Positions 1 through 62,483 are shown, numbered from the stretch's first letter. The stretch is DNA of 62,483 nucleotides from Chloroflexota bacterium (GCA_005889075.1 VBDQ01000033.1:1398-63880); one strand, 5' to 3'. The notes: generated by a model from the sequence alone, not told the origin. Numbers and translations: made by a program.

Positions 1-1056
1 CTCGCGGGTCTTGTCTTCGCGCACCTTCGCGAGCGCTGCCTCATTCACGGCCGCGTCCCGGCGGCTCGGGATGAACGCCGCCATGCCGCCCAGCGCGAAT
101 GCTCCGCGCTTGTGGCAGGTCTTCACGAGAAGCTCGGTGTACGCCCGCATGAACGGCACGGTCATCGTGACCTGCGCTCGATCCGGAAGGACGAACTCCT
201 TCCGATCGCCGAACTTCTTGATGATGCTGAACATGTAGTCCCAGCGCCCGGCGTTCAAGCCCGCCGAGTGCGTGCGCAGCTCGAAGAGCGTCTCATCCAT
301 CTCGAACGCGAGGGGCAACACCTCGACCAGCACCGTCGCCTTGATCCGTCCGTGCCCGAGGTTCAGCTCCTTCTCAGTCCAGTCGAAGATCTCGTTCCAG
401 AGGCGCGCCTCGCGGTGGCTCTCCAGCTTCGGCAGATAGAAGTACGGTGCCGTGCCCTTCTTGAGCAGTCGCACGGCGTTGTGAAATGCGTAGAGCCCGA
501 AGTCGAAGAGCGCTCCCGCGATCGGGAGCCCGTCGATCGTGAGGTGGCGCTCGTTCAGGTGCCAGCCCCGCGGCCGTACGACGAGGGTCGCCGTCTGGTC
601 GTTCAGGCGATAAACACGGCCGTCGGGATTGGTGAAGGAGATCTTCCGCTCGATCGCGTCGATCAGGTTCTGCTGGCCCTCGACCATGTTCTGCCAGGTC
701 GGTGTGTTGGCGTCCTCGAAGTCGGCCATGTAGACGGATGCGCCCGAGTTGAGAGCGTTGATCACCATCTTGCGGTCGGTCGGCCCGGTGATCTCGACCT
801 TGCGCACTCGAAGGTCATGCGGTACGTCGGCGACGCGCCAGTCCAGCTCCCTCACGTCACGTGTGTCGTCCAGGAAGTCGAGCGTTCCGCCGCTTCGCAG
901 CTGCTCCCAGCGTTCGGCGCGAGCAAGAAGCAGCTCCTGCCGGACAGGCTCGACCTCGCGATGGAGACGCGAAAGGAACTCGAGCGCGCCGTCGGAGAGG
1001 ATCGCCGGATATCGCCGATCCGAGGGCGCTCTGATCTCGATGTCGGCGACCTTCAC
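1..1056 (-). CDS. aceB: Malate synthase A (3' end runs off the window)
   Basis: Not in the ORF track. Manual minus-strand translation from GTG 1056 gives [11 protein letters not shown]...[38 protein letters not shown], a malate synthase A motif set. SD-like GAGGA upstream. Confidence 0.93.
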
Positions 1057-1075
1057 GGCCGTATCCTCGCACGCG

Positions 1076-1825
1076 GTGTTCGACCTGGCCGGCAAGCGTG
1101 CGCTCGTCACCGGTGGGTCGCGAGGGATCGGCCGCGCGATCGCACTGGCGCTCGCGAGCGTCGGTGCGGATGTCGCTATCACATCGCGAAAGGGCGACGA
1201 CGCCGAGCCGCTGGCGCGGGAGATCCGGGCGATGGGTCGCCGATCACTCGCGCTCCTGCTCGAGGTCCGGAACGCCGCGTCGATCCGCGTGTGCTTCGAC
1301 CGGCTCGGTCGCGAGTGGGGGAGCCTCGACATCCTCGTGAACAACGCCGGCACCAACGTTCCGCAGGACCTTTCGTCTCTCGATGAGACAGCGTGGGACA
1401 CGGTGGTCGACACGGACCTCAAAGGCGTCGCCTTCGTCACAAAAGCCGCGCTCGATCTCCTTGCCGATGGTGGCCGCGTCATCAACGTCGCGTCCATCTA
1501 CGGTGTCGTTGGGCGGGTGCAGCGCGTCGCCTACAGCGCGGCGAAGGGCGGGATCGTCACGATGACGAAGTCGCTGGCGCTCGAGCTCGCCAGCCGCGGC
1601 ATCACCGTGAACGCGGTCGGCCCGAGCCTGATCGAGACGGACCTCACCCGCGACCGGATGGCCCGCGACCCAGCATTCCGCGAAGACGAGGTCGCGCGAA
1701 CGCCGCTCGGCCGCCTGGGGATGCCCGAGGATGCCGCGGCGGCCGTCGTTTACTTCGCGTCTACCGAAGCCGCCTTCGTGACCGGCCAAACCCTTCTGGT
1801 CGACGGAGGCACATCCGCGCATTAG
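1076..1825 (+). CDS. Short-chain dehydrogenase/reductase (SDR, FabG-like)
   Basis: [17 protein letters not shown] and GQTLLVDGG motifs. Start likely GTG 1076 (alternative ATG 1040). Confidence 0.9.
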
Positions 1826-1910
1826 TCGGCTAGACGACATCCCCCGCCCGTACGTCGGTACTCCCCCGCGGTCGAGATCGTCCCTCTGGGGGATGGGTCA
1901 GCCGATGCGC
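1817..1910. repeat. Intergenic imperfect inverted repeat/hairpin
   Basis: TCGGCT 1826-1831/AGCCGA 1900-1905 and CATCCCCC 1838-1845/GGGGGATG 1888-1895. Confidence 0.5.
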
Positions 1911-1944
1911 CCGCCTAGAAATCTCACAGAGCGCGGGAGGAAAC

Positions 1945-3681
1945 GTGGCGGGAGTCAGGCGGATCGCAACGCAGATGGAGCCGGCCGAGACCCGACCGGT
2001 GATCCAACCGGTCGTGCAGGAGACCGCGGTCGCGGCGGAGTCGCCGCGGCTCGAGCCGCGGCCGCTCACGGTCATTCCGATGACGCCGCCCGTCGAAGCG
2101 ACCCTCCGGATCCTTCTCAACAGCGTTCCGTATCTGATCGGCGCAGCCGTCGTCCGCCATCCAGCCGTCGGCGACGCGGTACAGGCGGAGGTCGGACGCA
2201 TGCCGTGGCTGCACGACCGACGACTCTTGAACCTGCAGCTCCCGGACGACACCCTTCCGGCGAACCGCGCCGTCGTCCTCGATTGGCCGGTGCCGTACCA
2301 AGCCGAATGGGTCGGCGTTCCGCCGCGGTTGCTCATCTCGCGCCTCGTGGGTCAGGACAAGACGGTCGGCGTCCTCCTGGGAACGTTGATCACGCGCGAG
2401 CAGCTCACCGCACAGGCGCGTGAGGCGCTCGATCTTTCGTGCGAGCTCATCGCGGCGGCGGTGGGCAGCGACAGCCTCGCGACGTTCGCAGCGATCGCCC
2501 CCTCGCAGCCTCGCCGCCTCGCGGTCGCCCCGGACGAAGCCGAGCCCGAGCCGCAGCCGCTCGTCGTCGAACCCGTCAGCGAGGTCGAACTCGACCCGAA
2601 GGACGAACAGGACGAGCGCGATCGGATGGTGGTCGAGGAGGTCGCGCGCGCGCTCGACGAGCTCACCGATGCGCGCTCCATTGGACGCGTCCTGCGCGAT
2701 GCGGTTTCGGCGATCGCGGGCGTCGATGGGTTCTCGGTCGCGCTCTTCAACAGCGTCAGGCGCGAGGTCGCTTATCGGTACAAGGTCGTTGGCGGTGATC
2801 CCGCGGCCCCCGAGATGGGCCGGCAGGCGATCGACGACGGTCCGGACTGCTACGCGGCGCGGCGCGATCGTCGCTGGCATACGTTCGTCCGAGAGATCGG
2901 CGTTCGCGGCTCCGAAGGCGTCGAAGCGCGAAAGATCTCGGTCCTCCAGTACCCCCTCGTGAGCGCCGACGAGATCTACGGTGTCGCGACGCTGCAGGCT
3001 TTCGGCGAGACCGGTTACTCAGATCACGCGACACGTCTTGTGGCCCGTGTCCTCGAGGTCGCGAGCGATCGGCTCGCGGCCGTCCGGCGGACGGGCCGCT
3101 TCCAACCAAGTCTCTCCCCTCAGGAGTCCGCGGCGGCCGCCGTCCTCCCGCCGGTCGCCGCGGCTCCATCCTCTCTGAAGAACGAGCCCGAGCCCCCGAC
3201 GACCGACGAGATCCTCGGCGATCTCCTGACCCAGTGCGCCGGTATCGGTCTTCCAACGACGTTCCTGGTGGGGGTCGACCCGGCGGCGGGATTGCTTCGC
3301 GGTGAGCTCATCTCCGGCTCGTCGGCCGCACGCGAGCTCGACTACGCGCTCGGCATCACGGTCGGCAGTTTCACCATCGAGCTCGCCGACCGCTATAACG
3401 CCATCGCGCGCGCGTGCCGAGAGGGACGAGTGGTCAGCGCGATGAGCCTTGACGAGATCGTGACCCCACTGCGCGACGCCGACGGCGCCGCGACCCTCGA
3501 GCGGCTCGTGCAAGGCGGGCGGTCGATGATCCTTCCGATCACGGTCTCCGGAGACGTCGTCGGCGCGCTCGTCGTCGGACCGATGGCCGACGAGCCGGGC
3601 TTCAGTACGGTCGAGAGCGTGCGCGATCTGGTGAACGAGACCGCATCGCGACTCACGGAGGCTTGGCGAACCAACCGCTAG
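1945..3681 (+). CDS. Multi-GAF-domain protein without a recognisable output domain
   Basis: GAF-like segments (VLQYPLVSADEIYGVATL; MILPITVSGDVVGALVVG) separated by Pro/Glu linkers. SD GGGAGG upstream. Confidence 0.65.
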   Translation: MAGVRRIATQMEPAETRPVIQPVVQETAVAAESPRLEPRPLTVIPMTPPVEATLRILLNSVPYLIGAAVVRHPAVGDAVQAEVGRMPWLHDRRLLNLQLPDDTLPANRAVVLDWPVPYQAEWVGVPPRLLISRLVGQDKTVGVLLGTLITREQLTAQAREALDLSCELIAAAVGSDSLATFAAIAPSQPRRLAVAPDEAEPEPQPLVVEPVSEVELDPKDEQDERDRMVVEEVARALDELTDARSIGRVLRDAVSAIAGVDGFSVALFNSVRREVAYRYKVVGGDPAAPEMGRQAIDDGPDCYAARRDRRWHTFVREIGVRGSEGVEARKISVLQYPLVSADEIYGVATLQAFGETGYSDHATRLVARVLEVASDRLAAVRRTGRFQPSLSPQESAAAAVLPPVAAAPSSLKNEPEPPTTDEILGDLLTQCAGIGLPTTFLVGVDPAAGLLRGELISGSSAARELDYALGITVGSFTIELADRYNAIARACREGRVVSAMSLDEIVTPLRDADGAATLERLVQGGRSMILPITVSGDVVGALVVGPMADEPGFSTVESVRDLVNETASRLTEAWRTNR

Positions 3682-3699
3682 CCGTATAGTCCGTCGCCG

Positions 3700-5532
3700 A
3701 TGTTCGGCGAGGTCACCTTCGCGGTCCTCGGCGTCCTCTTCCTCATCTACGACGTCCGAACGTTCGCATCGACATTCCAGCAGACGTTCTACGGCCAGGC
3801 CAACACGACGCTCGCGCTCCTGGCTGGAGGCGTGTTCGCGACCTCGCTGCTCGCGCCGATCGTCGGATGGCGCCTCGGGCCACGCCGCTCCGTCGGACTT
3901 GGTGCGGCGATGCTCGGCATCGCGACGCTGCTCGCGACGCTTTCGCGCAACAACATCTCCGACCTCGTGCTCACCGTCGTCGGCCTCGCCGGAGGGTTCT
4001 GGTGGCTCGCGCTGTTCCACGCGGCGCGTCCGGCGGATCGTCCCTCTCCGTTCCCCGTCGCGGTGCCGATCGCGATCGTCTTGGACCTCGCGCTGCGCGC
4101 GGCTTTCCGCACGATCCCAGTCGTCGATCAACCCCTCACCGTCGCCGCGCCGCTCGTCCTCGTCGCTGCCCTCGTGTTCCTCGCGGCTGGGCTCATCTCG
4201 ATCGGCGCTCAGCGCGGTTGGACGAGGCCCGGCCTTCGCGGGGCTGTCGCCATCGCCGCGCTCCCGGCGTTGTTACTCGTCGCGGAGACCGGCGGGACGA
4301 ACGGCGCGCAAATCGCGCTCGCCGGCGGTCTGGGATACGGAACCGAGGGGCGGAGCACCGAGCTCGCGCTTGTCCTCGTCGGCCTTGGCCTGGCGGCGGG
4401 GACCCTGCTCCTGACCCGGCCGCACGCACGCGGCGTCAGCGCGGCCATCGCCTGCGGCGCCGGCGCCGCACTTCTCTGGGCGCACGCGCCGCTCATCTCG
4501 CTCATCGGTGGGCTGGTGCTCGCGGCCGGCGTGGTCCTCGCGGGAGCATCGCTCCCGGGCGCGCCCACGATCGCCGCCCGCTCGCCCATCGTGGCCGGCC
4601 TCGCGCTCGGTGTCGGGTGGCTCGTTTTCGTCGCAACGGCCTTCGGCTTCTACGCGTTCTGGGCGTACGCGCCCGCGGTCTGGGCGGCGACGGCGTTCGT
4701 CGTCGTCGCGGCACTGTTTGCCGGCGGCGGGGGCCTGCCGGCGTGGCGCGTTCTGCCGATCGCGCTCGTCCCGATCGTGGTGGTCGTTCCGCTCGTCGCG
4801 CTCGCGACCACCCCGACCCCAGCGACGACCGAGGATCCCGTGAACACGTTCCGGGTCATGACCTACAACATCCATCAGGACTTCAACGCCGGCCAGATCC
4901 CATCGCTCGATTCGCTAGTCGACGTGATCTCGCGCGAGTCGCCGGATGTGCTCGTGCTCCAGGAGGTCGTCCGCGGATGGATGATCGACGAGCAGCACGA
5001 TGCCCTCAGCGTCCTCTCGGAGCGGCTCGGACTTCCATATGTCTTCGGCCCGAACATCGGCGACCTCTACGGCAACGCGCTCCTCTCGCGCTTTCCCATG
5101 ACCGACGTGAAGCGGATCCATTTCGCCGTCCAGCCGTCGCTCAAGCATCAGCCGCGTGGGGCGATCGGCGTCCGGATCGGCGACGTGCTCGTCGTAACGA
5201 CGCACCTCGACGATATCGCCGACTCGAGCTCGATCCGCCAGGAGCAGGTGCGCGCGATCCTGTCGGCCTGGAGTGGCGAGCGCACGGCGATCATCGCGGG
5301 GGATATGAATGCCGAACCCGGCGATCTCGAGATGGGTCTCTTCGGAGAGGCCGGGTACGGCGACCTTGGCGAGCCAGCTGGACCGACGACGACGATGGAC
5401 GACCCGCCCAAGCGGATCGATTACATCTGGGGTATCGGGGTCATCGCGTCGAACGTCCATACCGTCAGGGCTCCATCGGCATCGGACCACCTGGCGCTCC
5501 TCGTCACCGTGACGCGGCAGGTCCGGCCCTAG
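3700..5532 (+). CDS. Polytopic membrane protein with C-terminal endonuclease/exonuclease/phosphatase (EEP) domain, Cwh43/PGAP2IP-like architecture
   Basis: Many TM helices, then MTYNIH, LQEV, GNALLSRFP, THL, AGDMN, RIDYIW and SDH EEP motifs. Confidence 0.82.
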   Translation: MFGEVTFAVLGVLFLIYDVRTFASTFQQTFYGQANTTLALLAGGVFATSLLAPIVGWRLGPRRSVGLGAAMLGIATLLATLSRNNISDLVLTVVGLAGGFWWLALFHAARPADRPSPFPVAVPIAIVLDLALRAAFRTIPVVDQPLTVAAPLVLVAALVFLAAGLISIGAQRGWTRPGLRGAVAIAALPALLLVAETGGTNGAQIALAGGLGYGTEGRSTELALVLVGLGLAAGTLLLTRPHARGVSAAIACGAGAALLWAHAPLISLIGGLVLAAGVVLAGASLPGAPTIAARSPIVAGLALGVGWLVFVATAFGFYAFWAYAPAVWAATAFVVVAALFAGGGGLPAWRVLPIALVPIVVVVPLVALATTPTPATTEDPVNTFRVMTYNIHQDFNAGQIPSLDSLVDVISRESPDVLVLQEVVRGWMIDEQHDALSVLSERLGLPYVFGPNIGDLYGNALLSRFPMTDVKRIHFAVQPSLKHQPRGAIGVRIGDVLVVTTHLDDIADSSSIRQEQVRAILSAWSGERTAIIAGDMNAEPGDLEMGLFGEAGYGDLGEPAGPTTTMDDPPKRIDYIWGIGVIASNVHTVRAPSASDHLALLVTVTRQVRP

Positions 5533-5564
5533 CGCGCGACATTCGCGCGCTCTCGGGCGTTTTC

Positions 5565-6409
5565 ATGGATGTGCGCACCACCTTCCTGATTCTTGCGTGC
5601 CTGCTCGTCGGCTGCGGTGAGGTGACGGGCGCCGGTTCGGGACCCGCGGCACCGACCGCGACTGCCGTCATCGTGGCGCCGCGTGACCAGATCCCTGCTG
5701 CGCTCCGCGACTACATGGACCGCCTCACGCAGACGGCAGGAGCGGGCTACATCCGACGCGTTGACCGGATCACCGTGCGCCCGGCGACGTGGTCGGACCT
5801 TCCCGGGAGCGCCGGTGCTGCGAACGTCGATCCTGCCGCTGCGATCTGGATCATCGCGGCGACTGGCGAGTTCTATCCGACCTTCGGCTTGATGTCCGTG
5901 CCGCCGTCAGCGTGCGAGCTGTGGGCGCTCGATGCGAAGACATACGAGGTGCGGGGCTCGGTCCTAGGCGCTCTTAGTGACTGCGCTCGGTATTTCGGGG
6001 ACCTGCCGGCCCCGACATCCGCGCCGATTCGTGGACCGCGCCGACAGCGATCCCAGGCGATTATCTCTATCGGTTTGGCCACGGATCGGTCTTCGAGGTG
6101 TTCTGCCGACCGAACCACACCGCGACGGTCCCCGAGCCGAACGACGCTGCGATGCTCAAAGCGCTCGGATCACCCCGCGTGACGCCAGCCGGTGGCATGG
6201 CCCAGATCTGGCTCAAGAATGCGCACGCGCTGAGTGCGTCGGCGGGCTCCGATGGCGTCGTGACCGTGAAAGCGACGGTGAGGCGAGGCTTCGAGATCGT
6301 GAGCTACGACTGGCATGCGTTGGCTCCGCAGGGCGGCTACGTGAAGTTCCGGTTCGTCGACGCGAGCGGCGTCGACGTGATTCCGTACGCGGTGGCCAAC
6401 GGTCCGTAA
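5565..6409 (+). pseudogene. Putative lipoprotein, frameshifted near 6020-6040
   Basis: MDVRTTFLILACLLVGC lipobox from ATG 5565. Protein-like sequence continues in another frame (PTAIPGDYLYRFGHGSVFEVFCRP...) to the stop at 6409. Confidence 0.55.
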
Positions 6410-6455
6410 CGGACGTTAGACTCGATGAGACCGCCGCGCTTCCCCGAGCGGTCAC

Positions 6456-9400
6456 GTGGGGCAGGTCATCGCAAGCAAGTTCGTCCACCTTCACACCCAT
6501 AGCGAATACAGCCTGCTCGATGGGCTGTCGCGACTCTCCGATCTGGTGGCGCGCGCAAAGGCGCTGGAGATGCCGGCGCTCGCTCTTACGGATCACGGCG
6601 CGCTCTATGGCGCGATCGACTTTTACACGCTGTGCCGCGACGCCGGCATCAAGCCGATCGTCGGGATCGAGACCTACGTGGCGCGCAACAGCCGCCTCGA
6701 CCGCGATGCGCGCGTCGAGGGACACGGCAAGCCGTTCCACCTCGTGCTCCTGGCGAAGGACTTCACCGGCTACCAGAACCTCGTCGCGCTCGTGACCGCG
6801 GCGCACCTCGAGGGCTACTACTACCGCCCGCGGATGGACAAGGAGCTTCTTCGCGAGCGCAGCGCGGGGCTCATCGCGCTCTCGGCCTGCCTGCAGGGAG
6901 AGCTCGCGCGCGCGATCGAGGAGGACGGGATCGACGCGGCCTGCCGGGTCGCCGAGGAACACCGCGCGATCTTCGGTGAAGGCAACTATTACCTGGAGCT
7001 CATGTCGCACGGGCTCGACGAACAGGCCCGTGTCAACGAGGGCGTCCGGGAGGTCTCACGGCGGACCGGCATCGGGCTCGTCGCAACGAACGACATCCAC
7101 TACGTCAACGCCGAGGATGCCGAGGCGCAGGACGTGATGGTCTGCATCCAGAGTGGAAAGACGCTCGACACCCCCGATCGGCTCAAGATGATCGATCACC
7201 CCGACCTCTACATGAAGACAGCGGCCGAAATGGCCGAGCTCTTTCCCGATGATGCCGAGGCGCTCGCGAACACGGTCCGCATCGCGGAGAAGGTCGATCT
7301 CAAGCTTCCCCTCGGCGAGCTGCGCTTGCCGCACTTCGACGTCCCGGCCGGAAGGACGCCGGAGGATCAGCTCCGCGCGATGGCCGAAGCCGGGTCGGTC
7401 GCGCGCTACGGCGCGCTCACGCCGCAGCTCAAGGAGCGGATCGACAAAGAGCTCACCGTCATCGCGAAGACGGGCTACACGGGCTACATCCTCATCGTCC
7501 AGGACTTCATCCGCTTCGCGCATGAGCGGGGGATCCTCACCGCGGTGCGCGGGTCGGCCGGTGGCTCGCTCGTGAACTACGCGATCGGGCTGACGGATAT
7601 CGACCCGCTCAAGTACGGTCTGATCTTCGAGCGCTTCCTCAACCTGGAGCGGTTCACGCCTCCGGACATCGACGTCGACTTCATGGGCGACCGGCGCGAC
7701 GAGGTCATCCAGTACGTCACCCAGAAATACGGGGCCGACCGCGTCGCACAGATCGGCACGTTCAACACGATGCTCGCTCGCGCGGCCGTGCGCGACGTCG
7801 CGCGCGTCCTCGGCATGCCCTACGGCGATGCCGACCGCGTGGCGAAGACGATCCCGTTCGGCGCGGTCCTCGCGGACTCGCGGCGGATGGTCGCGGAGCT
7901 ACGGGACCTCGAGCAGCACGCCGATGTGCAGCGCCTGCTCGATTTGGCGGAGAAGGTCGAGGGCCTGGTGCGCTCGACGGGGACCCACGCCGCCGGGGTG
8001 GTGATCTCGCGCGAGCCGATCACCCAGCTCGTCCCCTTGGAGCGCTCCAAAGGCAACGTCAACGCGCTCCAGACGCAGTACGAGGATAAACAGCTCGAGA
8101 AGCTAGGCGTGCTCAAATTCGACTTTCTCGGGCTTGGCAACCTCACGATCCTCGAGCACGCCTTACGACTCATCGAGCGCCAGCGCGGCATCAAGATCCA
8201 GCGCGAAGACATCCCGCTCAACGACCGCAAGACCTTCGAGCTGCTTGGCTCGGGCGAGACCACCGGAATGTTCCAGCTGGAGTCGGCCGGGATGCGGCGG
8301 TACGTCCGCGAGCTCAAGCCGGACCGCGTCGAGGACGTCATGGCGATGGTCGCGCTCTTCCGGCCGGGTCCGATGGACTACATCCCGACCTACATCCGGC
8401 GCAAGCACGGCGAGGAGCCGGTCACGTACGCCCACCCGCTGCTCGAGCCGGTCCTCCAGAGCACGTACGGCGTGATGGTCTACCAGGAGGATGTGATGGC
8501 GGTGACCCAGGCCCTCGCCGGGTTCACCCTCGCCGAAGCGGACGTGCTGTGCTACGCGGTGCGCAAGAAGATCCGCGAGAAGCTCGACGCGCAGAAGGTG
8601 AAGTTCGTCTCCGGCGCGATCCGGAACGGCGTCCATGCCGACGTGATCGAAGCGGTGTGGAAGGACTTCGAGCCGTTCGCGCGTTACGGCTTCAACCGCG
8701 CGCACGCGGCGATCTACGGGATCATCGCGTACCACACCGCGTACTTGAAGGCGAACTACACGACCGAGTACATGACGGCGGTCCTTTCCGCGGAGATGGG
8801 GACGCCCGAGCGCGTTGCGATCGCAGTCGCGGAGTGCCGGCGCATGGGCATCGGGGTTTTGCCGCCCGACGTGAACGAGTCGGAGCTCGACTTCGCGATC
8901 ACGGCAAAAGGCATCCGGTTCGGGCTCGGCGCCGTGAAGAATGTCGGCGAAGGCGCGGTGGACGGCATCGTCGAGGCGCGGCGCTCCGCCGGTCCGTTTC
9001 GTTCGCTCGACGATCTCTGCGCACGGATCGACCTGCAGCGCGCTAACAAGCGTGTGGTGGAATCGCTGATTCGCTGCGGGGCCTGCGATGCCTTCGGACC
9101 GCGACAGACCCAGCTCAACGTGTTGGACGCGACGCTCGCGACGGCCCAGCGCGAGCAGCGCGACCGCGCGAGTGGACAGGTGGGACTGTTCGACCTCGCC
9201 GAGGCGTCGGTTCTTGGCGGCCCGCTCACCGGCACCGAGGCGCCGCGCCGCGAGCTGCTCGGATGGGAGAAGGAGCTTCTTGGCATCTATCTCTCCGAGC
9301 ATCCGCTCACCGCGCTCGCTCCCAAGATGGGCGACGTCGTGACCGCCTACCTCGCCGAGCTAAAGGAGGCCGGAGACGATCTCGTGACGATCGCGTGCGT

Positions 9401-10088
9401 GGTCACAAACGCGCGCAAGCACATCACCAAGAACAAGCAGCTGATGATGTTCGCGCAGGTCGAGGATCTGACCGGTTCGGTGGAGGTCACCGTCTTCCCA
9501 CGGACCTACGAGGCAACCGCGACGCTCTGGAACGCGGACGAGATCCTCCTTGTCCTCGCGCGCGTCGAGGAGCGCGACGAGGAGCCAAAGCTTCTCTGCG
9601 AGCACGCGGCCCGTTTCAACGATGCGGGGATTGCCGAGATCAAGCGTGTCGCTGACGAGCGGCGGCAGTTCCTCGCCAAGCGCGCCAAGTTCGCGCGGAA
9701 TGGGAACGGAAACGGAGGAGGTCGTCCGCGGGGCGTTAGCGCCGCTGGGGGGCTAGTGCAGCAGCCCTCGTCCGAGTCGGCCCACCGGTCGTCCCTAGCG
9801 CCCACTCCTCCGATTCCCGTATCCCCGTCAGAAGAAGAGCCGCCGCCGCTCGTCATCCGCTTTAGAGAGGTGCTCGACTACGAGCGGTCGATCGCGCTCT
9901 TCCAGCGCATCCAGCTCGTGCTCGCCGAGCACGCTGGAACCTCGCAGGTCTTGCTTGAACTACCCCGTAATGGCGGCGGGATGCGCAAGGTGCAGACTTC
10001 CTTCCGCGCGAGGCCGTCACGCGAGCTCGCGGAGGCCGTCGCGCGTGAGGTAGGCGGCGATGTGGTGGAGGTCGTCCTCCCGCGTTAG
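6456..10088 (+). CDS. dnaE: DNA polymerase III alpha subunit
   Basis: PHP FVHLHTHSEYSLLDG, RGSAGGS, PDIDVDF, KFDFLGL, YGFNRAH and an OB fold. Confidence 0.98.
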   Translation: MGQVIASKFVHLHTHSEYSLLDGLSRLSDLVARAKALEMPALALTDHGALYGAIDFYTLCRDAGIKPIVGIETYVARNSRLDRDARVEGHGKPFHLVLLAKDFTGYQNLVALVTAAHLEGYYYRPRMDKELLRERSAGLIALSACLQGELARAIEEDGIDAACRVAEEHRAIFGEGNYYLELMSHGLDEQARVNEGVREVSRRTGIGLVATNDIHYVNAEDAEAQDVMVCIQSGKTLDTPDRLKMIDHPDLYMKTAAEMAELFPDDAEALANTVRIAEKVDLKLPLGELRLPHFDVPAGRTPEDQLRAMAEAGSVARYGALTPQLKERIDKELTVIAKTGYTGYILIVQDFIRFAHERGILTAVRGSAGGSLVNYAIGLTDIDPLKYGLIFERFLNLERFTPPDIDVDFMGDRRDEVIQYVTQKYGADRVAQIGTFNTMLARAAVRDVARVLGMPYGDADRVAKTIPFGAVLADSRRMVAELRDLEQHADVQRLLDLAEKVEGLVRSTGTHAAGVVISREPITQLVPLERSKGNVNALQTQYEDKQLEKLGVLKFDFLGLGNLTILEHALRLIERQRGIKIQREDIPLNDRKTFELLGSGETTGMFQLESAGMRRYVRELKPDRVEDVMAMVALFRPGPMDYIPTYIRRKHGEEPVTYAHPLLEPVLQSTYGVMVYQEDVMAVTQALAGFTLAEADVLCYAVRKKIREKLDAQKVKFVSGAIRNGVHADVIEAVWKDFEPFARYGFNRAHAAIYGIIAYHTAYLKANYTTEYMTAVLSAEMGTPERVAIAVAECRRMGIGVLPPDVNESELDFAITAKGIRFGLGAVKNVGEGAVDGIVEARRSAGPFRSLDDLCARIDLQRANKRVVESLIRCGACDAFGPRQTQLNVLDATLATAQREQRDRASGQVGLFDLAEASVLGGPLTGTEAPRRELLGWEKELLGIYLSEHPLTALAPKMGDVVTAYLAELKEAGDDLVTIACVVTNARKHITKNKQLMMFAQVEDLTGSVEVTVFPRTYEATATLWNADEILLVLARVEERDEEPKLLCEHAARFNDAGIAEIKRVADERRQFLAKRAKFARNGNGNGGGRPRGVSAAGGLVQQPSSESAHRSSLAPTPPIPVSPSEEEPPPLVIRFREVLDYERSIALFQRIQLVLAEHAGTSQVLLELPRNGGGMRKVQTSFRARPSRELAEAVAREVGGDVVEVVLPR

Positions 10089-10112
10089 CCCGGCCTCCGG
10101 CAGGGGAAGGGA

Positions 10113-11726
10113 ATGGCACGTTACGTGCCTCGACTGGCGGGCGAGATGGCAAGCGACGACCGCTTGCGGCGGCTGCACGACGCCACCGCCGAGATCATGC
10201 GCTCACTCGATCTCGAGCACCGCATCCACACGGCGGTCGAGGCGGCGCGGCAGCTGCAGAGCGTCGAGGCGGCCGCGCTGATGCTCCGCGACCCGACCAC
10301 GGACTCGCTGCAGATCCGTGCCTACGAGGGTCTGTCCCAGACCTACGCCTCGCGGCAGCGGATCCCGATGGAGCGAGCGCGCGCGGCCTACCGGGGCGCG
10401 GACGTGCACAGCGTGTTCGACCTGGGGCAGAGCGCGCTCGGGGATGCCGAGCTGGTCCGGGCGGAAGGTCTCGTGCGCGCCCTGGCCGTGCCTCTGGTCA
10501 AGGAGGGGGAGCTCATCGGCGCGCTCATCATCTACACCAAGGACCCGACGCGTTCGTTCTCCGACGAGGACATCGAGATCGCCCACATCCTCGCGGCGCA
10601 GCTGACAATCGCAGTCTCCAACTCGCTTCTCTATCAGGAAGCGATCGCCCAGCGCCAGCTGACGAACGAGATCCTCGAGGCTCTCGGCGAAGGCATCATC
10701 ATCAGCTGGCCGGACGGCCGCGCGGAGCTCAACCCGCGCGCGCGGGAGATCCTCGGTCTCGACTCGGGCACGACCACGCTCGCAGCGATCCGCGCGGCGA
10801 TGCGGCCGGAAAGGCCAGCCGGCGAGGCCGAGGGCCCGCCGGATCTGCCGGTCGACCGCGCGCTACGCGGCGAGAAGATCGCCGACGAGTACACGTTCGT
10901 CGACCCGGCGACCGGTGAACGGCGTGAGGCGTTCGTCACGGCCGCACCGGTGCGCGTCGACGGCACGATCGTCGCGGCGGTAGGGACGATCCACGATCTG
11001 AGCGGCACGCGGGCCGCGGAACGCGAGCGCGAGCAATTCCTCTCGATCGTCTCGCACGAGCTTCGCACCCCGCTCACCCCGCTCAAGGCGCTCGCGCAGC
11101 TGATCCGGTCGCGGATCCGCCGATCGCGCGAGAACGACACGCCTCTCGAGCTCGAGTCACTCGAGCGGAATCTCGCGGCGATCGAGCGTCAGGTCGACCG
11201 GATGAACGGGCTGGTGAACGACCTGCTCTCGGTCTCGCGGGCCGAGCGGGGAACGCTTCGGATGGAGTCGGGAGGATTTGACCTCGCAAGTGTCGTGCGC
11301 GACGTCGTGCAGCGCTACGTTCTCGCGACCGCCGAGGAAGGCAGGCACCGCTTCGAGGTGAAGGTGCCGGAGACCTTCCGGGCCCGCGGTGACCTCGCCC
11401 GGATCGATCAGCTGCTGATGAACCTCGTGGGCAACGCCGTGAAATATTCGCCCAGCGGCGGCGAGATCCGCGTCTCCCTGGTGCGCCACGATGGCACCGC
11501 CGAGATCACGATCAGCGACGAAGGGATTGGCATTCCCGTCGATGAGCTTTCGAAGCTCGGGCACGCGTTCGTCCGCGGTGCCGGTCGCGCCGCGAGCTTC
11601 GCGGGTATGGGTGTTGGGCTCTACGTCGCGCGTCTGGTGGCCGAAGCGCATGCGGGGAGGCTCGCGATCGAGAGCGATGGGGACGGGAAGGGCACGACGG
11701 TCAAGGTGACGCTTCCGCTGGGCTAG
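10113..11726 (+). CDS. GAF-PAS sensor histidine kinase (soluble)
   Basis: GAF, PAS-like region, SHELRTPLT H-box, NLVGNAVKYS N-box, DEGIGI and GMGVGL G-boxes. Confidence 0.93.
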   Translation: MARYVPRLAGEMASDDRLRRLHDATAEIMRSLDLEHRIHTAVEAARQLQSVEAAALMLRDPTTDSLQIRAYEGLSQTYASRQRIPMERARAAYRGADVHSVFDLGQSALGDAELVRAEGLVRALAVPLVKEGELIGALIIYTKDPTRSFSDEDIEIAHILAAQLTIAVSNSLLYQEAIAQRQLTNEILEALGEGIIISWPDGRAELNPRAREILGLDSGTTTLAAIRAAMRPERPAGEAEGPPDLPVDRALRGEKIADEYTFVDPATGERREAFVTAAPVRVDGTIVAAVGTIHDLSGTRAAEREREQFLSIVSHELRTPLTPLKALAQLIRSRIRRSRENDTPLELESLERNLAAIERQVDRMNGLVNDLLSVSRAERGTLRMESGGFDLASVVRDVVQRYVLATAEEGRHRFEVKVPETFRARGDLARIDQLLMNLVGNAVKYSPSGGEIRVSLVRHDGTAEITISDEGIGIPVDELSKLGHAFVRGAGRAASFAGMGVGLYVARLVAEAHAGRLAIESDGDGKGTTVKVTLPLG

Positions 11727-11807
11727 TCGGTGCTCGCGCTGGACCCTGTCGCACAAAATGACGACAGGAATGCTCACTTTTGACGACAACACTCGCGCGG
11801 CAATTTC

Positions 11808-12629
11808 ATGCACGATGCGATCGTGCCGAAGAACTGGGCGAAGGGCCTCACGAAGGCGACAGACGCGCGTATCGCGCGCGCAGCTGAAGCACACCGTGGA
11901 CTTCGTTGTGGGCGGAGGTCGACTGTCGATCGCCGCCGCGGCCCCGGGTCCAGGCTCGAGCCACTCTTTTGGACGCCAGCCCTTGCATACGCAGTCGGGC
12001 TCGCGGCGACCGACGGATGTCTGATCAATACGGGACGTCATGTCGCGTTCGTCTCAACCGACCGGGACCTTATGGAGACGTTTCTCGCCTGCATCGGACG
12101 CAGAAGCTCAAACTTTCGCAAAGACGGCAATGCCTATCGAGCTCAACTTGGCGACGTCGAACTTTACCGATGGCTTTCAGAAACGGGTCTCACCCAGCGG
12201 AAGAGCCTGACGCTCGGCGCAGTTCAGGTACCTGCTGAGCTGTTCTTGGATCTGGTCCGTGGCTTATTCGACGGCGATGGTTCCATCTCGCACTACGTGC
12301 ATCGGCCAGTTTCGCGGAAGTACCCACGCTATTTGTATCGGCGTCTGACTGTCCGCTTTCGCTCTGCGAGTCCGGAACATTTGCGGTGGCTTCAAAAGAA
12401 GCTCGCCGAGGTGCTATCGATCAAGGGCGCCGTCGTGCAACAGTCAAAGGATCGGGCCCACAACATGTACGCGCTTCAGTACACCAAGTACGCATCGATC
12501 TCCCTGTTAACGAAGCTTTACGAGGATCAGGAAAGCCCGCGACTGCGGCGCAAGTGGCTCATCTGGGAAGCCTTCAAGGCGCAACCTGTGACAACACGAC
12601 CGTATCGAAGGCGAAAGAAACCGCACTGA
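11808..12629 (+). CDS. Free-standing LAGLIDADG-family (DOD-type) endonuclease-like protein
   Basis: Two LAGLIDADG motifs (LAYAVGLAATDG; LVRGLFDGDGS), basic N-terminal PKNWAKGLTKATDAR, visibly lower GC than the flanks. Start may be GTG 11823. Confidence 0.82.
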   Translation: MHDAIVPKNWAKGLTKATDARIARAAEAHRGLRCGRRSTVDRRRGPGSRLEPLFWTPALAYAVGLAATDGCLINTGRHVAFVSTDRDLMETFLACIGRRSSNFRKDGNAYRAQLGDVELYRWLSETGLTQRKSLTLGAVQVPAELFLDLVRGLFDGDGSISHYVHRPVSRKYPRYLYRRLTVRFRSASPEHLRWLQKKLAEVLSIKGAVVQQSKDRAHNMYALQYTKYASISLLTKLYEDQESPRLRRKWLIWEAFKAQPVTTRPYRRRKKPH

Positions 12630-12635
12630 CGTCAG

Positions 12636-12719
12636 TGCCGGAGGAGGGATTCGAACCCTCATGGGCTTTCGCCCAGCAGATTTTGAGTCTGCCGCGTAAG
12701 ACCGTCCCGCCGCTCCGGC
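12636..12719 (-). tRNA. tRNA-Leu (anticodon CAA), CCA not encoded
   Basis: GCCGGAG/CTCCGGC acceptor stem, GCAGA-CTCAAAA-TCTGC anticodon arm, long variable arm, GAGGG-TTCGAAT-CCCTC T arm, discriminator A. Confidence 0.95.
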
Positions 12720-12723
12720 TCAT

Positions 12724-13536
12724 TCACATTCTAGGTTTCAGAAGCAGCTTCATCGTCTCGCGAGCGAGGGTCGGGTTCCCGATGACGACCTGACGTTCGT
12801 TCCAGGTCGCGTCGCCTCCGGTCTTGAGCGACAGCACGGCGGCACCGGCCTCGCGCGCGACGAGCGAAGCGGCAGCGATATCCCACGGTGAGAGTGCCGA
12901 ATGGACGAAAAGGTCCAAGCGGCCCATCGCGACATAGGCGATCTCGAGGCCGGCCGAGCCGATGACGCGAAGACGCGCGCACGTCGCGTTCAGGATCGCG
13001 AAGCGCGAGCCGGGTTTGGCGGTCTCGGCGAACCGTAAGCTCGCGACCGCGAATGCCTCACTCGGCTTTACGACGCTCGAGACCTTGATCCGTATGCGGT
13101 TGCGCGTTGCGCCGGCGCCCTCGGACGCGAGGAACGTCTCACCCGTTCGTGGCGCGTGCACGGCAGCCGCTCGCACCCGTCCTTCCTCGACGTAGCCGAT
13201 GAGGACGCAATAGAACGGCAGCCCGCGGCTGAAGTTCAGCGTGCCATCGATCGGATCGACCACCCACAACCGTTCCGCTCTCGCGAGGTCTTTGCGCGGG
13301 CTCTCTTCGGTGAGCACGGGCACTCCCGCATCGTGGGCGGCGAGCCGCTCGAGGATCGTCCGCTCCGCGGCGTGGTCGGCCGCGGTCGCGAAGTTCGCTC
13401 GGCCTCGTTTCCGGGTGACGATCGCGGTGTCTTCGACGGCGATCGCATCGCCGACGGTGGTGGCGATGTCCGCGGCGAAGCGCGCAAGCTTCGCGAACCG
13501 CGCGCGGTCGCGCAGGCTAGGCCCTGCCTCCGACAT
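12724..13536 (-). CDS. Inositol monophosphatase family protein (SuhB-like)
   Basis: TEE, WVVDPIDGTLNF, GSAGLE, WDIAAASLVAREAG motifs. Confidence 0.9.
   Translation of the reverse strand: MSEAGPSLRDRARFAKLARFAADIATTVGDAIAVEDTAIVTRKRGRANFATAADHAAERTILERLAAHDAGVPVLTEESPRKDLARAERLWVVDPIDGTLNFSRGLPFYCVLIGYVEEGRVRAAAVHAPRTGETFLASEGAGATRNRIRIKVSSVVKPSEAFAVASLRFAETAKPGSRFAILNATCARLRVIGSAGLEIAYVAMGRLDLFVHSALSPWDIAAASLVAREAGAAVLSLKTGGDATWNERQVVIGNPTLARETMKLLLKPRM
12728..12733 (-). promoter_or_regulatory. -10 element (TAGAAT) for tRNA-Leu
   Basis: TAGAAT lies 8 nt upstream of the tRNA 5' end. Confidence 0.6.
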
Positions 13537-13915
13537 CGGCTGGGCAGAGTACGCGGACCCGCTCCAGCAGGTCGTTCAGGTCGAAGGGTTTCGAGATCAC
13601 GTCGGTGATGCCGCGCTCCTCGAATTCCTTCTCGAACTGTCCGGCGGCAGCGCTGATGAACAGCACCGGCATCTCCTGGATGTCCTGATCCTCGCGAACG
13701 CGATCGAACACCTCGAAGCCGTTGAGGCCCGGCATCATGATGTCGAGGATGAGGAGGTGGGCATGCACTTGACGCACGGTTTCGATGACAAGTGCGCCGT
13801 CGGCGACGACGACCGCCTGATAGCCCGCTTCGTCATTGAGCGCGTCACGAAGCAGCATCGCTATCGGCTCGTCGTCCTCGCCGATAACGATGACGCGCTT
13901 CTTCAGTTCCTGCAC
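13517..13915 (-). CDS. Single-domain response regulator (receiver)
   Basis: GEDD, LDIMMPGLNGFE, FISA, SKPFD. Start GTG 13915 follows TAGATT (13924-13929). Confidence 0.88.
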   Translation of the reverse strand: MQELKKRVIVIGEDDEPIAMLLRDALNDEAGYQAVVVADGALVIETVRQVHAHLLILDIMMPGLNGFEVFDRVREDQDIQEMPVLFISAAAGQFEKEFEERGITDVISKPFDLNDLLERVRVLCPADVGGRA

Positions 13916-13962
13916 CGCACCGAAATCTACCCAACCCGCATTGAGCCGGCCAATCGAGCGCG

Positions 13963-14556
13963 ATGAGGAACGCTTCCGACGAGACGAACGCAGAACTTCT
14001 CGATCGCGCGCGCCGTGGCGAGGGACGCGCGTTCGAAGATCTCGCGCGAGCGGTCGAGCGACCACTCTATCGACACGCGCTCCGAATGCTTGCGAACGCG
14101 AGCGATGCCGAAGACGTCGTGCAGGACGCGCTCCTTTCCGCATGGAAGTCGCTGTCGTCATTTGAGGGCGCCTCGTTTCGTGCGTGGATCTTCCGTATCA
14201 CAACGAACCGCGCGCTCGATCGCTTGCGGGCGCGCAAGCGGCGCCCGGAGCTCCCCCTCGATCCGCCTGCGGATGATGAAGAGGCGGGCTGGGCCGAGCC
14301 GGCGGCGAGCAGCGCGGAGCTCGCCGATCTTGTCGGAGACCGCGAAGCCGTCGCGCTCATCGAAGAAGCTCTCGGCCTGCTTCCGCCCGAGCAGCGGGCT
14401 GCCCTCCTGCTGCGCGATGTCGAGGGCTTCGCGTACGAGGAGATCGCGACCATCACCGTCGCGGAGATCGGGACAGTCAAATCGCGGATCCACCGTGGAC
14501 GTCTTGCGGTGCGGAACGCGCTCGTGGCGAAGGGCTGGAAAGGGTCTGCCGGATGA
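13963..14556 (+). CDS. ECF RNA polymerase sigma factor
   Basis: DAEDVVQD, FRAWIFRITTN region 2; YEEIA...GTVKSRIHRGR region 4. Confidence 0.93.
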   Translation: MRNASDETNAELLDRARRGEGRAFEDLARAVERPLYRHALRMLANASDAEDVVQDALLSAWKSLSSFEGASFRAWIFRITTNRALDRLRARKRRPELPLDPPADDEEAGWAEPAASSAELADLVGDREAVALIEEALGLLPPEQRAALLLRDVEGFAYEEIATITVAEIGTVKSRIHRGRLAVRNALVAKGWKGSAG

Positions 14557-14592
14557 GGCGGGAACCGATTGGACGCCGCGGCGTCATAGAGG

Positions 14593-15249
14593 ATGGAGGC
14601 TAGAACCGCCGTGCATCCGTTCGCCGACCTCAACGCGTACATCGACGGAGCGCTCGACCCGCAGTCGCGGGAGCGCGTCGATGCGCACCTCGGATCGTGC
14701 GCGATCTGCAGCACGCGTGTCGCCGAGCTTCGTGCGACGGCGAAGCTCATTGCTGCGCTACCGGCACCCGCTCCTGCGCGGTCGCTCGTCCCGCGCATAG
14801 CCGTGCCGATGTGGCTCGCCCCGCTTCGCACCGCGTCGGCGGTCGCGAGCGGGCTCGCTCTGGTCGTCTTCGTGATCTCCCTTGGCTCTGGCTTCGCACG
14901 GCAAACCAGCGGAGCCGCTGCCCCCGCGCCCCAGTTGAACGATCGGACGGGTGCCGCAGCCTCGGGCCAGCCCGCGCTCGCTCCGGCGCCGCCGTCGTCA
15001 GCTGCGTTCTCCGCGGTGGGCTCGCCGAACCCGGCCGCGCGAAGCGCGGCGGATACGCAGAAGGCCGTGACCGGGACGGCCGCACCCGGTGAAGCGGCGC
15101 AGCAGACCGCCACGGCAGGTCCGCAGGCGGTGGCCTTGCACGCGCCCGCGAATCCGGAAAGCGGGCAATCGCCCGTGGTCTGGCTTGCGCTCGCGATCGC
15201 GTTCGCCGTTATCGCGATTTTTGCGACGTGGAGGCTCCGCGCGGCCTAA
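14593..15249 (+). CDS. Zinc-finger (zf-HC2) membrane anti-sigma factor
   Basis: YIDGAL...HLGSCAIC ZAS motif, TM segments, directly after the ECF sigma. Confidence 0.85.
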   Translation: MEARTAVHPFADLNAYIDGALDPQSRERVDAHLGSCAICSTRVAELRATAKLIAALPAPAPARSLVPRIAVPMWLAPLRTASAVASGLALVVFVISLGSGFARQTSGAAAPAPQLNDRTGAAASGQPALAPAPPSSAAFSAVGSPNPAARSAADTQKAVTGTAAPGEAAQQTATAGPQAVALHAPANPESGQSPVVWLALAIAFAVIAIFATWRLRAA

Positions 15250-15265
15250 CGGCGATACTCGTTGT

Positions 15266-18004
15266 GTGGCGGAGCGTCTTGTCCTTATCGATTCCAACAG
15301 CCTGATCTACCGGGCGTTCTTCGCGGTCCCTCCGCTGACGACGACCAAGGGCGAGCTCGCTAACGCGACCTTCGGGTTCGCCTCGATCCTCCTCAAGTCG
15401 CTTGAGCAGACGACGCCGCAGCACATCGCGGCCGCGTTCGACCTGCCTCAACCGACGTTCCGTCACGAGCGCGAGGCGACGTACAAGGCGACCCGCCGCC
15501 CCATGCCTGACGAGCTCCGGCCACAGCTCGAGCGGTGCAAGCAGCTACTCGAGAAGTTCGGCATCCCGATGTATTCGCTGCCGGGCTACGAGGCTGACGA
15601 CGTGATCGGCGCATTGGCGCGGCAGGCCGAGGCGAAGGGCCTCGAAACGATCATCGTCTCGGGGGACCTCGATCCCCTCCAGCTCGTTTCGCCGCTCATC
15701 AAGCTCATGACCACGCGCCAGGGCTTCCAGAACACCGTGATCTATGACGAGGAGCTGATCCGCCAGCGCTACGGTCTTCGTCCCGATCAGATGGTCGACT
15801 TCAAGGCGCTCAAAGGGGATGCGACCGACAACATCCCCGGCGTGCCGGGCGTCGGCGAGAAGACCGCGGCAAAGCTCGTCGCCGAGCATGCGAACCTCGA
15901 TGGCGTCTACGCCGACCTCGGGCCCTACACGCCGCGGCTGCGCGAAGCGCTGGCCGCGAACAAGGACCAGGTCTATAGGAGCCGCGAGCTCGCGACGATC
16001 GTCACCGAGCTGCCGGTCACGCTCGAGCTCGACCGCACGCGCCGCTCGACGTACGACCGCGCCGCCGTGCTGGATCTCTTCCGCGATCTCGAGTTCCGCA
16101 GCCTCGTGCCGCGCCTTCCTCCCGCCGACCAGAACGTCGCCGCGCCGCTGCCGGCACGTCCGCAGACCGCCGCGCGCGGCGGTCAGATGCAGCTCGGCCT
16201 CGAGACACCGCCGGCGATCACCTCGCCGGTCGAGACCACGCTTGTGGCCGACGTCGATGTCGACGATGTCGTGGCGCGCATCCGCGCATCCGGTGCGGTC
16301 GCGGTACACGCCGACATCGACGCGTCGGGCGGCCATCCCACCCTCGTCGGGCTCGGACTCGCGGCGGGAGAGCGCGTCTGGTATCTGCCGACCCCCGAGG
16401 ACGTGCCACCCGCGATCGCCGAGGTGCTGCGCGACGACCAAGTCCGCAAGACCGCGCATGACGCGAAGACGGCGCGGCGGGCACTTCGCCGCGCGGGCGC
16501 CGATCTTGGCGGCCTTGAGATGGACACGATGATCGCGAGCTATCTCGTCAACGCGAGTCGCCGGTACCACGCACTCGAGGACCTCGCGGCGGAGCGACTC
16601 AAGCTTGAGGTCCCGACCCTGCCCGCCCCCGATCGCAAAGATCCGTATCGCACCGCGACGATGGAGGAGCGGCTTGCGCGGGCTGGTGCGGGCGCGGTCG
16701 CCGCGGCGCGGCTCGGTGAGCTCTTCGCCGGCGAGCTCGAGCGTCTCGGTCTCGAGCGGCTCTACCGCGAGGTCGAGCTGCCCCTCGTGGACGTGCTCGT
16801 TGAGATGGAAGAGGCCGGCATCGCGGTCGACCTCGGATACCTGCGCTCGCTGGGCGAGGAGTTCGCGCGCGAGGTCGCGCGTATCGAGCGCGAGGCGTAC
16901 GACGCCGTGGGGCACGACTTTGGCATCAACTCGCCGAAGCAGCTGCAGTCCCTGCTGTTCGAGGAGCTCAAGCTCCCGCGTGGTCGGCGCACCGGGACCG
17001 GTTATTCCACCGACGCGACCGTGCTGGAGGAGCTTCGCGGCGTGCATCCGGTGATCGAGAAGATCCTCGAGTACCGCGAGATCGAGAAGCTGCGCTCGAC
17101 GTACGCCGAAGGGCTCGGAAGCCTCGTCGATCCCGAGACGCGGCGCGTCCACACGACGTTCGAGCAGACCGTGGCGGCCACGGGCCGTCTCTCCAGTCGC
17201 GGCCCCAACCTGCAGAACATCCCGATCCGCACCCCGCTCGGTCGCCGGATCCGTCGCGCTTTCGTAGCCGGCTCGCCCGACCTCGTGCTCGTCGCTGCGG
17301 ACTACTCGCAGATCGAGCTGCGCGTGCTCGCCCACGTCTCGCAGGACCCTGCGCTGATCGAGGCGTTCCGCTCGGGAGCGGACGTGCATCGCCGCACCGC
17401 TGCGGCCGGCTTCGGCGTTCCCGAGTCCGCTGTGACGAAAGAGCAGCGCGACGTCGCGAAGATGCTCAACTTCGGGATCATCTACGGGATGAGTGACTTC
17501 GGGCTCGCCTGGCGGATGAACATGCAGCGCGAAGAGGCACAGCGGTTCATCGACGAATACTTCAAGCGATACGCGCAGGTGCGGCGGTACGTCATCGAGA
17601 CGAAGGCGTTCTGCATCGAGCAGGGCTACGTCGAGACGCTCCTTGGACGACGCCGGTACATCCCCGACATGACGAGTCCGGTCAACGCCGTGCGGAGCGC
17701 CGCCGAGCGCATGGCCATCAACATGCCGATACAGGGGACGGCCGCGGACATCATGAAGATCGCGATGTCGCGGGTGCACCAGGCGCTGCACGAGAGCGAT
17801 CTGCACGCGCGCGTCGTTCTACAGGTCCACGACGAGCTCGTCGCGGAAGTGCCGCGGGTCGAAGTCGAACTGATGGCGCGCCTGCTCTGCGACAAGATGA
17901 GCGACGCGTTCGAGCTCGACGTGCCACTGGTCGTCGACGTGCGCGCGGGCCCGAATTGGGACGAGATGGAGCGCCTCGAGGTGCCCGCCGCGGCGCATGC
18001 CTGA
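15266..18004 (+). CDS. polA: DNA polymerase I
   Basis: LVLIDSNSLIYRAFFA, GYEADD, DNIPGVPGVGEKTA, ADYSQIELR, QVHDEL. Start GTG 15266. Confidence 0.98.
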   Translation: MAERLVLIDSNSLIYRAFFAVPPLTTTKGELANATFGFASILLKSLEQTTPQHIAAAFDLPQPTFRHEREATYKATRRPMPDELRPQLERCKQLLEKFGIPMYSLPGYEADDVIGALARQAEAKGLETIIVSGDLDPLQLVSPLIKLMTTRQGFQNTVIYDEELIRQRYGLRPDQMVDFKALKGDATDNIPGVPGVGEKTAAKLVAEHANLDGVYADLGPYTPRLREALAANKDQVYRSRELATIVTELPVTLELDRTRRSTYDRAAVLDLFRDLEFRSLVPRLPPADQNVAAPLPARPQTAARGGQMQLGLETPPAITSPVETTLVADVDVDDVVARIRASGAVAVHADIDASGGHPTLVGLGLAAGERVWYLPTPEDVPPAIAEVLRDDQVRKTAHDAKTARRALRRAGADLGGLEMDTMIASYLVNASRRYHALEDLAAERLKLEVPTLPAPDRKDPYRTATMEERLARAGAGAVAAARLGELFAGELERLGLERLYREVELPLVDVLVEMEEAGIAVDLGYLRSLGEEFAREVARIEREAYDAVGHDFGINSPKQLQSLLFEELKLPRGRRTGTGYSTDATVLEELRGVHPVIEKILEYREIEKLRSTYAEGLGSLVDPETRRVHTTFEQTVAATGRLSSRGPNLQNIPIRTPLGRRIRRAFVAGSPDLVLVAADYSQIELRVLAHVSQDPALIEAFRSGADVHRRTAAAGFGVPESAVTKEQRDVAKMLNFGIIYGMSDFGLAWRMNMQREEAQRFIDEYFKRYAQVRRYVIETKAFCIEQGYVETLLGRRRYIPDMTSPVNAVRSAAERMAINMPIQGTAADIMKIAMSRVHQALHESDLHARVVLQVHDELVAEVPRVEVELMARLLCDKMSDAFELDVPLVVDVRAGPNWDEMERLEVPAAAHA

Positions 18005-18012
18005 GCCCGACG

Positions 18013-18897
18013 ATGCCTGAGCTGCCTGAGGTCGAGACGATCGCGCGCCAGCTACGCGAGCTCGTCGTCGATCGCACGATCTCGGACTTCTCCTCGAGCT
18101 GGGTCCGTCTCACGGAGCCGGAGCCTGCCAGTGTCTTCGCGGCGCGGCTTCGCGGCCGCACGATCACCGGCGTCCGCCGGCGCGGGAAGTTCGTCGTCTT
18201 CGATCTCGACGATGGCGACGCGCTGGTGGTCTCGCTGCGCATGACGGGCAAGCTGCTGTACGGCGTCGATGGAGTCGACGAGCGTTACGTGAGGGGCGAG
18301 ATCGCCTTCACGGACGGGACCGCGCTTCGGTTCTCAGACACCAGGAAATTCGGACGCATGGCGATCGTCGACGCGGCGACCCTGGACGCGGTGCCCGAGC
18401 CCCGACGACCGAGGATGCCGCTGCACTCGTCGCTCGGGCAGGAGCCGCTCGAGCGCCGCTTCACGGCCGCGTGGCTGCGAGAGCTTCTCCGCCGACGGTC
18501 CCGCGCGGCGATCAAGCCGCTGCTCCTCGATCAGCGTGCGATCGCCGGCATCGGGAACATCTATGCGATCGAGGCGCTCTGGCGCGCGCGGATCCATCCG
18601 CTGCGCCAGGCCGGCTCGTTGCGGATCGACGAGATCGAGCGCCTCCACGAGGCGATCAAGTGGGCGCTTCGGAAGGGCATCCGGCTGGGCGGCGCGTCCC
18701 GTCGCGACTACGTCGACGCGCGGGGCCGCGAGGGCCGGATGCAGCGGGAGTTCCAGGTGTACGGACGCGCGGGCGAGCCGTGTCCGCGATGTGGTCGGCC
18801 GATCCTGCGGACCGTCGTCGGCGGACGAGGGACTTTCCATTGCCCGCACTGTCAGCGTTCGCCAGCGCGGAGACGCGCGAGACAGGGACGCCGGTGA
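18013..18897 (+). CDS. mutM: Formamidopyrimidine-DNA glycosylase
   Basis: MPELPEVET N-terminus, GIGNIY, C-terminal CPRC...CPHC zinc finger. Confidence 0.96.
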   Translation: MPELPEVETIARQLRELVVDRTISDFSSSWVRLTEPEPASVFAARLRGRTITGVRRRGKFVVFDLDDGDALVVSLRMTGKLLYGVDGVDERYVRGEIAFTDGTALRFSDTRKFGRMAIVDAATLDAVPEPRRPRMPLHSSLGQEPLERRFTAAWLRELLRRRSRAAIKPLLLDQRAIAGIGNIYAIEALWRARIHPLRQAGSLRIDEIERLHEAIKWALRKGIRLGGASRRDYVDARGREGRMQREFQVYGRAGEPCPRCGRPILRTVVGGRGTFHCPHCQRSPARRRARQGRR

Positions 18898-20885
18898 GCG
18901 TTCTTTCGGTACAGGCGGTCGCGAAGCGATTCGGCGAACGGCTCATCTTCAGCGACGTCTCGTTCCGGCTCGCGCACGGCGATCGGGTCGGCCTCGTGGG
19001 GCCTAACGGCGTGGGCAAGACGACGCTGCTCCGCATCGTCGCCGGCTTCGAGCCCGCAGACGCCGGCAACGTCGCGCTCGCGCGCGGGACGCGCATCGGG
19101 TTCCTGGAGCAGGAGCTGCTGGCCGATGCGCCGGGCGACGTGGAACAGCACGCCCGTGGCGCGGCTGCACACCTTCGCGAGCTCGAAGCCGAGATGCGTG
19201 CGCTCGAGCCCCGCCTCGGCGCGGGTGACGCTGAGCTGCTGGAGCGGTACGCCGACGTGCAGCACCGTTTCGAGCATGCGGGCGGGTATGACTTCGAGGC
19301 GACGCTCGGGCGCGTTCTTGGCGGGCTCGGTCTGGACGGCCTCTTGTCGCACGAGCTACGGACGCTCTCGGGCGGCGAACGCACGCGACTCGGTCTCGCG
19401 CGGTTGCTGCTCGACGACCCCGACCTGTTGTTGCTTGACGAGCCGACCAACCATCTCGACGTCGCAGCGCTCGAGTGGCTCGAGCGGTTCTTGATCGAGC
19501 AAGACGCGACGCTCCTTGTAACCAGTCACGACCGCTGGTTTCTCGATCGCGTCACCAGCCGCACGCTCTCGTTCGAACGTGGCTCGATCGTCGAATACCG
19601 CGGCGGCTATTCCTCCTATGCGCGGCAGCGCGCGGACCGTGACGCCGCGACTGCCAAGGCCGCGGCGAAGCAGACCGAAGAGATCGCGCGGACCGAGGAG
19701 TTCATACGCCGCTACGGCGCCGGGCAACGCTCGAAGGAGGCGCGCGGCCGCGCCAAGAAGCTCGCCCGGATCGAGCGGATCGAGGCGCCGGAACAGGTGG
19801 CGCGTCACGGCTGGCGCCTCGAGGCGGCGCATCTCGCTGGCGACACCGTTGTAGAGACCACGCCGCTCACGATCGGGTACGGTGCGCCCCTCGTCCGGAC
19901 CGGCTCGCTCCGGATCGGACGCGACGGGCGGGTAGCCGTCGTGGGTCCCAATGGCGCAGGGAAGACGACGCTCGTGCGCACGCTGGTCGGCGACCTCGCC
20001 CCACTCGACGGCTACATCCAGTCGGCGCCGACGGCGCGTGTCGCGTTCCTTGCGCAAGCGCAAAGCGAGCTGACCGGCAACGAGACCGTGCTGGACGCGA
20101 TGCGCAACGCGAGCCTGATGAACGAACAGGAGGCACGCGACCATCTGGCCCGCTTCCTTTTCCGCGGCGACGACGTTTTCAAAAGCGTCGGTGTGCTGTC
20201 CGGCGGCGAGCGTTCGCGTCTTGCCCTCGCCCGTCTCGCGGCGCGTCACGCGAATCTCCTCGTATTAGATGAACCGACGAATCATCTCGATCTTCTCGCT
20301 CGCGAGCAGCTCGAGGTAGTGCTCGCTGAGTTCGACGGAGCATTGCTGTTCGTAAGTCACGACCGGTACTTCATCGACAAGCTCGCGACCGAGATCTGGC
20401 CGATCGAAGCGGGGGTGTTGAAAAAATTTGAAGGAAACTGGACGGGCCTTCAGCGTCTGCGCGCTTCAGGAGCCGAGCTGCCGCTGCCGATGGTTGAGAC
20501 CGGAGGCGCCGCGGGTGACACGGCGCAGGGGTTCTCTCGCGAGCCGCGGGTCCTCCGGCCCGGCAGGACGGCGGCGAATACAACGAAGCGGGCCGGGCAG
20601 GGTGCGGCGAGCGAGAGGTCCCCGAAGCCGGGGCAGGACCCGCGGCGGCGAGCCTCGAGGCGCACGGCATCGGCGGCGCGCCGCGTCGAAGGCGCGCGGG
20701 CGCTGGAGGCCCGCATTCAAGCAATGGAGCTCCAGCTTCGTCAGCTAGAGGCGAAGGTCCAGGAGATCGCGCAGCGCGGCAATTACATGGAGACGCGGCG
20801 CGTGAGCGAGGAGTATGCGTCGCTCGAGAAGTCACTTCGGGACCTGTACGACGAGTGGAGCAAGGAGAGTGAGAAGAGCGAGTGA
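18894..20885 (+). CDS. ABC-F family ATP-binding protein
   Basis: Two ABC domains (GPNGVGKT, GPNGAGKT, LSGGE, LDEPTNHLD x2), no TM segments, C-terminal coiled coil. Confidence 0.93.
   Translation: MSVLSVQAVAKRFGERLIFSDVSFRLAHGDRVGLVGPNGVGKTTLLRIVAGFEPADAGNVALARGTRIGFLEQELLADAPGDVEQHARGAAAHLRELEAEMRALEPRLGAGDAELLERYADVQHRFEHAGGYDFEATLGRVLGGLGLDGLLSHELRTLSGGERTRLGLARLLLDDPDLLLLDEPTNHLDVAALEWLERFLIEQDATLLVTSHDRWFLDRVTSRTLSFERGSIVEYRGGYSSYARQRADRDAATAKAAAKQTEEIARTEEFIRRYGAGQRSKEARGRAKKLARIERIEAPEQVARHGWRLEAAHLAGDTVVETTPLTIGYGAPLVRTGSLRIGRDGRVAVVGPNGAGKTTLVRTLVGDLAPLDGYIQSAPTARVAFLAQAQSELTGNETVLDAMRNASLMNEQEARDHLARFLFRGDDVFKSVGVLSGGERSRLALARLAARHANLLVLDEPTNHLDLLAREQLEVVLAEFDGALLFVSHDRYFIDKLATEIWPIEAGVLKKFEGNWTGLQRLRASGAELPLPMVETGGAAGDTAQGFSREPRVLRPGRTAANTTKRAGQGAASERSPKPGQDPRRRASRRTASAARRVEGARALEARIQAMELQLRQLEAKVQEIAQRGNYMETRRVSEEYASLEKSLRDLYDEWSKESEKSE
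20503..20656 (+). repeat. Long palindromic element translated in frame in the ABC-F linker; related to 29151-29320
   Basis: Nested stems GAGGC/GCCTC, GCCGCGGGT/ACCCGCGGC, CGGC/GCCG, CTCTCGC/GCGAGAG, GCCGC/GCGGC, CCGGCCCG/CGGGCCGG. Confidence 0.7.
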
Positions 20886-21481
20886 GCGCATTCGTGGTCG
20901 GTCTTACGGGACAGATCGGGGCGGGAAAGTCGATGGTCGCCGGGATGCTGCGCGAGTTGGGCGCGAAGGTGCTCGACGCGGACGCGCTGGTGCGCGACGA
21001 GCAAGTGCGCGGGACGGTCGGCTACAGCGCCATCGTGCAGACCTTCGGCACGAAGGTGCTCGGAGAGGACAAGGAGATCGACCGGGCGAAGCTCGCGGAA
21101 GAAGTCTTCGGCGATCCGGCGAAGCTCCATCGCCTCGAGCGCATCCTGCATCCCCGAGTGATCGCGCGGGTCCTCGAGGCCCGGTCGATGCTGCCCGACG
21201 GAGCCGTGCTCGTCGTCGAGGCGATCAAGCTCCTCGACGGCGACCTTCGGAAGGCGTGCAACCAGATCTGGATCGTGGTGGCGCCGCGAAAGGTTCTCAT
21301 CGATCGCCTGGCCAAGCGGGGCATGCGACCAGGCGAAGTCGAGCTGCGGCTAGCGAATCAACTGAGCGAGGATCAATTCCGCGCCGCGGCCGACGTCGTC
21401 ATCGAGAACGACGGCGACCGCGACCGAACTCGCGAGCGCGTCCGCGACGCGTGGGACCGGCTTGCGGCAGCTAGCCGCTGA
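20882..21481 (+). CDS. coaE: Dephospho-CoA kinase
   Basis: VVGLTGQIGAGKS, DAD, IDRAKLA, LERILHP motifs; polA-mutM-coaE context. Confidence 0.93.
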   Translation: MSAFVVGLTGQIGAGKSMVAGMLRELGAKVLDADALVRDEQVRGTVGYSAIVQTFGTKVLGEDKEIDRAKLAEEVFGDPAKLHRLERILHPRVIARVLEARSMLPDGAVLVVEAIKLLDGDLRKACNQIWIVVAPRKVLIDRLAKRGMRPGEVELRLANQLSEDQFRAAADVVIENDGDRDRTRERVRDAWDRLAAASR

Positions 21482-22259
21482 TCTTCGTCGGGATGTGGAA
21501 CTTGAACTCTTGTGTGACCGTGTCGAAGCTCTGGCCGGCCGTACCCGTAGCGCGGTCGTCCTTTGGCGCGCGCAAGATCAGCTGCATCTGTCCACCGGCC
21601 GCCATGAGGTAGCCGATTCTCTCGGACATCGTGGCGTCCGTCCGGATCACGTAGACGCTCAGGTTGCGCGCGAGGATCGGCACGCGCTCGATAACCAGGC
21701 GAGCGCTGACGTCGGCGGTGTTCTTGGTGGGGCTGGGGTTGACGATGTACTTCCCGGGGTCGAAGTTCAGGGTGTAGAGAAGATCCACCGTGTCGCCCGC
21801 CTGGATGTTGCCACCCGCGGCGAGTGCGTCGGCCACGCTGATCGACATCGCTCGGTATTGCGGCGTGTTCGGCTGTATCGCTCCGTTCGCGCCGAGCGCC
21901 TCAATCGGGATCACCACGAACGCGGCGCCGTTCGCGCCGGCTAGCTTGCTCAAGAGGATCGGCTCTCCGACCGAGATCGTGGTGATCGTGATCTTGCCGA
22001 CCACCTGAGCAGGATCGGAGACCGCCGCGGGCGGGACGGCCTCGGAGTTGATCCGCACGAGCTTGAGGTCGGCCGAGGTGATCTGCGTCTTCGGTGGGAT
22101 CTCCCGCGCCGCGACGATGACGGCCGTCGTCGGGATGGGAGCCGGCGCCTCGGCCTTCGTTGTCTGGGCATAGAAGAACGTGAACATGCCGGCGATAGCG
22201 GCGAGCAAAACTCCAGCGATGAGCACGAGCCGGGCACGCCGGCGCGAACGATCTTCCAC
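21471..22259 (-). CDS. cpaB: Flp pilus assembly protein CpaB/RcpC-like (SAF domain)
   Basis: N-terminal TM, VIVAAREIP SAF domain, RAMSISV...GNIQAGDTVDL. GTG 22259 has SD GGAAGGA. Confidence 0.8.
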   Translation of the reverse strand: MEDRSRRRARLVLIAGVLLAAIAGMFTFFYAQTTKAEAPAPIPTTAVIVAAREIPPKTQITSADLKLVRINSEAVPPAAVSDPAQVVGKITITTISVGEPILLSKLAGANGAAFVVIPIEALGANGAIQPNTPQYRAMSISVADALAAGGNIQAGDTVDLLYTLNFDPGKYIVNPSPTKNTADVSARLVIERVPILARNLSVYVIRTDATMSERIGYLMAAGGQMQLILRAPKDDRATGTAGQSFDTVTQEFKFHIPTKISG

Positions 22260-22294
22260 TCTTTCCTTCCTCTGCGCGCAGTAGTCGGCCGCGA

Positions 22295-22303
22295 ACTGTA
22301 GCA
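22295..22303 (-). promoter_or_regulatory. Extended -10 (TGcTACAGT) upstream of cpaB
   Basis: TGn+TACAGT about 35 nt upstream of the start codon. Confidence 0.4.
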
Positions 22304-22381
22304 AGCCGTGACAACTGAACGGGAGTCATACCCGTGTTGATGCGCGACAATGGGACTAGGCGGTGACCCGCCATTGGTACC

Positions 22382-22400
22382 AGAACACCTGTTCTAGAAT
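22382..22400 (+). promoter_or_regulatory. LexA (SOS) box overlapping the uvrB -10 element
   Basis: AGAACACCTGTTCT (GAAC-N4-GTTC) at 22382-22395 overlaps TAGAAT 22395-22400, just upstream of uvrB. Confidence 0.82.
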
Positions 22401-22410
22401 GTGAGCTCGC

Positions 22411-24546
22411 ATGCCTTCTGGGGAGACGCTGCAGATCCCGCTCGATCGACCGACGGCGAAGGCGCCGTTTCGGCTCGCGTTGCCCTGGGATCTCGCAGGT
22501 GACCAACCGCACGCCTCCGCCGGCCTGCTCGACGCGCTGACCGCAGGCGAACGCCATGTAACGCTCCGCGGCGTCACCGGCTCCGGCAAGACCGTGACGA
22601 TGGCGAAGGTCATCGCCGAAGCCGGACGGCCGGCGCTCGTCCTCGCGCACAACAAGACCCTTGCCGCGCAGCTCTACGGGGAGTTCAAGGAGTTCTTCCC
22701 CGAAAACGCGGTCCAGTACTTCGTCTCCTATTACGACTACTACCAGCCCGAGGCGTACATCCCGCGGAGCGATGTCTACATCGAGAAGGACAGCTCCCGG
22801 AACGAAGAGATCGACAAGATGCGACATGCCGCGACGAGGTCGCTCTTCGAGCGCCGCGATGTCGTCATCGTCGCATCGGTCTCGTGCATCTACGGTCTCG
22901 GCGCGCCGGTCGACTACGGCGCGGTGACCGTTCGCCTGAACAAGGGCGAGCGGGTGCGGCGAGACACGGTCCTCCGGCATCTCGTCGATGTCCAGTACGA
23001 GCGCACCAACAGCGATCTGACGCGCGGCAAGTTCCGGGTCCGCGGCGACACCCTCGAGGTGCAGCCCGCATACGAGGACCTCGCGGTCCGGGTCGAGTTC
23101 TTCGGCGACGACGTCGAGAGGATCACCGAGCTCGATCCGCTCACGGGCGAGGTCCTCGCCGACCGTGATCGGATCGACATCTATCCCGCGCGCCACTTCG
23201 TGACACCGCGCGAGAAGTTGATGGAGGCGCTCAAGGACATCGAGGCGGAGCTGGTGGACCGCGTCGCCGAGCTCGAGAACGCCGGGCGGCTGCTCGAGGC
23301 GCAGCGGCTACGCCAACGGACGAATTTCGATCTCGAGATGCTCCGCGAGACCGGTACGTGCCACGGCGTCGAGAACTACTCGCGGCATCTTGCCCGGCGG
23401 CCTGCGGGGAGCCGGCCGTGGACCCTACTCGACTACTTCCCGCCGGACTTCCTCGCGTTCATCGACGAGTCGCACATCTCGCTGCCCCAGGTGCGTGGCA
23501 TGTACGGTGGCGACCGCTCACGGAAGGAGATCCTCGTCGAGTACGGCTTCCGGCTGCCGAGCGCGCTCGATAACCGCCCTCTGACGTTCGAGGAGTTCGA
23601 GCAGCGCCTTGATCAGGCGATCTATGTCTCGGCGACGCCGGGCCCGTACGAGATCGAGCACTCACCGAAGATCGTCGAACAGATCATCCGGCCGACCGGG
23701 CTGATCGACCCGGAGGTCGAGGTCCGCAAGACCGAGGGACAGATCGACGACCTGCTCGCCGAGATCAATATCCGCGTCGAGCGCGGGCAGCGGGCGATCG
23801 TCACCACGCTCACCAAGAAGATGGCGGAGGACCTCGCGGACTACCTCAGAGAGATGGGCGTCAAGGTCCACTACCTCCACTCGGAGATCGAAACGCTCGA
23901 GCGCGTCGAGATCCTGCGCGATCTACGGCTCGGCGTGTACGACGTCGTCGTCGGTGTGAACCTGCTGCGCGAGGGCATCGACCTTCCGGAAGTCACGCTG
24001 GTCGCGATCCTCGACGCGGACAAGGAGGGGTACCTCCGGTCGGAGGGCTCACTCATCCAGGTCATCGGGCGCGCCGCGCGCCACGTCGAGGGCCGCGTGA
24101 TCATGTACGCGGACCGCGTCACGGCGTCGATGCGCGCGGCGATCGACGAGACCGAGCGCCGCCGCGAGCTGCAGTTCGCCTACAACCTCGAGCACGGGAT
24201 CGAGCCGCAGACGATCGTGAAGGCCATCCGTGACATCGGCCTGAGGCTGCGCGACGTCGCCGGCGTCGAGGGTATCAACGAGAAGGCGCGCCGGCCGATC
24301 GCCGCCGGATCCCTGCCCAAGGACGAGCTCGTTCGCGTCATCAAGGATCTGGAATCGCAGATGAAGCAAGCCGCAAAAGAGCTCGAGTTCGAGCGGGCCG
24401 CGGCCCTTCGCGACGAGGTCGTCGAGCTGCGCGGAATCCTCGTGCTCGAGCAGGGGCCCGAGAGCCTCGACGCGGCCGCTGAGCCGGTGCGCACCACGAC
24501 CCGCGTGGTGCGCGCGGGCCAGCGCCGCCGCCGGCGCGGGCCCTAG
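22411..24546 (+). CDS. uvrB: Excinuclease ABC subunit B
   Basis: [33 protein letters not shown]-terminal UVR domain. Confidence 0.98.
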
Positions 24547-24554
24547 GCTAGGCC

Positions 24555-25262
24555 ATGCTGTTGGGCGTGCTGACCGCCCTCGCCGTGCTGGGCGGGATCG
24601 TCCTCCTCGTCGTGCTGTTCCTGCAGCGCGGTCGCGAGGGCATCGATCTCTCACTTGGCGGCTTGATGCGGGTCTACCTCTATCTGGCGTCGCTGGCGGG
24701 AGTCGTGGTCTTCGCCGTCGGGCTCGCGGGCGTCGTCGCGTACGTTCTGTCCGCGGCGTTCGGGCTGGAGGTCATCTACGGCGGTCCGCGCCCGCAGATC
24801 GAGCCCGCCTTCCCCGTTCAGGTCTGCCCGCCCGGCCAAACGTGCCCGCCGTTCCCTGGGCCGCCGGGCACGTTCGCGCCCGTGCCCGACGATCGGCTAC
24901 GTCAGCAGGGCGAGGACCTCGTCCGGGGCGTGACCTTCCTCGTCTTCGGCGGCATCTTCTGGGGCGCGCACTGGTGGGCGCGGCGTGCGCTCTCGCCGGC
25001 ACCGGAGCGCGAGAGCCTGCTCTTTCGCTCCTATTTGATCCTCGGGACCGCGATCTTTGGTATCGCGACGATTGCCTTGCTTCCGACGGGCATCTACCAG
25101 GCGCTCTCGTTCGCCGTGGTGAATGTGCCGGGGACGTTTCGCCAGGGTGCGGGTGAAGCGCTCGGCGGCGGTCTCGCCGCGCTCCCGATCTGGCTCATTT
25201 ACCTGTGGCTCGTTCAGCGCGTCCTTCGCGCTCCGGTAACGCGTCCCACGACGGTCGCCTGA
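24555..25262 (+). CDS. Hypothetical membrane protein (DUF5671-like)
   Basis: About 5 TM segments, YLYLASL and W..HW patterns; fills the uvrB-uvrA gap. Confidence 0.65.
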
Positions 25263-28144
25263 TGCCGCTCGACCATATCCACGTCAAAGGCGCGAGGGAG
25301 CACAACCTCAAGAACATCGATGTCCGCATCCCACGCGACAAGATGGTCGTGATCACCGGTCTCTCGGGATCGGGAAAGTCCTCGCTCGCGTTCGACACGA
25401 TCTACGCGGAGGGCCAGCGTCGGTACGTCGAGTCGCTGTCGGCATATGCGCGCCAGTTCCTCGGCCAGATGGAGAAGCCCGACGTCGATTTCATCGAGGG
25501 TCTCTCTCCGGCGGTGTCGATCGACCAGAAGGGATCGACCCGCAACCCACGGTCGACCGTCGGGACCGTCACAGAGATCTACGACCACATGCGGCTGCTC
25601 TTCGCCCGCGTCGGCGTCCCGCACTGCCCGACGCACGGGATCCCGATCGTCGCGCAGACGGTGCAGGAGATCGTCGACCAGATCGGCGCGTTGCCCGAAG
25701 GCTCGCGCATCCTCGTGCTCGCCCCGCTCGTCCGCGACCGCAAGGGCGAGCACCAGCAGCTCTTCGCGACCGCGCGGCGCGGCGGGTTCGCGCGCGTGCG
25801 GGTCGACGGTATCGTTCGCGATCTCTCGGACGACATCACGCTCGACAAGATGAAAAAGCACAGCATCGAGGTCGTCGTGGACCGCCTTGTTGTGCGGCGC
25901 GGCGCCGAGGCGGAGTCGGAGCGGTCTCGACTGACGGACTCCGTCGAGACCGCCCTTCGGCTTGGTGAGGGGCTGGCACTTGTCGCGAGCGCCGAAGGGA
26001 AAGGCGAGGAGCGGCTCTTCTCGGAGCGGCTGGCGTGCCCGGAGGGCGACTTCTCGATCGGCGACATCGAGCCGCGCACGTTCTCGTTCAACTCGCCGCA
26101 CGGCGCCTGCCCTGCGTGCACCGGTCTTGGGACCAAGCTCGAGCCCGATCCCGATCTCGTTCTCGGTAACCCGGACATCTCACTGAGTCAGGGCGCGGTG
26201 CTGCCGTGGCAGAAGTCGAGCGGAACCGCGCAGTACCGCATGGCGATCCTCGAGGGGCTCTCGCGCAAGTTCAAGTTCTCGCTCGAGACGCCGGTCAAGG
26301 CGCTGTCGAAGAAGGCGATCGACGCGATCCTCAACGGGACCGAGGACGCGCTCAAGCTGACGTACGAGAACCGGAGTGGCCAGAAGCGCTCGTACGAGTA
26401 CGAATGGGAAGGCGTTCTCCCATGGCTCGACCGTCAGTATCGGGAGACGACCTCCGACTACATCCGCGCCGACATCGAGCGGTACATGAGCGAGCGGCCA
26501 TGCCCGACCTGCAAGGGCAAGCGCCTCAAGCCCGAAGCGCTCGCCGTGACGATCGGCGACCGGAGCATCGCAGAGGTGACCGCGCTCACCGTGAACGAGG
26601 TGCTCGACTGGGTGACCTCGCTCGAGCGAGAGCGCGGCGGGCTCGGCGTGCGCGAGCGCAGGATCGCCCGTCAGGTCCTCAAGGAGATCCGTACGCGTCT
26701 CGGCTTTCTCGTCGACGTGGGGCTCGACTACCTGACAGTCGACCGATCGGCGACGACACTTTCCGGTGGAGAAGCGCAGCGGATCCGGCTCGCTACACAG
26801 ATCGGTTCAGGCCTGATGGGGGTGCTCTACATCCTCGACGAACCCTCGATCGGCCTGCACCAGCGGGACAACGCCCGGCTCATCCGCACCCTGCTCGGGA
26901 TGCGCGATCTGGGGAACACCATCCTTGTCGTCGAGCACGACGAGGAGACCATCCGCACCGCCGACTGGATCGTCGACATCGGTCCTGGAGCAGGGGAGCA
27001 TGGCGGCGAGGTCGTCGCCGAGGGCACGATCGACGACATTCTTCGGGAGCCGCGATCGATCACCGGCGCTTATCTCTCGGGGCGGCGGCGCATCCCGGTA
27101 CCGACGCGCCGGCGCAAGCCCAAGCCCGAAGCGATCATCGTGCGGGGGGCGCGCGAGCACAACCTCAAGGACATCGACGTCCGGATCCCGCTCGGTCTCT
27201 TCATCGCGATCACGGGCGTGTCGGGCTCGGGGAAGAGCACGCTCGTCAACGAGATCCTCTACCGGCGGCTCGCGCAGATCATCTCGCGAGCGAAAGAGCG
27301 TCCAGGCGATCACGACCGCATCGATGGAGTCGAGAACATCGACAAAGTCATCGACATCGATCAGTCGCCAATCGGCCGGACGCCGCGATCGAATCCCGCC
27401 ACCTACACCGGGCTCTTCACGCCGATCCGCGAGCTGTTCGCGGCTGTCCCCGAGGCGCGCCTGCGCGGCTACACCGCGGGCCGCTTCTCCTTCAACGTGA
27501 AGGGTGGACGCTGCGAGGCGTGCGCCGGCGACGGGATCATCAAGATCGAGATGCAGTTCCTTCCAGATGTCTACGTACCGTGTGAGGTCTGCGGCGGCAA
27601 GCGATACAACCGCGAGGCGCTCGAGATCCACTACAAAGGCAAGAGCATCGCCGACGTCCTGGAGATGACCGTCGAGGAGGCGTTCGCGTTCTTTACCAAC
27701 GTCCCGGCCTGCGAGCAGAAGCTGCGCACGCTGAACGACGTCGGACTCGGCTATATCCACCTGGGACAGCCCGCGACGACGCTCTCAGGTGGCGAGGCGC
27801 AGCGCATCAAGCTCGCGACTGAGCTTTCCCGCCGCGCGACGGGGAAGACCCTCTACATCCTCGACGAGCCGACGACCGGTCTGCACTTCGCGGACGTGGA
27901 GCGGCTCCTCGACGTGCTCCATCGTCTCGTGGATGCGGGAAACACGGTCGTCGTGATCGAGCACAACCTTGACGTCGTGAAGACGGCCGATCACGTGATC
28001 GATCTCGGTCCTGAAGGCGGCAAGGCCGGCGGCGAGGTCATCGCCGAGGGCACGCCCGAAGCGGTCGCTCGTGTGCGCCGCTCCTTTACGGGCCGGTACC
28101 TTCGGGACCTTCTCGCGACCGGGGAGGTGCGCGGCATCGCCTGA
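25262..28144 (+). CDS. uvrA: Excinuclease ABC subunit A
   Basis: [31 protein letters not shown], two ABC domains, zinc fingers. Confidence 0.98.
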
Positions 28145-28172
28145 AGCGGGCGGCGTCTAGCATCCTTGGCGC

Positions 28173-29153
28173 GTGACCGACCTGCCCTTCAGCCCGATCG
28201 ACATCGTTGTGTTGGCGCTCGTCGGATTCGCGGCCTGGAGCGGATACCGCGCCGGCTTCGTCGCGACGAGCTACAGCCTCGCCTCGTGGATCCTCGCGGC
28301 CGCGGCGGCGATCGCCTTCGAAGGTCCTGTAGCGAAGGCGCTGGACGTCTTCGTCCGGCTGCCCAAGCAGCTCGAAACGACGATCGCTTTCGTCGGGATC
28401 ATCGCGGTCGTTGAGATGCTTTTTGCCGCGACGGGGTACGCGGCTGTCCGTCCGATCGTCGCCGCGCTCCGTAAGAGCTCGCTCAACCTCATCGACCGCA
28501 CCCTCGGCATCATCCCTTCGGTCGGGCGCACGTTCTTCATCGTCGCGGTTCTCGTCCTTGCGATCGAGGCGCTCCCGGTCTCGAGCGAGATCAAGGCCGC
28601 GGTCGAGGACAGCCGAACCGCGCGCATCGTCAATGACCAGGTCCAGACCTATCAGCCCCAGATCGCCGCGTTCACCAGCCAGCTCGGAGGCGGACCGCTT
28701 CTCGTCACGAAGCTCGGCGAGGAGGACACCGAAAAGCTCGACCTCCCCGACGGGCTCTCGCTCTCGACCGATGCCGTCGCGGAGGGCGAGCTTTTCGGTC
28801 TGGTCAATCAGGAACGCGCGCAGCGCGGGCTCGCCGCGCTCGTGTGGGACGACGGTCTCGTGCCGGTCGCGCGCGCTCACTCGGAAGAGATGTTCAAGCT
28901 CAAGTACTTCGGACATCAGTCACCGGTCTCCGGATCGCCGTTCGATCGCTTGAAGGCGGCCGGCATCACCTACACCAGAGCCGGCGAGAACCTCGCGTAC
29001 GCGCAGTCCGTCGCGGTCGCTCACCGTGCGCTCATGGATTCACCGGGACATCGCGAGAACATCCTCCGACCCGAATTCACTCGGATCGGGATCGGAGTCA
29101 TTAACGCGGGGGCATACGGCCGTATGGTGACTCAGCTCTTCATTACCCCTTGA
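28173..29153 (+). CDS. CvpA-family membrane domain fused to a CAP (SCP) domain
   Basis: IDIVVLAL...GYRAGF and DRTLG (CvpA); LVNQER, HSEEM, YFGH, GENLA, SPGHRENIL (CAP). Confidence 0.85.
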   Translation: MTDLPFSPIDIVVLALVGFAAWSGYRAGFVATSYSLASWILAAAAAIAFEGPVAKALDVFVRLPKQLETTIAFVGIIAVVEMLFAATGYAAVRPIVAALRKSSLNLIDRTLGIIPSVGRTFFIVAVLVLAIEALPVSSEIKAAVEDSRTARIVNDQVQTYQPQIAAFTSQLGGGPLLVTKLGEEDTEKLDLPDGLSLSTDAVAEGELFGLVNQERAQRGLAALVWDDGLVPVARAHSEEMFKLKYFGHQSPVSGSPFDRLKAAGITYTRAGENLAYAQSVAVAHRALMDSPGHRENILRPEFTRIGIGVINAGAYGRMVTQLFITP

Positions 29154-29320
29154 CTCCCGCTGCGGCCGCGGTGGGTCCTGTCCCGGGTTCGGGGTTGCGC
29201 CCGAGCCTGCCGGTCCGCTCCCCACCACATGCATGAAACGCGCGGCGGCGCGGCCGGCCGACGGCTCGTACGCAACCCGCTCACCCGTGCCACCCACCGC
29301 GGCCGTGCGTCAGCGAGTCA
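29151..29320 (-). ncRNA. Predicted 170-nt rod-shaped structured element (candidate ncRNA or mobile palindromic element)
   Basis: TGACTC/GAGTCA ends, 13-bp CGGCCGCGGTGGG/CCCACCGCGGCCG stem, further stems. The apical stem uses three G-U pairs only on the minus strand. Confidence 0.6.
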
Positions 29321-29337
29321 CCTACTCTCTGGAGGAT

Positions 29338-30618
29338 TTGGCGGAACAGAGAGCCGATGCCCTCGAAGTAGAACTGGGCGCCGGCGTGGATGCGCCGGCG
29401 CCGCGACGGATCCAATTCGATGCGCTCGGCGTTCCGGTCTTTCGGTGGTATTGGATAACGAGCTGGATCAGCTCCACGGGCGACGGGATGGAGAACGTGA
29501 TCCGCAACGTGCTCGTCTACCAGCTGGCGGGAACAGCCGCGCCGTTCTGGCTGGGGATGATGGTGTTCGCCCACTGGGTCCCGTTCACGTTCTTCTCGCT
29601 CTACGGCGGCGTGCTCGCCGACCGCTACGACAACCGGAAGGTACAGATCGTCGCTCAGCTCCTCCTCATGGCCGCCGCGACGACCGTCGCGTGGGCGACA
29701 CTCGCCGGCTTCGTCAGCACCGGGTGGCTGTTCGGCCTCCTGTTGCTGCACGGCTTCGCGGGCGCGATAGGCGGTCCGGCGCAGCAGACCCTCGTCCACG
29801 CGATGGTCGGCCGCTCGAACCTGCTCTCGGCGGTCAGCCTCAACTCCACCGCGCGGCAGTTCTCGCAAGTCGTCGGACCCGCCGTCGCCGGTCTGATCGT
29901 CGTGCTCTTCGGGCCGGGCTGGGGATTCCTCGTCAACGCGGCGACCTTCGTCCCGCTGCTCGTCTTCCTCGCGGTCGTACGCGTACCGCCTCTCGCCGCT
30001 CAGGAGTCCATTCCGATCCGTAGCTCGCTTCGCGACGGCCTGCGCTTCGTGCGGGCGCGTTCGTTCATCAGCTCGCTCATCGTCGTCGAGATGCTCGGTG
30101 TGATCTTCCTCGGCCACACCTTCAACTCGTTCGTGGTTCTGTTCGCTCACGATGTGCTCCACGTCGGCGATCTTGGGTATGCGTTTCTCTTGGTCGGCAG
30201 CGGCATCGGCGCCGTCGGTGCCGCGATGTATCTCGCCTACGCGCGCGACCGCACGCACAGCGGTCGCTTCGTCGTTGGCGCGGCGGCGGTGGAGATGGCC
30301 GCCGTGCTCGTCTTCGCCTTCTCGACGAACTACACGCTCTCGTTCCTGCTTTTGCTCGTCGTCGGCGCATCGGCGGTGCTCACGCAGTCGCTGACGAATA
30401 CGAAGATCCAGCTGTCGGCGCCGGACGCGCTCCGCGGCCGAGTCATGGGCGCGTATACGTTCGGCACGCAGGGCATGCGCGTCCTCAATGGTCCGATCCT
30501 CGGCGGTGCGGCGATCCTCTTTGGCGCGCCTGCGGCGGTCGCGGGCGCGGCTGCCGTCGTGCTGGCTGGCCTCGGCCTGATCCTCGCACGCGTGCCGCAG
30601 CTCAAGCAGGATCGCTAG
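29338..30618 (+). CDS. MFS transporter (DHA3/EntS-like)
   Basis: About 12 TM, GGVLADRYDNRK motif A, LRGRVMG. Start probably TTG 29338 rather than 29233. Confidence 0.88.
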   Translation: MAEQRADALEVELGAGVDAPAPRRIQFDALGVPVFRWYWITSWISSTGDGMENVIRNVLVYQLAGTAAPFWLGMMVFAHWVPFTFFSLYGGVLADRYDNRKVQIVAQLLLMAAATTVAWATLAGFVSTGWLFGLLLLHGFAGAIGGPAQQTLVHAMVGRSNLLSAVSLNSTARQFSQVVGPAVAGLIVVLFGPGWGFLVNAATFVPLLVFLAVVRVPPLAAQESIPIRSSLRDGLRFVRARSFISSLIVVEMLGVIFLGHTFNSFVVLFAHDVLHVGDLGYAFLLVGSGIGAVGAAMYLAYARDRTHSGRFVVGAAAVEMAAVLVFAFSTNYTLSFLLLLVVGASAVLTQSLTNTKIQLSAPDALRGRVMGAYTFGTQGMRVLNGPILGGAAILFGAPAAVAGAAAVVLAGLGLILARVPQLKQDR

Positions 30619-30629
30619 CGCCGGTCCGC

Positions 30630-31333
30630 GTGACGCAGTTCGTGAAATCGCACGGGCTCGGGAACGACTACCTCGTCCTGGACCCGAGGGCGCTTCCTTT
30701 CGATCTGACCCCCGAGGCCGTGCGGGTGATCTGCGATCGCCATTTCGGCGTTGGGAGCATGGCATCACCGATCGCGAACGGTTCCGGATCCGCACCGCGG
30801 GCGGGATCGTGACGGTCCGGCTCGAGATGGACGGCGATCGGGTGGCAAGGGTGACCGCCGGCATGGGCCGCGCCACCTTCGCCGACGTCGACGAGCTCGA
30901 GATCGGAGGCGGACGTGTAGGGGTCACGGTCGTCTCGCTCGGCAATCCGCACTGTGTCGTTCTCGTCGACGACGTCGCGGCGGTCGATGTCCCACGGCTC
31001 GGTCCACTCGTCGAGCGCCACCCTGCGTTCCCGAATCGGACCAACGTCCAGTTCGCGCAGGTGCGCTCGAGGCGCGACCTCGCGATCCGGATCTGGGAGC
31101 GCGGCGCGGGATACACGCTCGCGTCGGGCACAAGCAGCTGCGCGGCGGCGGCCGCGGCGCACCGGGCCGGGCTGATCGATCGCGAGGTCGTCGTCACGAT
31201 GCCCGGCGGCGAGCTCGAGGTGCGCATCGCCGACGACGGCGAGATCTGGCTACGCGGCCCGGCGGAGGAGGTGGCGAGCGGGGACTTCAGCCCCGAGCTC
31301 CTTCGTCGCCTCGCGCACAAAGAAGGCCCATGA
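30630..31333 (+). pseudogene. dapF: Diaminopimelate epimerase with internal deletion/frameshift near 30758
   Basis: FVKSHGLGNDY...CDRHFGVG in one frame; GNPHCV, FPNRTNV, WERGAGYTLASGTSSCA in another. First active-site segment is absent. Confidence 0.85.
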
Positions 31334-32637
31334 CGCTCACCGAAGGGATCTTCCCCGACACGGCGAACGTCAGCCCCACCGGACATCTCGCCGTCGGTGG
31401 TAGCGACCTGGTCGAGCTGGCGGGACGCTATGGCACGCCGCTCTACGTCTACGACGAGGCCACCATCCGCGCTCGCGCCCGCGCGTTCCGCACCGCGCTC
31501 GCCGGTTACCCGGCCCGGACCACGGTCTGTTACGCGGCGAAGGCGTACTGCGCGCCCTGGATCCTGCGGCTCGCGGCGGAGGAAGGGCTCGGCCTCGACG
31601 TGGTCTCGAGTGGCGAGCTTCACACCGCGGCGCTCGCCGGCTTCGCGTCGGAACGAATTTCGTTCCACGGGAACAACAAGACCGAAGACGAGCTCGAGAT
31701 GGCGCTGCGGCTGCGGGTGGGCCGCGTGGTCATCGACAACCTCGAGGAGATCGGCCGGCTCGCTGATCGCGCGACCGCTGCGGGGGTGCGCCAGGCCGTC
31801 CTGCTCCGCGTGAGCCCGGGCGTCACCGCGCACACTCACACCCACCTTCAGACCGGCGCGGTGGACACGAAGTTCGGATTCGGCCCGGACGTCGTTGGCG
31901 CCGCTGCGCGAGCGGTGCTCTCCCGTCCTGCGCTCGACCTCCGGGGCCTTCACGCCCATATCGGATCTCAGATCGGCGAGCTCGAGCCATACGCCGCGTC
32001 CATCGAGCGCGTCTTTGCCGTCGCGCAGGAGATCGCGCGGCTCGGCGCTGACATCCGTGAGATCAGTCCCGGCGGCGGATATGCGGTCCGCTACCGCCCG
32101 GGCGATCCGGTGGTCGATGGACCGGGAATCGCACGCGAGGTGGCGCGGATGGTCGCCGAGTCGTCGCGCCTGCATGGCTTCGCCCGGCCCCCCGACCTCG
32201 CGATCGAGCCAGGCCGCGCGCTCGTGGCGACCTCGGGTATCGCCCTGTATCGCGTCGGCTCAGTAAAGGAGCTCCCGCGCGTCCGCACATACGTCGCCGT
32301 CGACGGCGGCATGGCGGACAACATCCGACCGACCGCTTACGGTGCGGAATACACCGCCGTGCTCGCCAATCGCATGCAGGACCCCGCCGAGGCCACGTTC
32401 GCGATCGCGGGGCGCTACTGCGAATCGGGTGATGTGCTCATTCGCGAGGTTCGCATGCCGCGTCCGGTCGCGGGAGATCTCGTAGCGGTCCCCGTCTCGG
32501 GCGCGTACCACCTTGCGATGGCGAGCAACTACAACATGGTGCCGCGGCCCGCCGTCGTAGTAGTCGAACAAGGTGGCGCGCGTCTGGTCCGCCGCCGCGA
32601 AACGAACGACGACCTTCTCACGTCCGACGTGGTCTAG
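31330..32637 (+). CDS. lysA: Diaminopimelate decarboxylase
   Basis: YGTPLYVYD, YAAKA, HGNNK, HIGSQI, EPGR, CESGD, GAY...MASNYN. Confidence 0.96.
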   Translation: MTLTEGIFPDTANVSPTGHLAVGGSDLVELAGRYGTPLYVYDEATIRARARAFRTALAGYPARTTVCYAAKAYCAPWILRLAAEEGLGLDVVSSGELHTAALAGFASERISFHGNNKTEDELEMALRLRVGRVVIDNLEEIGRLADRATAAGVRQAVLLRVSPGVTAHTHTHLQTGAVDTKFGFGPDVVGAAARAVLSRPALDLRGLHAHIGSQIGELEPYAASIERVFAVAQEIARLGADIREISPGGGYAVRYRPGDPVVDGPGIAREVARMVAESSRLHGFARPPDLAIEPGRALVATSGIALYRVGSVKELPRVRTYVAVDGGMADNIRPTAYGAEYTAVLANRMQDPAEATFAIAGRYCESGDVLIREVRMPRPVAGDLVAVPVSGAYHLAMASNYNMVPRPAVVVVEQGGARLVRRRETNDDLLTSDVV

Positions 32638-32664
32638 GATTGAAGCGACGCGAGGAGGTTGATC

Positions 32665-32988
32665 ATGCTCGAGACCGGCACCATCGAGATGACACCGGAG
32701 GCCGCCACCAAGGTCCGTGAGCTGCAAGGCGGCGATCCCAAGCGCGCGCTCCTCCGCCTCTACGTGATGGGAAAGACGTGCTGCTCATATCAGTACGGCC
32801 TCGCGTTCGACGCGACGCCGGAGGATGCCGACACCGTGAAAGACGTCGGCGGTATACGCGTGGCGGTCGACCAGGTGAGTGCGCCGTACTGCGACGGCGC
32901 GAAGATCGAGTGGGTCGACGGACCCGAAGGCACGGGCTTCCTCGTGCGCAATCCGGCGATGGGTGGCGGCTGCAGCTGTAACGGGTAG
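32665..32988 (+). CDS. A-type Fe-S carrier (HesB/IscA family)
   Basis: MTPEAATKV, CCSYQYGLAFD, GF..RNP, terminal CSC. SD GGAGG. Confidence 0.87.
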   Translation: MLETGTIEMTPEAATKVRELQGGDPKRALLRLYVMGKTCCSYQYGLAFDATPEDADTVKDVGGIRVAVDQVSAPYCDGAKIEWVDGPEGTGFLVRNPAMGGGCSCNG

Positions 32989-33068
32989 CGCCCCGGCCGC
33001 TTCCACGCTCGGCCGGCCCGCGGCCGAACTGTCAAGATCTGTTGTGGCCTCGAAAGCATGGGGGGCCT

Positions 33069-33125
33069 TAAGACCGAGTAACGGTAATGACCGGTCCGTA
33101 ACGTGGCTGCTGACGTTCCTTAACG
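33069..33125 (+). promoter_or_regulatory. Helically phased TRACG-like direct repeats upstream of the subtilase gene
   Basis: TAAGA 33069, TAACG 33079, TGACC 33088, TAACG 33099, TGACG 33111, TAACG 33121. Confidence 0.35.
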
Positions 33126-33161
33126 ATCTCCCAAAGCTCTTCTCAACCCGGCGCCCCTACG

Positions 33162-36100
33162 GTGGCCGACCGGATGGGGGACCAGGGGGCTTCACGGCTG
33201 GCGCCGCGTTGGTCAACGCGTCTTCTCCTGCTGCTCCTCTTTAACTTCATATCCGCGGCCCCGTCCATGGCCTTCGCCGCCCCGCAGAGCCCCGTTACCC
33301 CGACCGATAGCGCGATCCCCACAGCGACTTCCGGCAGCGCGTCGACCGAAGAGACGGTCCCGATCCTCGTGAGATTCAAGCCGGGAGTCTTGAGGTCGGA
33401 GGTCGATGCCGCGATCAAGGCCACCGGCGGCGCATCGATGCGGGAACACGCCCAGCTCGGCCTGCGTGTGGTCGAGGTGCCCGCCGCCGCGCAAGAAGCG
33501 GTTCTCACCGCGTATGCACGACACCCCTTGGTCCGGTCCGCCGAGCCCGCCCACCGTGTGACCGCGGCGGGATCCCCCAACGATCCGCTGTACGCCCAGC
33601 AATGGGCCCTGCCGAAGATCTCGTGGGACAAGGCCTACGGGGTCATTCCGATCCTTGGCTCGGCGAAGATCGCCGTTCTCGACACGGGAATCGATGCCAC
33701 GCAGCCCGATCTGATCGGCCGCCTTTCGCTGGGCACGAGCTTCGTCGGCGGGGTCGCCACCACCGACCTGAACGGTCACGGCACCGAGGTGGCTGGGATC
33801 GCGGCGGCGAACGTGAACAACCTTGTCGGGATGGCGGGCGTCGCCTTCAGCGGCGCCAGTGTCGTACCGGTGCAGGTGCTTCATACCGACGGCACCGGCT
33901 GGGACAGCGATGTCGTCTCCGGAGTTTTGTGGGCCGCCGACAACGGTGCGCAGGTCATCCTCATGAGCTTCAGCAGCACCGCGTTCTCCTCGGCGCTGCA
34001 GGACGCGGTCAACTACGCGTGGAGCAAGGGCGCGATCGTCATCGCCGCCGCGGGTAACCAGGGCTCCACCGCCGCTTCTTATCCGGCGGGGATGGCCAAC
34101 GTGATCGGGGTTGCCGCCACCGACGCGAATGACGCGGTCACCGCGATCAGCAACACCGGCAGCGCCGCCGTCGCCGCCCCGGGCGTCGACATCTACGCGA
34201 CCGCGCCGGCCGCCAGTTACGTGAAGATCAGCGGGACATCCCCGGCCGCGGCCGAGACGGCCGGCCTCGCAGCGCTTCTGATCGCGAGCGGGAAGAGCAA
34301 CAGCGCCGCGTCGGCGCAGATTCGCGGGGCGACCGATCCGATCGCGGGGCGATCCTTCGGACGCATTAACGTCGCGAAGGCGCTCGGTGCGCCGGTGACG
34401 CCGCCGCCGACACCCGCCCCGACCGCGACGCCCCCACCGGGTCCGACGCCGACGTACACGATCGGCGCCGTCAACTTCATGCGGCTGCGTCAGGTCAACG
34501 CCACCGGGCAGGAGAACTACATCTACACGTCGGGCGACGTGATCTATCCCGATGCCAACGTGACCCCGGCGGGAACGCACTACAAGGTCGTGGTCACTGA
34601 CGCCGCTGGCACGCCCCACGGGTCGTTCTCGTGCGGCACCGCCCCTTTCACCGGAGCCAGCAACACGTACACGGTCCAGAGCACGGACCCGGTCTCGAAC
34701 GCGAGCGACTGGACGTTCACCATCAACCAGTACTCCGCGACCGACACCACCTGCACCGGCACGATCACCAACACGGATCATTTGGCCTTCGACGTTGCGA
34801 AGGCGACCGCATACACCGACTCGAGCCTCTCGACGACGGCGACCCAGTACTCCAGCGGAGACACCGCCTACGTCGTGATCCAGGGCGTGCAGCAGAGCCA
34901 GAGCGACTACAGCACGATCTGGATCCCAACCGGATTCACCGATCTGACCGCGACGTGCCACAACACGACTGGAAGCGACCAGCCCGATACGAGCTCGGTC
35001 GGACGGCTGCCCAGTCCTGCCGGCTCGTTCCTTCAGTACCCACCGGGCGCGAGCGGCGATCCGTGGAACCTGCTCGCGAATTACGACTCGACCGGTCAAG
35101 TGTGTCCGCTAACGACCCCGGGTCAGTGGCAGATCAAGGTGCAGAAAAACTCCACGCACTTCGTCACGCTCAACGCCTTCACGGTCGTGGCCGCGGCCCG
35201 TGGGACCCTCGTGGTCACCAAGAACACGGTCGGCGGCAACGGAGTCTTCACCTTCACCACGAGCGACGGCCCCGGCGGCCCGCCCGCGACGTTCAGCATC
35301 ACGACGACAGGCCCGCTTACGGCAGGCGTCGGGTCGGCGACGTTCGCGGTCAACGCCGGGACGTACACGATCACCGAGCAAGTGCCGGCGGACTTCGTGC
35401 TTAGCGGCGCCGGTTGTCCCGCGCCGATAGGGATGAGTCCGACTGTCACGGTCGCGGTCGCCTCGGGCGGAACATCGAGCTGCAGCTACAGCGACACCAA
35501 GCGCGCGACGCTCACGGTCACGAAGAACACTCAGGGCGGCAACGGCACCTTCACGTTCAACACGAATGGCGGCACCGGGAGCGGGCTGCCCGCGACGTTC
35601 ACCATCAGCACGACCGGGAACGTCACGACAGGCGCGGGCGCCACGACGTTCACGGTGGCCCCGGGCACGTACGCGATCACGGAGATCGTCCCGTCGAGCT
35701 TCGTGCTGCTGAGCGCGAGCTGCTCGCCCGGTACGAGCGGCACCAGCGCCACGGTCACCGTCGCCATTCCAATGGGAACCACGAGCGGCTCCTGCGCCTT
35801 CAGCGATGCGGCCAGTGGTTCGGTCGTCGTGACAAAGAGCGCGCAGGGCGGCGATGGCAGCTTCACGTTCACACTGACTGGTGGGCCACAGAGCGTAACG
35901 ATGTCCGCGACGATCAACACGATTCTGGGGACCGGCACGACGACGTTCAGCGCCCTGGCCGTCGGCTCGTACGACGTGTCCGAGACCGTTCCCAGCAGCT
36001 TTTACGCGGTTGGCCCGACGACCTGCCCCGCTGTTGTGAGCGGCGGCTCGCCGCCGCCCACCTGTTCATTCACGGACAAGAAGCGAGGTCAGATCCTGAT

Positions 36101-38352
36101 CACCAAGAACACGTACGGCGGGGATGGAACGTTCACCTTCACGCTCACCGGCGGGCCTGAGAACGTCTCCCAGACCGCAACGATCACCACGACCGCCTTC
36201 GTCGGGACCACGAGCTTCACCGGCCTTGCGCCTGGTTTGTATTCAGTCTCCGAATCGGTACCCGGAAGCTTCTACCCGGCAGGCGCAACACAGTGCAGTG
36301 CCACGGTCGAGTCCGGGGGCACGACCATGTGCACGTTCACCAACGACCTGCGTGGCTCGGTGGTGGTGACCAAGAACACCGTCGGTGGGAACGGCAGCTT
36401 CACGTTCACCCTCACCGGCGGACCTGAGACGGTGAGCGCCACGGTGACGCTCTCGACGAGCGGCCCCACCACGGCCGGGACAGGCACCGCCACGTTCTCC
36501 GGGCTCGCTCCAGGCAGCTACGCCGTGACCGAAGGCGCGAACGCTGACTTCGTGCCTGTCGCCAACGTGACCACATGCTCGGCGATGGTTGTGGCGGGCC
36601 AGGCGTTTGTCTGTCCCTTCGCGAACAACGCCCGCGGCTCGATCGTCGTGACCAAGAACACCGTGGGCGGCACGGGCAGTTTCACCTTCACCCTCACCGG
36701 CGGCCCTGAGTCGGTGAGCGCCACCGCGACGATCTCGACGAGCGGCACGACCATGTCCGCGAGCGGCACGGCTACCTTTGGCGGTCTCACCCCTGGCGCC
36801 ACGTACACGGTCAGCGAGGGCGCCAACGCCAGCTTCACACCGAGCGGGTTTACGACATGTGTCGCCGTCATACCAGCAGGTGGCTCGTTCCCCTGCAGCT
36901 TCACCAACAACGCCAACGGCTCGGTCGTGGACGATCACGACCGTCGGTGGAACCGGCACCGCCACCTTCAGCAACCTTCCGCCTAGCCCGACCGCCAGCT
37001 ACACCGTGAGCGAGGCCGCCAACGCCAGCTTCAGCGCGATGGGGCCGACCAGCTGCGCGGTCACCGTGAGCGCGGGCGCGCCCAGCGGCTGCAGCTTTAG
37101 CAACGTGGCCTTGGGCTCGGTGGTGGTGACCAAGAACACCGTGGGTGGCAACGGCAGCTTCACCTTCGTGCTGAGCAACTCGGTCACCATGAGCGCGACG
37201 GTCACCACGACCAACAACACCGGCAGCACCACCTTCAGCGCGCTTGCCCCGGGCACCTTCACCCTGAGCGAGATCGTCGACTCGGGCTTCGTGTTCGCGA
37301 GCGCGACCTGCAGCGCCGGGGTTCTTCCGCCGCCGCCGCCGCCTCTGGGGCCGAGCGGCTCGGGTCCGATCACCTTGACGGTGAGCGCGGGGATGCAGAC
37401 TGACTGCAGCTTCACCAACAACGCCCGCGGTCAGATCGTGGTGACCAAGAACACCACCGGCGGTCAGGGCGTCTTCACCTTCACGCTTTCCGGCGGGCCA
37501 AACTCGGCCAGCGCGGCCGCGACGATCACGACCGTCGGTGGAACCGGCACCGCCACCTTCAGCAACCTTCCGCCTAGCCCGACCGCCAGCTACACCGTGA
37601 GCGAGGCCGCCAACGCCAGCTTCAGCGCGATGGGGCCGACCAGCTGCGTCACCACGGTGAGCCCCGGCGCGTCCAGCGGCTGCAGCTTTAGCAACGTGGC
37701 CTTGGGCTCGATCGTCGTGACCAAGAACACCGTGGGCGGGAACGGCAGCTTCACCTTCACCCTCAGGTCGGGCACGATGACCGCGACCGCGACCATCTCC
37801 ACCGTTGCCGGTAGCGGCACTGTCACCTTCTCTGGTGTCGCCCCCGGCACGTTCACCGTGAGCGAGGGCGTCAACGCGAGCTTCGCTCCGATGGGCTCGA
37901 CGACCTGCAGCGTGAACGTGCCTCCGGGTGGAACAGCGACCTGCAGCTTCACGAACGTGAAGAAGAACGAAGGCTTCATGACCGGGGGCGGACAGATCAA
38001 GACGGATGACAAGAGCGAGGCGAACTTCGGCGGCAACGCTCGCGGTACCGCCGGCGTTCCGAGCACGGCCAAGGGCCATTTCAACTACCTGGACCATGAT
38101 CGCCTGCACCTCGATGGAAAGGTGACCGCGATCCTCGCCGTCGATCCCAGCCAGCAGGAGATGTGGTTCTGCTTCACCGACGACAAGAGCGGAAACCAGT
38201 ACACGGTGCGGTGGCGCGACGTCGACGAACCGAACCAGGGCAAGGACAAGCTTGGGCTCTGGAGCGGCTGCGAGCTGACACCCACACCGCCGATCCAGGC
38301 GACGAACAACCCCGTCGACAAGGGGAACGTGCAATGGCATCCGCCGCACTAA
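33162..38352 (+). CDS. Giant secreted S8 (subtilase) protease with 10 Thr-rich Ig-like (SpaA/prealbumin-like) repeats; split by a frameshift at ~36930
   Basis: Signal peptide, prodomain, triad AVLDTG/NGHGT/GTSPA, Pro-Thr linker, VVTKNT...FTF...YTVSE...C...CSFTN repeats, C-terminal TGGG...FGGN...YLDH...GNVQWH domain. Combines ORFs 33162-36986 and 36778-38352. Confidence 0.85.
36930..37648 (+). repeat. 128-bp exact direct repeat (36930-37057 = 37521-37648)
   Basis: Identical GACGATCACGACCGTCGGTGG...GACCAGCTGCG at a 591-bp offset. Confidence 0.9.
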
Positions 38353-38371
38353 GGATGGAGGTGAGATCGCG

Positions 38372-38860
38372 ATGAAGGTCAGACGGCTCGGCGCGGTCGC
38401 GGCACTCACGCTGTTGATCGCGATCGTCCCGCCCCAACCGAGCGGCGTGGCGACCGGAACCGACGTTACCGAGACGCAGATCTCTGCGGCGGCGATCGGG
38501 TACTTCGATTCGGGCACGTCCTTCAATGGCGTGCCGATCCAGAGCGCGACCTTCGGCATCGGCGTCATCGTGTATTCCGACGGCTCCGGTCTCGGAAACT
38601 TCGAGATCAAGTTGACCGGGACCACGCCGCTCAATCAGGAGCAGAACATCACCGTGGTCGGGAACGTGAACGCGGGAACGGTGAACGTCGACGGGAGCGT
38701 GACGTTCTCCGGCAACGGGACTCTAGACATGGGCGACGGGAGTTTGCCGCTCGCGGTGCCGTTCGCGGTCATCGTTACAGCGAACGGCCTCCAGCTCACC
38801 GTCGGCACATCGGCCTTGCCGACTCTGCCAGTCAGCGACGGCAGCATTTTCATCGGGTAG
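38372..38860 (+). CDS. Small secreted beta-rich hypothetical protein
   Basis: SD GGAGGTG, signal-like MKVRRLGAVAALTLLIAIV, Thr/Gly/Val-rich. Confidence 0.75.
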   Translation: MKVRRLGAVAALTLLIAIVPPQPSGVATGTDVTETQISAAAIGYFDSGTSFNGVPIQSATFGIGVIVYSDGSGLGNFEIKLTGTTPLNQEQNITVVGNVNAGTVNVDGSVTFSGNGTLDMGDGSLPLAVPFAVIVTANGLQLTVGTSALPTLPVSDGSIFIG

Positions 38861-38997
38861 GCGCGCGCGGTGACCCGACTGGAGGTTGCACAGGCGCCGA
38901 ACCAACGCGGGCTGGACCGCGCCTTGCTACGACGAGCGACGGTGGTGGCCCTGCCTAGCAGCGGCTCGGGATCCTTCGCCGCTGCGCGTCTTTTGTA

Positions 38998-40893
38998 GTG
39001 CGCGCTGCCGTCGCCGAGCGCCGCAGGCTCAGTCCGAGGACGAACAAGGCGCGGCCGCGCCAGTCAGCTGCAGTCCGGCCAGCGTCCGCGGTACGGATCG
39101 ATTGGCGGACGTTGGTCGTCGGCGGGGCGGTGGTGGGTGCCTCGGCAATCCTCTACGGAGCGACCGCGGCGCGCGACATCGTCATCGGCGACTCGCCCGA
39201 GTTCGCGACGGTCGCGTTCACGCTCGGCGTCGCCCACCCGCCCGGATATCCGCTTTTCACCCTCATCGCCCATCTGTTCACGCTGCTGCCAGTCGAGCCG
39301 CTTCCCTTCCGGGTGAACCTCCTTTCGGTCGTCTGCGGCGCCGCAACGGTTGGCGTCTGCTACCTGACGGCGTGGCGGCTGACGACTAATCGGTGGGCGT
39401 CCGCTGGGATGGCGATCCTGCTCGCGATAAATCCGCTCTTCTGGAAATGGTCGCTCGCTATCGAGGTGTTCCCGCTGAACAACCTCATCGCCGCAACGAT
39501 GATCTACGTGCTCGTCCTTTGGCAGGAGCGGCCAACCCAAGTGCGCTTGCTCGTGCTCGCTGCCTTTTTAGGCGGACTTGGGATGAGCAATCACCAGACC
39601 ATCGTGCTGCTGGTGCCTGCGGTGCTGTACCTCCTGTGGCGCCAGCGAGCCGTGCTGCTCGCGCGGCCGCGAATGCTCGCGTTCTGCGCCGGCGCATGCG
39701 CTCTCGGGTTGATCCCGTATCTCTATCTGCCGTGGGCCGCTGCGCAGCGCCCACCATTGAACTGGGGGATGATCTCGTCCCTCGACGATCTCGCTGCGCA
39801 TTTCCTCCGTCGCGATTACGGGACCGGGCAGTTGATCAGCGCACCGGAATATCAGGGCGGTTCCGCGATCGCACGAGTCGCGGCGCTCCTCAACTCGTTC
39901 GGATTAGTCAACGGGACGCTCACGGCCCTCGGCGCGGTCCTCGCCTATCGCCGGCTGCGTTGGTACTTCTGGTTCGCGACCGTCGGTTTCGCGTTTGCTG
40001 GTCCGCTGTTCGTCATCTACTCGAACGTCAATCTGTCGGTCGGAGTGACGCTCTTCGTGCTCGAACGGTTTTTCTTGCTGTCTCTGGTCGTGATGGCCCC
40101 GCTCATGGCGTTCGGTCTGGTGTTCCTGACCGAGCTCGCGGTCGCGGGGCTCCGCGGCCGCCGGAGTGCGGCGCGCGCTGTTGTGGCGCTCGGCGCGGCT
40201 GCGGCGGTGCTCGGCGGAGTCGCGTTCAACTACCGGATGGTCGACCAGAGCGAGAACCATCTGGCACGTAATTTCGCGAGCGACGTCCTCGCCACCTTGG
40301 AACCAGGGTCGATCCTGCTCGCCGGTGGAGACGAGACCGTTCTGCCAATCTCTTACCTGCAGGCGGTGGAGCAGCTGCGGCCGGATGTCACGCTCGTGAT
40401 GCTCGGCTTGATCCGCACCGACTGGTACATGCGACAGCTCAGGGAGCGTCACCCGGATCTCGTGCTCCCCTTCGCTCGCTTCGACAGTATTTCGGGAACG
40501 ACAAGAGCGTTGGTCGACGCGAACCGTGGGCGACCGATCGGGGTGATCTGGGCGGCGCCGGACGACAGTCTCAAGACGAGCTACTGGTATTACAGCCGTG
40601 GACTCGTCCTTCAGCTGCTGCCGATGTCGCAGGATGTGACCCTCGACGAGATGGCATCGGAGAACGATCGGTTGCTCGGGAGCTACCGCCTGCCGGCGAT
40701 CGACCAGCTCAAGATGGGCACGTTCGAAAACGCGATCCTCGAGCAGTACGCGATGTCCGCCTACCGCGTCGGCAATGAGTACGAGCACGCGCAGCTCTAC
40801 GACGGTGCGCGGCAGTGGTACGACCGTGCCTTGTCGATCGATCCGGCGCTGGGTCCGGCTCGCTGGCGGCTCAGCCAGATCCCGCAGAGCTGA
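38998..40893 (+). CDS. DUF2723 / TMEM260-like GT-C glycosyltransferase (putative protein O-mannosyltransferase) with C-terminal TPR
   Basis: GDSPEF...LGVAHPPGYPLF, EVFPLN, SNHQT, PYLYLP...PLNWG, RPDV, terminal TPR-like YDRALSIDP. Confidence 0.85.
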   Translation: MRAAVAERRRLSPRTNKARPRQSAAVRPASAVRIDWRTLVVGGAVVGASAILYGATAARDIVIGDSPEFATVAFTLGVAHPPGYPLFTLIAHLFTLLPVEPLPFRVNLLSVVCGAATVGVCYLTAWRLTTNRWASAGMAILLAINPLFWKWSLAIEVFPLNNLIAATMIYVLVLWQERPTQVRLLVLAAFLGGLGMSNHQTIVLLVPAVLYLLWRQRAVLLARPRMLAFCAGACALGLIPYLYLPWAAAQRPPLNWGMISSLDDLAAHFLRRDYGTGQLISAPEYQGGSAIARVAALLNSFGLVNGTLTALGAVLAYRRLRWYFWFATVGFAFAGPLFVIYSNVNLSVGVTLFVLERFFLLSLVVMAPLMAFGLVFLTELAVAGLRGRRSAARAVVALGAAAAVLGGVAFNYRMVDQSENHLARNFASDVLATLEPGSILLAGGDETVLPISYLQAVEQLRPDVTLVMLGLIRTDWYMRQLRERHPDLVLPFARFDSISGTTRALVDANRGRPIGVIWAAPDDSLKTSYWYYSRGLVLQLLPMSQDVTLDEMASENDRLLGSYRLPAIDQLKMGTFENAILEQYAMSAYRVGNEYEHAQLYDGARQWYDRALSIDPALGPARWRLSQIPQS

Positions 40894-42213
40894 TCAGCCC
40901 ACGAACCCCCAGCGCGCCCAGAACTGGAACAGCAGCAAGAGCAAGATCGCGCTCACCGAGAGCCACGCGATCGCCATCCAGCGACGGGTCGAGAGCCACA
41001 TCGCGAGGAAGATGAAGCAGGGGAACAGGACCAATACGTAGCGTGACGCACTCCCCAGGGGCGAGATGTAACCGACGTGCGTGAACAGCAGCGCGAGCGA
41101 GGGCAGCGTGTAGAGCGCGTACGCAGCCGGAAGCCGCCTCGCCGCGACGAGGGCGATGCCACCGAAACCCAGCAGATTGACCAGGTTCAGCGCTTCGATC
41201 TCGGCGAGGTTTCCGTTCGCGCCGCCCGCCAGGATGTGGTTCCAGCCCGCTCTCAAGGCTTCCCACGGCGGCACGACCTGGTATCCCCACGCCGCGAGGA
41301 CCTCGAGTGAGGAGCGTTGTTCGCCCACGATGATCCGTTCGTAGAGCGTGACCGCCGCGGTCCCGGCTATGGGTAAGGCCGCGGCCATGAGCGCAGCGCC
41401 TGGCCGCCGCCCGCCACGGCGCATGATCCAGGGGAGCACGTCGTACGTTCGTAGGTACTCGAACGCGATCGCGAGCGCGAGGAAGATCCCTTGCGCGCGC
41501 GTGAGCGCCGCCAAGAAGCCGACCGCCCCCGCGGCCCACGGCCGGTCAGTCCTCGCAAGCCAGAACGCCGCGAGCGTCAGCGCGAGGAAGAGGCTTTCGG
41601 TGTAGGGCGCCAACAGGAAGAAACCGACCGGAAAGAGCGCGGTCAGCAAGACCGCGAGATACCCCACGGTGCTTGCGCCCGTTTCTCTTTGGGCGATTCG
41701 GTATAGCAGCCACATGGCCCCTACGAAGCTCACGCTCGTGACCAGAAGCTCCGCCACGACGATCTGGCCGCCGAGAGGCACGGAAACGACCCGCGAGAGG
41801 AGGGGATAGAGCGGAAAGAAGGCGGTCGTCCCATTGCCCGCGGCGTAGCCCTCCTCTGCGATGTGCTGATACCAGAGAGCGTCCCAGCGTTGCCACGTCG
41901 AGAGGAGTTCGCTCCATGGCTCGCCGCCCGTGATCACGAGGTCCTCCCAGTTCCCATGTACGATCCCGGCCCGCGGAGCGAGATTGATCGCAGCGACCGC
42001 CACCACCCCGAGGACGACACGCAGCCCGACGACGAGCACCACGCCGAGGCGCAAGCCGTCTCGTCGCGTCGTGAGTTGCGATTGACTTGCTGGTGAGGAC
42101 CTCGGTCGTGTCGGTCGCGAGCCTTCTTGGGACGGCGGCCGCGCGCCCGACCCGGCCGCATGCCGGCGCGAGCCCCGCTGTGCGTGCCGTTTGCCGCGTG
42201 CCCCTCTGGCCAC
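40894..42213 (-). CDS. PIG-V/GPI-mannosyltransferase-2-like GT-C membrane protein (true start probably downstream of 42213)
   Basis: RWDALWYQHIAEEGY, AFFPLYPLL, APYTESLFL, SRYVLVLFPCF. Confidence 0.85.
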   Translation of the reverse strand: MARGARGKRHAQRGSRRHAAGSGARPPSQEGSRPTRPRSSPASQSQLTTRRDGLRLGVVLVVGLRVVLGVVAVAAINLAPRAGIVHGNWEDLVITGGEPWSELLSTWQRWDALWYQHIAEEGYAAGNGTTAFFPLYPLLSRVVSVPLGGQIVVAELLVTSVSFVGAMWLLYRIAQRETGASTVGYLAVLLTALFPVGFFLLAPYTESLFLALTLAAFWLARTDRPWAAGAVGFLAALTRAQGIFLALAIAFEYLRTYDVLPWIMRRGGRRPGAALMAAALPIAGTAAVTLYERIIVGEQRSSLEVLAAWGYQVVPPWEALRAGWNHILAGGANGNLAEIEALNLVNLLGFGGIALVAARRLPAAYALYTLPSLALLFTHVGYISPLGSASRYVLVLFPCFIFLAMWLSTRRWMAIAWLSVSAILLLLLFQFWARWGFVG

Positions 42214-42235
42214 CCTGCGCGCCCGCGCGAGCCTA

Positions 42236-44431
42236 TCAAGTCTCCGGCGCGAGAGACTCCCACAGAACCTCAGCCAGGTGGCGCACGCGTACGGGCTTTC
42301 GGCGGGTATCGAGCCCTCCGCGCAGATGCGTCAGGCAGCCCGGGTTGTCAGCGATGACGCAATCGACCCCCGTCGCTTCGATGTTGGCGAGCTTGCGCTC
42401 GAGCACCCGGTTCGCGACCTCGGGGTACTCGAAGCTGAAGCTTCCGCCGAACCCGCAGCAGACCGACGACTCCGACATCTCCACAATCTCGACGCCGGCG
42501 ACGTCGCGGAGCAGCGTCCTCGGCTCGTCATGCACGCCGAGCACGTTCGCCGACTGACATGCGTCGTGGTAGGTCGCGCGAAGACCGAGCGCACGTCCCT
42601 TGAGGCCACGGCCGCTCGCGCGTTCGGCGGCGAAAGTCGTGAACGGTCTGATCCGCTCGGCGAGGCTCCGGGCGCGCACCGCCCAGGGAGCAGGGGCCCT
42701 CGATCCCGTAGGGTCTGGCTCCGCGGCGAGAAGCCGGGGGTAGTCATCGGTGATCGTGATCGCGCACGAGGACGAGGGGATCACGATCCGGTCGGCCCTC
42801 ACGTGCTCGAGCGCCGCGATCGCATCCTTCGCCATCGTGATCGCCGTCGGCCGATCCCCGCTGTTGAGCTGCGGCAGACCGCAGCAGCGGCGGCCTTCGA
42901 CCATGTGCACCTCGCAGCCGAGGCACTGGAGCACGCGTGCCGCGGCGTAGCCGGCCGATGGGAGGAAGTGGTCGACGATGCACGAAGGAAAGAGCGCGAC
43001 CTGCATGTCGGCTGCCGTCGGATTGGTCTGCGTCACTTCCCGCGCGCGGTAGTGGAGAGGGTGATCGGCGACGGCTGGAAGGCTCTTCTCCTGCGCGATC
43101 GTGCCGAAGGGAAGGCGAATGACGCCGTCACGGCGCAGCGGATTCTGAAGCGTCGCCAGCCACCCGGTGACCCGATCGATGCGCTCGGGTGACGACCACT
43201 GCCGGAGAAAGAGCCGTTTCGCCCACGACATGCCGGTCCGCTCGATCGCCTTCGCGCGGACGTCGGTGATGAGCGCGGCGAGCGGGATGCCGACCGGACA
43301 GACGGTGTCGCAGGCATTGCAGCCCATGCACATGTACTGCTCGTTCGCGACGCTGTCGATGCCGTGGTGCCATGGTGAGACCACCAGGCCGATCGGCGCG
43401 GTGTAGATATGGCCGAACACGTGGCCGCCGACCTCGAGATAGCTCGGGCAAACGTTGCTGCACGCGCCGCAGCGAATGCAGCGGAGCGCGTCGCGGAAGA
43501 AGGGGTCCTCGCGCATGGCGGTGCGACCGTTGTCGAGTAGGACGAAGTGCAGCTCCTTCGGCCCATGGACGCCGATCTGGGTCTTGAGCTCGATGTCGGC
43601 GCTGCGCGACGGGCCGGTGATGAACTGCGTGTACGAGGTGATCTTCTGGCCGGTACCGCTGCGGGCGAGCAGCTTCACGATCGCGACCGCATCGTCGATC
43701 GTCGGGACGATCTTCTCGATCCCGACGACGGCGATGTGCACCGAGGGCAGCGTCGTCGCGAGATCGGCATTGCCCTCGTTCGTGACGAGCATGAGCGTGC
43801 CGGTCTCGGCGATCAGCGCGTTTCCGCCGGTGATGCCGATGTCGGCGTCGAGGAAGCTCTGGCGTAGCTCCTTCCGCGCGACGGCGACGAGCGAGGCGGT
43901 GTCGTCCGGTACGGGGTGACCGACGACCTTCGCGAAGAGGCGCGCGACCTCCTCGCGCGTCTTGTGGATCGCCGGAGCGATGAGGTGCGAGGGACGCTCT
44001 CCGGCGAGCTGGATGATCCACTCGCCGAGGTCCGTCTCGACCGTTCGCACGCCCTGCGACTCGAGGTGTTCGGTGAGACCGATCTCCTCCGTCGCCATCG
44101 ACTTCGACTTCACGACGAGCTTCGCCTTTTTCGCGCGGCAGATCGCGCCGACGATCCGGCGCGCCTCGTCCGCGTCGACCGCGCGATAGACCTTCGCCCC
44201 GACGGCCTCGGCCTCCCTGGTGAAGCGTTCGATCAGCTCGGGCATCGCGTCGATCGCCCAGGTCTTTCGCGTCGTCAGGTCGGCGCGTAGGCCTTCCCAA
44301 TCGATCTCGCGCATACGGTTGTCGCGCCGCTCGCGGAGCTCCGGCAACGCGCGGCGCAACGCCGTCCGCAGGCGCTCTGACGACAGCGCCCGGTCCAGGC
44401 GCCGGTGGAACTCGGTCTTAGACGCCGTCAC
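42236..44431 (-). CDS. Lactate utilisation LutB (LUD + 4Fe-4S) fused to LutA-like CCG domains
   Basis: KSKSMATEE, ETDLGEWIIQL, TNEGN, CIRCGAC, CCG x2, YHDAC, DNPGC. Confidence 0.9.
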   Translation of the reverse strand: MTASKTEFHRRLDRALSSERLRTALRRALPELRERRDNRMREIDWEGLRADLTTRKTWAIDAMPELIERFTREAEAVGAKVYRAVDADEARRIVGAICRAKKAKLVVKSKSMATEEIGLTEHLESQGVRTVETDLGEWIIQLAGERPSHLIAPAIHKTREEVARLFAKVVGHPVPDDTASLVAVARKELRQSFLDADIGITGGNALIAETGTLMLVTNEGNADLATTLPSVHIAVVGIEKIVPTIDDAVAIVKLLARSGTGQKITSYTQFITGPSRSADIELKTQIGVHGPKELHFVLLDNGRTAMREDPFFRDALRCIRCGACSNVCPSYLEVGGHVFGHIYTAPIGLVVSPWHHGIDSVANEQYMCMGCNACDTVCPVGIPLAALITDVRAKAIERTGMSWAKRLFLRQWSSPERIDRVTGWLATLQNPLRRDGVIRLPFGTIAQEKSLPAVADHPLHYRAREVTQTNPTAADMQVALFPSCIVDHFLPSAGYAAARVLQCLGCEVHMVEGRRCCGLPQLNSGDRPTAITMAKDAIAALEHVRADRIVIPSSSCAITITDDYPRLLAAEPDPTGSRAPAPWAVRARSLAERIRPFTTFAAERASGRGLKGRALGLRATYHDACQSANVLGVHDEPRTLLRDVAGVEIVEMSESSVCCGFGGSFSFEYPEVANRVLERKLANIEATGVDCVIADNPGCLTHLRGGLDTRRKPVRVRHLAEVLWESLAPET

Positions 44432-44455
44432 GTGGGTGCACCGTAGCGCAGACGC

Positions 44456-45625
44456 TCATCCGGCCTCCGGAAGGGCCCGTCGCACGACGAGCGATGCCGT
44501 CGTGCCCTGCATGATCAGCGTCACGAGGACGATGCCGAAGCTCACCTGCTGGATGAGCTCGCGCTCGGGAAAGTCCGCGGGCAGCGAGAGCGCCGCGGCG
44601 AGCGCGATCGCGCCGCGCAGGCCGGACCAGAAGACGACGTGAGCCCAGCCGCGCGGCACGGGTCGGGCCCGCCGCCAGACATGGATGACCTGCGCCGGTA
44701 GGTACACCATGAGCGCTCTCGCGGCGACGACCGCTGTCGTCCCGACCGCGATCGCGAGCGGCGCGTGTCCCAGCCCGGGCAGGCTGATCGCGAAGCCGAT
44801 GAGCAGGAAGACGAGTGAGGTCAGGGCGAACGCGATGACCTCCCAGAGGTCCTCGACCTCGTCGACCATCGGCGTGGCGGAACGACTTCTCCGCATCGCG
44901 GTGCCGAGAACGATCCCCGCGACCACCGTCGCGAGGATGCCCGAGAGCCCGACCGCCGCAGCGAGCTGGTAGGTGCCGTACGCGAGGACGACGGTGACGG
45001 CGAGCTGGATCGTTCGTTCGCCGGTCGCGGCGATGGCGCGCGATGCGATGACCGCGCCCGCGGTGCCGACCACGGCGCTCACGACCACGGTGATCACGAA
45101 GAGGACGATCCCGTCTCCGAGACCGATCCCTTCGGTGACCGCGCGCACCGCGAGAGCGAAGAGCACGAGCCCCGTACCGTCGTTGAGAAGACTCTCGGCC
45201 TCCACCAGCGTCCGCAGCCCGGCGGGCACGTGCAGCCGGGACATCGTCGCGACGACCGCGACTGGATCGGTCGCCGCGGTGATCGAGCCGATCACGAACG
45301 CGAGCGCGATTGGAAGACCGATGACGCTCAGGGCGACCGCAACGACGGCGGCCGACGCGACGACGCCAGGCCCGGCGAGGCCGAGGACGGGCCCGAGCAC
45401 CGCGCGAAGATCGTTCCACTCGATCGCGTAGGCCGCGGCGAAAACGAGCCCCGGGACGAAGACGCTCAAGACCAGCGTCGGCGTGACCGCAAACCGCATC
45501 TCGGGGAAGACCGTCGCGCCGACGAGACCGACGACGACGAGCAGGACCGATTCGGGAAGGACGAGCCGGCGTGCGACGACCGCGACGGCAGTCGCGATGG
45601 CGAAGAGTGCGACCGCGACGAGCTC
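44456..45625 (-). CDS. CPA1 cation:proton antiporter (start codon unclear)
   Basis: ATDPVAVV, EAESLLNDG, SGILA, WSGLRGAI. Hydrophobic frame extends upstream of ATG 45499 to ~45625. Confidence 0.87.
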   Translation of the reverse strand, partial: ELVAVALFAIATAVAVVARRLVLPESVLLVVVGLVGATVFPEMRFAVTPTLVLSVFVPGLVFAAAYAIEWNDLRAVLGPVLGLAGPGVVASAAVVAVALSVIGLPIALAFVIGSITAATDPVAVVATMSRLHVPAGLRTLVEAESLLNDGTGLVLFALAVRAVTEGIGLGDGIVLFVITVVVSAVVGTAGAVIASRAIAATGERTIQLAVTVVLAYGTYQLAAAVGLSGILATVVAGIVLGTAMRRSRSATPMVDEVEDLWEVIAFALTSLVFLLIGFAISLPGLGHAPLAIAVGTTAVVAARALMVYLPAQVIHVWRRARPVPRGWAHVVFWSGLRGAIALAAALSLPADFPERELIQQVSFGIVLVTLIMQGTTASLVVRRALPEAG

Positions 45626-46940
45626 AGGCGGCGCGGTACGCCTCGTCGAGAAGATCGAACAGGTGGATCACGCGCGCCTTGGAGCCAGCCCGTCGCAGCC
45701 CTGCCTGGATCTGCATCAGGCAGCCGGGATTGGCGGTGACGACGATCTCCGCGTCCGTTCGCAGGACGTTCGCGACCTTGCGGTCCAGGAGCGCGCGCGC
45801 GAGATCCGGCTGCGTGACGTTGTAGGTGCCCGCACTTCCGCAGCACATGTCGGCCTCCACGAGCGGAACGAGCTCGAGGCCGGTGATCGCCGCGAGCAAC
45901 GCCCGCGGCTGCACGCTCACGCGCTGGCCGTGGAGAAGGTGACACGGATCGTCATATGTCGCGCGAGCGTGGATCGCTCCGGGCATCACGCTGAGGCCGA
46001 GGTCACCCAGGTACTCGGTCGCATCGCGCACACGGCCTGCGAACCGCATCGCGCGATCGGCCCACGCCGGGTCGTCCTTCAAGAGCCAGCCGTACTCCTT
46101 CATCGCGGCTCCGCACCCGGCAGCGTTCACGATGATCGCGTCCGCTTCCGCCTTCTCGAACGCCACAACGTTCCGGCGGGCCAGCGCACGGCCCCGCTCG
46201 CGTTCTCCAGCATGCGTGTGGAGCGCGCCGCAGCACGTCTGCTCGCCGACGACGATCACCTCGACCCCATTTCGCGCGAGCACGCGCGCCGTCGCCGCGT
46301 TCGTCGACCCGAACGCGCTGCCCATGACACAACCGCTGAACATCGCCACGCGCGCTCGCCGTTCGCCGATGGCCGCGACGACCCCTTGCGGGCCCTCCGC
46401 GCTGGTCTGGTCGGGAACGAGGTCCAGAAGCTCGGCGAGCCGTGAGGCCGACCGGAGCCTCATCGCACGCAGGAGCTTCGCGACGTGTAGCCGCTTCGCC
46501 AGGCTGGAAAGCATCGCGAACCCCGCCAGCGTCCTCCGATGCGGGATGAGCCAATCGAACGCGACCGCTCGCACGAACCGCTCGACCGCCGATCGCGGGC
46601 GCGCCATCAGGATCTGCGAACGCGCGGCCTCGACCAGCTTGCCGTACTCGACGCCCGAGGGGCACGCCGTCTCGCACGCGCGGCAGTCGACGCACTGCGA
46701 AATGTGCTTGTCGAATCCGGCCGAGTCCGCGCCGACGCGGCCCTCCCACACCGTCTTCATCAGCCGGATGCGTCCGCGCGGTGAGTCGGTCTCGACCCCG
46801 AGCACCGCGTAGGTCGGGCAGGTCGGTAGGCAGAAGCCGCAGTGCACGCAGCGGGCGATCAGGTCTTCCGACGGCGCGTCGGCGTTGGGATATGGGAGCG
46901 GGCTGGGGGCTTGGGGGGCAACGCCCCCCAATTGCTTCAT
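45624..46940 (-). CDS. glcF: Glycolate oxidase Fe-S subunit
   Basis: CVHCGFCLPTCPTY, DSPRGR, CETACPSGVEY, CCG x2, TANPGC. Confidence 0.92.
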   Translation of the reverse strand: MKQLGGVAPQAPSPLPYPNADAPSEDLIARCVHCGFCLPTCPTYAVLGVETDSPRGRIRLMKTVWEGRVGADSAGFDKHISQCVDCRACETACPSGVEYGKLVEAARSQILMARPRSAVERFVRAVAFDWLIPHRRTLAGFAMLSSLAKRLHVAKLLRAMRLRSASRLAELLDLVPDQTSAEGPQGVVAAIGERRARVAMFSGCVMGSAFGSTNAATARVLARNGVEVIVVGEQTCCGALHTHAGERERGRALARRNVVAFEKAEADAIIVNAAGCGAAMKEYGWLLKDDPAWADRAMRFAGRVRDATEYLGDLGLSVMPGAIHARATYDDPCHLLHGQRVSVQPRALLAAITGLELVPLVEADMCCGSAGTYNVTQPDLARALLDRKVANVLRTDAEIVVTANPGCLMQIQAGLRRAGSKARVIHLFDLLDEAYRAA

Positions 46941-48097
46941 GCGACTGCCGAACGCCCCGGCTCGAGGATGCCCGCGGGATCGAACGCCGACTTAAGTCGC
47001 CGCATGAGCGCTTCGCCCGACGGACGCGCCGGCCACGCGCCAAGGCGCGCGCGCAGCTGCTCGGCGCGCCGCTCGACCCGACCGTTGCCCTCAACGACCC
47101 GGGCCGCCAGGACCAGAGCTTCAGCGTCGGTAGCGACGGCATCGTCGTCGCCGATGAGATGGATCCGGTGGATGCCGCTCGCCGCGTCGGCGACCAGTGC
47201 CGCGAACGTTCCCACGCGAGACCCCGTCTCGGCGAACGCGGACTGTGCCGCGAGCGGCAACGCCACTCGCACGAGGGCGCCGTCCACCGCGCGCGCGGGG
47301 AGCTCTCGCAGCTCGGTCAGCTCATTCGTGAGCGGCGCGATCTCGCCGCCGCGCGCGAGGCTCTCGCGCTCCGCATCGCTGATCGCGCGCCTCACCGAGT
47401 GCGCGTCACCGCGAGCCGCGATCACGAGGCGCCATCCCCCGCGCTCCCCGCGCGTGACGACGAGCGCTGCGGGCCGTGAAGCCGCGCGCACCAGCGCGGC
47501 GGCCGCCGCGAAGGCGCGCGGCGCGTCGGCGAAGCGAGCGACGACGCCGTCGGTAGCGGCCGGCGAGGGAAGGACCTTCAACGTCGCCTCGACGATCACG
47601 CCGAGCGTACCGAGCGAACCGACGAAGAGCTTGTCGAGGTCATACCCCGCGACGTTCTTGACGACGCGGCCGCCCGCGCGAACGACGGTCCCGTCCGTTA
47701 GCGCCATGCGCGTGCCGATCAAGAGGTCGCGCACCCCGCCGTAGCGCGAGCGCCAGAATCCATTCGCGTTCGCGGCAATGACGCCGCCGACCGTCGCGCC
47801 GTCTGCGTGGGGCGGATCGAGCGGCAGGAACTGGCCGAAGCGCGCCAGCGACGAAACCAGGTCCGCGACCCGCGTCCCGGCCGCGACCGTGACAGTGAGG
47901 TCTGCCGGAACGTGATCGATGATCCCGGAGATGCTCGTCGTCCGCAGCTCGAGGTCGCACTCGCGGGCATCGCCAAGGTAGCCCTTCGTCATGCCGCCCG
48001 CGATGCGGACAGCATGACGATCCCGGCTCGCTTCGGCCAGGAGGCGCGCGCACTCCGCGGCGTCCGCCGGCTGGACACGAACCACCACCGCGCTCAC
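46937..48097 (-). CDS. glcE: Glycolate oxidase FAD-binding subunit
   Basis: GGRVVKNVAGYDL, GSLGTLG, FDPAGILEPG. GTG 48097 overlaps the glcD stop. Confidence 0.88.
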   Translation of the reverse strand: MSAVVVRVQPADAAECARLLAEASRDRHAVRIAGGMTKGYLGDARECDLELRTTSISGIIDHVPADLTVTVAAGTRVADLVSSLARFGQFLPLDPPHADGATVGGVIAANANGFWRSRYGGVRDLLIGTRMALTDGTVVRAGGRVVKNVAGYDLDKLFVGSLGTLGVIVEATLKVLPSPAATDGVVARFADAPRAFAAAAALVRAASRPAALVVTRGERGGWRLVIAARGDAHSVRRAISDAERESLARGGEIAPLTNELTELRELPARAVDGALVRVALPLAAQSAFAETGSRVGTFAALVADAASGIHRIHLIGDDDAVATDAEALVLAARVVEGNGRVERRAEQLRARLGAWPARPSGEALMRRLKSAFDPAGILEPGRSAVA

Positions 48098-49512
48098 GAG
48101 CGCGCCCCGAGCGCGAACTCGCGACAGCGGCTCGGCGTCGGGAAGATCTTGCCCGGATTGGCGAGGCCGGCGGGGTCGAAGGCGTCCTTCACTCGACGCA
48201 TGGCGGCGAGGTCGGCGCTGGTGAACTGGAGCGGCATGTAGCAGTTCTTTTCCATGCCGACGCCGTGCTCGCCGGTGAGCGAGCCACCAGCCTCTATGCA
48301 CGCCGTCAGGATCTCGAGGCCAGCTTCCTTTGCGCGCTCGAGGCCCTCGGGGCCTTTACGCGCGTCGAAGAGCAAAAGCGGGTGGAGATTCCCATCGCCG
48401 GCGTGGAAGACGTTCGCGACGCGCAATCCGTGACGTTCCCCCGCGGCCTTGACCAAGCGCAGGATATCGGGCAGCCGCGTCCGTGGAATGACGCCGTCTT
48501 GCACGTAGTAGTCCGGAGACAGACGGCCCATCGCCGCGAAGGCTCCCTTGCGTCCGGCCCACAAGCGCTCGCGTTCGATCGCGGTGGTCGCGAGACGGAT
48601 CGTCGTCGCTTGATGCGAGCGGCAGATCCGCTCGATCCGCGCAAGCTGCTCGTCGAGACCGTCGCGCGCGCCATCGACTTCGACGAGCAAGATGCCGCCG
48701 GCATCCAGTGGATAGCCCGCGTGGACGGCCGCCTCGACCGCCTCGGTCGCGAGCTGATCCATCATCTCGATCGCGCTTGGGACGATCCCGGCGGCGATGA
48801 TGGACGAGACGGTCTCCGAAGCCGCGTCCATGGTCGCGAAGGCGGCCATGAGGGTCCGCTTCTCTTCGGGCAACGGCGTGAGCTTGACGGTGATCTCGGT
48901 CACGATCCCGAGCGTCCCCTCGGAGCCGACGAACGTTCCAACGAGGTCATAGCCCTCGTCTTCGATCGCTTTGCCGCCAAGTCGCACGACGCTCCCGTCG
49001 GAGAGGACGATCTCAAGGCCGGTCACGTGATTGGTCGTGACCCCGTAGGCGAGCGTGTGCGGACCGCCCGAGTTTTCGGCGACGTTACCGCCGAGCGTGC
49101 ACGCCTTCTGACTCGAAGGGTCGGGCACGAAGTGGAGGCCATACGGAGCGGTGGCGGTCGACAGATGGAGATTGACGACACCTGGCTGGACGACCGCACG
49201 AAGGTTCTCGGGATCGATCTCCAGGATCCGCGCCATCCGGGCGAACGAGACCACGACGCCCCCCTCGACCGGGATCGCGCCTCCGGAGAGTCCGGTGCCC
49301 GCCCCGCGAGGGACGATCGGCACAGCGTGCTCGTGACAGAAACGCGCCAGAGCGCTGACGTCGGCCGTGGTCTCGGGAAGCGCGACCGCATCGGGGGTCG
49401 CCGTGTCGACGGCGCCGTCGTACTCATAGATCAGGAGCTCATCGTGCGTGCCGAGAACCTTGGCCGGGCCGAGAAGGTCGTGCAGCGCGCGCACGAGCGA
49501 CGCGCCGCGCAT
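48094..49512 (-). CDS. glcD: Glycolate oxidase FAD-linked subunit
   Basis: PRGAGTGLSGG, PDPSSQ, ENSGGPH, GSEGTLG, HAGDGNLHP, GEHGVG. Confidence 0.93.
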   Translation of the reverse strand: MRGASLVRALHDLLGPAKVLGTHDELLIYEYDGAVDTATPDAVALPETTADVSALARFCHEHAVPIVPRGAGTGLSGGAIPVEGGVVVSFARMARILEIDPENLRAVVQPGVVNLHLSTATAPYGLHFVPDPSSQKACTLGGNVAENSGGPHTLAYGVTTNHVTGLEIVLSDGSVVRLGGKAIEDEGYDLVGTFVGSEGTLGIVTEITVKLTPLPEEKRTLMAAFATMDAASETVSSIIAAGIVPSAIEMMDQLATEAVEAAVHAGYPLDAGGILLVEVDGARDGLDEQLARIERICRSHQATTIRLATTAIERERLWAGRKGAFAAMGRLSPDYYVQDGVIPRTRLPDILRLVKAAGERHGLRVANVFHAGDGNLHPLLLFDARKGPEGLERAKEAGLEILTACIEAGGSLTGEHGVGMEKNCYMPLQFTSADLAAMRRVKDAFDPAGLANPGKIFPTPSRCREFALGARS

Positions 49513-49538
49513 GCCCGCGCGGACTGCTGCTGGTTTCG

Positions 49539-50354
49539 CTATGACGCCGCTCCGGCCTGGTCGCGGAGAGCTTCCGCGAGGTCCGCGGCGGTGCGGCGCA
49601 GGGCGGGCGCCAGCTCGCCGCAGCGCTGCCGCGAAAGCCGGCTAGCCGGAGCGGAGATCGAGAGCGCCGCGATAGGCGCGCCGACGGCGCTTCCGCGGGC
49701 GGGAACGACCGCGACCGCGACGCAGCGAACGCCCTCGTCGTATTCCTCGTCATCGATCGCGTACCCGCGTTCGCGGATATCGTCGAGCGTCCGGCGCAGC
49801 GCTGCACGATCGACGATCGTGTGCGGCGTATAGGCCCGAAGCTCGACGCGTTCGAGCAGCGCGTCGCGGCGGGGCGGCGGAAGCGCGGCCAGGAGCGCCT
49901 TGCCGGCGCCCGTCGCATGGAGCGGCGTGCGATTACCCACAGTCGTGAACAGGCGGACAACCTGCGGGGAGGGGATCGTCTCGATGTACACGGCCTGCAC
50001 GTCGTCGAGCACCACGAGGTTCGCGGTCTCGCGGGTCGCCTCCGTCAGTGCGCGTAACAGCGGACGGGCACGCAGGCGCAGCTCGCCGAATCGCGATCGA
50101 CCTTCCGTGAGCGTCGCGAGCTTCGCCCCCGCGTAGTAGCGGCTGGTGTCGGGATTCTGGCGAACGTATCCGCGCTTGAGCAGCGTCGCGAGGAGACGAT
50201 GCACGGTGCTGACGTGAAGACCGGTGCGCGTGGCCAGGGCGGTGATGGCGACCTCGCCATCAGCCGTCGCGAGCGCCTCGAGCAGGTCCAAGGCGCGATC
50301 GACGGACTGCACCGAACGCCGGGCTCGCTTGGGCGCCGACGTCGTCTCTTTCAC
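49539..50354 (-). CDS. IclR-family transcriptional regulator
   Basis: VQSVDRAL, STVHRLLATL, PLHATGAGKALL, GYAIDDEE...GVRCVA. TATGCT -10 and AGGAGG SD upstream. Confidence 0.93.
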   Translation of the reverse strand: MKETTSAPKRARRSVQSVDRALDLLEALATADGEVAITALATRTGLHVSTVHRLLATLLKRGYVRQNPDTSRYYAGAKLATLTEGRSRFGELRLRARPLLRALTEATRETANLVVLDDVQAVYIETIPSPQVVRLFTTVGNRTPLHATGAGKALLAALPPPRRDALLERVELRAYTPHTIVDRAALRRTLDDIRERGYAIDDEEYDEGVRCVAVAVVPARGSAVGAPIAALSISAPASRLSRQRCGELAPALRRTAADLAEALRDQAGAAS

Positions 50355-50418
50355 CGCGCGGAAGCCCTCCTCTGCGTAGCGAAAGCATAGCCCGCAGGCC
50401 CTCGCGATACTCGAAACG

Positions 50419-52326
50419 ATGGACCGCTCTTCGCGACGCGCCGCACTCGAGGACCAGGCGGCGTCGTTTCCAGCGAATCCTGGCGTCTACCTATTCAAAG
50501 ACGCCAAGGGGCGGGTCCTCTATGTCGGAAAAGCGGACCTTCTGCGTGACCGGGTCCGCGCCTATTTCGGGCCAAGCCTCGACGTTCGCCACGTCCGCAT
50601 GGTCGAGCGCGCGGAGCGCCTGGAGTATGTGCTGACCGACAGCGTCTCCGAGGCGTTTCTGCTCGAGGCAAACCTCATCAAGCAGCACCATCCCCGTTAC
50701 AACATCCGGCTCAAAGACGACAAGTCGTATCCATACGTGAAGGTGACGCTTGACGAGGACTTTCCACGGGTCCTCCGCACCCGGGCGCTCGGCGATCGCA
50801 CGGCGCGCTACTTCGGACCCTTCGCGAACGCCAAGTCGGTCGACCAATCGCTCGACCTGCTTCAGAAGCTTTTTCCGTATCGCACGTGCAAGCTGACGAT
50901 CCTCGCCGGCGAGGACGGTCGCGGGCGCACCGTGCCGCCTTCGGCGCTTCCCGGCGGGCGCCCCTGCCTCCTTTTCCACCTCAAACGGTGCACCGCGCCG
51001 TGCGTAGGGAACACGACGCGCGACGAGTACCGCACGACGGTAGAAAAGAGCGTCCTCTTCCTCGAAGGCCGCTACGAACACCTCGCCCGCGACACGCGGA
51101 AGGAGATGCAGCAAGCATCCGATGCGCTCGCGTACGAACGCGCCGCGAGCCTGCGCGATCGCCTGGTGGCCATCGAGCGGACGCTCGACCGACAGGAGGT
51201 ACATGCGTACAAGGGCGACGACTTCGACGTCCTCGCCGCCGCGGTCGATGAAGGGGATGCGGTCGTGCAGGTCTTTCGCGTCCGCGACGGCACGATCGTG
51301 AGCCGCGATCACTTCGCCCTCGAAGGGTCCGAGGGCGCGGGCGTGCCTGAGGTCCTCGCTTCGTTCCTCAAGCAGCACTACGCGATCGCGGCAGCGGTCC
51401 CGCCAGAGATCGTCATACCGGCCGCTGTCCCCGACGAGGCCGCGTTCGTCGCGTTCGCGACAGAGCGCCGGCAAGGCCCGGTGCACATCCTGGTTCCCCA
51501 GCGCGGCAAGAAGCGACATCTCGCCGAGCTTGCGGAGCGCAACGCGAAGGACGCCCTCGAGCAGGAGCGCGTCCGCTGGCTCGCGGACCGCGGCAAGACC
51601 GAGACCGCCCTGCGCGAGCTTGCCGAGGGGCTCGGCCTCGAGGCGCCGCCCAAGCGCATCGAGTGCTACGACGTGAGCCACGTGCAGGGCACGAGCGTCG
51701 TGAGCTCGATGGTCGTGTTCGAAGACGGCCGGCCCGCAAAGCACGCGTACCGGCGCTTCCGCGCACGCATCACCGATCGCAACGACGATTTCACCAACAT
51801 GCGCGAAACATTGAAGAGACGATTTGCGCGTTCCTTCGTCCGCTCGGCCCCGGCTGCGCCGGCGCCGAGCGAGCCCCAGTCAGAGGCTGCGTGGCCTATT
51901 CCCGATCTCGTGATCCTCGATGGCGGCAAGGGACAGCTCTCGGCCGGACAGGCCGCGCTGTCCGACGCGGGTCTGCTGCAGATCCCGATGGCGGCGCTCG
52001 CGAAGGAGCGCGAAGAGCTCTTTGTCCCGAGCCGCGCGGACCCGATCGTGCTTCCGCGGACTTCGCAGGGTCTCTACCTGGTTCAGCGCATCCGCGACGA
52101 GGCCCATCGCTTCGCGGTCACCTACCACCAGAAGGTGCGCGGGAAGCGCGCCACGCGGAGCGTGCTCGACGACGTCGACGGCGTCGGACCGGCACGGAAG
52201 CGAGCTCTATTGCGGCGTTTTGGAAGCGTCCGGGCGATGCGCGAGGCACCGGTCGCCGACCTTGCCGCGGTGTCCGGTGTCGGCTCCGCCCTCGCGGAGC
52301 GCATCAAGCAGGCGATCGAAACCTAG
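50419..52326 (+). CDS. uvrC: Excinuclease ABC subunit C
   Basis: PGVYLFKD...YVGKA GIY-YIG, DDKSYPY, DGGKGQL, RDEAHRFA, HhH. Confidence 0.97.
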   Translation: MDRSSRRAALEDQAASFPANPGVYLFKDAKGRVLYVGKADLLRDRVRAYFGPSLDVRHVRMVERAERLEYVLTDSVSEAFLLEANLIKQHHPRYNIRLKDDKSYPYVKVTLDEDFPRVLRTRALGDRTARYFGPFANAKSVDQSLDLLQKLFPYRTCKLTILAGEDGRGRTVPPSALPGGRPCLLFHLKRCTAPCVGNTTRDEYRTTVEKSVLFLEGRYEHLARDTRKEMQQASDALAYERAASLRDRLVAIERTLDRQEVHAYKGDDFDVLAAAVDEGDAVVQVFRVRDGTIVSRDHFALEGSEGAGVPEVLASFLKQHYAIAAAVPPEIVIPAAVPDEAAFVAFATERRQGPVHILVPQRGKKRHLAELAERNAKDALEQERVRWLADRGKTETALRELAEGLGLEAPPKRIECYDVSHVQGTSVVSSMVVFEDGRPAKHAYRRFRARITDRNDDFTNMRETLKRRFARSFVRSAPAAPAPSEPQSEAAWPIPDLVILDGGKGQLSAGQAALSDAGLLQIPMAALAKEREELFVPSRADPIVLPRTSQGLYLVQRIRDEAHRFAVTYHQKVRGKRATRSVLDDVDGVGPARKRALLRRFGSVRAMREAPVADLAAVSGVGSALAERIKQAIET

Positions 52327-52331
52327 ACCGA

Positions 52332-52369
52332 CCTCACCGTTTCGCAAACTCAGCTACATATCGGTGAGG
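52332..52369. other. Inverted repeat after uvrC (terminator or operator)
   Basis: CCTCACCG 52332-52339 / CGGTGAGG 52362-52369 with an AT-rich spacer. Confidence 0.4.
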
Positions 52370-52374
52370 AGCGC

Positions 52375-52404
52375 TTGACAATCGATGAGCCAGGCGCGCA
52401 TCTT
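52375..52404 (+). promoter_or_regulatory. Sigma70-type promoter for the DUF2089 operon
   Basis: TTGACA 52375-52380, 18 bp, CATCTT 52399-52404, 7 nt before ATG 52412. Confidence 0.55.
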
Positions 52405-52411
52405 CGGTGGG

Positions 52412-52795
52412 ATGCCAAATCCGGTGATCGCGCGGTGCCCGATATGCGCCGAAGCGCTCACCGTGGCGCGCCTCGAGTGCCTGTCCTGCGGGACGCGTCT
52501 CGAGGGCTCGTTCGCCCTTGGTCGCTTTCACCAGCTAGCCAACGAGCAGCTTGAATTCCTCGAGACCTTTATCAAGGCGCGCGGGAACTTCAAGGACGTC
52601 GAGCGAGAGCTCGGGATCAGCTACCCGACGGTCCGTTCCCGACTCGACGCGGTGATCCGCGCGCTTGGATTCCCGTCGCAGGCCGAGCCCGATCGCGAGG
52701 CCGAGCGCCGCAAGGAGATACTGCGCGAGCTCGCGGAAGGCCGGATCGCACCCGATGATGCGGCGTCGCTCCTCGAGCGGGAGCCAGCCTCATGA
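52412..52795 (+). CDS. DUF2089 family protein (Zn ribbon + HTH + SHOCT-like tail)
   Basis: CPIC...CLSC, GNFKDVERELGISYPTVRSRLD, EILRELAEGRI. Confidence 0.88.
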   Translation: MPNPVIARCPICAEALTVARLECLSCGTRLEGSFALGRFHQLANEQLEFLETFIKARGNFKDVERELGISYPTVRSRLDAVIRALGFPSQAEPDREAERRKEILRELAEGRIAPDDAASLLEREPAS

Positions 52796-54138
52796 GCTTC
52801 GATCCGATCGAGGACCAGCGTGGACGCGACGAAGAGGCTCGTCGCGAGGCAGAGCGCGAGCGCGAACGCGCGCTGCGCGAGGCGGAGCGGGACCGAGAGC
52901 GCGCGCAACGCGATGCCGAGCGAGAACGCGAACGTGGCGATCGCGAGCGCGACCGGGAGCAACGGCGCGAGGAGCGCCGGGAGCGCCACCAGGAGCGTCA
53001 CCAGATGCGCTTCGGCAAACGTGGATTCTCGGTGGACGTGGACGTCGATCCGGATGAGATCGCGCGCTCGATCAGCTCGGCGTTCGTCGGGATGGATGAG
53101 GACACCGACGGGGAGACGTATGACGACACGGTCGAGAAGGTCTTCACCGTCGACGGCATGCCCCGATTGCGCGTGCGCAACGTCTCGGGGGAGACGGCGA
53201 TCCGTGTCGGCGACGTGGGGCAGGTTCGCGTGCTCGCTCGGAAGCGCGTGCGCGGGGGCAGCCCCGATCGGGCGAAACGGTTGCTCGAGAACGTCGAGCT
53301 TCGGATCGAGCAGCGCGGGAACGACATCTACGTCGAACCACACCTCTACGAGCAGGAACGAAGCTGGCTCGACCTTTTCCGGGGAAAGCGCTTCCGCGTG
53401 GACTTCGAGATCACGGTCCCGCGCGAGTGCGCAGTCGACGCGCAGACGGTGAGCGGCGATCTCGATGTCCAGGGGACGCGCGGCCCGGCGCGGGTCGAGA
53501 GCGTCTCCGGAGATGTCAACATCGCCGATCTCCAGGGACCGATGCGGATCAAGAGCGTCAGCGGCGACGTCCAGTGCAGCGATTACGTCGGGATGCTCGA
53601 GGGCAGCTCGGTGAGTGGCGATGTGGACGTGCACGGACGGGTCCGCGGCGTCGAGCTGCACACCGTGAGCGGCGACATCTCGATCGACATGGAGCCCGGC
53701 GCGAGCCCCCGCGAGAACCGCCTCAAGACCATCAGCGGCGACGTCGAGGTCGGCCTGATCGGATCGTCCTGCACCTGCGACTTCCACACCGCGAGCGGCG
53801 ACCTCGAGTGCGACGCGCCCGCGCGGATCATCCGCGAGGGGCGCAAGGACCGGACCGTCGTTCTCGGCGACGGACGCGGGCGCCTGCACGTCAAGACCGT
53901 GAGCGGCGATCTGACCATCAAGGAAGCGTCCTCCTCCGTCGCGGCCGAGCCCGCCGCCTCCGTGGAGCGGGAGAGCACCGCCGAGTCCGAGCCAGCCGCA
54001 GCCGAGGACCTCGAGCGGACCGAACCGATGGCGCCGCCGGTCACCGCTCGCGTGCGCGATCTACTGGAGCGTGTCGCCCGAGGCGAACTGGGCGTCGACG
54101 AGGCCGCCGCGAAGCTCGACGAGACCCGTCGGAGCTGA
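52792..54138 (+). CDS. DUF4097 beta-strand-repeat protein with charged N-terminal coiled coil
   Basis: Repeated (T/S)VSGD(L/V/I) motifs, ER-rich N-terminus, SHOCT-like C-terminus. Confidence 0.85.
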   Translation: MSFDPIEDQRGRDEEARREAERERERALREAERDRERAQRDAERERERGDRERDREQRREERRERHQERHQMRFGKRGFSVDVDVDPDEIARSISSAFVGMDEDTDGETYDDTVEKVFTVDGMPRLRVRNVSGETAIRVGDVGQVRVLARKRVRGGSPDRAKRLLENVELRIEQRGNDIYVEPHLYEQERSWLDLFRGKRFRVDFEITVPRECAVDAQTVSGDLDVQGTRGPARVESVSGDVNIADLQGPMRIKSVSGDVQCSDYVGMLEGSSVSGDVDVHGRVRGVELHTVSGDISIDMEPGASPRENRLKTISGDVEVGLIGSSCTCDFHTASGDLECDAPARIIREGRKDRTVVLGDGRGRLHVKTVSGDLTIKEASSSVAAEPAASVERESTAESEPAAAEDLERTEPMAPPVTARVRDLLERVARGELGVDEAAAKLDETRRS

Positions 54139-54144
54139 TCGAGC

Positions 54145-54549
54145 GTGCCAAGCGAAGAGGGCAAGCAGATCCTGAAGCTGCTCGCCGACGGGAAGATCGA
54201 CACGGAGCAGGCGTACCGGTTGCTGCGCGCGCTGGGCGACATCGACGAGGGCCCGCGCCGGCATCCGGGCTCGCCGCCGGGCGTGCCTCCACCGCCGCCC
54301 GGCCCCGGTGGCCGCGGCCGGATCCTGCGGATTCGCGTCACCGAAGATGGCGAGCAGAAGGTGAACGTCGCGATTCCTCTCGCCATTGCGCGGATCGGCA
54401 AGATGAAGCTCGCGTCGAGTGGACTCGTGCGCGGGCATCTCGGGAAATTCGGCATCGACCTCGACGAGCTGCTCCGGAACATCGACTTTCCCGGCAAGGT
54501 CGTCGATATCGCCGACGATGAGGACCGGGTAGAGATCTTCGTGGAATGA
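54145..54549 (+). CDS. SHOCT-like (YvlB/LiaX N-terminal type) protein
   Basis: ILKLLADGKIDTEQAYRLLRAL, LRIRVT...KVNVAIPL, DRVEIFVE. Confidence 0.8.
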   Translation: MPSEEGKQILKLLADGKIDTEQAYRLLRALGDIDEGPRRHPGSPPGVPPPPPGPGGRGRILRIRVTEDGEQKVNVAIPLAIARIGKMKLASSGLVRGHLGKFGIDLDELLRNIDFPGKVVDIADDEDRVEIFVE

Positions 54550-55556
54550 CGGCGCCCGCCGTCGAGACGAAAAACCTCGTCAAGGTCTTCGAGAAGGGAC
54601 GGCGCACGATCTGGCAGCGCCTCCGGCGCGAGCCCGACCGCCGCGAGCGCTTCCGTGCCGTAGACGGCATTGATCTTCGCGTCGAGAGCGGCGAGATCTT
54701 CGGCCTCCTGGGGCCGAACGGCGCCGGCAAGACCACCACCATGAAGATGCTCGCGACGCTGCTCATCCCGACGAGCGGAACGATCCGCGTCCTTGGTATC
54801 GACCCGCTCGAGCGGCCGCGCGAGGTACGCGCGCGGCTCGGCGCGATGCTATCTGGCGAGCGCAGCCTGTACTGGAAGCTCACTGCGCGGGAGAACCTCG
54901 AGTACTTCGCCGCCCTCTATCACGTGCCGCCCACCGAGACTGACCAGCGGATCGCCGGGGTTCTGACTGCTGTGAAGCTCACCGATCGCGCCGAGGATTA
55001 TGTCGAGCGCTACTCGACCGGCATGCGGCAACGGCTCGCGCTCGCACGGGCCCTTCTTCCGGACCCGCCGCTCATCATCCTGGACGAGCCCACGGTCGGC
55101 CTGGATCCGCAGGCATCGCGCGACCTGCGCGACCGCGTCCGCGAGCTGCGCGCGCAAGGCCGCACCGTCCTGCTGACGACGCACTACATGGAGGAAGCCG
55201 ATCAGCTCTGCGACCGCGTAGCGATCATCGACCACGGCCGGATCGTCGCGCTCGACACGCCGGCTGCGCTGAAGCGCACGATCCGCGCGGAAGAGGTCGT
55301 GCACCTGGAGATCGGCGTTGTCGGCGACGACGCGCCGATGCTTGACCGCCTCGGCCGCAGCGCCACGCTCGCGCGGAGCGAGCGCCGCAACGGGACGCTG
55401 AGCGTGACGGCGCACTGCGCATCCGCGCGCGACTTCGTTCCGGCGGCGTTCGACGCGGCCCGCTCGAACGGCGCGACTATCCGCCACGTCGAAGTCGTGC
55501 CGGTCACGCTCGAGGACGTGTTCCTCGCCCTCACCGGCCGACAGCTCCGCGAATGA
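54546..55556 (+). CDS. ABC-2 exporter ATP-binding protein
   Basis: GPNGAGKTT, YSTGMRQR, LDEPT, TTHYMEEA, TLEDVFL. Confidence 0.93.
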   Translation: MTAPAVETKNLVKVFEKGRRTIWQRLRREPDRRERFRAVDGIDLRVESGEIFGLLGPNGAGKTTTMKMLATLLIPTSGTIRVLGIDPLERPREVRARLGAMLSGERSLYWKLTARENLEYFAALYHVPPTETDQRIAGVLTAVKLTDRAEDYVERYSTGMRQRLALARALLPDPPLIILDEPTVGLDPQASRDLRDRVRELRAQGRTVLLTTHYMEEADQLCDRVAIIDHGRIVALDTPAALKRTIRAEEVVHLEIGVVGDDAPMLDRLGRSATLARSERRNGTLSVTAHCASARDFVPAAFDAARSNGATIRHVEVVPVTLEDVFLALTGRQLRE

Positions 55557-56392
55557 CGCGCATCGCGGCCGATGCCCGCGCATTCATTGCCGCCGCGCGC
55601 ACCCACCTGCGACAGCAGCGCCGCTACCCGACGTACTTCCTCGGCCTGCTGTTCTGGCCGGTCCTGCTGCCCTCGGCGTGGGTGCTCATGGGGCGCGCGT
55701 ACTCCGGCAACGACCCCGGCGCCCTCGCGGCATTCGCCGCTCGCGCCGGCAGCGAGAACGTGACGGTCTTCGTCTTCGTGGGCTACGCGATGTACATGTG
55801 GCTCTCGTCGCTCCTCTGGGGTCCGGGGACGATCCTTCGGCAGGAGCAAGTCCGCGGGACGCTCGAGGCCGTCTTCCTGACGCCGGCATCGCGGATCGTC
55901 CCGCTCTTCGCGCCTGGCGTGACGGTGCTGATCCCGATGTCGCTGAGCTTTCTGGTCATGGGCGGAGCGCTGTGGCTCTTCTTCGGCATCGTGCCGCCGG
56001 TCGCCGCGATCCTCCGGGCAGCGGTCATCGTCGTCCTCGGCGTCCCAGCCCTCTACGCGATCGGCTCGCTCTTCTCGGCGGCGGTCCTTCGCTTTGGCGA
56101 GATCGGTCCGATCGTGCAGCTCGTCCGAGGCGTCTTCGTGCTCGCCTGCGGGATCACGTTCCCCGTCGCGATGCTCCCGATCTGGGCGCAGGTCGGCGCC
56201 TGGATCCTGCCGCCGACCTACATCGTGGACGACATCAGGCGAGTGCTCCTTCGCGGCGCGGGCCTCGGCGAGCTGTGGCCGAACCTTCTTACCGTCGTGC
56301 TCATCGCCGCCGTCACCGCGATGCTCGCCGTGCTCGTGTTCCGCTATCTCGAGGCGAGCGCACGGCGGAGCGGCATGTTGGGGCGGTTCTAG
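55553..56392 (+). CDS. ABC-2 permease
   Basis: About 6 TM, EQVRGTLE, GITFPV..LP. Confidence 0.88.
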   Translation: MTRIAADARAFIAAARTHLRQQRRYPTYFLGLLFWPVLLPSAWVLMGRAYSGNDPGALAAFAARAGSENVTVFVFVGYAMYMWLSSLLWGPGTILRQEQVRGTLEAVFLTPASRIVPLFAPGVTVLIPMSLSFLVMGGALWLFFGIVPPVAAILRAAVIVVLGVPALYAIGSLFSAAVLRFGEIGPIVQLVRGVFVLACGITFPVAMLPIWAQVGAWILPPTYIVDDIRRVLLRGAGLGELWPNLLTVVLIAAVTAMLAVLVFRYLEASARRSGMLGRF

Positions 56393-57213
56393 TGGACGAG
56401 CTTCGTGCGGCAATCGCGATCGCGCGCAAGGACCTCCGCTCGTTACTGCGCTATCGGATCGCGGTCGCTTCGTACGTGTTCACGCCGCTCTACCAGTTCA
56501 TCATTCCCGCGTTCCTGTTCGGCAGCGCGTTCGCGGTGAACGGCCATGCCAGCGGGCTCGCCACGACGCTTGGCACGGACGACCTCGCGGGGTTCATTTT
56601 CTTCGGCGGGATCATCGGGGCGATCATCTCGACGGCGTTCTGGGGCATGGCGATGTCGATCCGAAACGAGATGGACATGGGGACGCTCGAGCCTTCGTGG
56701 CTCACCCCGACGAGCCACGCCACGTTCATCATCGGGCGGGCTCTCGGCGGGCTGACCATCTTCGTGGCCATGCAGCTCGTGTTGTTTGCCTTCGGGATCG
56801 TGTTCCTCGGCCTGCGCCTCCGCGCGGAGATGATCTTCGCGCTGCCGGCCGTGATCCTCGCGATGGGCGCGATGGTCGGTGTCGCATACATGCTCGCCGC
56901 GATCGTGCTCCTGATCCGCGAGGCGAACTTCTTCATCGATACCGCGAACTTCGCGTTCGGGACGATCACCGGCGTGTCGTTCCCGATCACGCTGCTTCCA
57001 GGGATCCTGCAGCCCGTCGCCCTGATCCTGCCGACCACCTACGCGGTCGACATCCTTCGCGCGCAGGCTCTCGGCTCACGGCCTCTGTTCGACATGCGTC
57101 TCGAGTACGCGGTGCTCGTCCTCTTGACCGCGCTGCTCTTTCCGCTCGGCCGGTACGCGTTCGCGAAGGCGGAGCTCTTGATGCGCCGCCGCGGGATGCT
57201 CGCGCAGTACTGA
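56392..57213 (+). CDS. ABC-2 permease
   Basis: GTG 56392; EMDMGTLE, GVSFPI..LP, PTTYAVD. Confidence 0.88.
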   Translation: MDELRAAIAIARKDLRSLLRYRIAVASYVFTPLYQFIIPAFLFGSAFAVNGHASGLATTLGTDDLAGFIFFGGIIGAIISTAFWGMAMSIRNEMDMGTLEPSWLTPTSHATFIIGRALGGLTIFVAMQLVLFAFGIVFLGLRLRAEMIFALPAVILAMGAMVGVAYMLAAIVLLIREANFFIDTANFAFGTITGVSFPITLLPGILQPVALILPTTYAVDILRAQALGSRPLFDMRLEYAVLVLLTALLFPLGRYAFAKAELLMRRRGMLAQY

Positions 57214-57237
57214 GCGCTCTCTAGTAGCCTTCCGCCG

Positions 57238-57627
57238 GTGCGGATCATCTGGCGCGCCCTGATCAATGCGATCGCCATCTTCGTGGCCGCGTACGTGGTG
57301 AACAACTCGCTGGGACCTTCCTCCATCACGTACGGTCACGTCGACTACGGCTTCGGCGACTACAACCAGTGGATCTCGCTCCTCGGGACCGGGCTCGTGC
57401 TCGGCATCGTCAACGCGTTCGTCCGGCCGATCATCGAGCTCGTCTCCGCACCGATCACCTGCCTGACGCTCGGGCTTTTCCACTTCGTCATCAGCGCGGT
57501 GATGCTGCTGCTCGTCGCGGCGATCCCTTTCCTCGGGTTCCAGGTGTCGGGGATCATCGCCGCATTCCTCGGCGCGATCGTGATGGCGATCGTCGGCCTC
57601 GTGCTCTCGTGGATCCTGCCCGACTGA
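57238..57627 (+). CDS. YvlD/DUF360 (phage-holin-4 family) membrane protein
   Basis: LGIVNAFVRPI...PITCLTLGLF signature. Confidence 0.85.
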   Translation: MRIIWRALINAIAIFVAAYVVNNSLGPSSITYGHVDYGFGDYNQWISLLGTGLVLGIVNAFVRPIIELVSAPITCLTLGLFHFVISAVMLLLVAAIPFLGFQVSGIIAAFLGAIVMAIVGLVLSWILPD

Positions 57628-58502
57628 CGGGGGCTGGTCAGCCGGACTTCGTCGTCGTCACAGGTCTCTCCGGCTCGGGCAAGTCGCAGGCGGTGAAGGT
57701 CCTCGAGGACCTTGGCTACTACACCCTCGACAACCTTCCGCCCGCGCTCATGGCGAGCGCGCTCGACGTCTCGCGCAAGGGCGGCAAGCAGAAGGTCGCG
57801 CTCGTGATCGACGCCCGCAGCGGTCCGCTCTTCGCCGACGCGAAGAAGGAGCTCGATGCGCTGGAGCAGGCGGGCACTCCGATCCACCTTCTCTTCTTCG
57901 ACGCCTCAGATGACGTCCTGCTCCGTCGCTACAGCGAGACCCGGCATCGCCATCCGGTCGATGCCCCGGGCGGGGTGCAGCCGTCGATCGACGAGGAGCG
58001 CCGGCTTCTGGTCCAGCTCCGCGAGCGCGCCGACAAGGTGATCGACACCACACACCTGACGGTGAAGGATCTCCGCGACACGCTCCACTCGCTCTACGGC
58101 ACGGGAAAGAGCGCGATGCTCGTGCACGTCACGAGCTTCGGCTACAAGTACGGCCTTCCACCTGCCGCCGACCTCGTCTTCGACGTGCGGTTCATGGACA
58201 ACCCTTTTTATGTGCCGGAGCTCAGCGATCTCGATGGCAGCGACGAGCGAGTGCGCCGCTACGTGCTGCAGCATCCCGCGACCGAAGAGTTCCTGCGGCA
58301 TGTCGTGCCGTTCCTGCGCTTCGCTCTCCCTCGCTATGAGACCGAGAAGAAGGCGCGGCTCGGGATCGCCTTCGGCTGCACCGGCGGCCGTCACCGCTCC
58401 GTCGTCATCGCGGACGAGGTCACCAAAGCGGTCCGCGAGTTCTGGCCGGGCGAGATCGAGGTCGAGCATCGCGATGTCGATCGACCCGAGGTGCGCACCT
58501 GA
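57609..58502 (+). CDS. rapZ: RNase adapter RapZ / YvcJ nucleotide-binding protein
   Basis: [41 protein letters not shown]. Start GTG 57609 or CTG 57624. Confidence 0.93.
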   Translation: MDPARLTGAGQPDFVVVTGLSGSGKSQAVKVLEDLGYYTLDNLPPALMASALDVSRKGGKQKVALVIDARSGPLFADAKKELDALEQAGTPIHLLFFDASDDVLLRRYSETRHRHPVDAPGGVQPSIDEERRLLVQLRERADKVIDTTHLTVKDLRDTLHSLYGTGKSAMLVHVTSFGYKYGLPPAADLVFDVRFMDNPFYVPELSDLDGSDERVRRYVLQHPATEEFLRHVVPFLRFALPRYETEKKARLGIAFGCTGGRHRSVVIADEVTKAVREFWPGEIEVEHRDVDRPEVRT

Positions 58503-59260
58503 TGCGCGAGCGCCTGGTGGTCGGGAACTGGAAGATGAACCCGGCGACGATCGCCGACGCGGTCGCGCTCGCGGAGGCGGTGGCCGCGCGGGCCCACCCC
58601 AACGTCGCGTTGGGCGTCGCGCCTCCGATGGTGGCCCTGCCGGCCGTCGCGAAGGCGCTCGCGGGCAGCGCCGTCGCGGTCTACGCGCAGGACCTCCACT
58701 GGGAGGAGCGAGGGGCGTTCACGGGGCAAACGTCGGCCGCGATGCTCCGCGGTGTCGCCGTCGGTTCGATCGTTGGCCACTCCGAGGTTCGTCGCGATCA
58801 GGGTGACGACGATCGCCGCGTCGCGAAGAAGGCCGTGCGCGCGCTGTCAGCGGATCTCCGTGTCGTGCTTTGCGTCGGCGAGTCGGAAAACGAGTTCGCC
58901 GCCGGCGAGACCGAGGACGTCCTCGACCGCCAGATCCGCGCGGTGATCCGACCGGTGAAGGCCGCTCGACCGGTCGAGAGCCTGGGCGAAGTCCTGGTGC
59001 TCGCGTACGAGCCGATCTGGGCGATCGGCACCGGCCGGCCCGCGACCGGTGCTCATGCGACGCGTGCCGCGGCGAAGATCCGGAACGTCTTGCGCGACGA
59101 GGGCATTGCCGGCGACACGATCGGCATCCTCTACGGCGGGAGCGTAAGCGGAGCCGGCGCGCGCGAGTTCGCCAACGCCGATGGCATTGATGGCGCGCTG
59201 GTCGGTGGCGCGTCGCTGAAGGCGGACGAGTTCGCCAGGATCGTCGACGCTTTCGCGTGA
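58502..59260 (+). CDS. tpiA: Triosephosphate isomerase
   Basis: GNWKMN, GHSE, AYEPIWAIGTG, LYGGSV, LVGGASL. Confidence 0.97.
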   Translation: MRERLVVGNWKMNPATIADAVALAEAVAARAHPNVALGVAPPMVALPAVAKALAGSAVAVYAQDLHWEERGAFTGQTSAAMLRGVAVGSIVGHSEVRRDQGDDDRRVAKKAVRALSADLRVVLCVGESENEFAAGETEDVLDRQIRAVIRPVKAARPVESLGEVLVLAYEPIWAIGTGRPATGAHATRAAAKIRNVLRDEGIAGDTIGILYGGSVSGAGAREFANADGIDGALVGGASLKADEFARIVDAFA

Positions 59261-60777
59261 TCCGCTCCGCGCCTTATCGTCCGGTCGTTCTTTGCGTGCT
59301 CGATGGGTGGGGAATCGCGCCGGACTCGCCGACCAACGCCGTAACGCGCGCCCCGACGCCTAATCTGCGCCGCCTTGCCGAGCAGTACCCGCACGCCACG
59401 CTTCGGGCGAGCGGCCGCGATGTTGGTCTTCCCGATGGAGTCATGGGGAACAGCGAGGTCGGGCATTTCACCATGGGCGCCGGCTACGTTCAGCAACAGG
59501 AACTCGTGCGCATCAACGACGCGATCGACGACGGCTCCTTTTTCAGGAACGGCGCGCTACGCGCCGCGTGCGCGGCCGCGCGGGGCCGCGCCACGCTCCA
59601 TTTGATGGGCCTGGTGTCGACCGGCGGCGTTCACGCCGATCTCAAGCACATCCAGGCGCTTGCCGATCTGGCGCGGCGCGAGGACGTCGCGAACGTCGTC
59701 GTTCACGCGTTCCTCGACGGGCGCGACATGCCTCCTCGCAGTGCCCTCGAGCTCTTGCCCAAGGTCCCGCGCCCGATCGCGACGATCCACGGGCGCTACT
59801 ACGCGATGGACCGCGACAAGCGTTGGGAGCGCACCGAACGCTCGTACCGGGGGATCGCCGATGCCGATGGTCCACGGGTCGAGCGCGCCGAGGACGCGGT
59901 CCGCGCGTGCTACGCGAGCCCCGAGTGTCGCGACGAGCTGCTCGAGCCGCACGTCGTCGGCGCGGGAGCTCCAGTGCGGGATCGCGACGCGGTGATCTTC
60001 TTCAACTTTCGCCCGGACCGCGCCCGGCAGCTGACCTGGGCGTTCATGCAGCCGGATTTCGCTGGCTTCGCCCGCGGCCGCGTGCCCCGCGACCTCACCT
60101 TCGTGACGATGACCGAGTACAAGGTGGGCCTGCCGAACGTCCTCGTCGCGTTCCCGCCGCAAGAGGTCGTGCCGATGGCGCAGATCCTCGCCGACGATGG
60201 ACTCATGCAGTTCCATACCGCCGAGACGGAGAAGTACGCGCACGTCACCTATTTCTTCAACGGCGGTCGCGAGGAGCGATTCGCCGGTGAGGACCGCGAG
60301 CTCGTGCCCTCGCAAAAGGTGGCGACCTACGACCTCAAGCCGGAGATGAGCGCGCCCGGCGTCGCGGCGGCGCTTGCCCGCGCTGTAAGAAGCGGCAAGT
60401 ACGACTTCGCGATCGTGAATCTCGCGAACCCAGACATGGTCGGCCATACCGGCGACTTCACGGCGACGCTCGCGGCGATGGAGGCGACGGACCGCGCCGT
60501 TGGCGAGATCGTCGACGCGACGCTCGTCGCCGGCGGATGCGTGCTCCTCACCGCCGATCACGGCAACGCCGAGGAGATCGCGTTCCCCGACGGCACGCCA
60601 AACACCCAGCACAGCATGAACGTCGTCCCGGTGATCTTCATTGCGAAGGATGCCGATCGGTTCATCGTTCGCGACGGAGCCCTCGCCGATGTCGCGCCGA
60701 CCCTCCTGACACTGTTGGGGCTGCCCGTGCCGGAGCGCATGACCGGACGGTCGCTTCTCGAACCCCGCTCGCGGTGA
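59257..60777 (+). CDS. gpmI: 2,3-BPG-independent phosphoglycerate mutase
   Basis: LDGWG, MGNSEVGH, DGRD, GRYYAMDRD, AETEKYAHVT, DMVGHTG, TADHGN. Confidence 0.97.
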   Translation: MIRSAPYRPVVLCVLDGWGIAPDSPTNAVTRAPTPNLRRLAEQYPHATLRASGRDVGLPDGVMGNSEVGHFTMGAGYVQQQELVRINDAIDDGSFFRNGALRAACAAARGRATLHLMGLVSTGGVHADLKHIQALADLARREDVANVVVHAFLDGRDMPPRSALELLPKVPRPIATIHGRYYAMDRDKRWERTERSYRGIADADGPRVERAEDAVRACYASPECRDELLEPHVVGAGAPVRDRDAVIFFNFRPDRARQLTWAFMQPDFAGFARGRVPRDLTFVTMTEYKVGLPNVLVAFPPQEVVPMAQILADDGLMQFHTAETEKYAHVTYFFNGGREERFAGEDRELVPSQKVATYDLKPEMSAPGVAAALARAVRSGKYDFAIVNLANPDMVGHTGDFTATLAAMEATDRAVGEIVDATLVAGGCVLLTADHGNAEEIAFPDGTPNTQHSMNVVPVIFIAKDADRFIVRDGALADVAPTLLTLLGLPVPERMTGRSLLEPRSR

Positions 60778-62051
60778 TGCGCTCGCGCGCGGCGATCCCG
60801 TGGTGGGTCCTCGTCCTCGTTTCCGGTGCGATCGCCGCCGCGGCCGTCATGCGCTGGATCTGGGCGATCACACTCGACGGGCCGGTGCTCTACGGCGAGG
60901 GAGCGGTCGCGCACGCGGCGCTGCTTGCCCGCCAGGGCGCCGAGTACGTCGCGGGCGCGCGCTACGGCGACGTCTCGCCGATCTTCACCGCCGCCAATTA
61001 CCCGCCGCTCTATTTCCACATCGCCGGACTCGGAGATCCGTTCATCGCCGGCCGGATCGCGAGTGGCGTCGCGACGCTCGCGATCGCGGCGGCGATCGCC
61101 TTGCGGGCTCGAGCGGCCGGACCGCTGGTCGCATCGGGCCTGGCGCTGTCGTGGATCGCGACGCTGCCGGTCGCGGCCGCGGCGAAGCCGACCGAGCTCT
61201 TTCCAGCCGCGGCATTCGTGGTCGTGCTCCTGCTCGCGCGCGAGCTCCGCGCCCTCGCGGTCTATATCGGCGGTTTCGCTCTCGCGGCGATCGCAACGAG
61301 CCTTCTCACCGTCGGCGCGGACGGAAGCGTGTTCATGCACGTCATCGATTGGAACGCCCTGACGTTCCACGTCGATCAAGCCGTGCTTCTCGCGGTCGTC
61401 GCGATCCTCGTCGTCGGCGTTCCGCTCTTCTCGGTCGCTCTGGTGCGGAAGGGACTCTCGCCGATCCGCGCGGCGTATGTCGTCGCCGCGCTCGCAGTCG
61501 TCGCGTTGGGCGGCCGCGAGGGGGCCACCATCAACTACATCCTGGATCTTGCGACCGCGAGCTTTCTTGTGCTCGCCGCGGTCGGCCCGCACGTCCGCGC
61601 GAGCGGAGCGCTTCCGATCGCGCTCGCGGCCGAGCTCGTCGTCGTCATCGCGCTCTTCGATCCCTTCGGCTTCCTGCCGGGCCGCCCGCCCGGGACCGGA
61701 GCCTGGGCGGATCCGGCGAGGCTCGCGGCCGCCAGCGCGCTCGCGAAGCCGGCGCTCGTCGAGGACTCTGGCCTGCTCGTCGCCAGCGGGATAGAGCCGA
61801 TCGTGGACGATCTCTTTCTCTGGTCGCGCCTCTATGACCGCGGCGGGTCATTCGACGAAGGCGGCCGACTGATCGACGCGGTGAGCGCCCATCGCTTTCA
61901 GACGATCGTGAGTGAGACCGACCTCGCCCGCCTGGATGCCGCTCCCGCGTATGAGAGACAGCGCTGGGCGAGCGCGCTCGTGAAGGCGGTCCTCGACGGC
62001 TATCGGCTCGACCGACACACGGGCGCGCTCTGGGTCTACGTGCCGCGTTGA
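60777..62051 (+). CDS. Polytopic membrane protein, putative GT-C glycosyltransferase
   Basis: YGEG, NYPPLYF, GRIAS, AKPT, GATINY patterns with many TM segments. Confidence 0.6.
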   Translation: MRSRAAIPWWVLVLVSGAIAAAAVMRWIWAITLDGPVLYGEGAVAHAALLARQGAEYVAGARYGDVSPIFTAANYPPLYFHIAGLGDPFIAGRIASGVATLAIAAAIALRARAAGPLVASGLALSWIATLPVAAAAKPTELFPAAAFVVVLLLARELRALAVYIGGFALAAIATSLLTVGADGSVFMHVIDWNALTFHVDQAVLLAVVAILVVGVPLFSVALVRKGLSPIRAAYVVAALAVVALGGREGATINYILDLATASFLVLAAVGPHVRASGALPIALAAELVVVIALFDPFGFLPGRPPGTGAWADPARLAAASALAKPALVEDSGLLVASGIEPIVDDLFLWSRLYDRGGSFDEGGRLIDAVSAHRFQTIVSETDLARLDAAPAYERQRWASALVKAVLDGYRLDRHTGALWVYVPR

Positions 62052-62072
62052 CCGGCTAAACTGGAGATTCCC

Positions 62073-62297
62073 ATGGATCCACTTCAGATCGGCCAGATCA
62101 TCATCGCGATCGCGGTCGGCACGTCGATCCTGCTTCAGGCGCGCGGCACCGGACTCTCTTCCACTTTCGGTGGCGAGTCGACCGCATACCGCAGCCGCAG
62201 GGGCCTCGAGCGGACGCTCTTCAGGCTGACCATCATTCTCATCGTCGTCTTCGTGGTGATCTCACTGGTCGGCGCGCGGGCGGCGTCCACCGGCTAA
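62073..62297 (+). CDS. secG: Preprotein translocase subunit SecG
   Basis: ILLQARGTGLSSTFGG...RRGLERTLFRLT. Confidence 0.93.
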   Translation: MDPLQIGQIIIAIAVGTSILLQARGTGLSSTFGGESTAYRSRRGLERTLFRLTIILIVVFVVISLVGARAASTG

Positions 62298-62483
62298 TGA
62301 CCGGGCGCGACAAGTTCATCGTCGTCGCCCTCCTCGGCCTTTTGGTCGTAGCAAGTGTGGTAGCGATCGTCGTCGACCAGCGCACCGGACCGGGCGATCC
62401 GGCGGTCGGCGGCACGTATGTCGAGGGTGTTGCGAGTGTCCCGCAGTTCCTCAATCCGGTCATCGCCTCGACCGATGTCGACG
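62297..62483 (+). CDS. Peptide ABC transporter substrate-binding protein, N-terminal fragment
   Basis: Manual translation: MTGRDKFIVVALLG...GGTYVEGVASVPQFLNPV; runs off the window. Confidence 0.65.
   Translation, partial: MTGRDKFIVVALLGLLVVASVVAIVVDQRTGPGDPAVGGTYVEGVASVPQFLNPVIASTDVD

Follow-up and report, generated by a model that had tools for sequence, protein, structure and literature searches.

An accessory island in a soil Limnocylindria genome joins a SpaA-repeat subtilase to TMEM260-like and PIG-V-like enzymes, a candidate system for O-glycosylation of the protease stalk

Introduction

Protein O-mannosylation in actinobacteria is carried out by PMT (GT39), which uses polyprenyl-phosphate-mannose and forms a core, general system. 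Glycosyltransferases dedicated to a repeat adhesin encoded beside them are known from the autotransporter heptosyltransferases, HMW1C and the serine-rich-repeat systems; these are cytoplasmic and use nucleotide sugars. PIG-V (Gpi18) is GPI mannosyltransferase II, and to our knowledge the GPI pathway is not to be expected in bacteria.

The closest described enzyme is human TMEM260, which, according to two reports, is the protein O-mannosyltransferase of IPT domains (PDB 9rql, 9rqm and 9rqn), recruits its acceptor through a C-terminal TPR domain, and modifies the sequon P-x5-P-x3-G-P-x2-[GA]-G-G-x2-[TS] (PMC10214176; bioRxiv 10.64898/2026.03.17.711096). The first report places the catalytic D52 in the first outer loop and describes D52A as inactive (PMC10214176). 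The second indicates that D52, H67, R264, Y267, R355 and D441 bind mannose or phosphate or adjoin the acceptor Thr, D441 being next to the acceptor threonine, and that the enzyme reads a short degenerate motif on unfolded IPT chains (bioRxiv 10.64898/2026.03.17.711096). We found no bacterial TMEM260/DUF2723 member with a described substrate or activity in the titles and abstracts searched. Here we analyze a 62,483-nt stretch (the window) of a soil Limnocylindria (Chloroflexota) genome, in which a TMEM260-like gene lies beside a secreted protease gene.

Results

Four genes inserted as one island

An earlier note on this DNA had called four ORFs in a block between housekeeping genes. Both observations were confirmed: the ORFs were recovered at 33162-36986 (+), 38372-38860 (+), 38998-40893 (+) and 40894-42213 (-), and Pfam and NCBIfam searches identified uvrB, uvrA, MFS_3 and ldhH around them. 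The features are listed below.

29233-30615, strand not given: MFS_3, island flank
30616-42238, no strand: accessory island of 11.6 kb between MFS_3 and ldhH
33162-36929, +: S8 subtilase-SpaA repeat gene, frame 1 (ORF call and profile matches)
33162-36986, +: first-frame ORF of the protease gene, 1274 aa
N-terminal part of the protease gene, frame 1, +: signal peptide
33363-33548, +: Fervidolysin N-pro domain (Pfam/NCBIfam profile match)
33663-34325, +: Peptidase_S8 domain (PF00082, E 1.4e-34)
Between the S8 domain and the repeats, +: unassigned Thr-rich middle region of the protease gene
From 35202, +: SpaA/CnaB-type repeats, frame 1 (SpaA_4/SpaA matches)
36925-36984, no strand: junction with the frame break at 36929/36930, a probable mis-join of collapsed repeats
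36930-38352 (reading frame 36778-38352), +: protease gene, frame 2, with the remaining SpaA repeats and the C-terminal domain
To about 37962, +: last SpaA repeats, frame 2
37963-38349, +: C-terminal post-COAP-1 domain (NF041523)
38372-38860, +: small secreted protein, 162 aa, predicted partner of the post-COAP-1 domain
38998-40893, +: TMEM260-like (DUF2723, PF11028) GT-C glycosyltransferase, 631 aa (Pfam)
39190-39192, +: D65 codon of the TMEM260-like gene
40894-42213, -: PIG-V-like minimal GT-C glycosyltransferase, 439 aa as called (Pfam PF04188)
42054, -: likely start of the PIG-V-like gene, giving the 386-aa form (P0121, 386 aa, 100% identity)
42236-44431, strand not given: ldhH, island flank

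In the island-free congeners G004 and G020, MFS_3 and LdhH are separated by 360 and 353 nt, respectively, and in G013 a gap of 86 nt separates the end of MFS_3 from the S8-SpaA gene. The adjacency of MFS_3 and ldhH in the island-free genomes indicates that all four genes were therefore inserted together, and they travel as one island. Of 41 related genomes, 3 had a close DUF2723 (62-72% identity), and these were also the 3 with SpaA repeats of the window type. Within the genus, no genome was found to have the TMEM260-like enzyme but lack the SpaA-stalk protease (both in 3/41 genomes), and the two were always less than 1 kb apart; in the window the TMEM260-like gene lies 0.6 kb downstream of the candidate client gene. 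The three genomes are kin with one shared island and therefore count as one event.

The protease stalk and its predicted partner

The first gene had been described as encoding a secreted protease of about 1700 aa with 10 Thr/Ser-rich repeats. The S8 domain, the secretion signal and about 10 repeats were all found, but not in a single ORF, as the reading frame switches at 36929/36930. The Asp, His and Ser motifs of an S8 subtilase are visible in the translation (LDTGID, HGTEVAG and GTSPAAA). In Pfam searches SpaA_4 matched six plus three stretches across the two frames, and the SpaA model matched too; the stalk has about 10 units (at least 10), each of about 90 aa, in which Thr and Ser make up 31-32% of the residues. 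Every repeat contains VVTK, V[ST]E and FT[ND], which we take to be the Lys, Glu and Asn/Asp positions of a predicted isopeptide bond. The post-COAP-1 match, covering residues 400-521 of the second frame, scored 42.5 bits against a cut-off of 40.

When compared with the repeat at 37427, the sequence lacks 79 nt at the frame break. Contigs assembled from soil runs extended to 36924 in four of four runs and then read on as a normal repeat start (like that at 37436), leaving 36925-36984 with zero contig cover in all four. The break, being unsupported by these contigs, is probably a collapsed repeat, and we conclude that an assembly collapse is its most likely origin; a programmed frameshift was ruled out because the junction had no contig cover in any of the four runs. 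The G013 orthologue of the protease is an uninterrupted ORF of 2095 aa. A promoter scan of the stretch detected no promoter-like sites, and the terminator-like sites fell mainly within the repeats.

The product of the second gene had been counted, as a small secreted beta protein, among the components of a candidate glycosylation block. It does appear to be a secreted beta protein, with a predicted model that is an eight-stranded beta-barrel (pLDDT 90.3), but its predicted partner is the post-COAP-1 tail of the protease and not the transferases. The predicted complex of the post-COAP-1 domain with the small barrel scored 0.92, while the best control scored 0.11, and the model thus has the stalk tail docking onto the barrel. 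Foldseek detected no PDB match for the small-protein model at E <= 0.001. In VIA-align comparisons with eight-stranded barrels Z was 8-9.5 (best NspA, 9.5; OmpA, 9.3), little higher than the usual background of 7-8. A reading of the protein as an outer-membrane barrel was set aside because no Omp85 was detected in genome G000, which is 87% complete.

A TMEM260 homologue with the human catalytic residues

The 631-aa protein matched PF11028 with 115 bits (cut-off 24.2, E 4.2e-33), and PMT_2 matched as well. A phmmer comparison with human TMEM260 (chain 9rql_A) gave an E value of 2.7e-52, with query residues 40-501 aligned to chain residues 26-497, so that the alignment spans the GT-C core and continues into the luminal domain to query residue 501. 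D65 (GDSPEF) pairs with human D52 (GDSGEL), and H80, R271, Y274, R357 and D445 pair with human H67, R264, Y267, R355 and D441 (positions counted by hand from the alignment). Five of the six donor/catalytic residues, D65 among them, are invariant among 26 close homologues. Sequence comparison places the DUF2723 protein among the true homologues of TMEM260, and the TMEM260-like identity with an acidic residue in GDSPE, as proposed previously, was upheld. The TPR tail also attributed to this DUF2723 enzyme was much less evident: TPR_2 matched residues 588-617 with an E value of 6e-4, which is below the cut-off, and matches to designed TPR proteins in the PDB were weak (E 0.003-0.8). A public form of the protein has 587 aa, which suggests that translation may begin some 44 codons downstream of the called start.

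The candidate stalk client carries no IPT domain, and the full human sequon given above is absent from its repeats. Of that sequon only the core, GGxx[ST], was seen behind strand A, at 18 of the 22 repeat starts, and this short motif belongs to the domain consensus. A high Thr/Ser content is likewise usual for such Ig-like domains (27% in locus L028 and 31% in locus L100).

The PIG-V-like enzyme and its coupling to DUF2723

The stop codons of the convergent TMEM260-like and PIG-V-like genes abut at 40893/40894. The assignment of the latter as a PIG-V-like GT-C enzyme was sustained with respect to the fold and to PF04188, which matched above the cut-off (36.2 bits against 22.4, E 5.8e-9), but the match is limited to model positions 51-215 of 443; the G013 orthologue scored 29.2 bits. 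The predicted structure (pLDDT 93.4, pTM 0.93) retrieved GT-C enzymes only in a Foldseek search, 12 of them at E <= 0.001 with TMq 0.43-0.51, and D58 in the first outer loop (WQRWDALWY) was invariant across 37 sequences. A profile search of the PDB returned no relatives, and no solved PIG-V chain for comparison surfaced in the PDB searches by sequence profile or Foldseek. According to the model, the protein is a minimal all-membrane GT-C enzyme.

The two GT-C genes are adjacent in three of the four loci of the SpaA clade. Elsewhere, a PIG-V-like gene directly followed DUF2723 in 5 of the 73 distant loci having enough downstream DNA (L069, L078, L086, L087 and L099); the genes overlap in four of the five pairs, in L086 they are fused into one ORF of 1025 aa, and all five pairs belong to pilin operons, where they immediately follow the pilin gene. 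PIG-V-like paralogues with 46-48% identity were found in unrelated contexts in G011, G016 and G007. What stands of the initiator/extender pair proposed earlier is that DUF2723 and PIG-V-like genes form a recurrent, sometimes fused pair; the pairing is not universal, as G008 has DUF2723 without a PIG-V-like neighbour, with a methyltransferase gene, an unknown gene and GT22 there instead.

Recurrence of the neighbourhood outside the genus

A search for related loci with a single DUF2723 sequence returned 4 distant loci, and an alignment query was used instead. The loci examined are the best 79 of 596 and the best 78 of 566 stretches (more than 1100 homologous loci); 59 distant loci were searched locally with profiles derived from the window. 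Fifty close loci lay outside the genus (42-58% identity), 37 of them with at least 1.5 kb of upstream DNA, and in these 37 a protease or repeat protein was immediately upstream only in L027, L028, L100 and L111. The metagenome contig L100 (56% identity) carries, in this order, five SpaA_2 repeats with post-COAP-1, the small protein, DUF2723 and a convergent PIG-V-like fragment. In L027 and L028 (Gemmatimonadaceae) and in L111 an I9-S8-PKD subtilase is encoded directly upstream of DUF2723 (47-50% identity), and L028 has in addition a 1246-aa SpaA_2/SpaA_4 protein 3.8 kb upstream.

Most close homologues are from Verrucomicrobiota and have no adjoining repeat or surface protein. These verrucomicrobial genes are flanked by serA on the upstream side (9 loci scanned) and by eamA on the downstream side (10 loci), and no surface protein was detected nearby in the loci scanned. 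A quick tree did not resolve a common origin of the SpaA and S8-PKD clades. The recurring association anticipated in the earlier note was seen in part, with the same order in L100 and an S8-PKD protease upstream in a second phylum-level lineage, but in a minority of close homologues. We conclude that the protease/DUF2723 association is lineage-specific and not a family rule.

Discussion

Dedicated O-glycosylation of the protease stalk by the transferases of the island is, in our opinion, the best reading of these results, although an unproven one that we would place slightly below an even chance. The island would then comprise two modules, one being a Sec-secreted S8 subtilase whose stalk consists of 10 or more CnaB/SpaA-type beta-sandwich repeats rich in Thr and Ser and ends in the post-COAP-1 domain as the predicted dock for the small beta-barrel protein, and the other a putative pair of GT-C enzymes using lipid-linked sugars, namely the TMEM260-family enzyme and the minimal PIG-V-like enzyme. 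The active site of the TMEM260-like enzyme would face outwards from the cytoplasmic membrane. A polyprenyl-phosphate donor would supply a hexose, most probably mannose, which the enzyme would transfer to Ser/Thr of the stalk just after translocation and before folding, much as its human counterpart modifies IPT strands that are still unfolded. The PIG-V-like enzyme would serve this pathway too and would probably attach an additional sugar. One could envisage that the glycan shields the stalk from proteolysis, including that by the protease itself, or aids folding of the repeats. In genome G000 no Omp85 was found and a sortase is present, which would suit glycosylation on the outside of a single membrane. 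The 11.6-kb island contains no donor synthase; a GT2 encoded elsewhere in G000, which resembles polyprenyl-P-sugar synthases with all matches below curated cut-offs, is a possible candidate.

The TMEM260-like enzyme might instead resemble actinobacterial PMT in O-glycosylating secreted proteins generally; in that case the protease would be at most one client among many and its adjacency a result of island co-transfer. The constant serA-DUF2723-eamA context of Verrucomicrobiota, with no client gene nearby, is what such an enzyme would predict, and in other lineages the contexts of DUF2723 vary (GT2, S9, C1 or M13 peptidases, sugar-nucleotide genes); the motif of the human enzyme, described in one report as short, degenerate and read on unfolded chains, points the same way (bioRxiv 10.64898/2026.03.17.711096). 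A general system, however, would be expected to be core and not accessory, and the confinement of the enzyme to genomes of the genus that carry the SpaA-stalk protease, within 1 kb of it, argues for a narrower role. We regard a general enzyme as somewhat unlikely.

A different question is whether the GT-C pair acts on protein at all, as it could assemble or modify a glycopolymer, lipid-linked or of the cell wall (e.g., a lipoglycan), with the protease module a mere neighbour in the island. The PIG-V-like model resembles enzymes with lipid-linked acceptors (ALG9, ALG12, PimE, ArnT, Emb and GPI-MT-I; TMq 0.45-0.51), the protein has a weak match, of 37.7 bits where the cut-off is 150, to the NCBIfam model 'cell surface glycopolymer formation protein', and PIG-V-like paralogues without DUF2723 are common in the class (25/41 genomes). 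We nevertheless think a glycopolymer pathway unlikely, given that D445 is the counterpart of the acceptor-side D441 in an alignment running through the luminal domain to residue 501, and that the pair recurs directly after pilin genes in pilin operons. It would be very improbable, finally, that the adjacency has no functional meaning and that unrelated genes simply gathered at a variable insertion hotspot. The site is indeed variable, G000 carrying an extra DapF fragment and an Fe-S gene, and G008 extra genes and two C-terminal fragments of ldhH; but gene order is conserved in four loci at 56-72% protein identity, and a second lineage has an S8 protease gene immediately upstream even though S8 genes are rare (7-10 per genome in 5 genomes).

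Dedicated glycosylation of the stalk, our preferred reading, has the merit that it can be tested on two neighbouring genes, one for an enzyme retaining every catalytic residue of human TMEM260 and one for a candidate client of highly repetitive sequence. Confirmation would bring bacteria into the range of TMEM260-type O-mannosylation and show how a secreted protease guards its own stalk. A far-reaching extension, which we consider quite improbable, is a bacterial two-enzyme O-mannosylation with lipid-linked sugar, in which a TMEM260-type initiator would read GGxx[S/T] at the A-B junction of every Ig-like repeat leaving the Sec channel and a PIG-V-type enzyme would extend the mannose, the animal IPT pathway having arisen from an ancient bacterial one that served surface stalks, pilins and proteases. 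Were this true, the island would be the first enzyme-client pair for testing it.

Comparison with known systems

The island enzyme shares with human TMEM260 sequence homology over the transmembrane GT-C core into the luminal domain, the six residues named above, and a candidate client consisting of Ig-like beta-sandwich domains that carry Ser/Thr after a GG turn where strands A and B meet. It differs in being bacterial, with a short, weakly detectable TPR tail, and in that the candidate client is of the CnaB/SpaA type and not IPT and lacks the full sequon; moreover, the putative enzyme is encoded beside that client and paired with a second GT-C. The PIG-V-like protein resembles PIG-V/Gpi18 in its Pfam match above the cut-off, its minimal all-membrane GT-C fold and the invariant Asp in the first outer loop, but covers part of the model (51-215 of 443), and a GPI acceptor is not expected in bacteria. 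The TMEM260-like genes of the five pilin operons also adjoin a gene for a surface structure and are followed by a PIG-V-like GT-C; they belong, however, to distant subfamilies (25-32% identity), and the candidate client there is a type IV pilin instead of a protease stalk.

Like actinobacterial PMT, the island enzyme is proposed to be a GT-C acting at the outer membrane face of a monoderm on Sec-translocated, Thr/Ser-rich secreted proteins, whereas it belongs to PF11028 and not to PMT/GT39 and is accessory and locus-linked, PMT being core. With the glycosyltransferase systems of repeat adhesins it has in common one enzyme and one repetitive surface client, here a candidate, on an accessory locus; unlike in those systems, both enzymes are of the membrane GT-C type and are predicted to use lipid-linked sugars outside the cytoplasm.

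The locus and its protease gene

Four genes lie at the positions recorded in the earlier note, within a segment (30616–42238) bounded by MFS_3 (29233–30615) and ldhH (42236–44431):

33162–38352, + strand: S8-SpaA protease
38372–38860, + strand: small protein
38998–40893, + strand: TMEM260-like (DUF2723) enzyme
40894–42213, − strand: PIG-V-like enzyme

The large protein begins with a signal peptide; Pfam then places a propeptide of the Fervidolysin type, the Peptidase_S8 domain (1.4e-34) and repeats of the SpaA_4/SpaA prealbumin fold, and its C-terminal end (37963–38349) is a post-COAP-1 domain (NF041523, 42.5 bits, cut-off 40). The repeat unit of about 90 aa contains 31–32% Thr plus Ser and follows the pattern G-x-[IV]VVTK[NQ]T-x-GG-x-G-x-FTFTLTG ... 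TYTV[ST]E ... C ... C-x-FT[ND], the Lys, Glu and Asn positions of which we take to be those of CnaB-type isopeptide domains. Residues 431–680 (34452–35201), a Thr-rich stretch of 250 aa that separates the S8 domain from the repeats, had neither a Pfam match nor a relative among the fetched loci.

The gene had been described as encoding a protease of about 1700 aa; a secreted S8 protease with Thr/Ser-rich repeats is indeed present, but not as one ORF in the window, the frame changing at 36929/36930. The simplest reading of this break is a repeat collapsed in the assembly. Positions 36930–37167 and 37521–37758 are 95% identical, and 79 nt are absent at the break, judged against the repeat at 37427. 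The window stretch was detected in 20 soil runs from 17 studies, and in all four runs in which contigs were compared at the break they stop at 36924 and run on for 28 nt with the sequence found at 37436, where a repeat starts normally, with the caveat that the best-matching run is possibly the source sample and that variants can drop out of contigs. Contig cover of 36925–36984 was zero, and the bin depths were wholly accounted for by a piece beginning at 36985. The orthologue in the related genome G013 is an intact ORF of 2095 aa with nine SpaA_4 stretches.

The island in related genomes

MFS_3 and ldhH are convergent neighbours in two related genomes (360 nt apart in G004, 353 nt in G020); in the window's own genome, G000, they are kept apart by an 11.6-kb segment that contains the four genes, two small ORFs and a C-terminal fragment of DapF. 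The ORF at 30809–31330 matches the C-terminal half of DapF alone (model 146–268 of 270) and may be a gene fragment. The protease gene of G013 begins 86 nt past the end of MFS_3. In G008, MFS_3 and the start of the S8-SpaA gene are on contig C162 and the remaining island is on C139 (locus L020, 3070–11398), where DUF2723 is followed by genes for a methyltransferase, an unknown 449-aa protein, an Alg9-like GT22 and a collagen triple-helix repeat protein. The same contig carries two separate ldhH C-terminal fragments (7832–8203 and 11091–11396), which suggests that rearrangement at the insertion site happened repeatedly.

Distribution in 41 related genomes, including the unpublished G010 and G021, on which no positive observation depends
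DUF2723, 62–72% identity: G013 and G008 only, besides G000
DUF2723, 27–33% identity: 8 genomes, other families of the class
SpaA repeats of the window type: G000, G013 and G008, the same three as close DUF2723
PIG-V-like orthologue, 63%: G013 only, adjacent and co-oriented
PIG-V-like, 44–48%: G011, G016, G007 and G014
PIG-V-like, about 33–35%: most congeners

In the three neighbourhoods examined (G011, G016 and G007), the 44–48% paralogues lie among ABC-transporter, NMT1, BaxI and M20 genes.

The two GT-C enzymes

The 631-aa DUF2723 protein matches PF11028 (4.2e-33) and PMT_2, and aligns over residues 40–501 with the human TMEM260 chain 9rql_A (E 2.7e-52). The earlier assignment as a DUF2723 enzyme holds in the form of a TMEM260 homologue, its TPR tail being only weakly detectable. 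A preprint on human TMEM260 reports that D52, H67, Y267 and R355 contact the mannose, that R264 touches the phosphate and that D441 in the luminal palm adjoins the acceptor threonine (bioRxiv 10.64898/2026.03.17.711096); D52A is inactive (PMC10214176). Their counterparts in the alignment are D65 (the acid of GDSPE, aligned with D52), H80, Y274, R357, R271 and D445, with positions hand-counted and the chain numbering matching that of the preprint. D65, H80, R271, R357 and D445 are invariant among 26 homologues (48–73% identity).

Similarity of the convergent gene product to PIG-V proved partial: the PF04188 match (5.8e-9) is confined to model positions 51–215, and a sequence search of the PDB found no relative. 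A public form of 386 aa suggests a start at 42054. The structure model, built with 37 sequences (pLDDT 93.4), matched in Foldseek only GT-C enzymes (AglB, ALG9, ArnT, EmbA/B/C, ALG12, PimE and GPI-MT-I; TMq 0.43–0.51), and D58 in WQRWDALWY is invariant in the 37-sequence alignment. We class the product as a minimal GT-C enzyme.

A gene homologous to the PIG-V-like one of the window (phmmer E 2.8e-24 to 3.7e-11) comes immediately after DUF2723 in 5 of the 73 distant loci with enough downstream DNA. The two genes overlap in L069, L078, L087 and L099, and in L086 (9902–12976) one 1025-aa ORF contains both parts; DUF2723 and the PIG-V-like enzyme are therefore a recurrent pair beside surface-structure genes. 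Three annotated loci have the order PilB, PilT, PilC, pilin, DUF2723, PIG-V-like GT-C, prepilin peptidase. All five are type IV pilus operons, from MAGs of CPR type or labelled 'Gammaproteobacteria', with the TMEM260-like gene directly 3' of pilin.

The small protein

The small secreted beta protein had been placed in a glycosylation block. Its model is an 8-stranded barrel (pLDDT 90.3; VIA-align Z 9.5 to NspA and 9.3 to OmpA, rmsd 3.3 Å), so the beta-rich part stands, but the protein sides with post-COAP-1 and not with the transferases. A post-COAP-1 domain accompanies it in 21 of 24 loci (13 directly upstream, 7 in the same ORF, 1 ambiguous), DUF2723 in only 3. For the predicted complex of post-COAP-1 and barrel the score was 0.92, the best of three controls reaching 0.11, with at least 99% of contacts shared between runs and partner pLDDT of at least 94; among reference cases this mark was attained by 58 of the 80 solved complexes and by 2 of the 110 mismatched pairs, and with self-made alignments these counts apply only roughly. 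This prediction is support for, rather than proof of, binding of the domain to the barrel and, together with the locus counts, argues that the small protein belongs to the protease module.

Most of its 186 representative relatives are stand-alone proteins of about 160 aa, and some are the C-terminal domain of a protein of DUF11, Big_3_5, beta-helix or ice-binding-like type. Of 21 congeners, 14 have a member of the family, many more than carry DUF2723. Post-COAP-1 (37963–38349) and barrel (38372–38860) form a conserved two-part module (loci L198–L221; 16 of 41 related genomes) whose passengers vary (Calx-beta, DUF7601, SpaA). The G000 assembly (2.83 Mb, 144 contigs, 87% complete, the window being contig C109) yielded no Omp85 and contains a sortase, so that, judging from gene content, a single-membrane envelope is likely. 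Possibly the module serves monoderm Chloroflexota for anchoring or capping, as a device not yet characterised.

DUF2723 neighbourhoods beyond the genus

Alignment A1 of DUF2723 homologues gave 596 confirmed stretches in genomes and 566 in metagenomes, from which the best 79 and 78 loci, respectively, were surveyed. Fifty loci held close homologues (42–58% identity), 37 of them with at least 1.5 kb of upstream DNA. Genes were called by a GC3-based heuristic, which can choose the wrong strand and did so once (L191); Pfam covered 87 neighbours from 14 of 20 close genome loci and 83 of 123 candidate neighbours from close metagenome loci.

L100 (56% identity) reproduces the window order, with five SpaA_2 repeats plus post-COAP-1, the small protein, DUF2723 and a convergent PIG-V-like fragment. 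In L027 and L028 (Gemmatimonadaceae) and L111, an I9-S8-PKD subtilase lies immediately upstream and PMT_2/TPR (TMTC-like) GT-C genes downstream, but the Verrucomicrobiota loci, where serA precedes DUF2723 in 9 cases and eamA follows it in 10, are without a surface protein. A polyprenyl-P-sugar-synthase-type GT2 is immediately upstream in L021, L120 and L134, and the neighbours of the other close loci are peptidases (S9, C1 or M13) or sugar-nucleotide genes, or are uninformative. Because S8 genes number only 7–10 per genome (five genomes), an S8 protease as immediate upstream neighbour in two separate clades is unlikely to be chance. A quick tree supported the SpaA clade with an SH-aLRT of 93 and the S8-PKD clade with one of 100 but did not resolve how the two are related, so they may share one origin.

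Several further features were seen at these loci. In the Gemmatimonadaceae-type loci (L027 2–8429, L028 7764–16959, L111 5901–14428) the subtilase carries a Pro/Thr-rich linker; three TMTC-like genes follow the TMEM260-like gene in L027 and L028, and one was seen in L111, which also has a GT2. L028 has a SpaA_2/SpaA_4 protein of 1246 aa 3.8 kb upstream on the opposite strand, and L021 (Blastocatellia) an S8-Big_7 protease 4 kb upstream. The Verrucomicrobiota order serA, TMEM260-like, eamA (, VIT1) is found in L022–L025, L035, L036, L104, L109 and L114, with two tandem TMEM260-like copies in L024.

Discussion

The best-supported reading, which we put forward tentatively and at somewhat under even odds, is that the TMEM260-like enzyme is dedicated to O-glycosylating the protease stalk, probably by O-mannosylation, and that the PIG-V-like enzyme works in the same pathway. 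The co-distribution of close DUF2723 with window-type repeats and the L100 arrangement are consistent with it. A general protein O-glycosyltransferase is a possible but distinctly less probable account; the Verrucomicrobiota loci fit it readily, the restriction of close homologues within the genus to the three repeat-bearing genomes less so. That the pair modifies a lipid or wall polymer is a little less probable again: the Foldseek matches include PimE and EmbA/B/C, and on the other side are D445, the counterpart of the D441 that adjoins the acceptor threonine, and the recurrence of the pair in pilus operons. Adjacency without meaning, which the variability of the insertion site would favour, is improbable given the repeated S8 neighbours and the gene order kept at 56–72% protein identity in four loci.

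Within dedicated glycosylation of the stalk, GGxx[ST], which comes after strand A at 18 of the 22 repeat starts, would echo the core of the human TMEM260 sequon, yet it belongs to the domain consensus and counts as a lead only. Our literature search found no publication that describes a TMEM260-like enzyme from bacteria; the locus is an unusually compact candidate enzyme–client pair.
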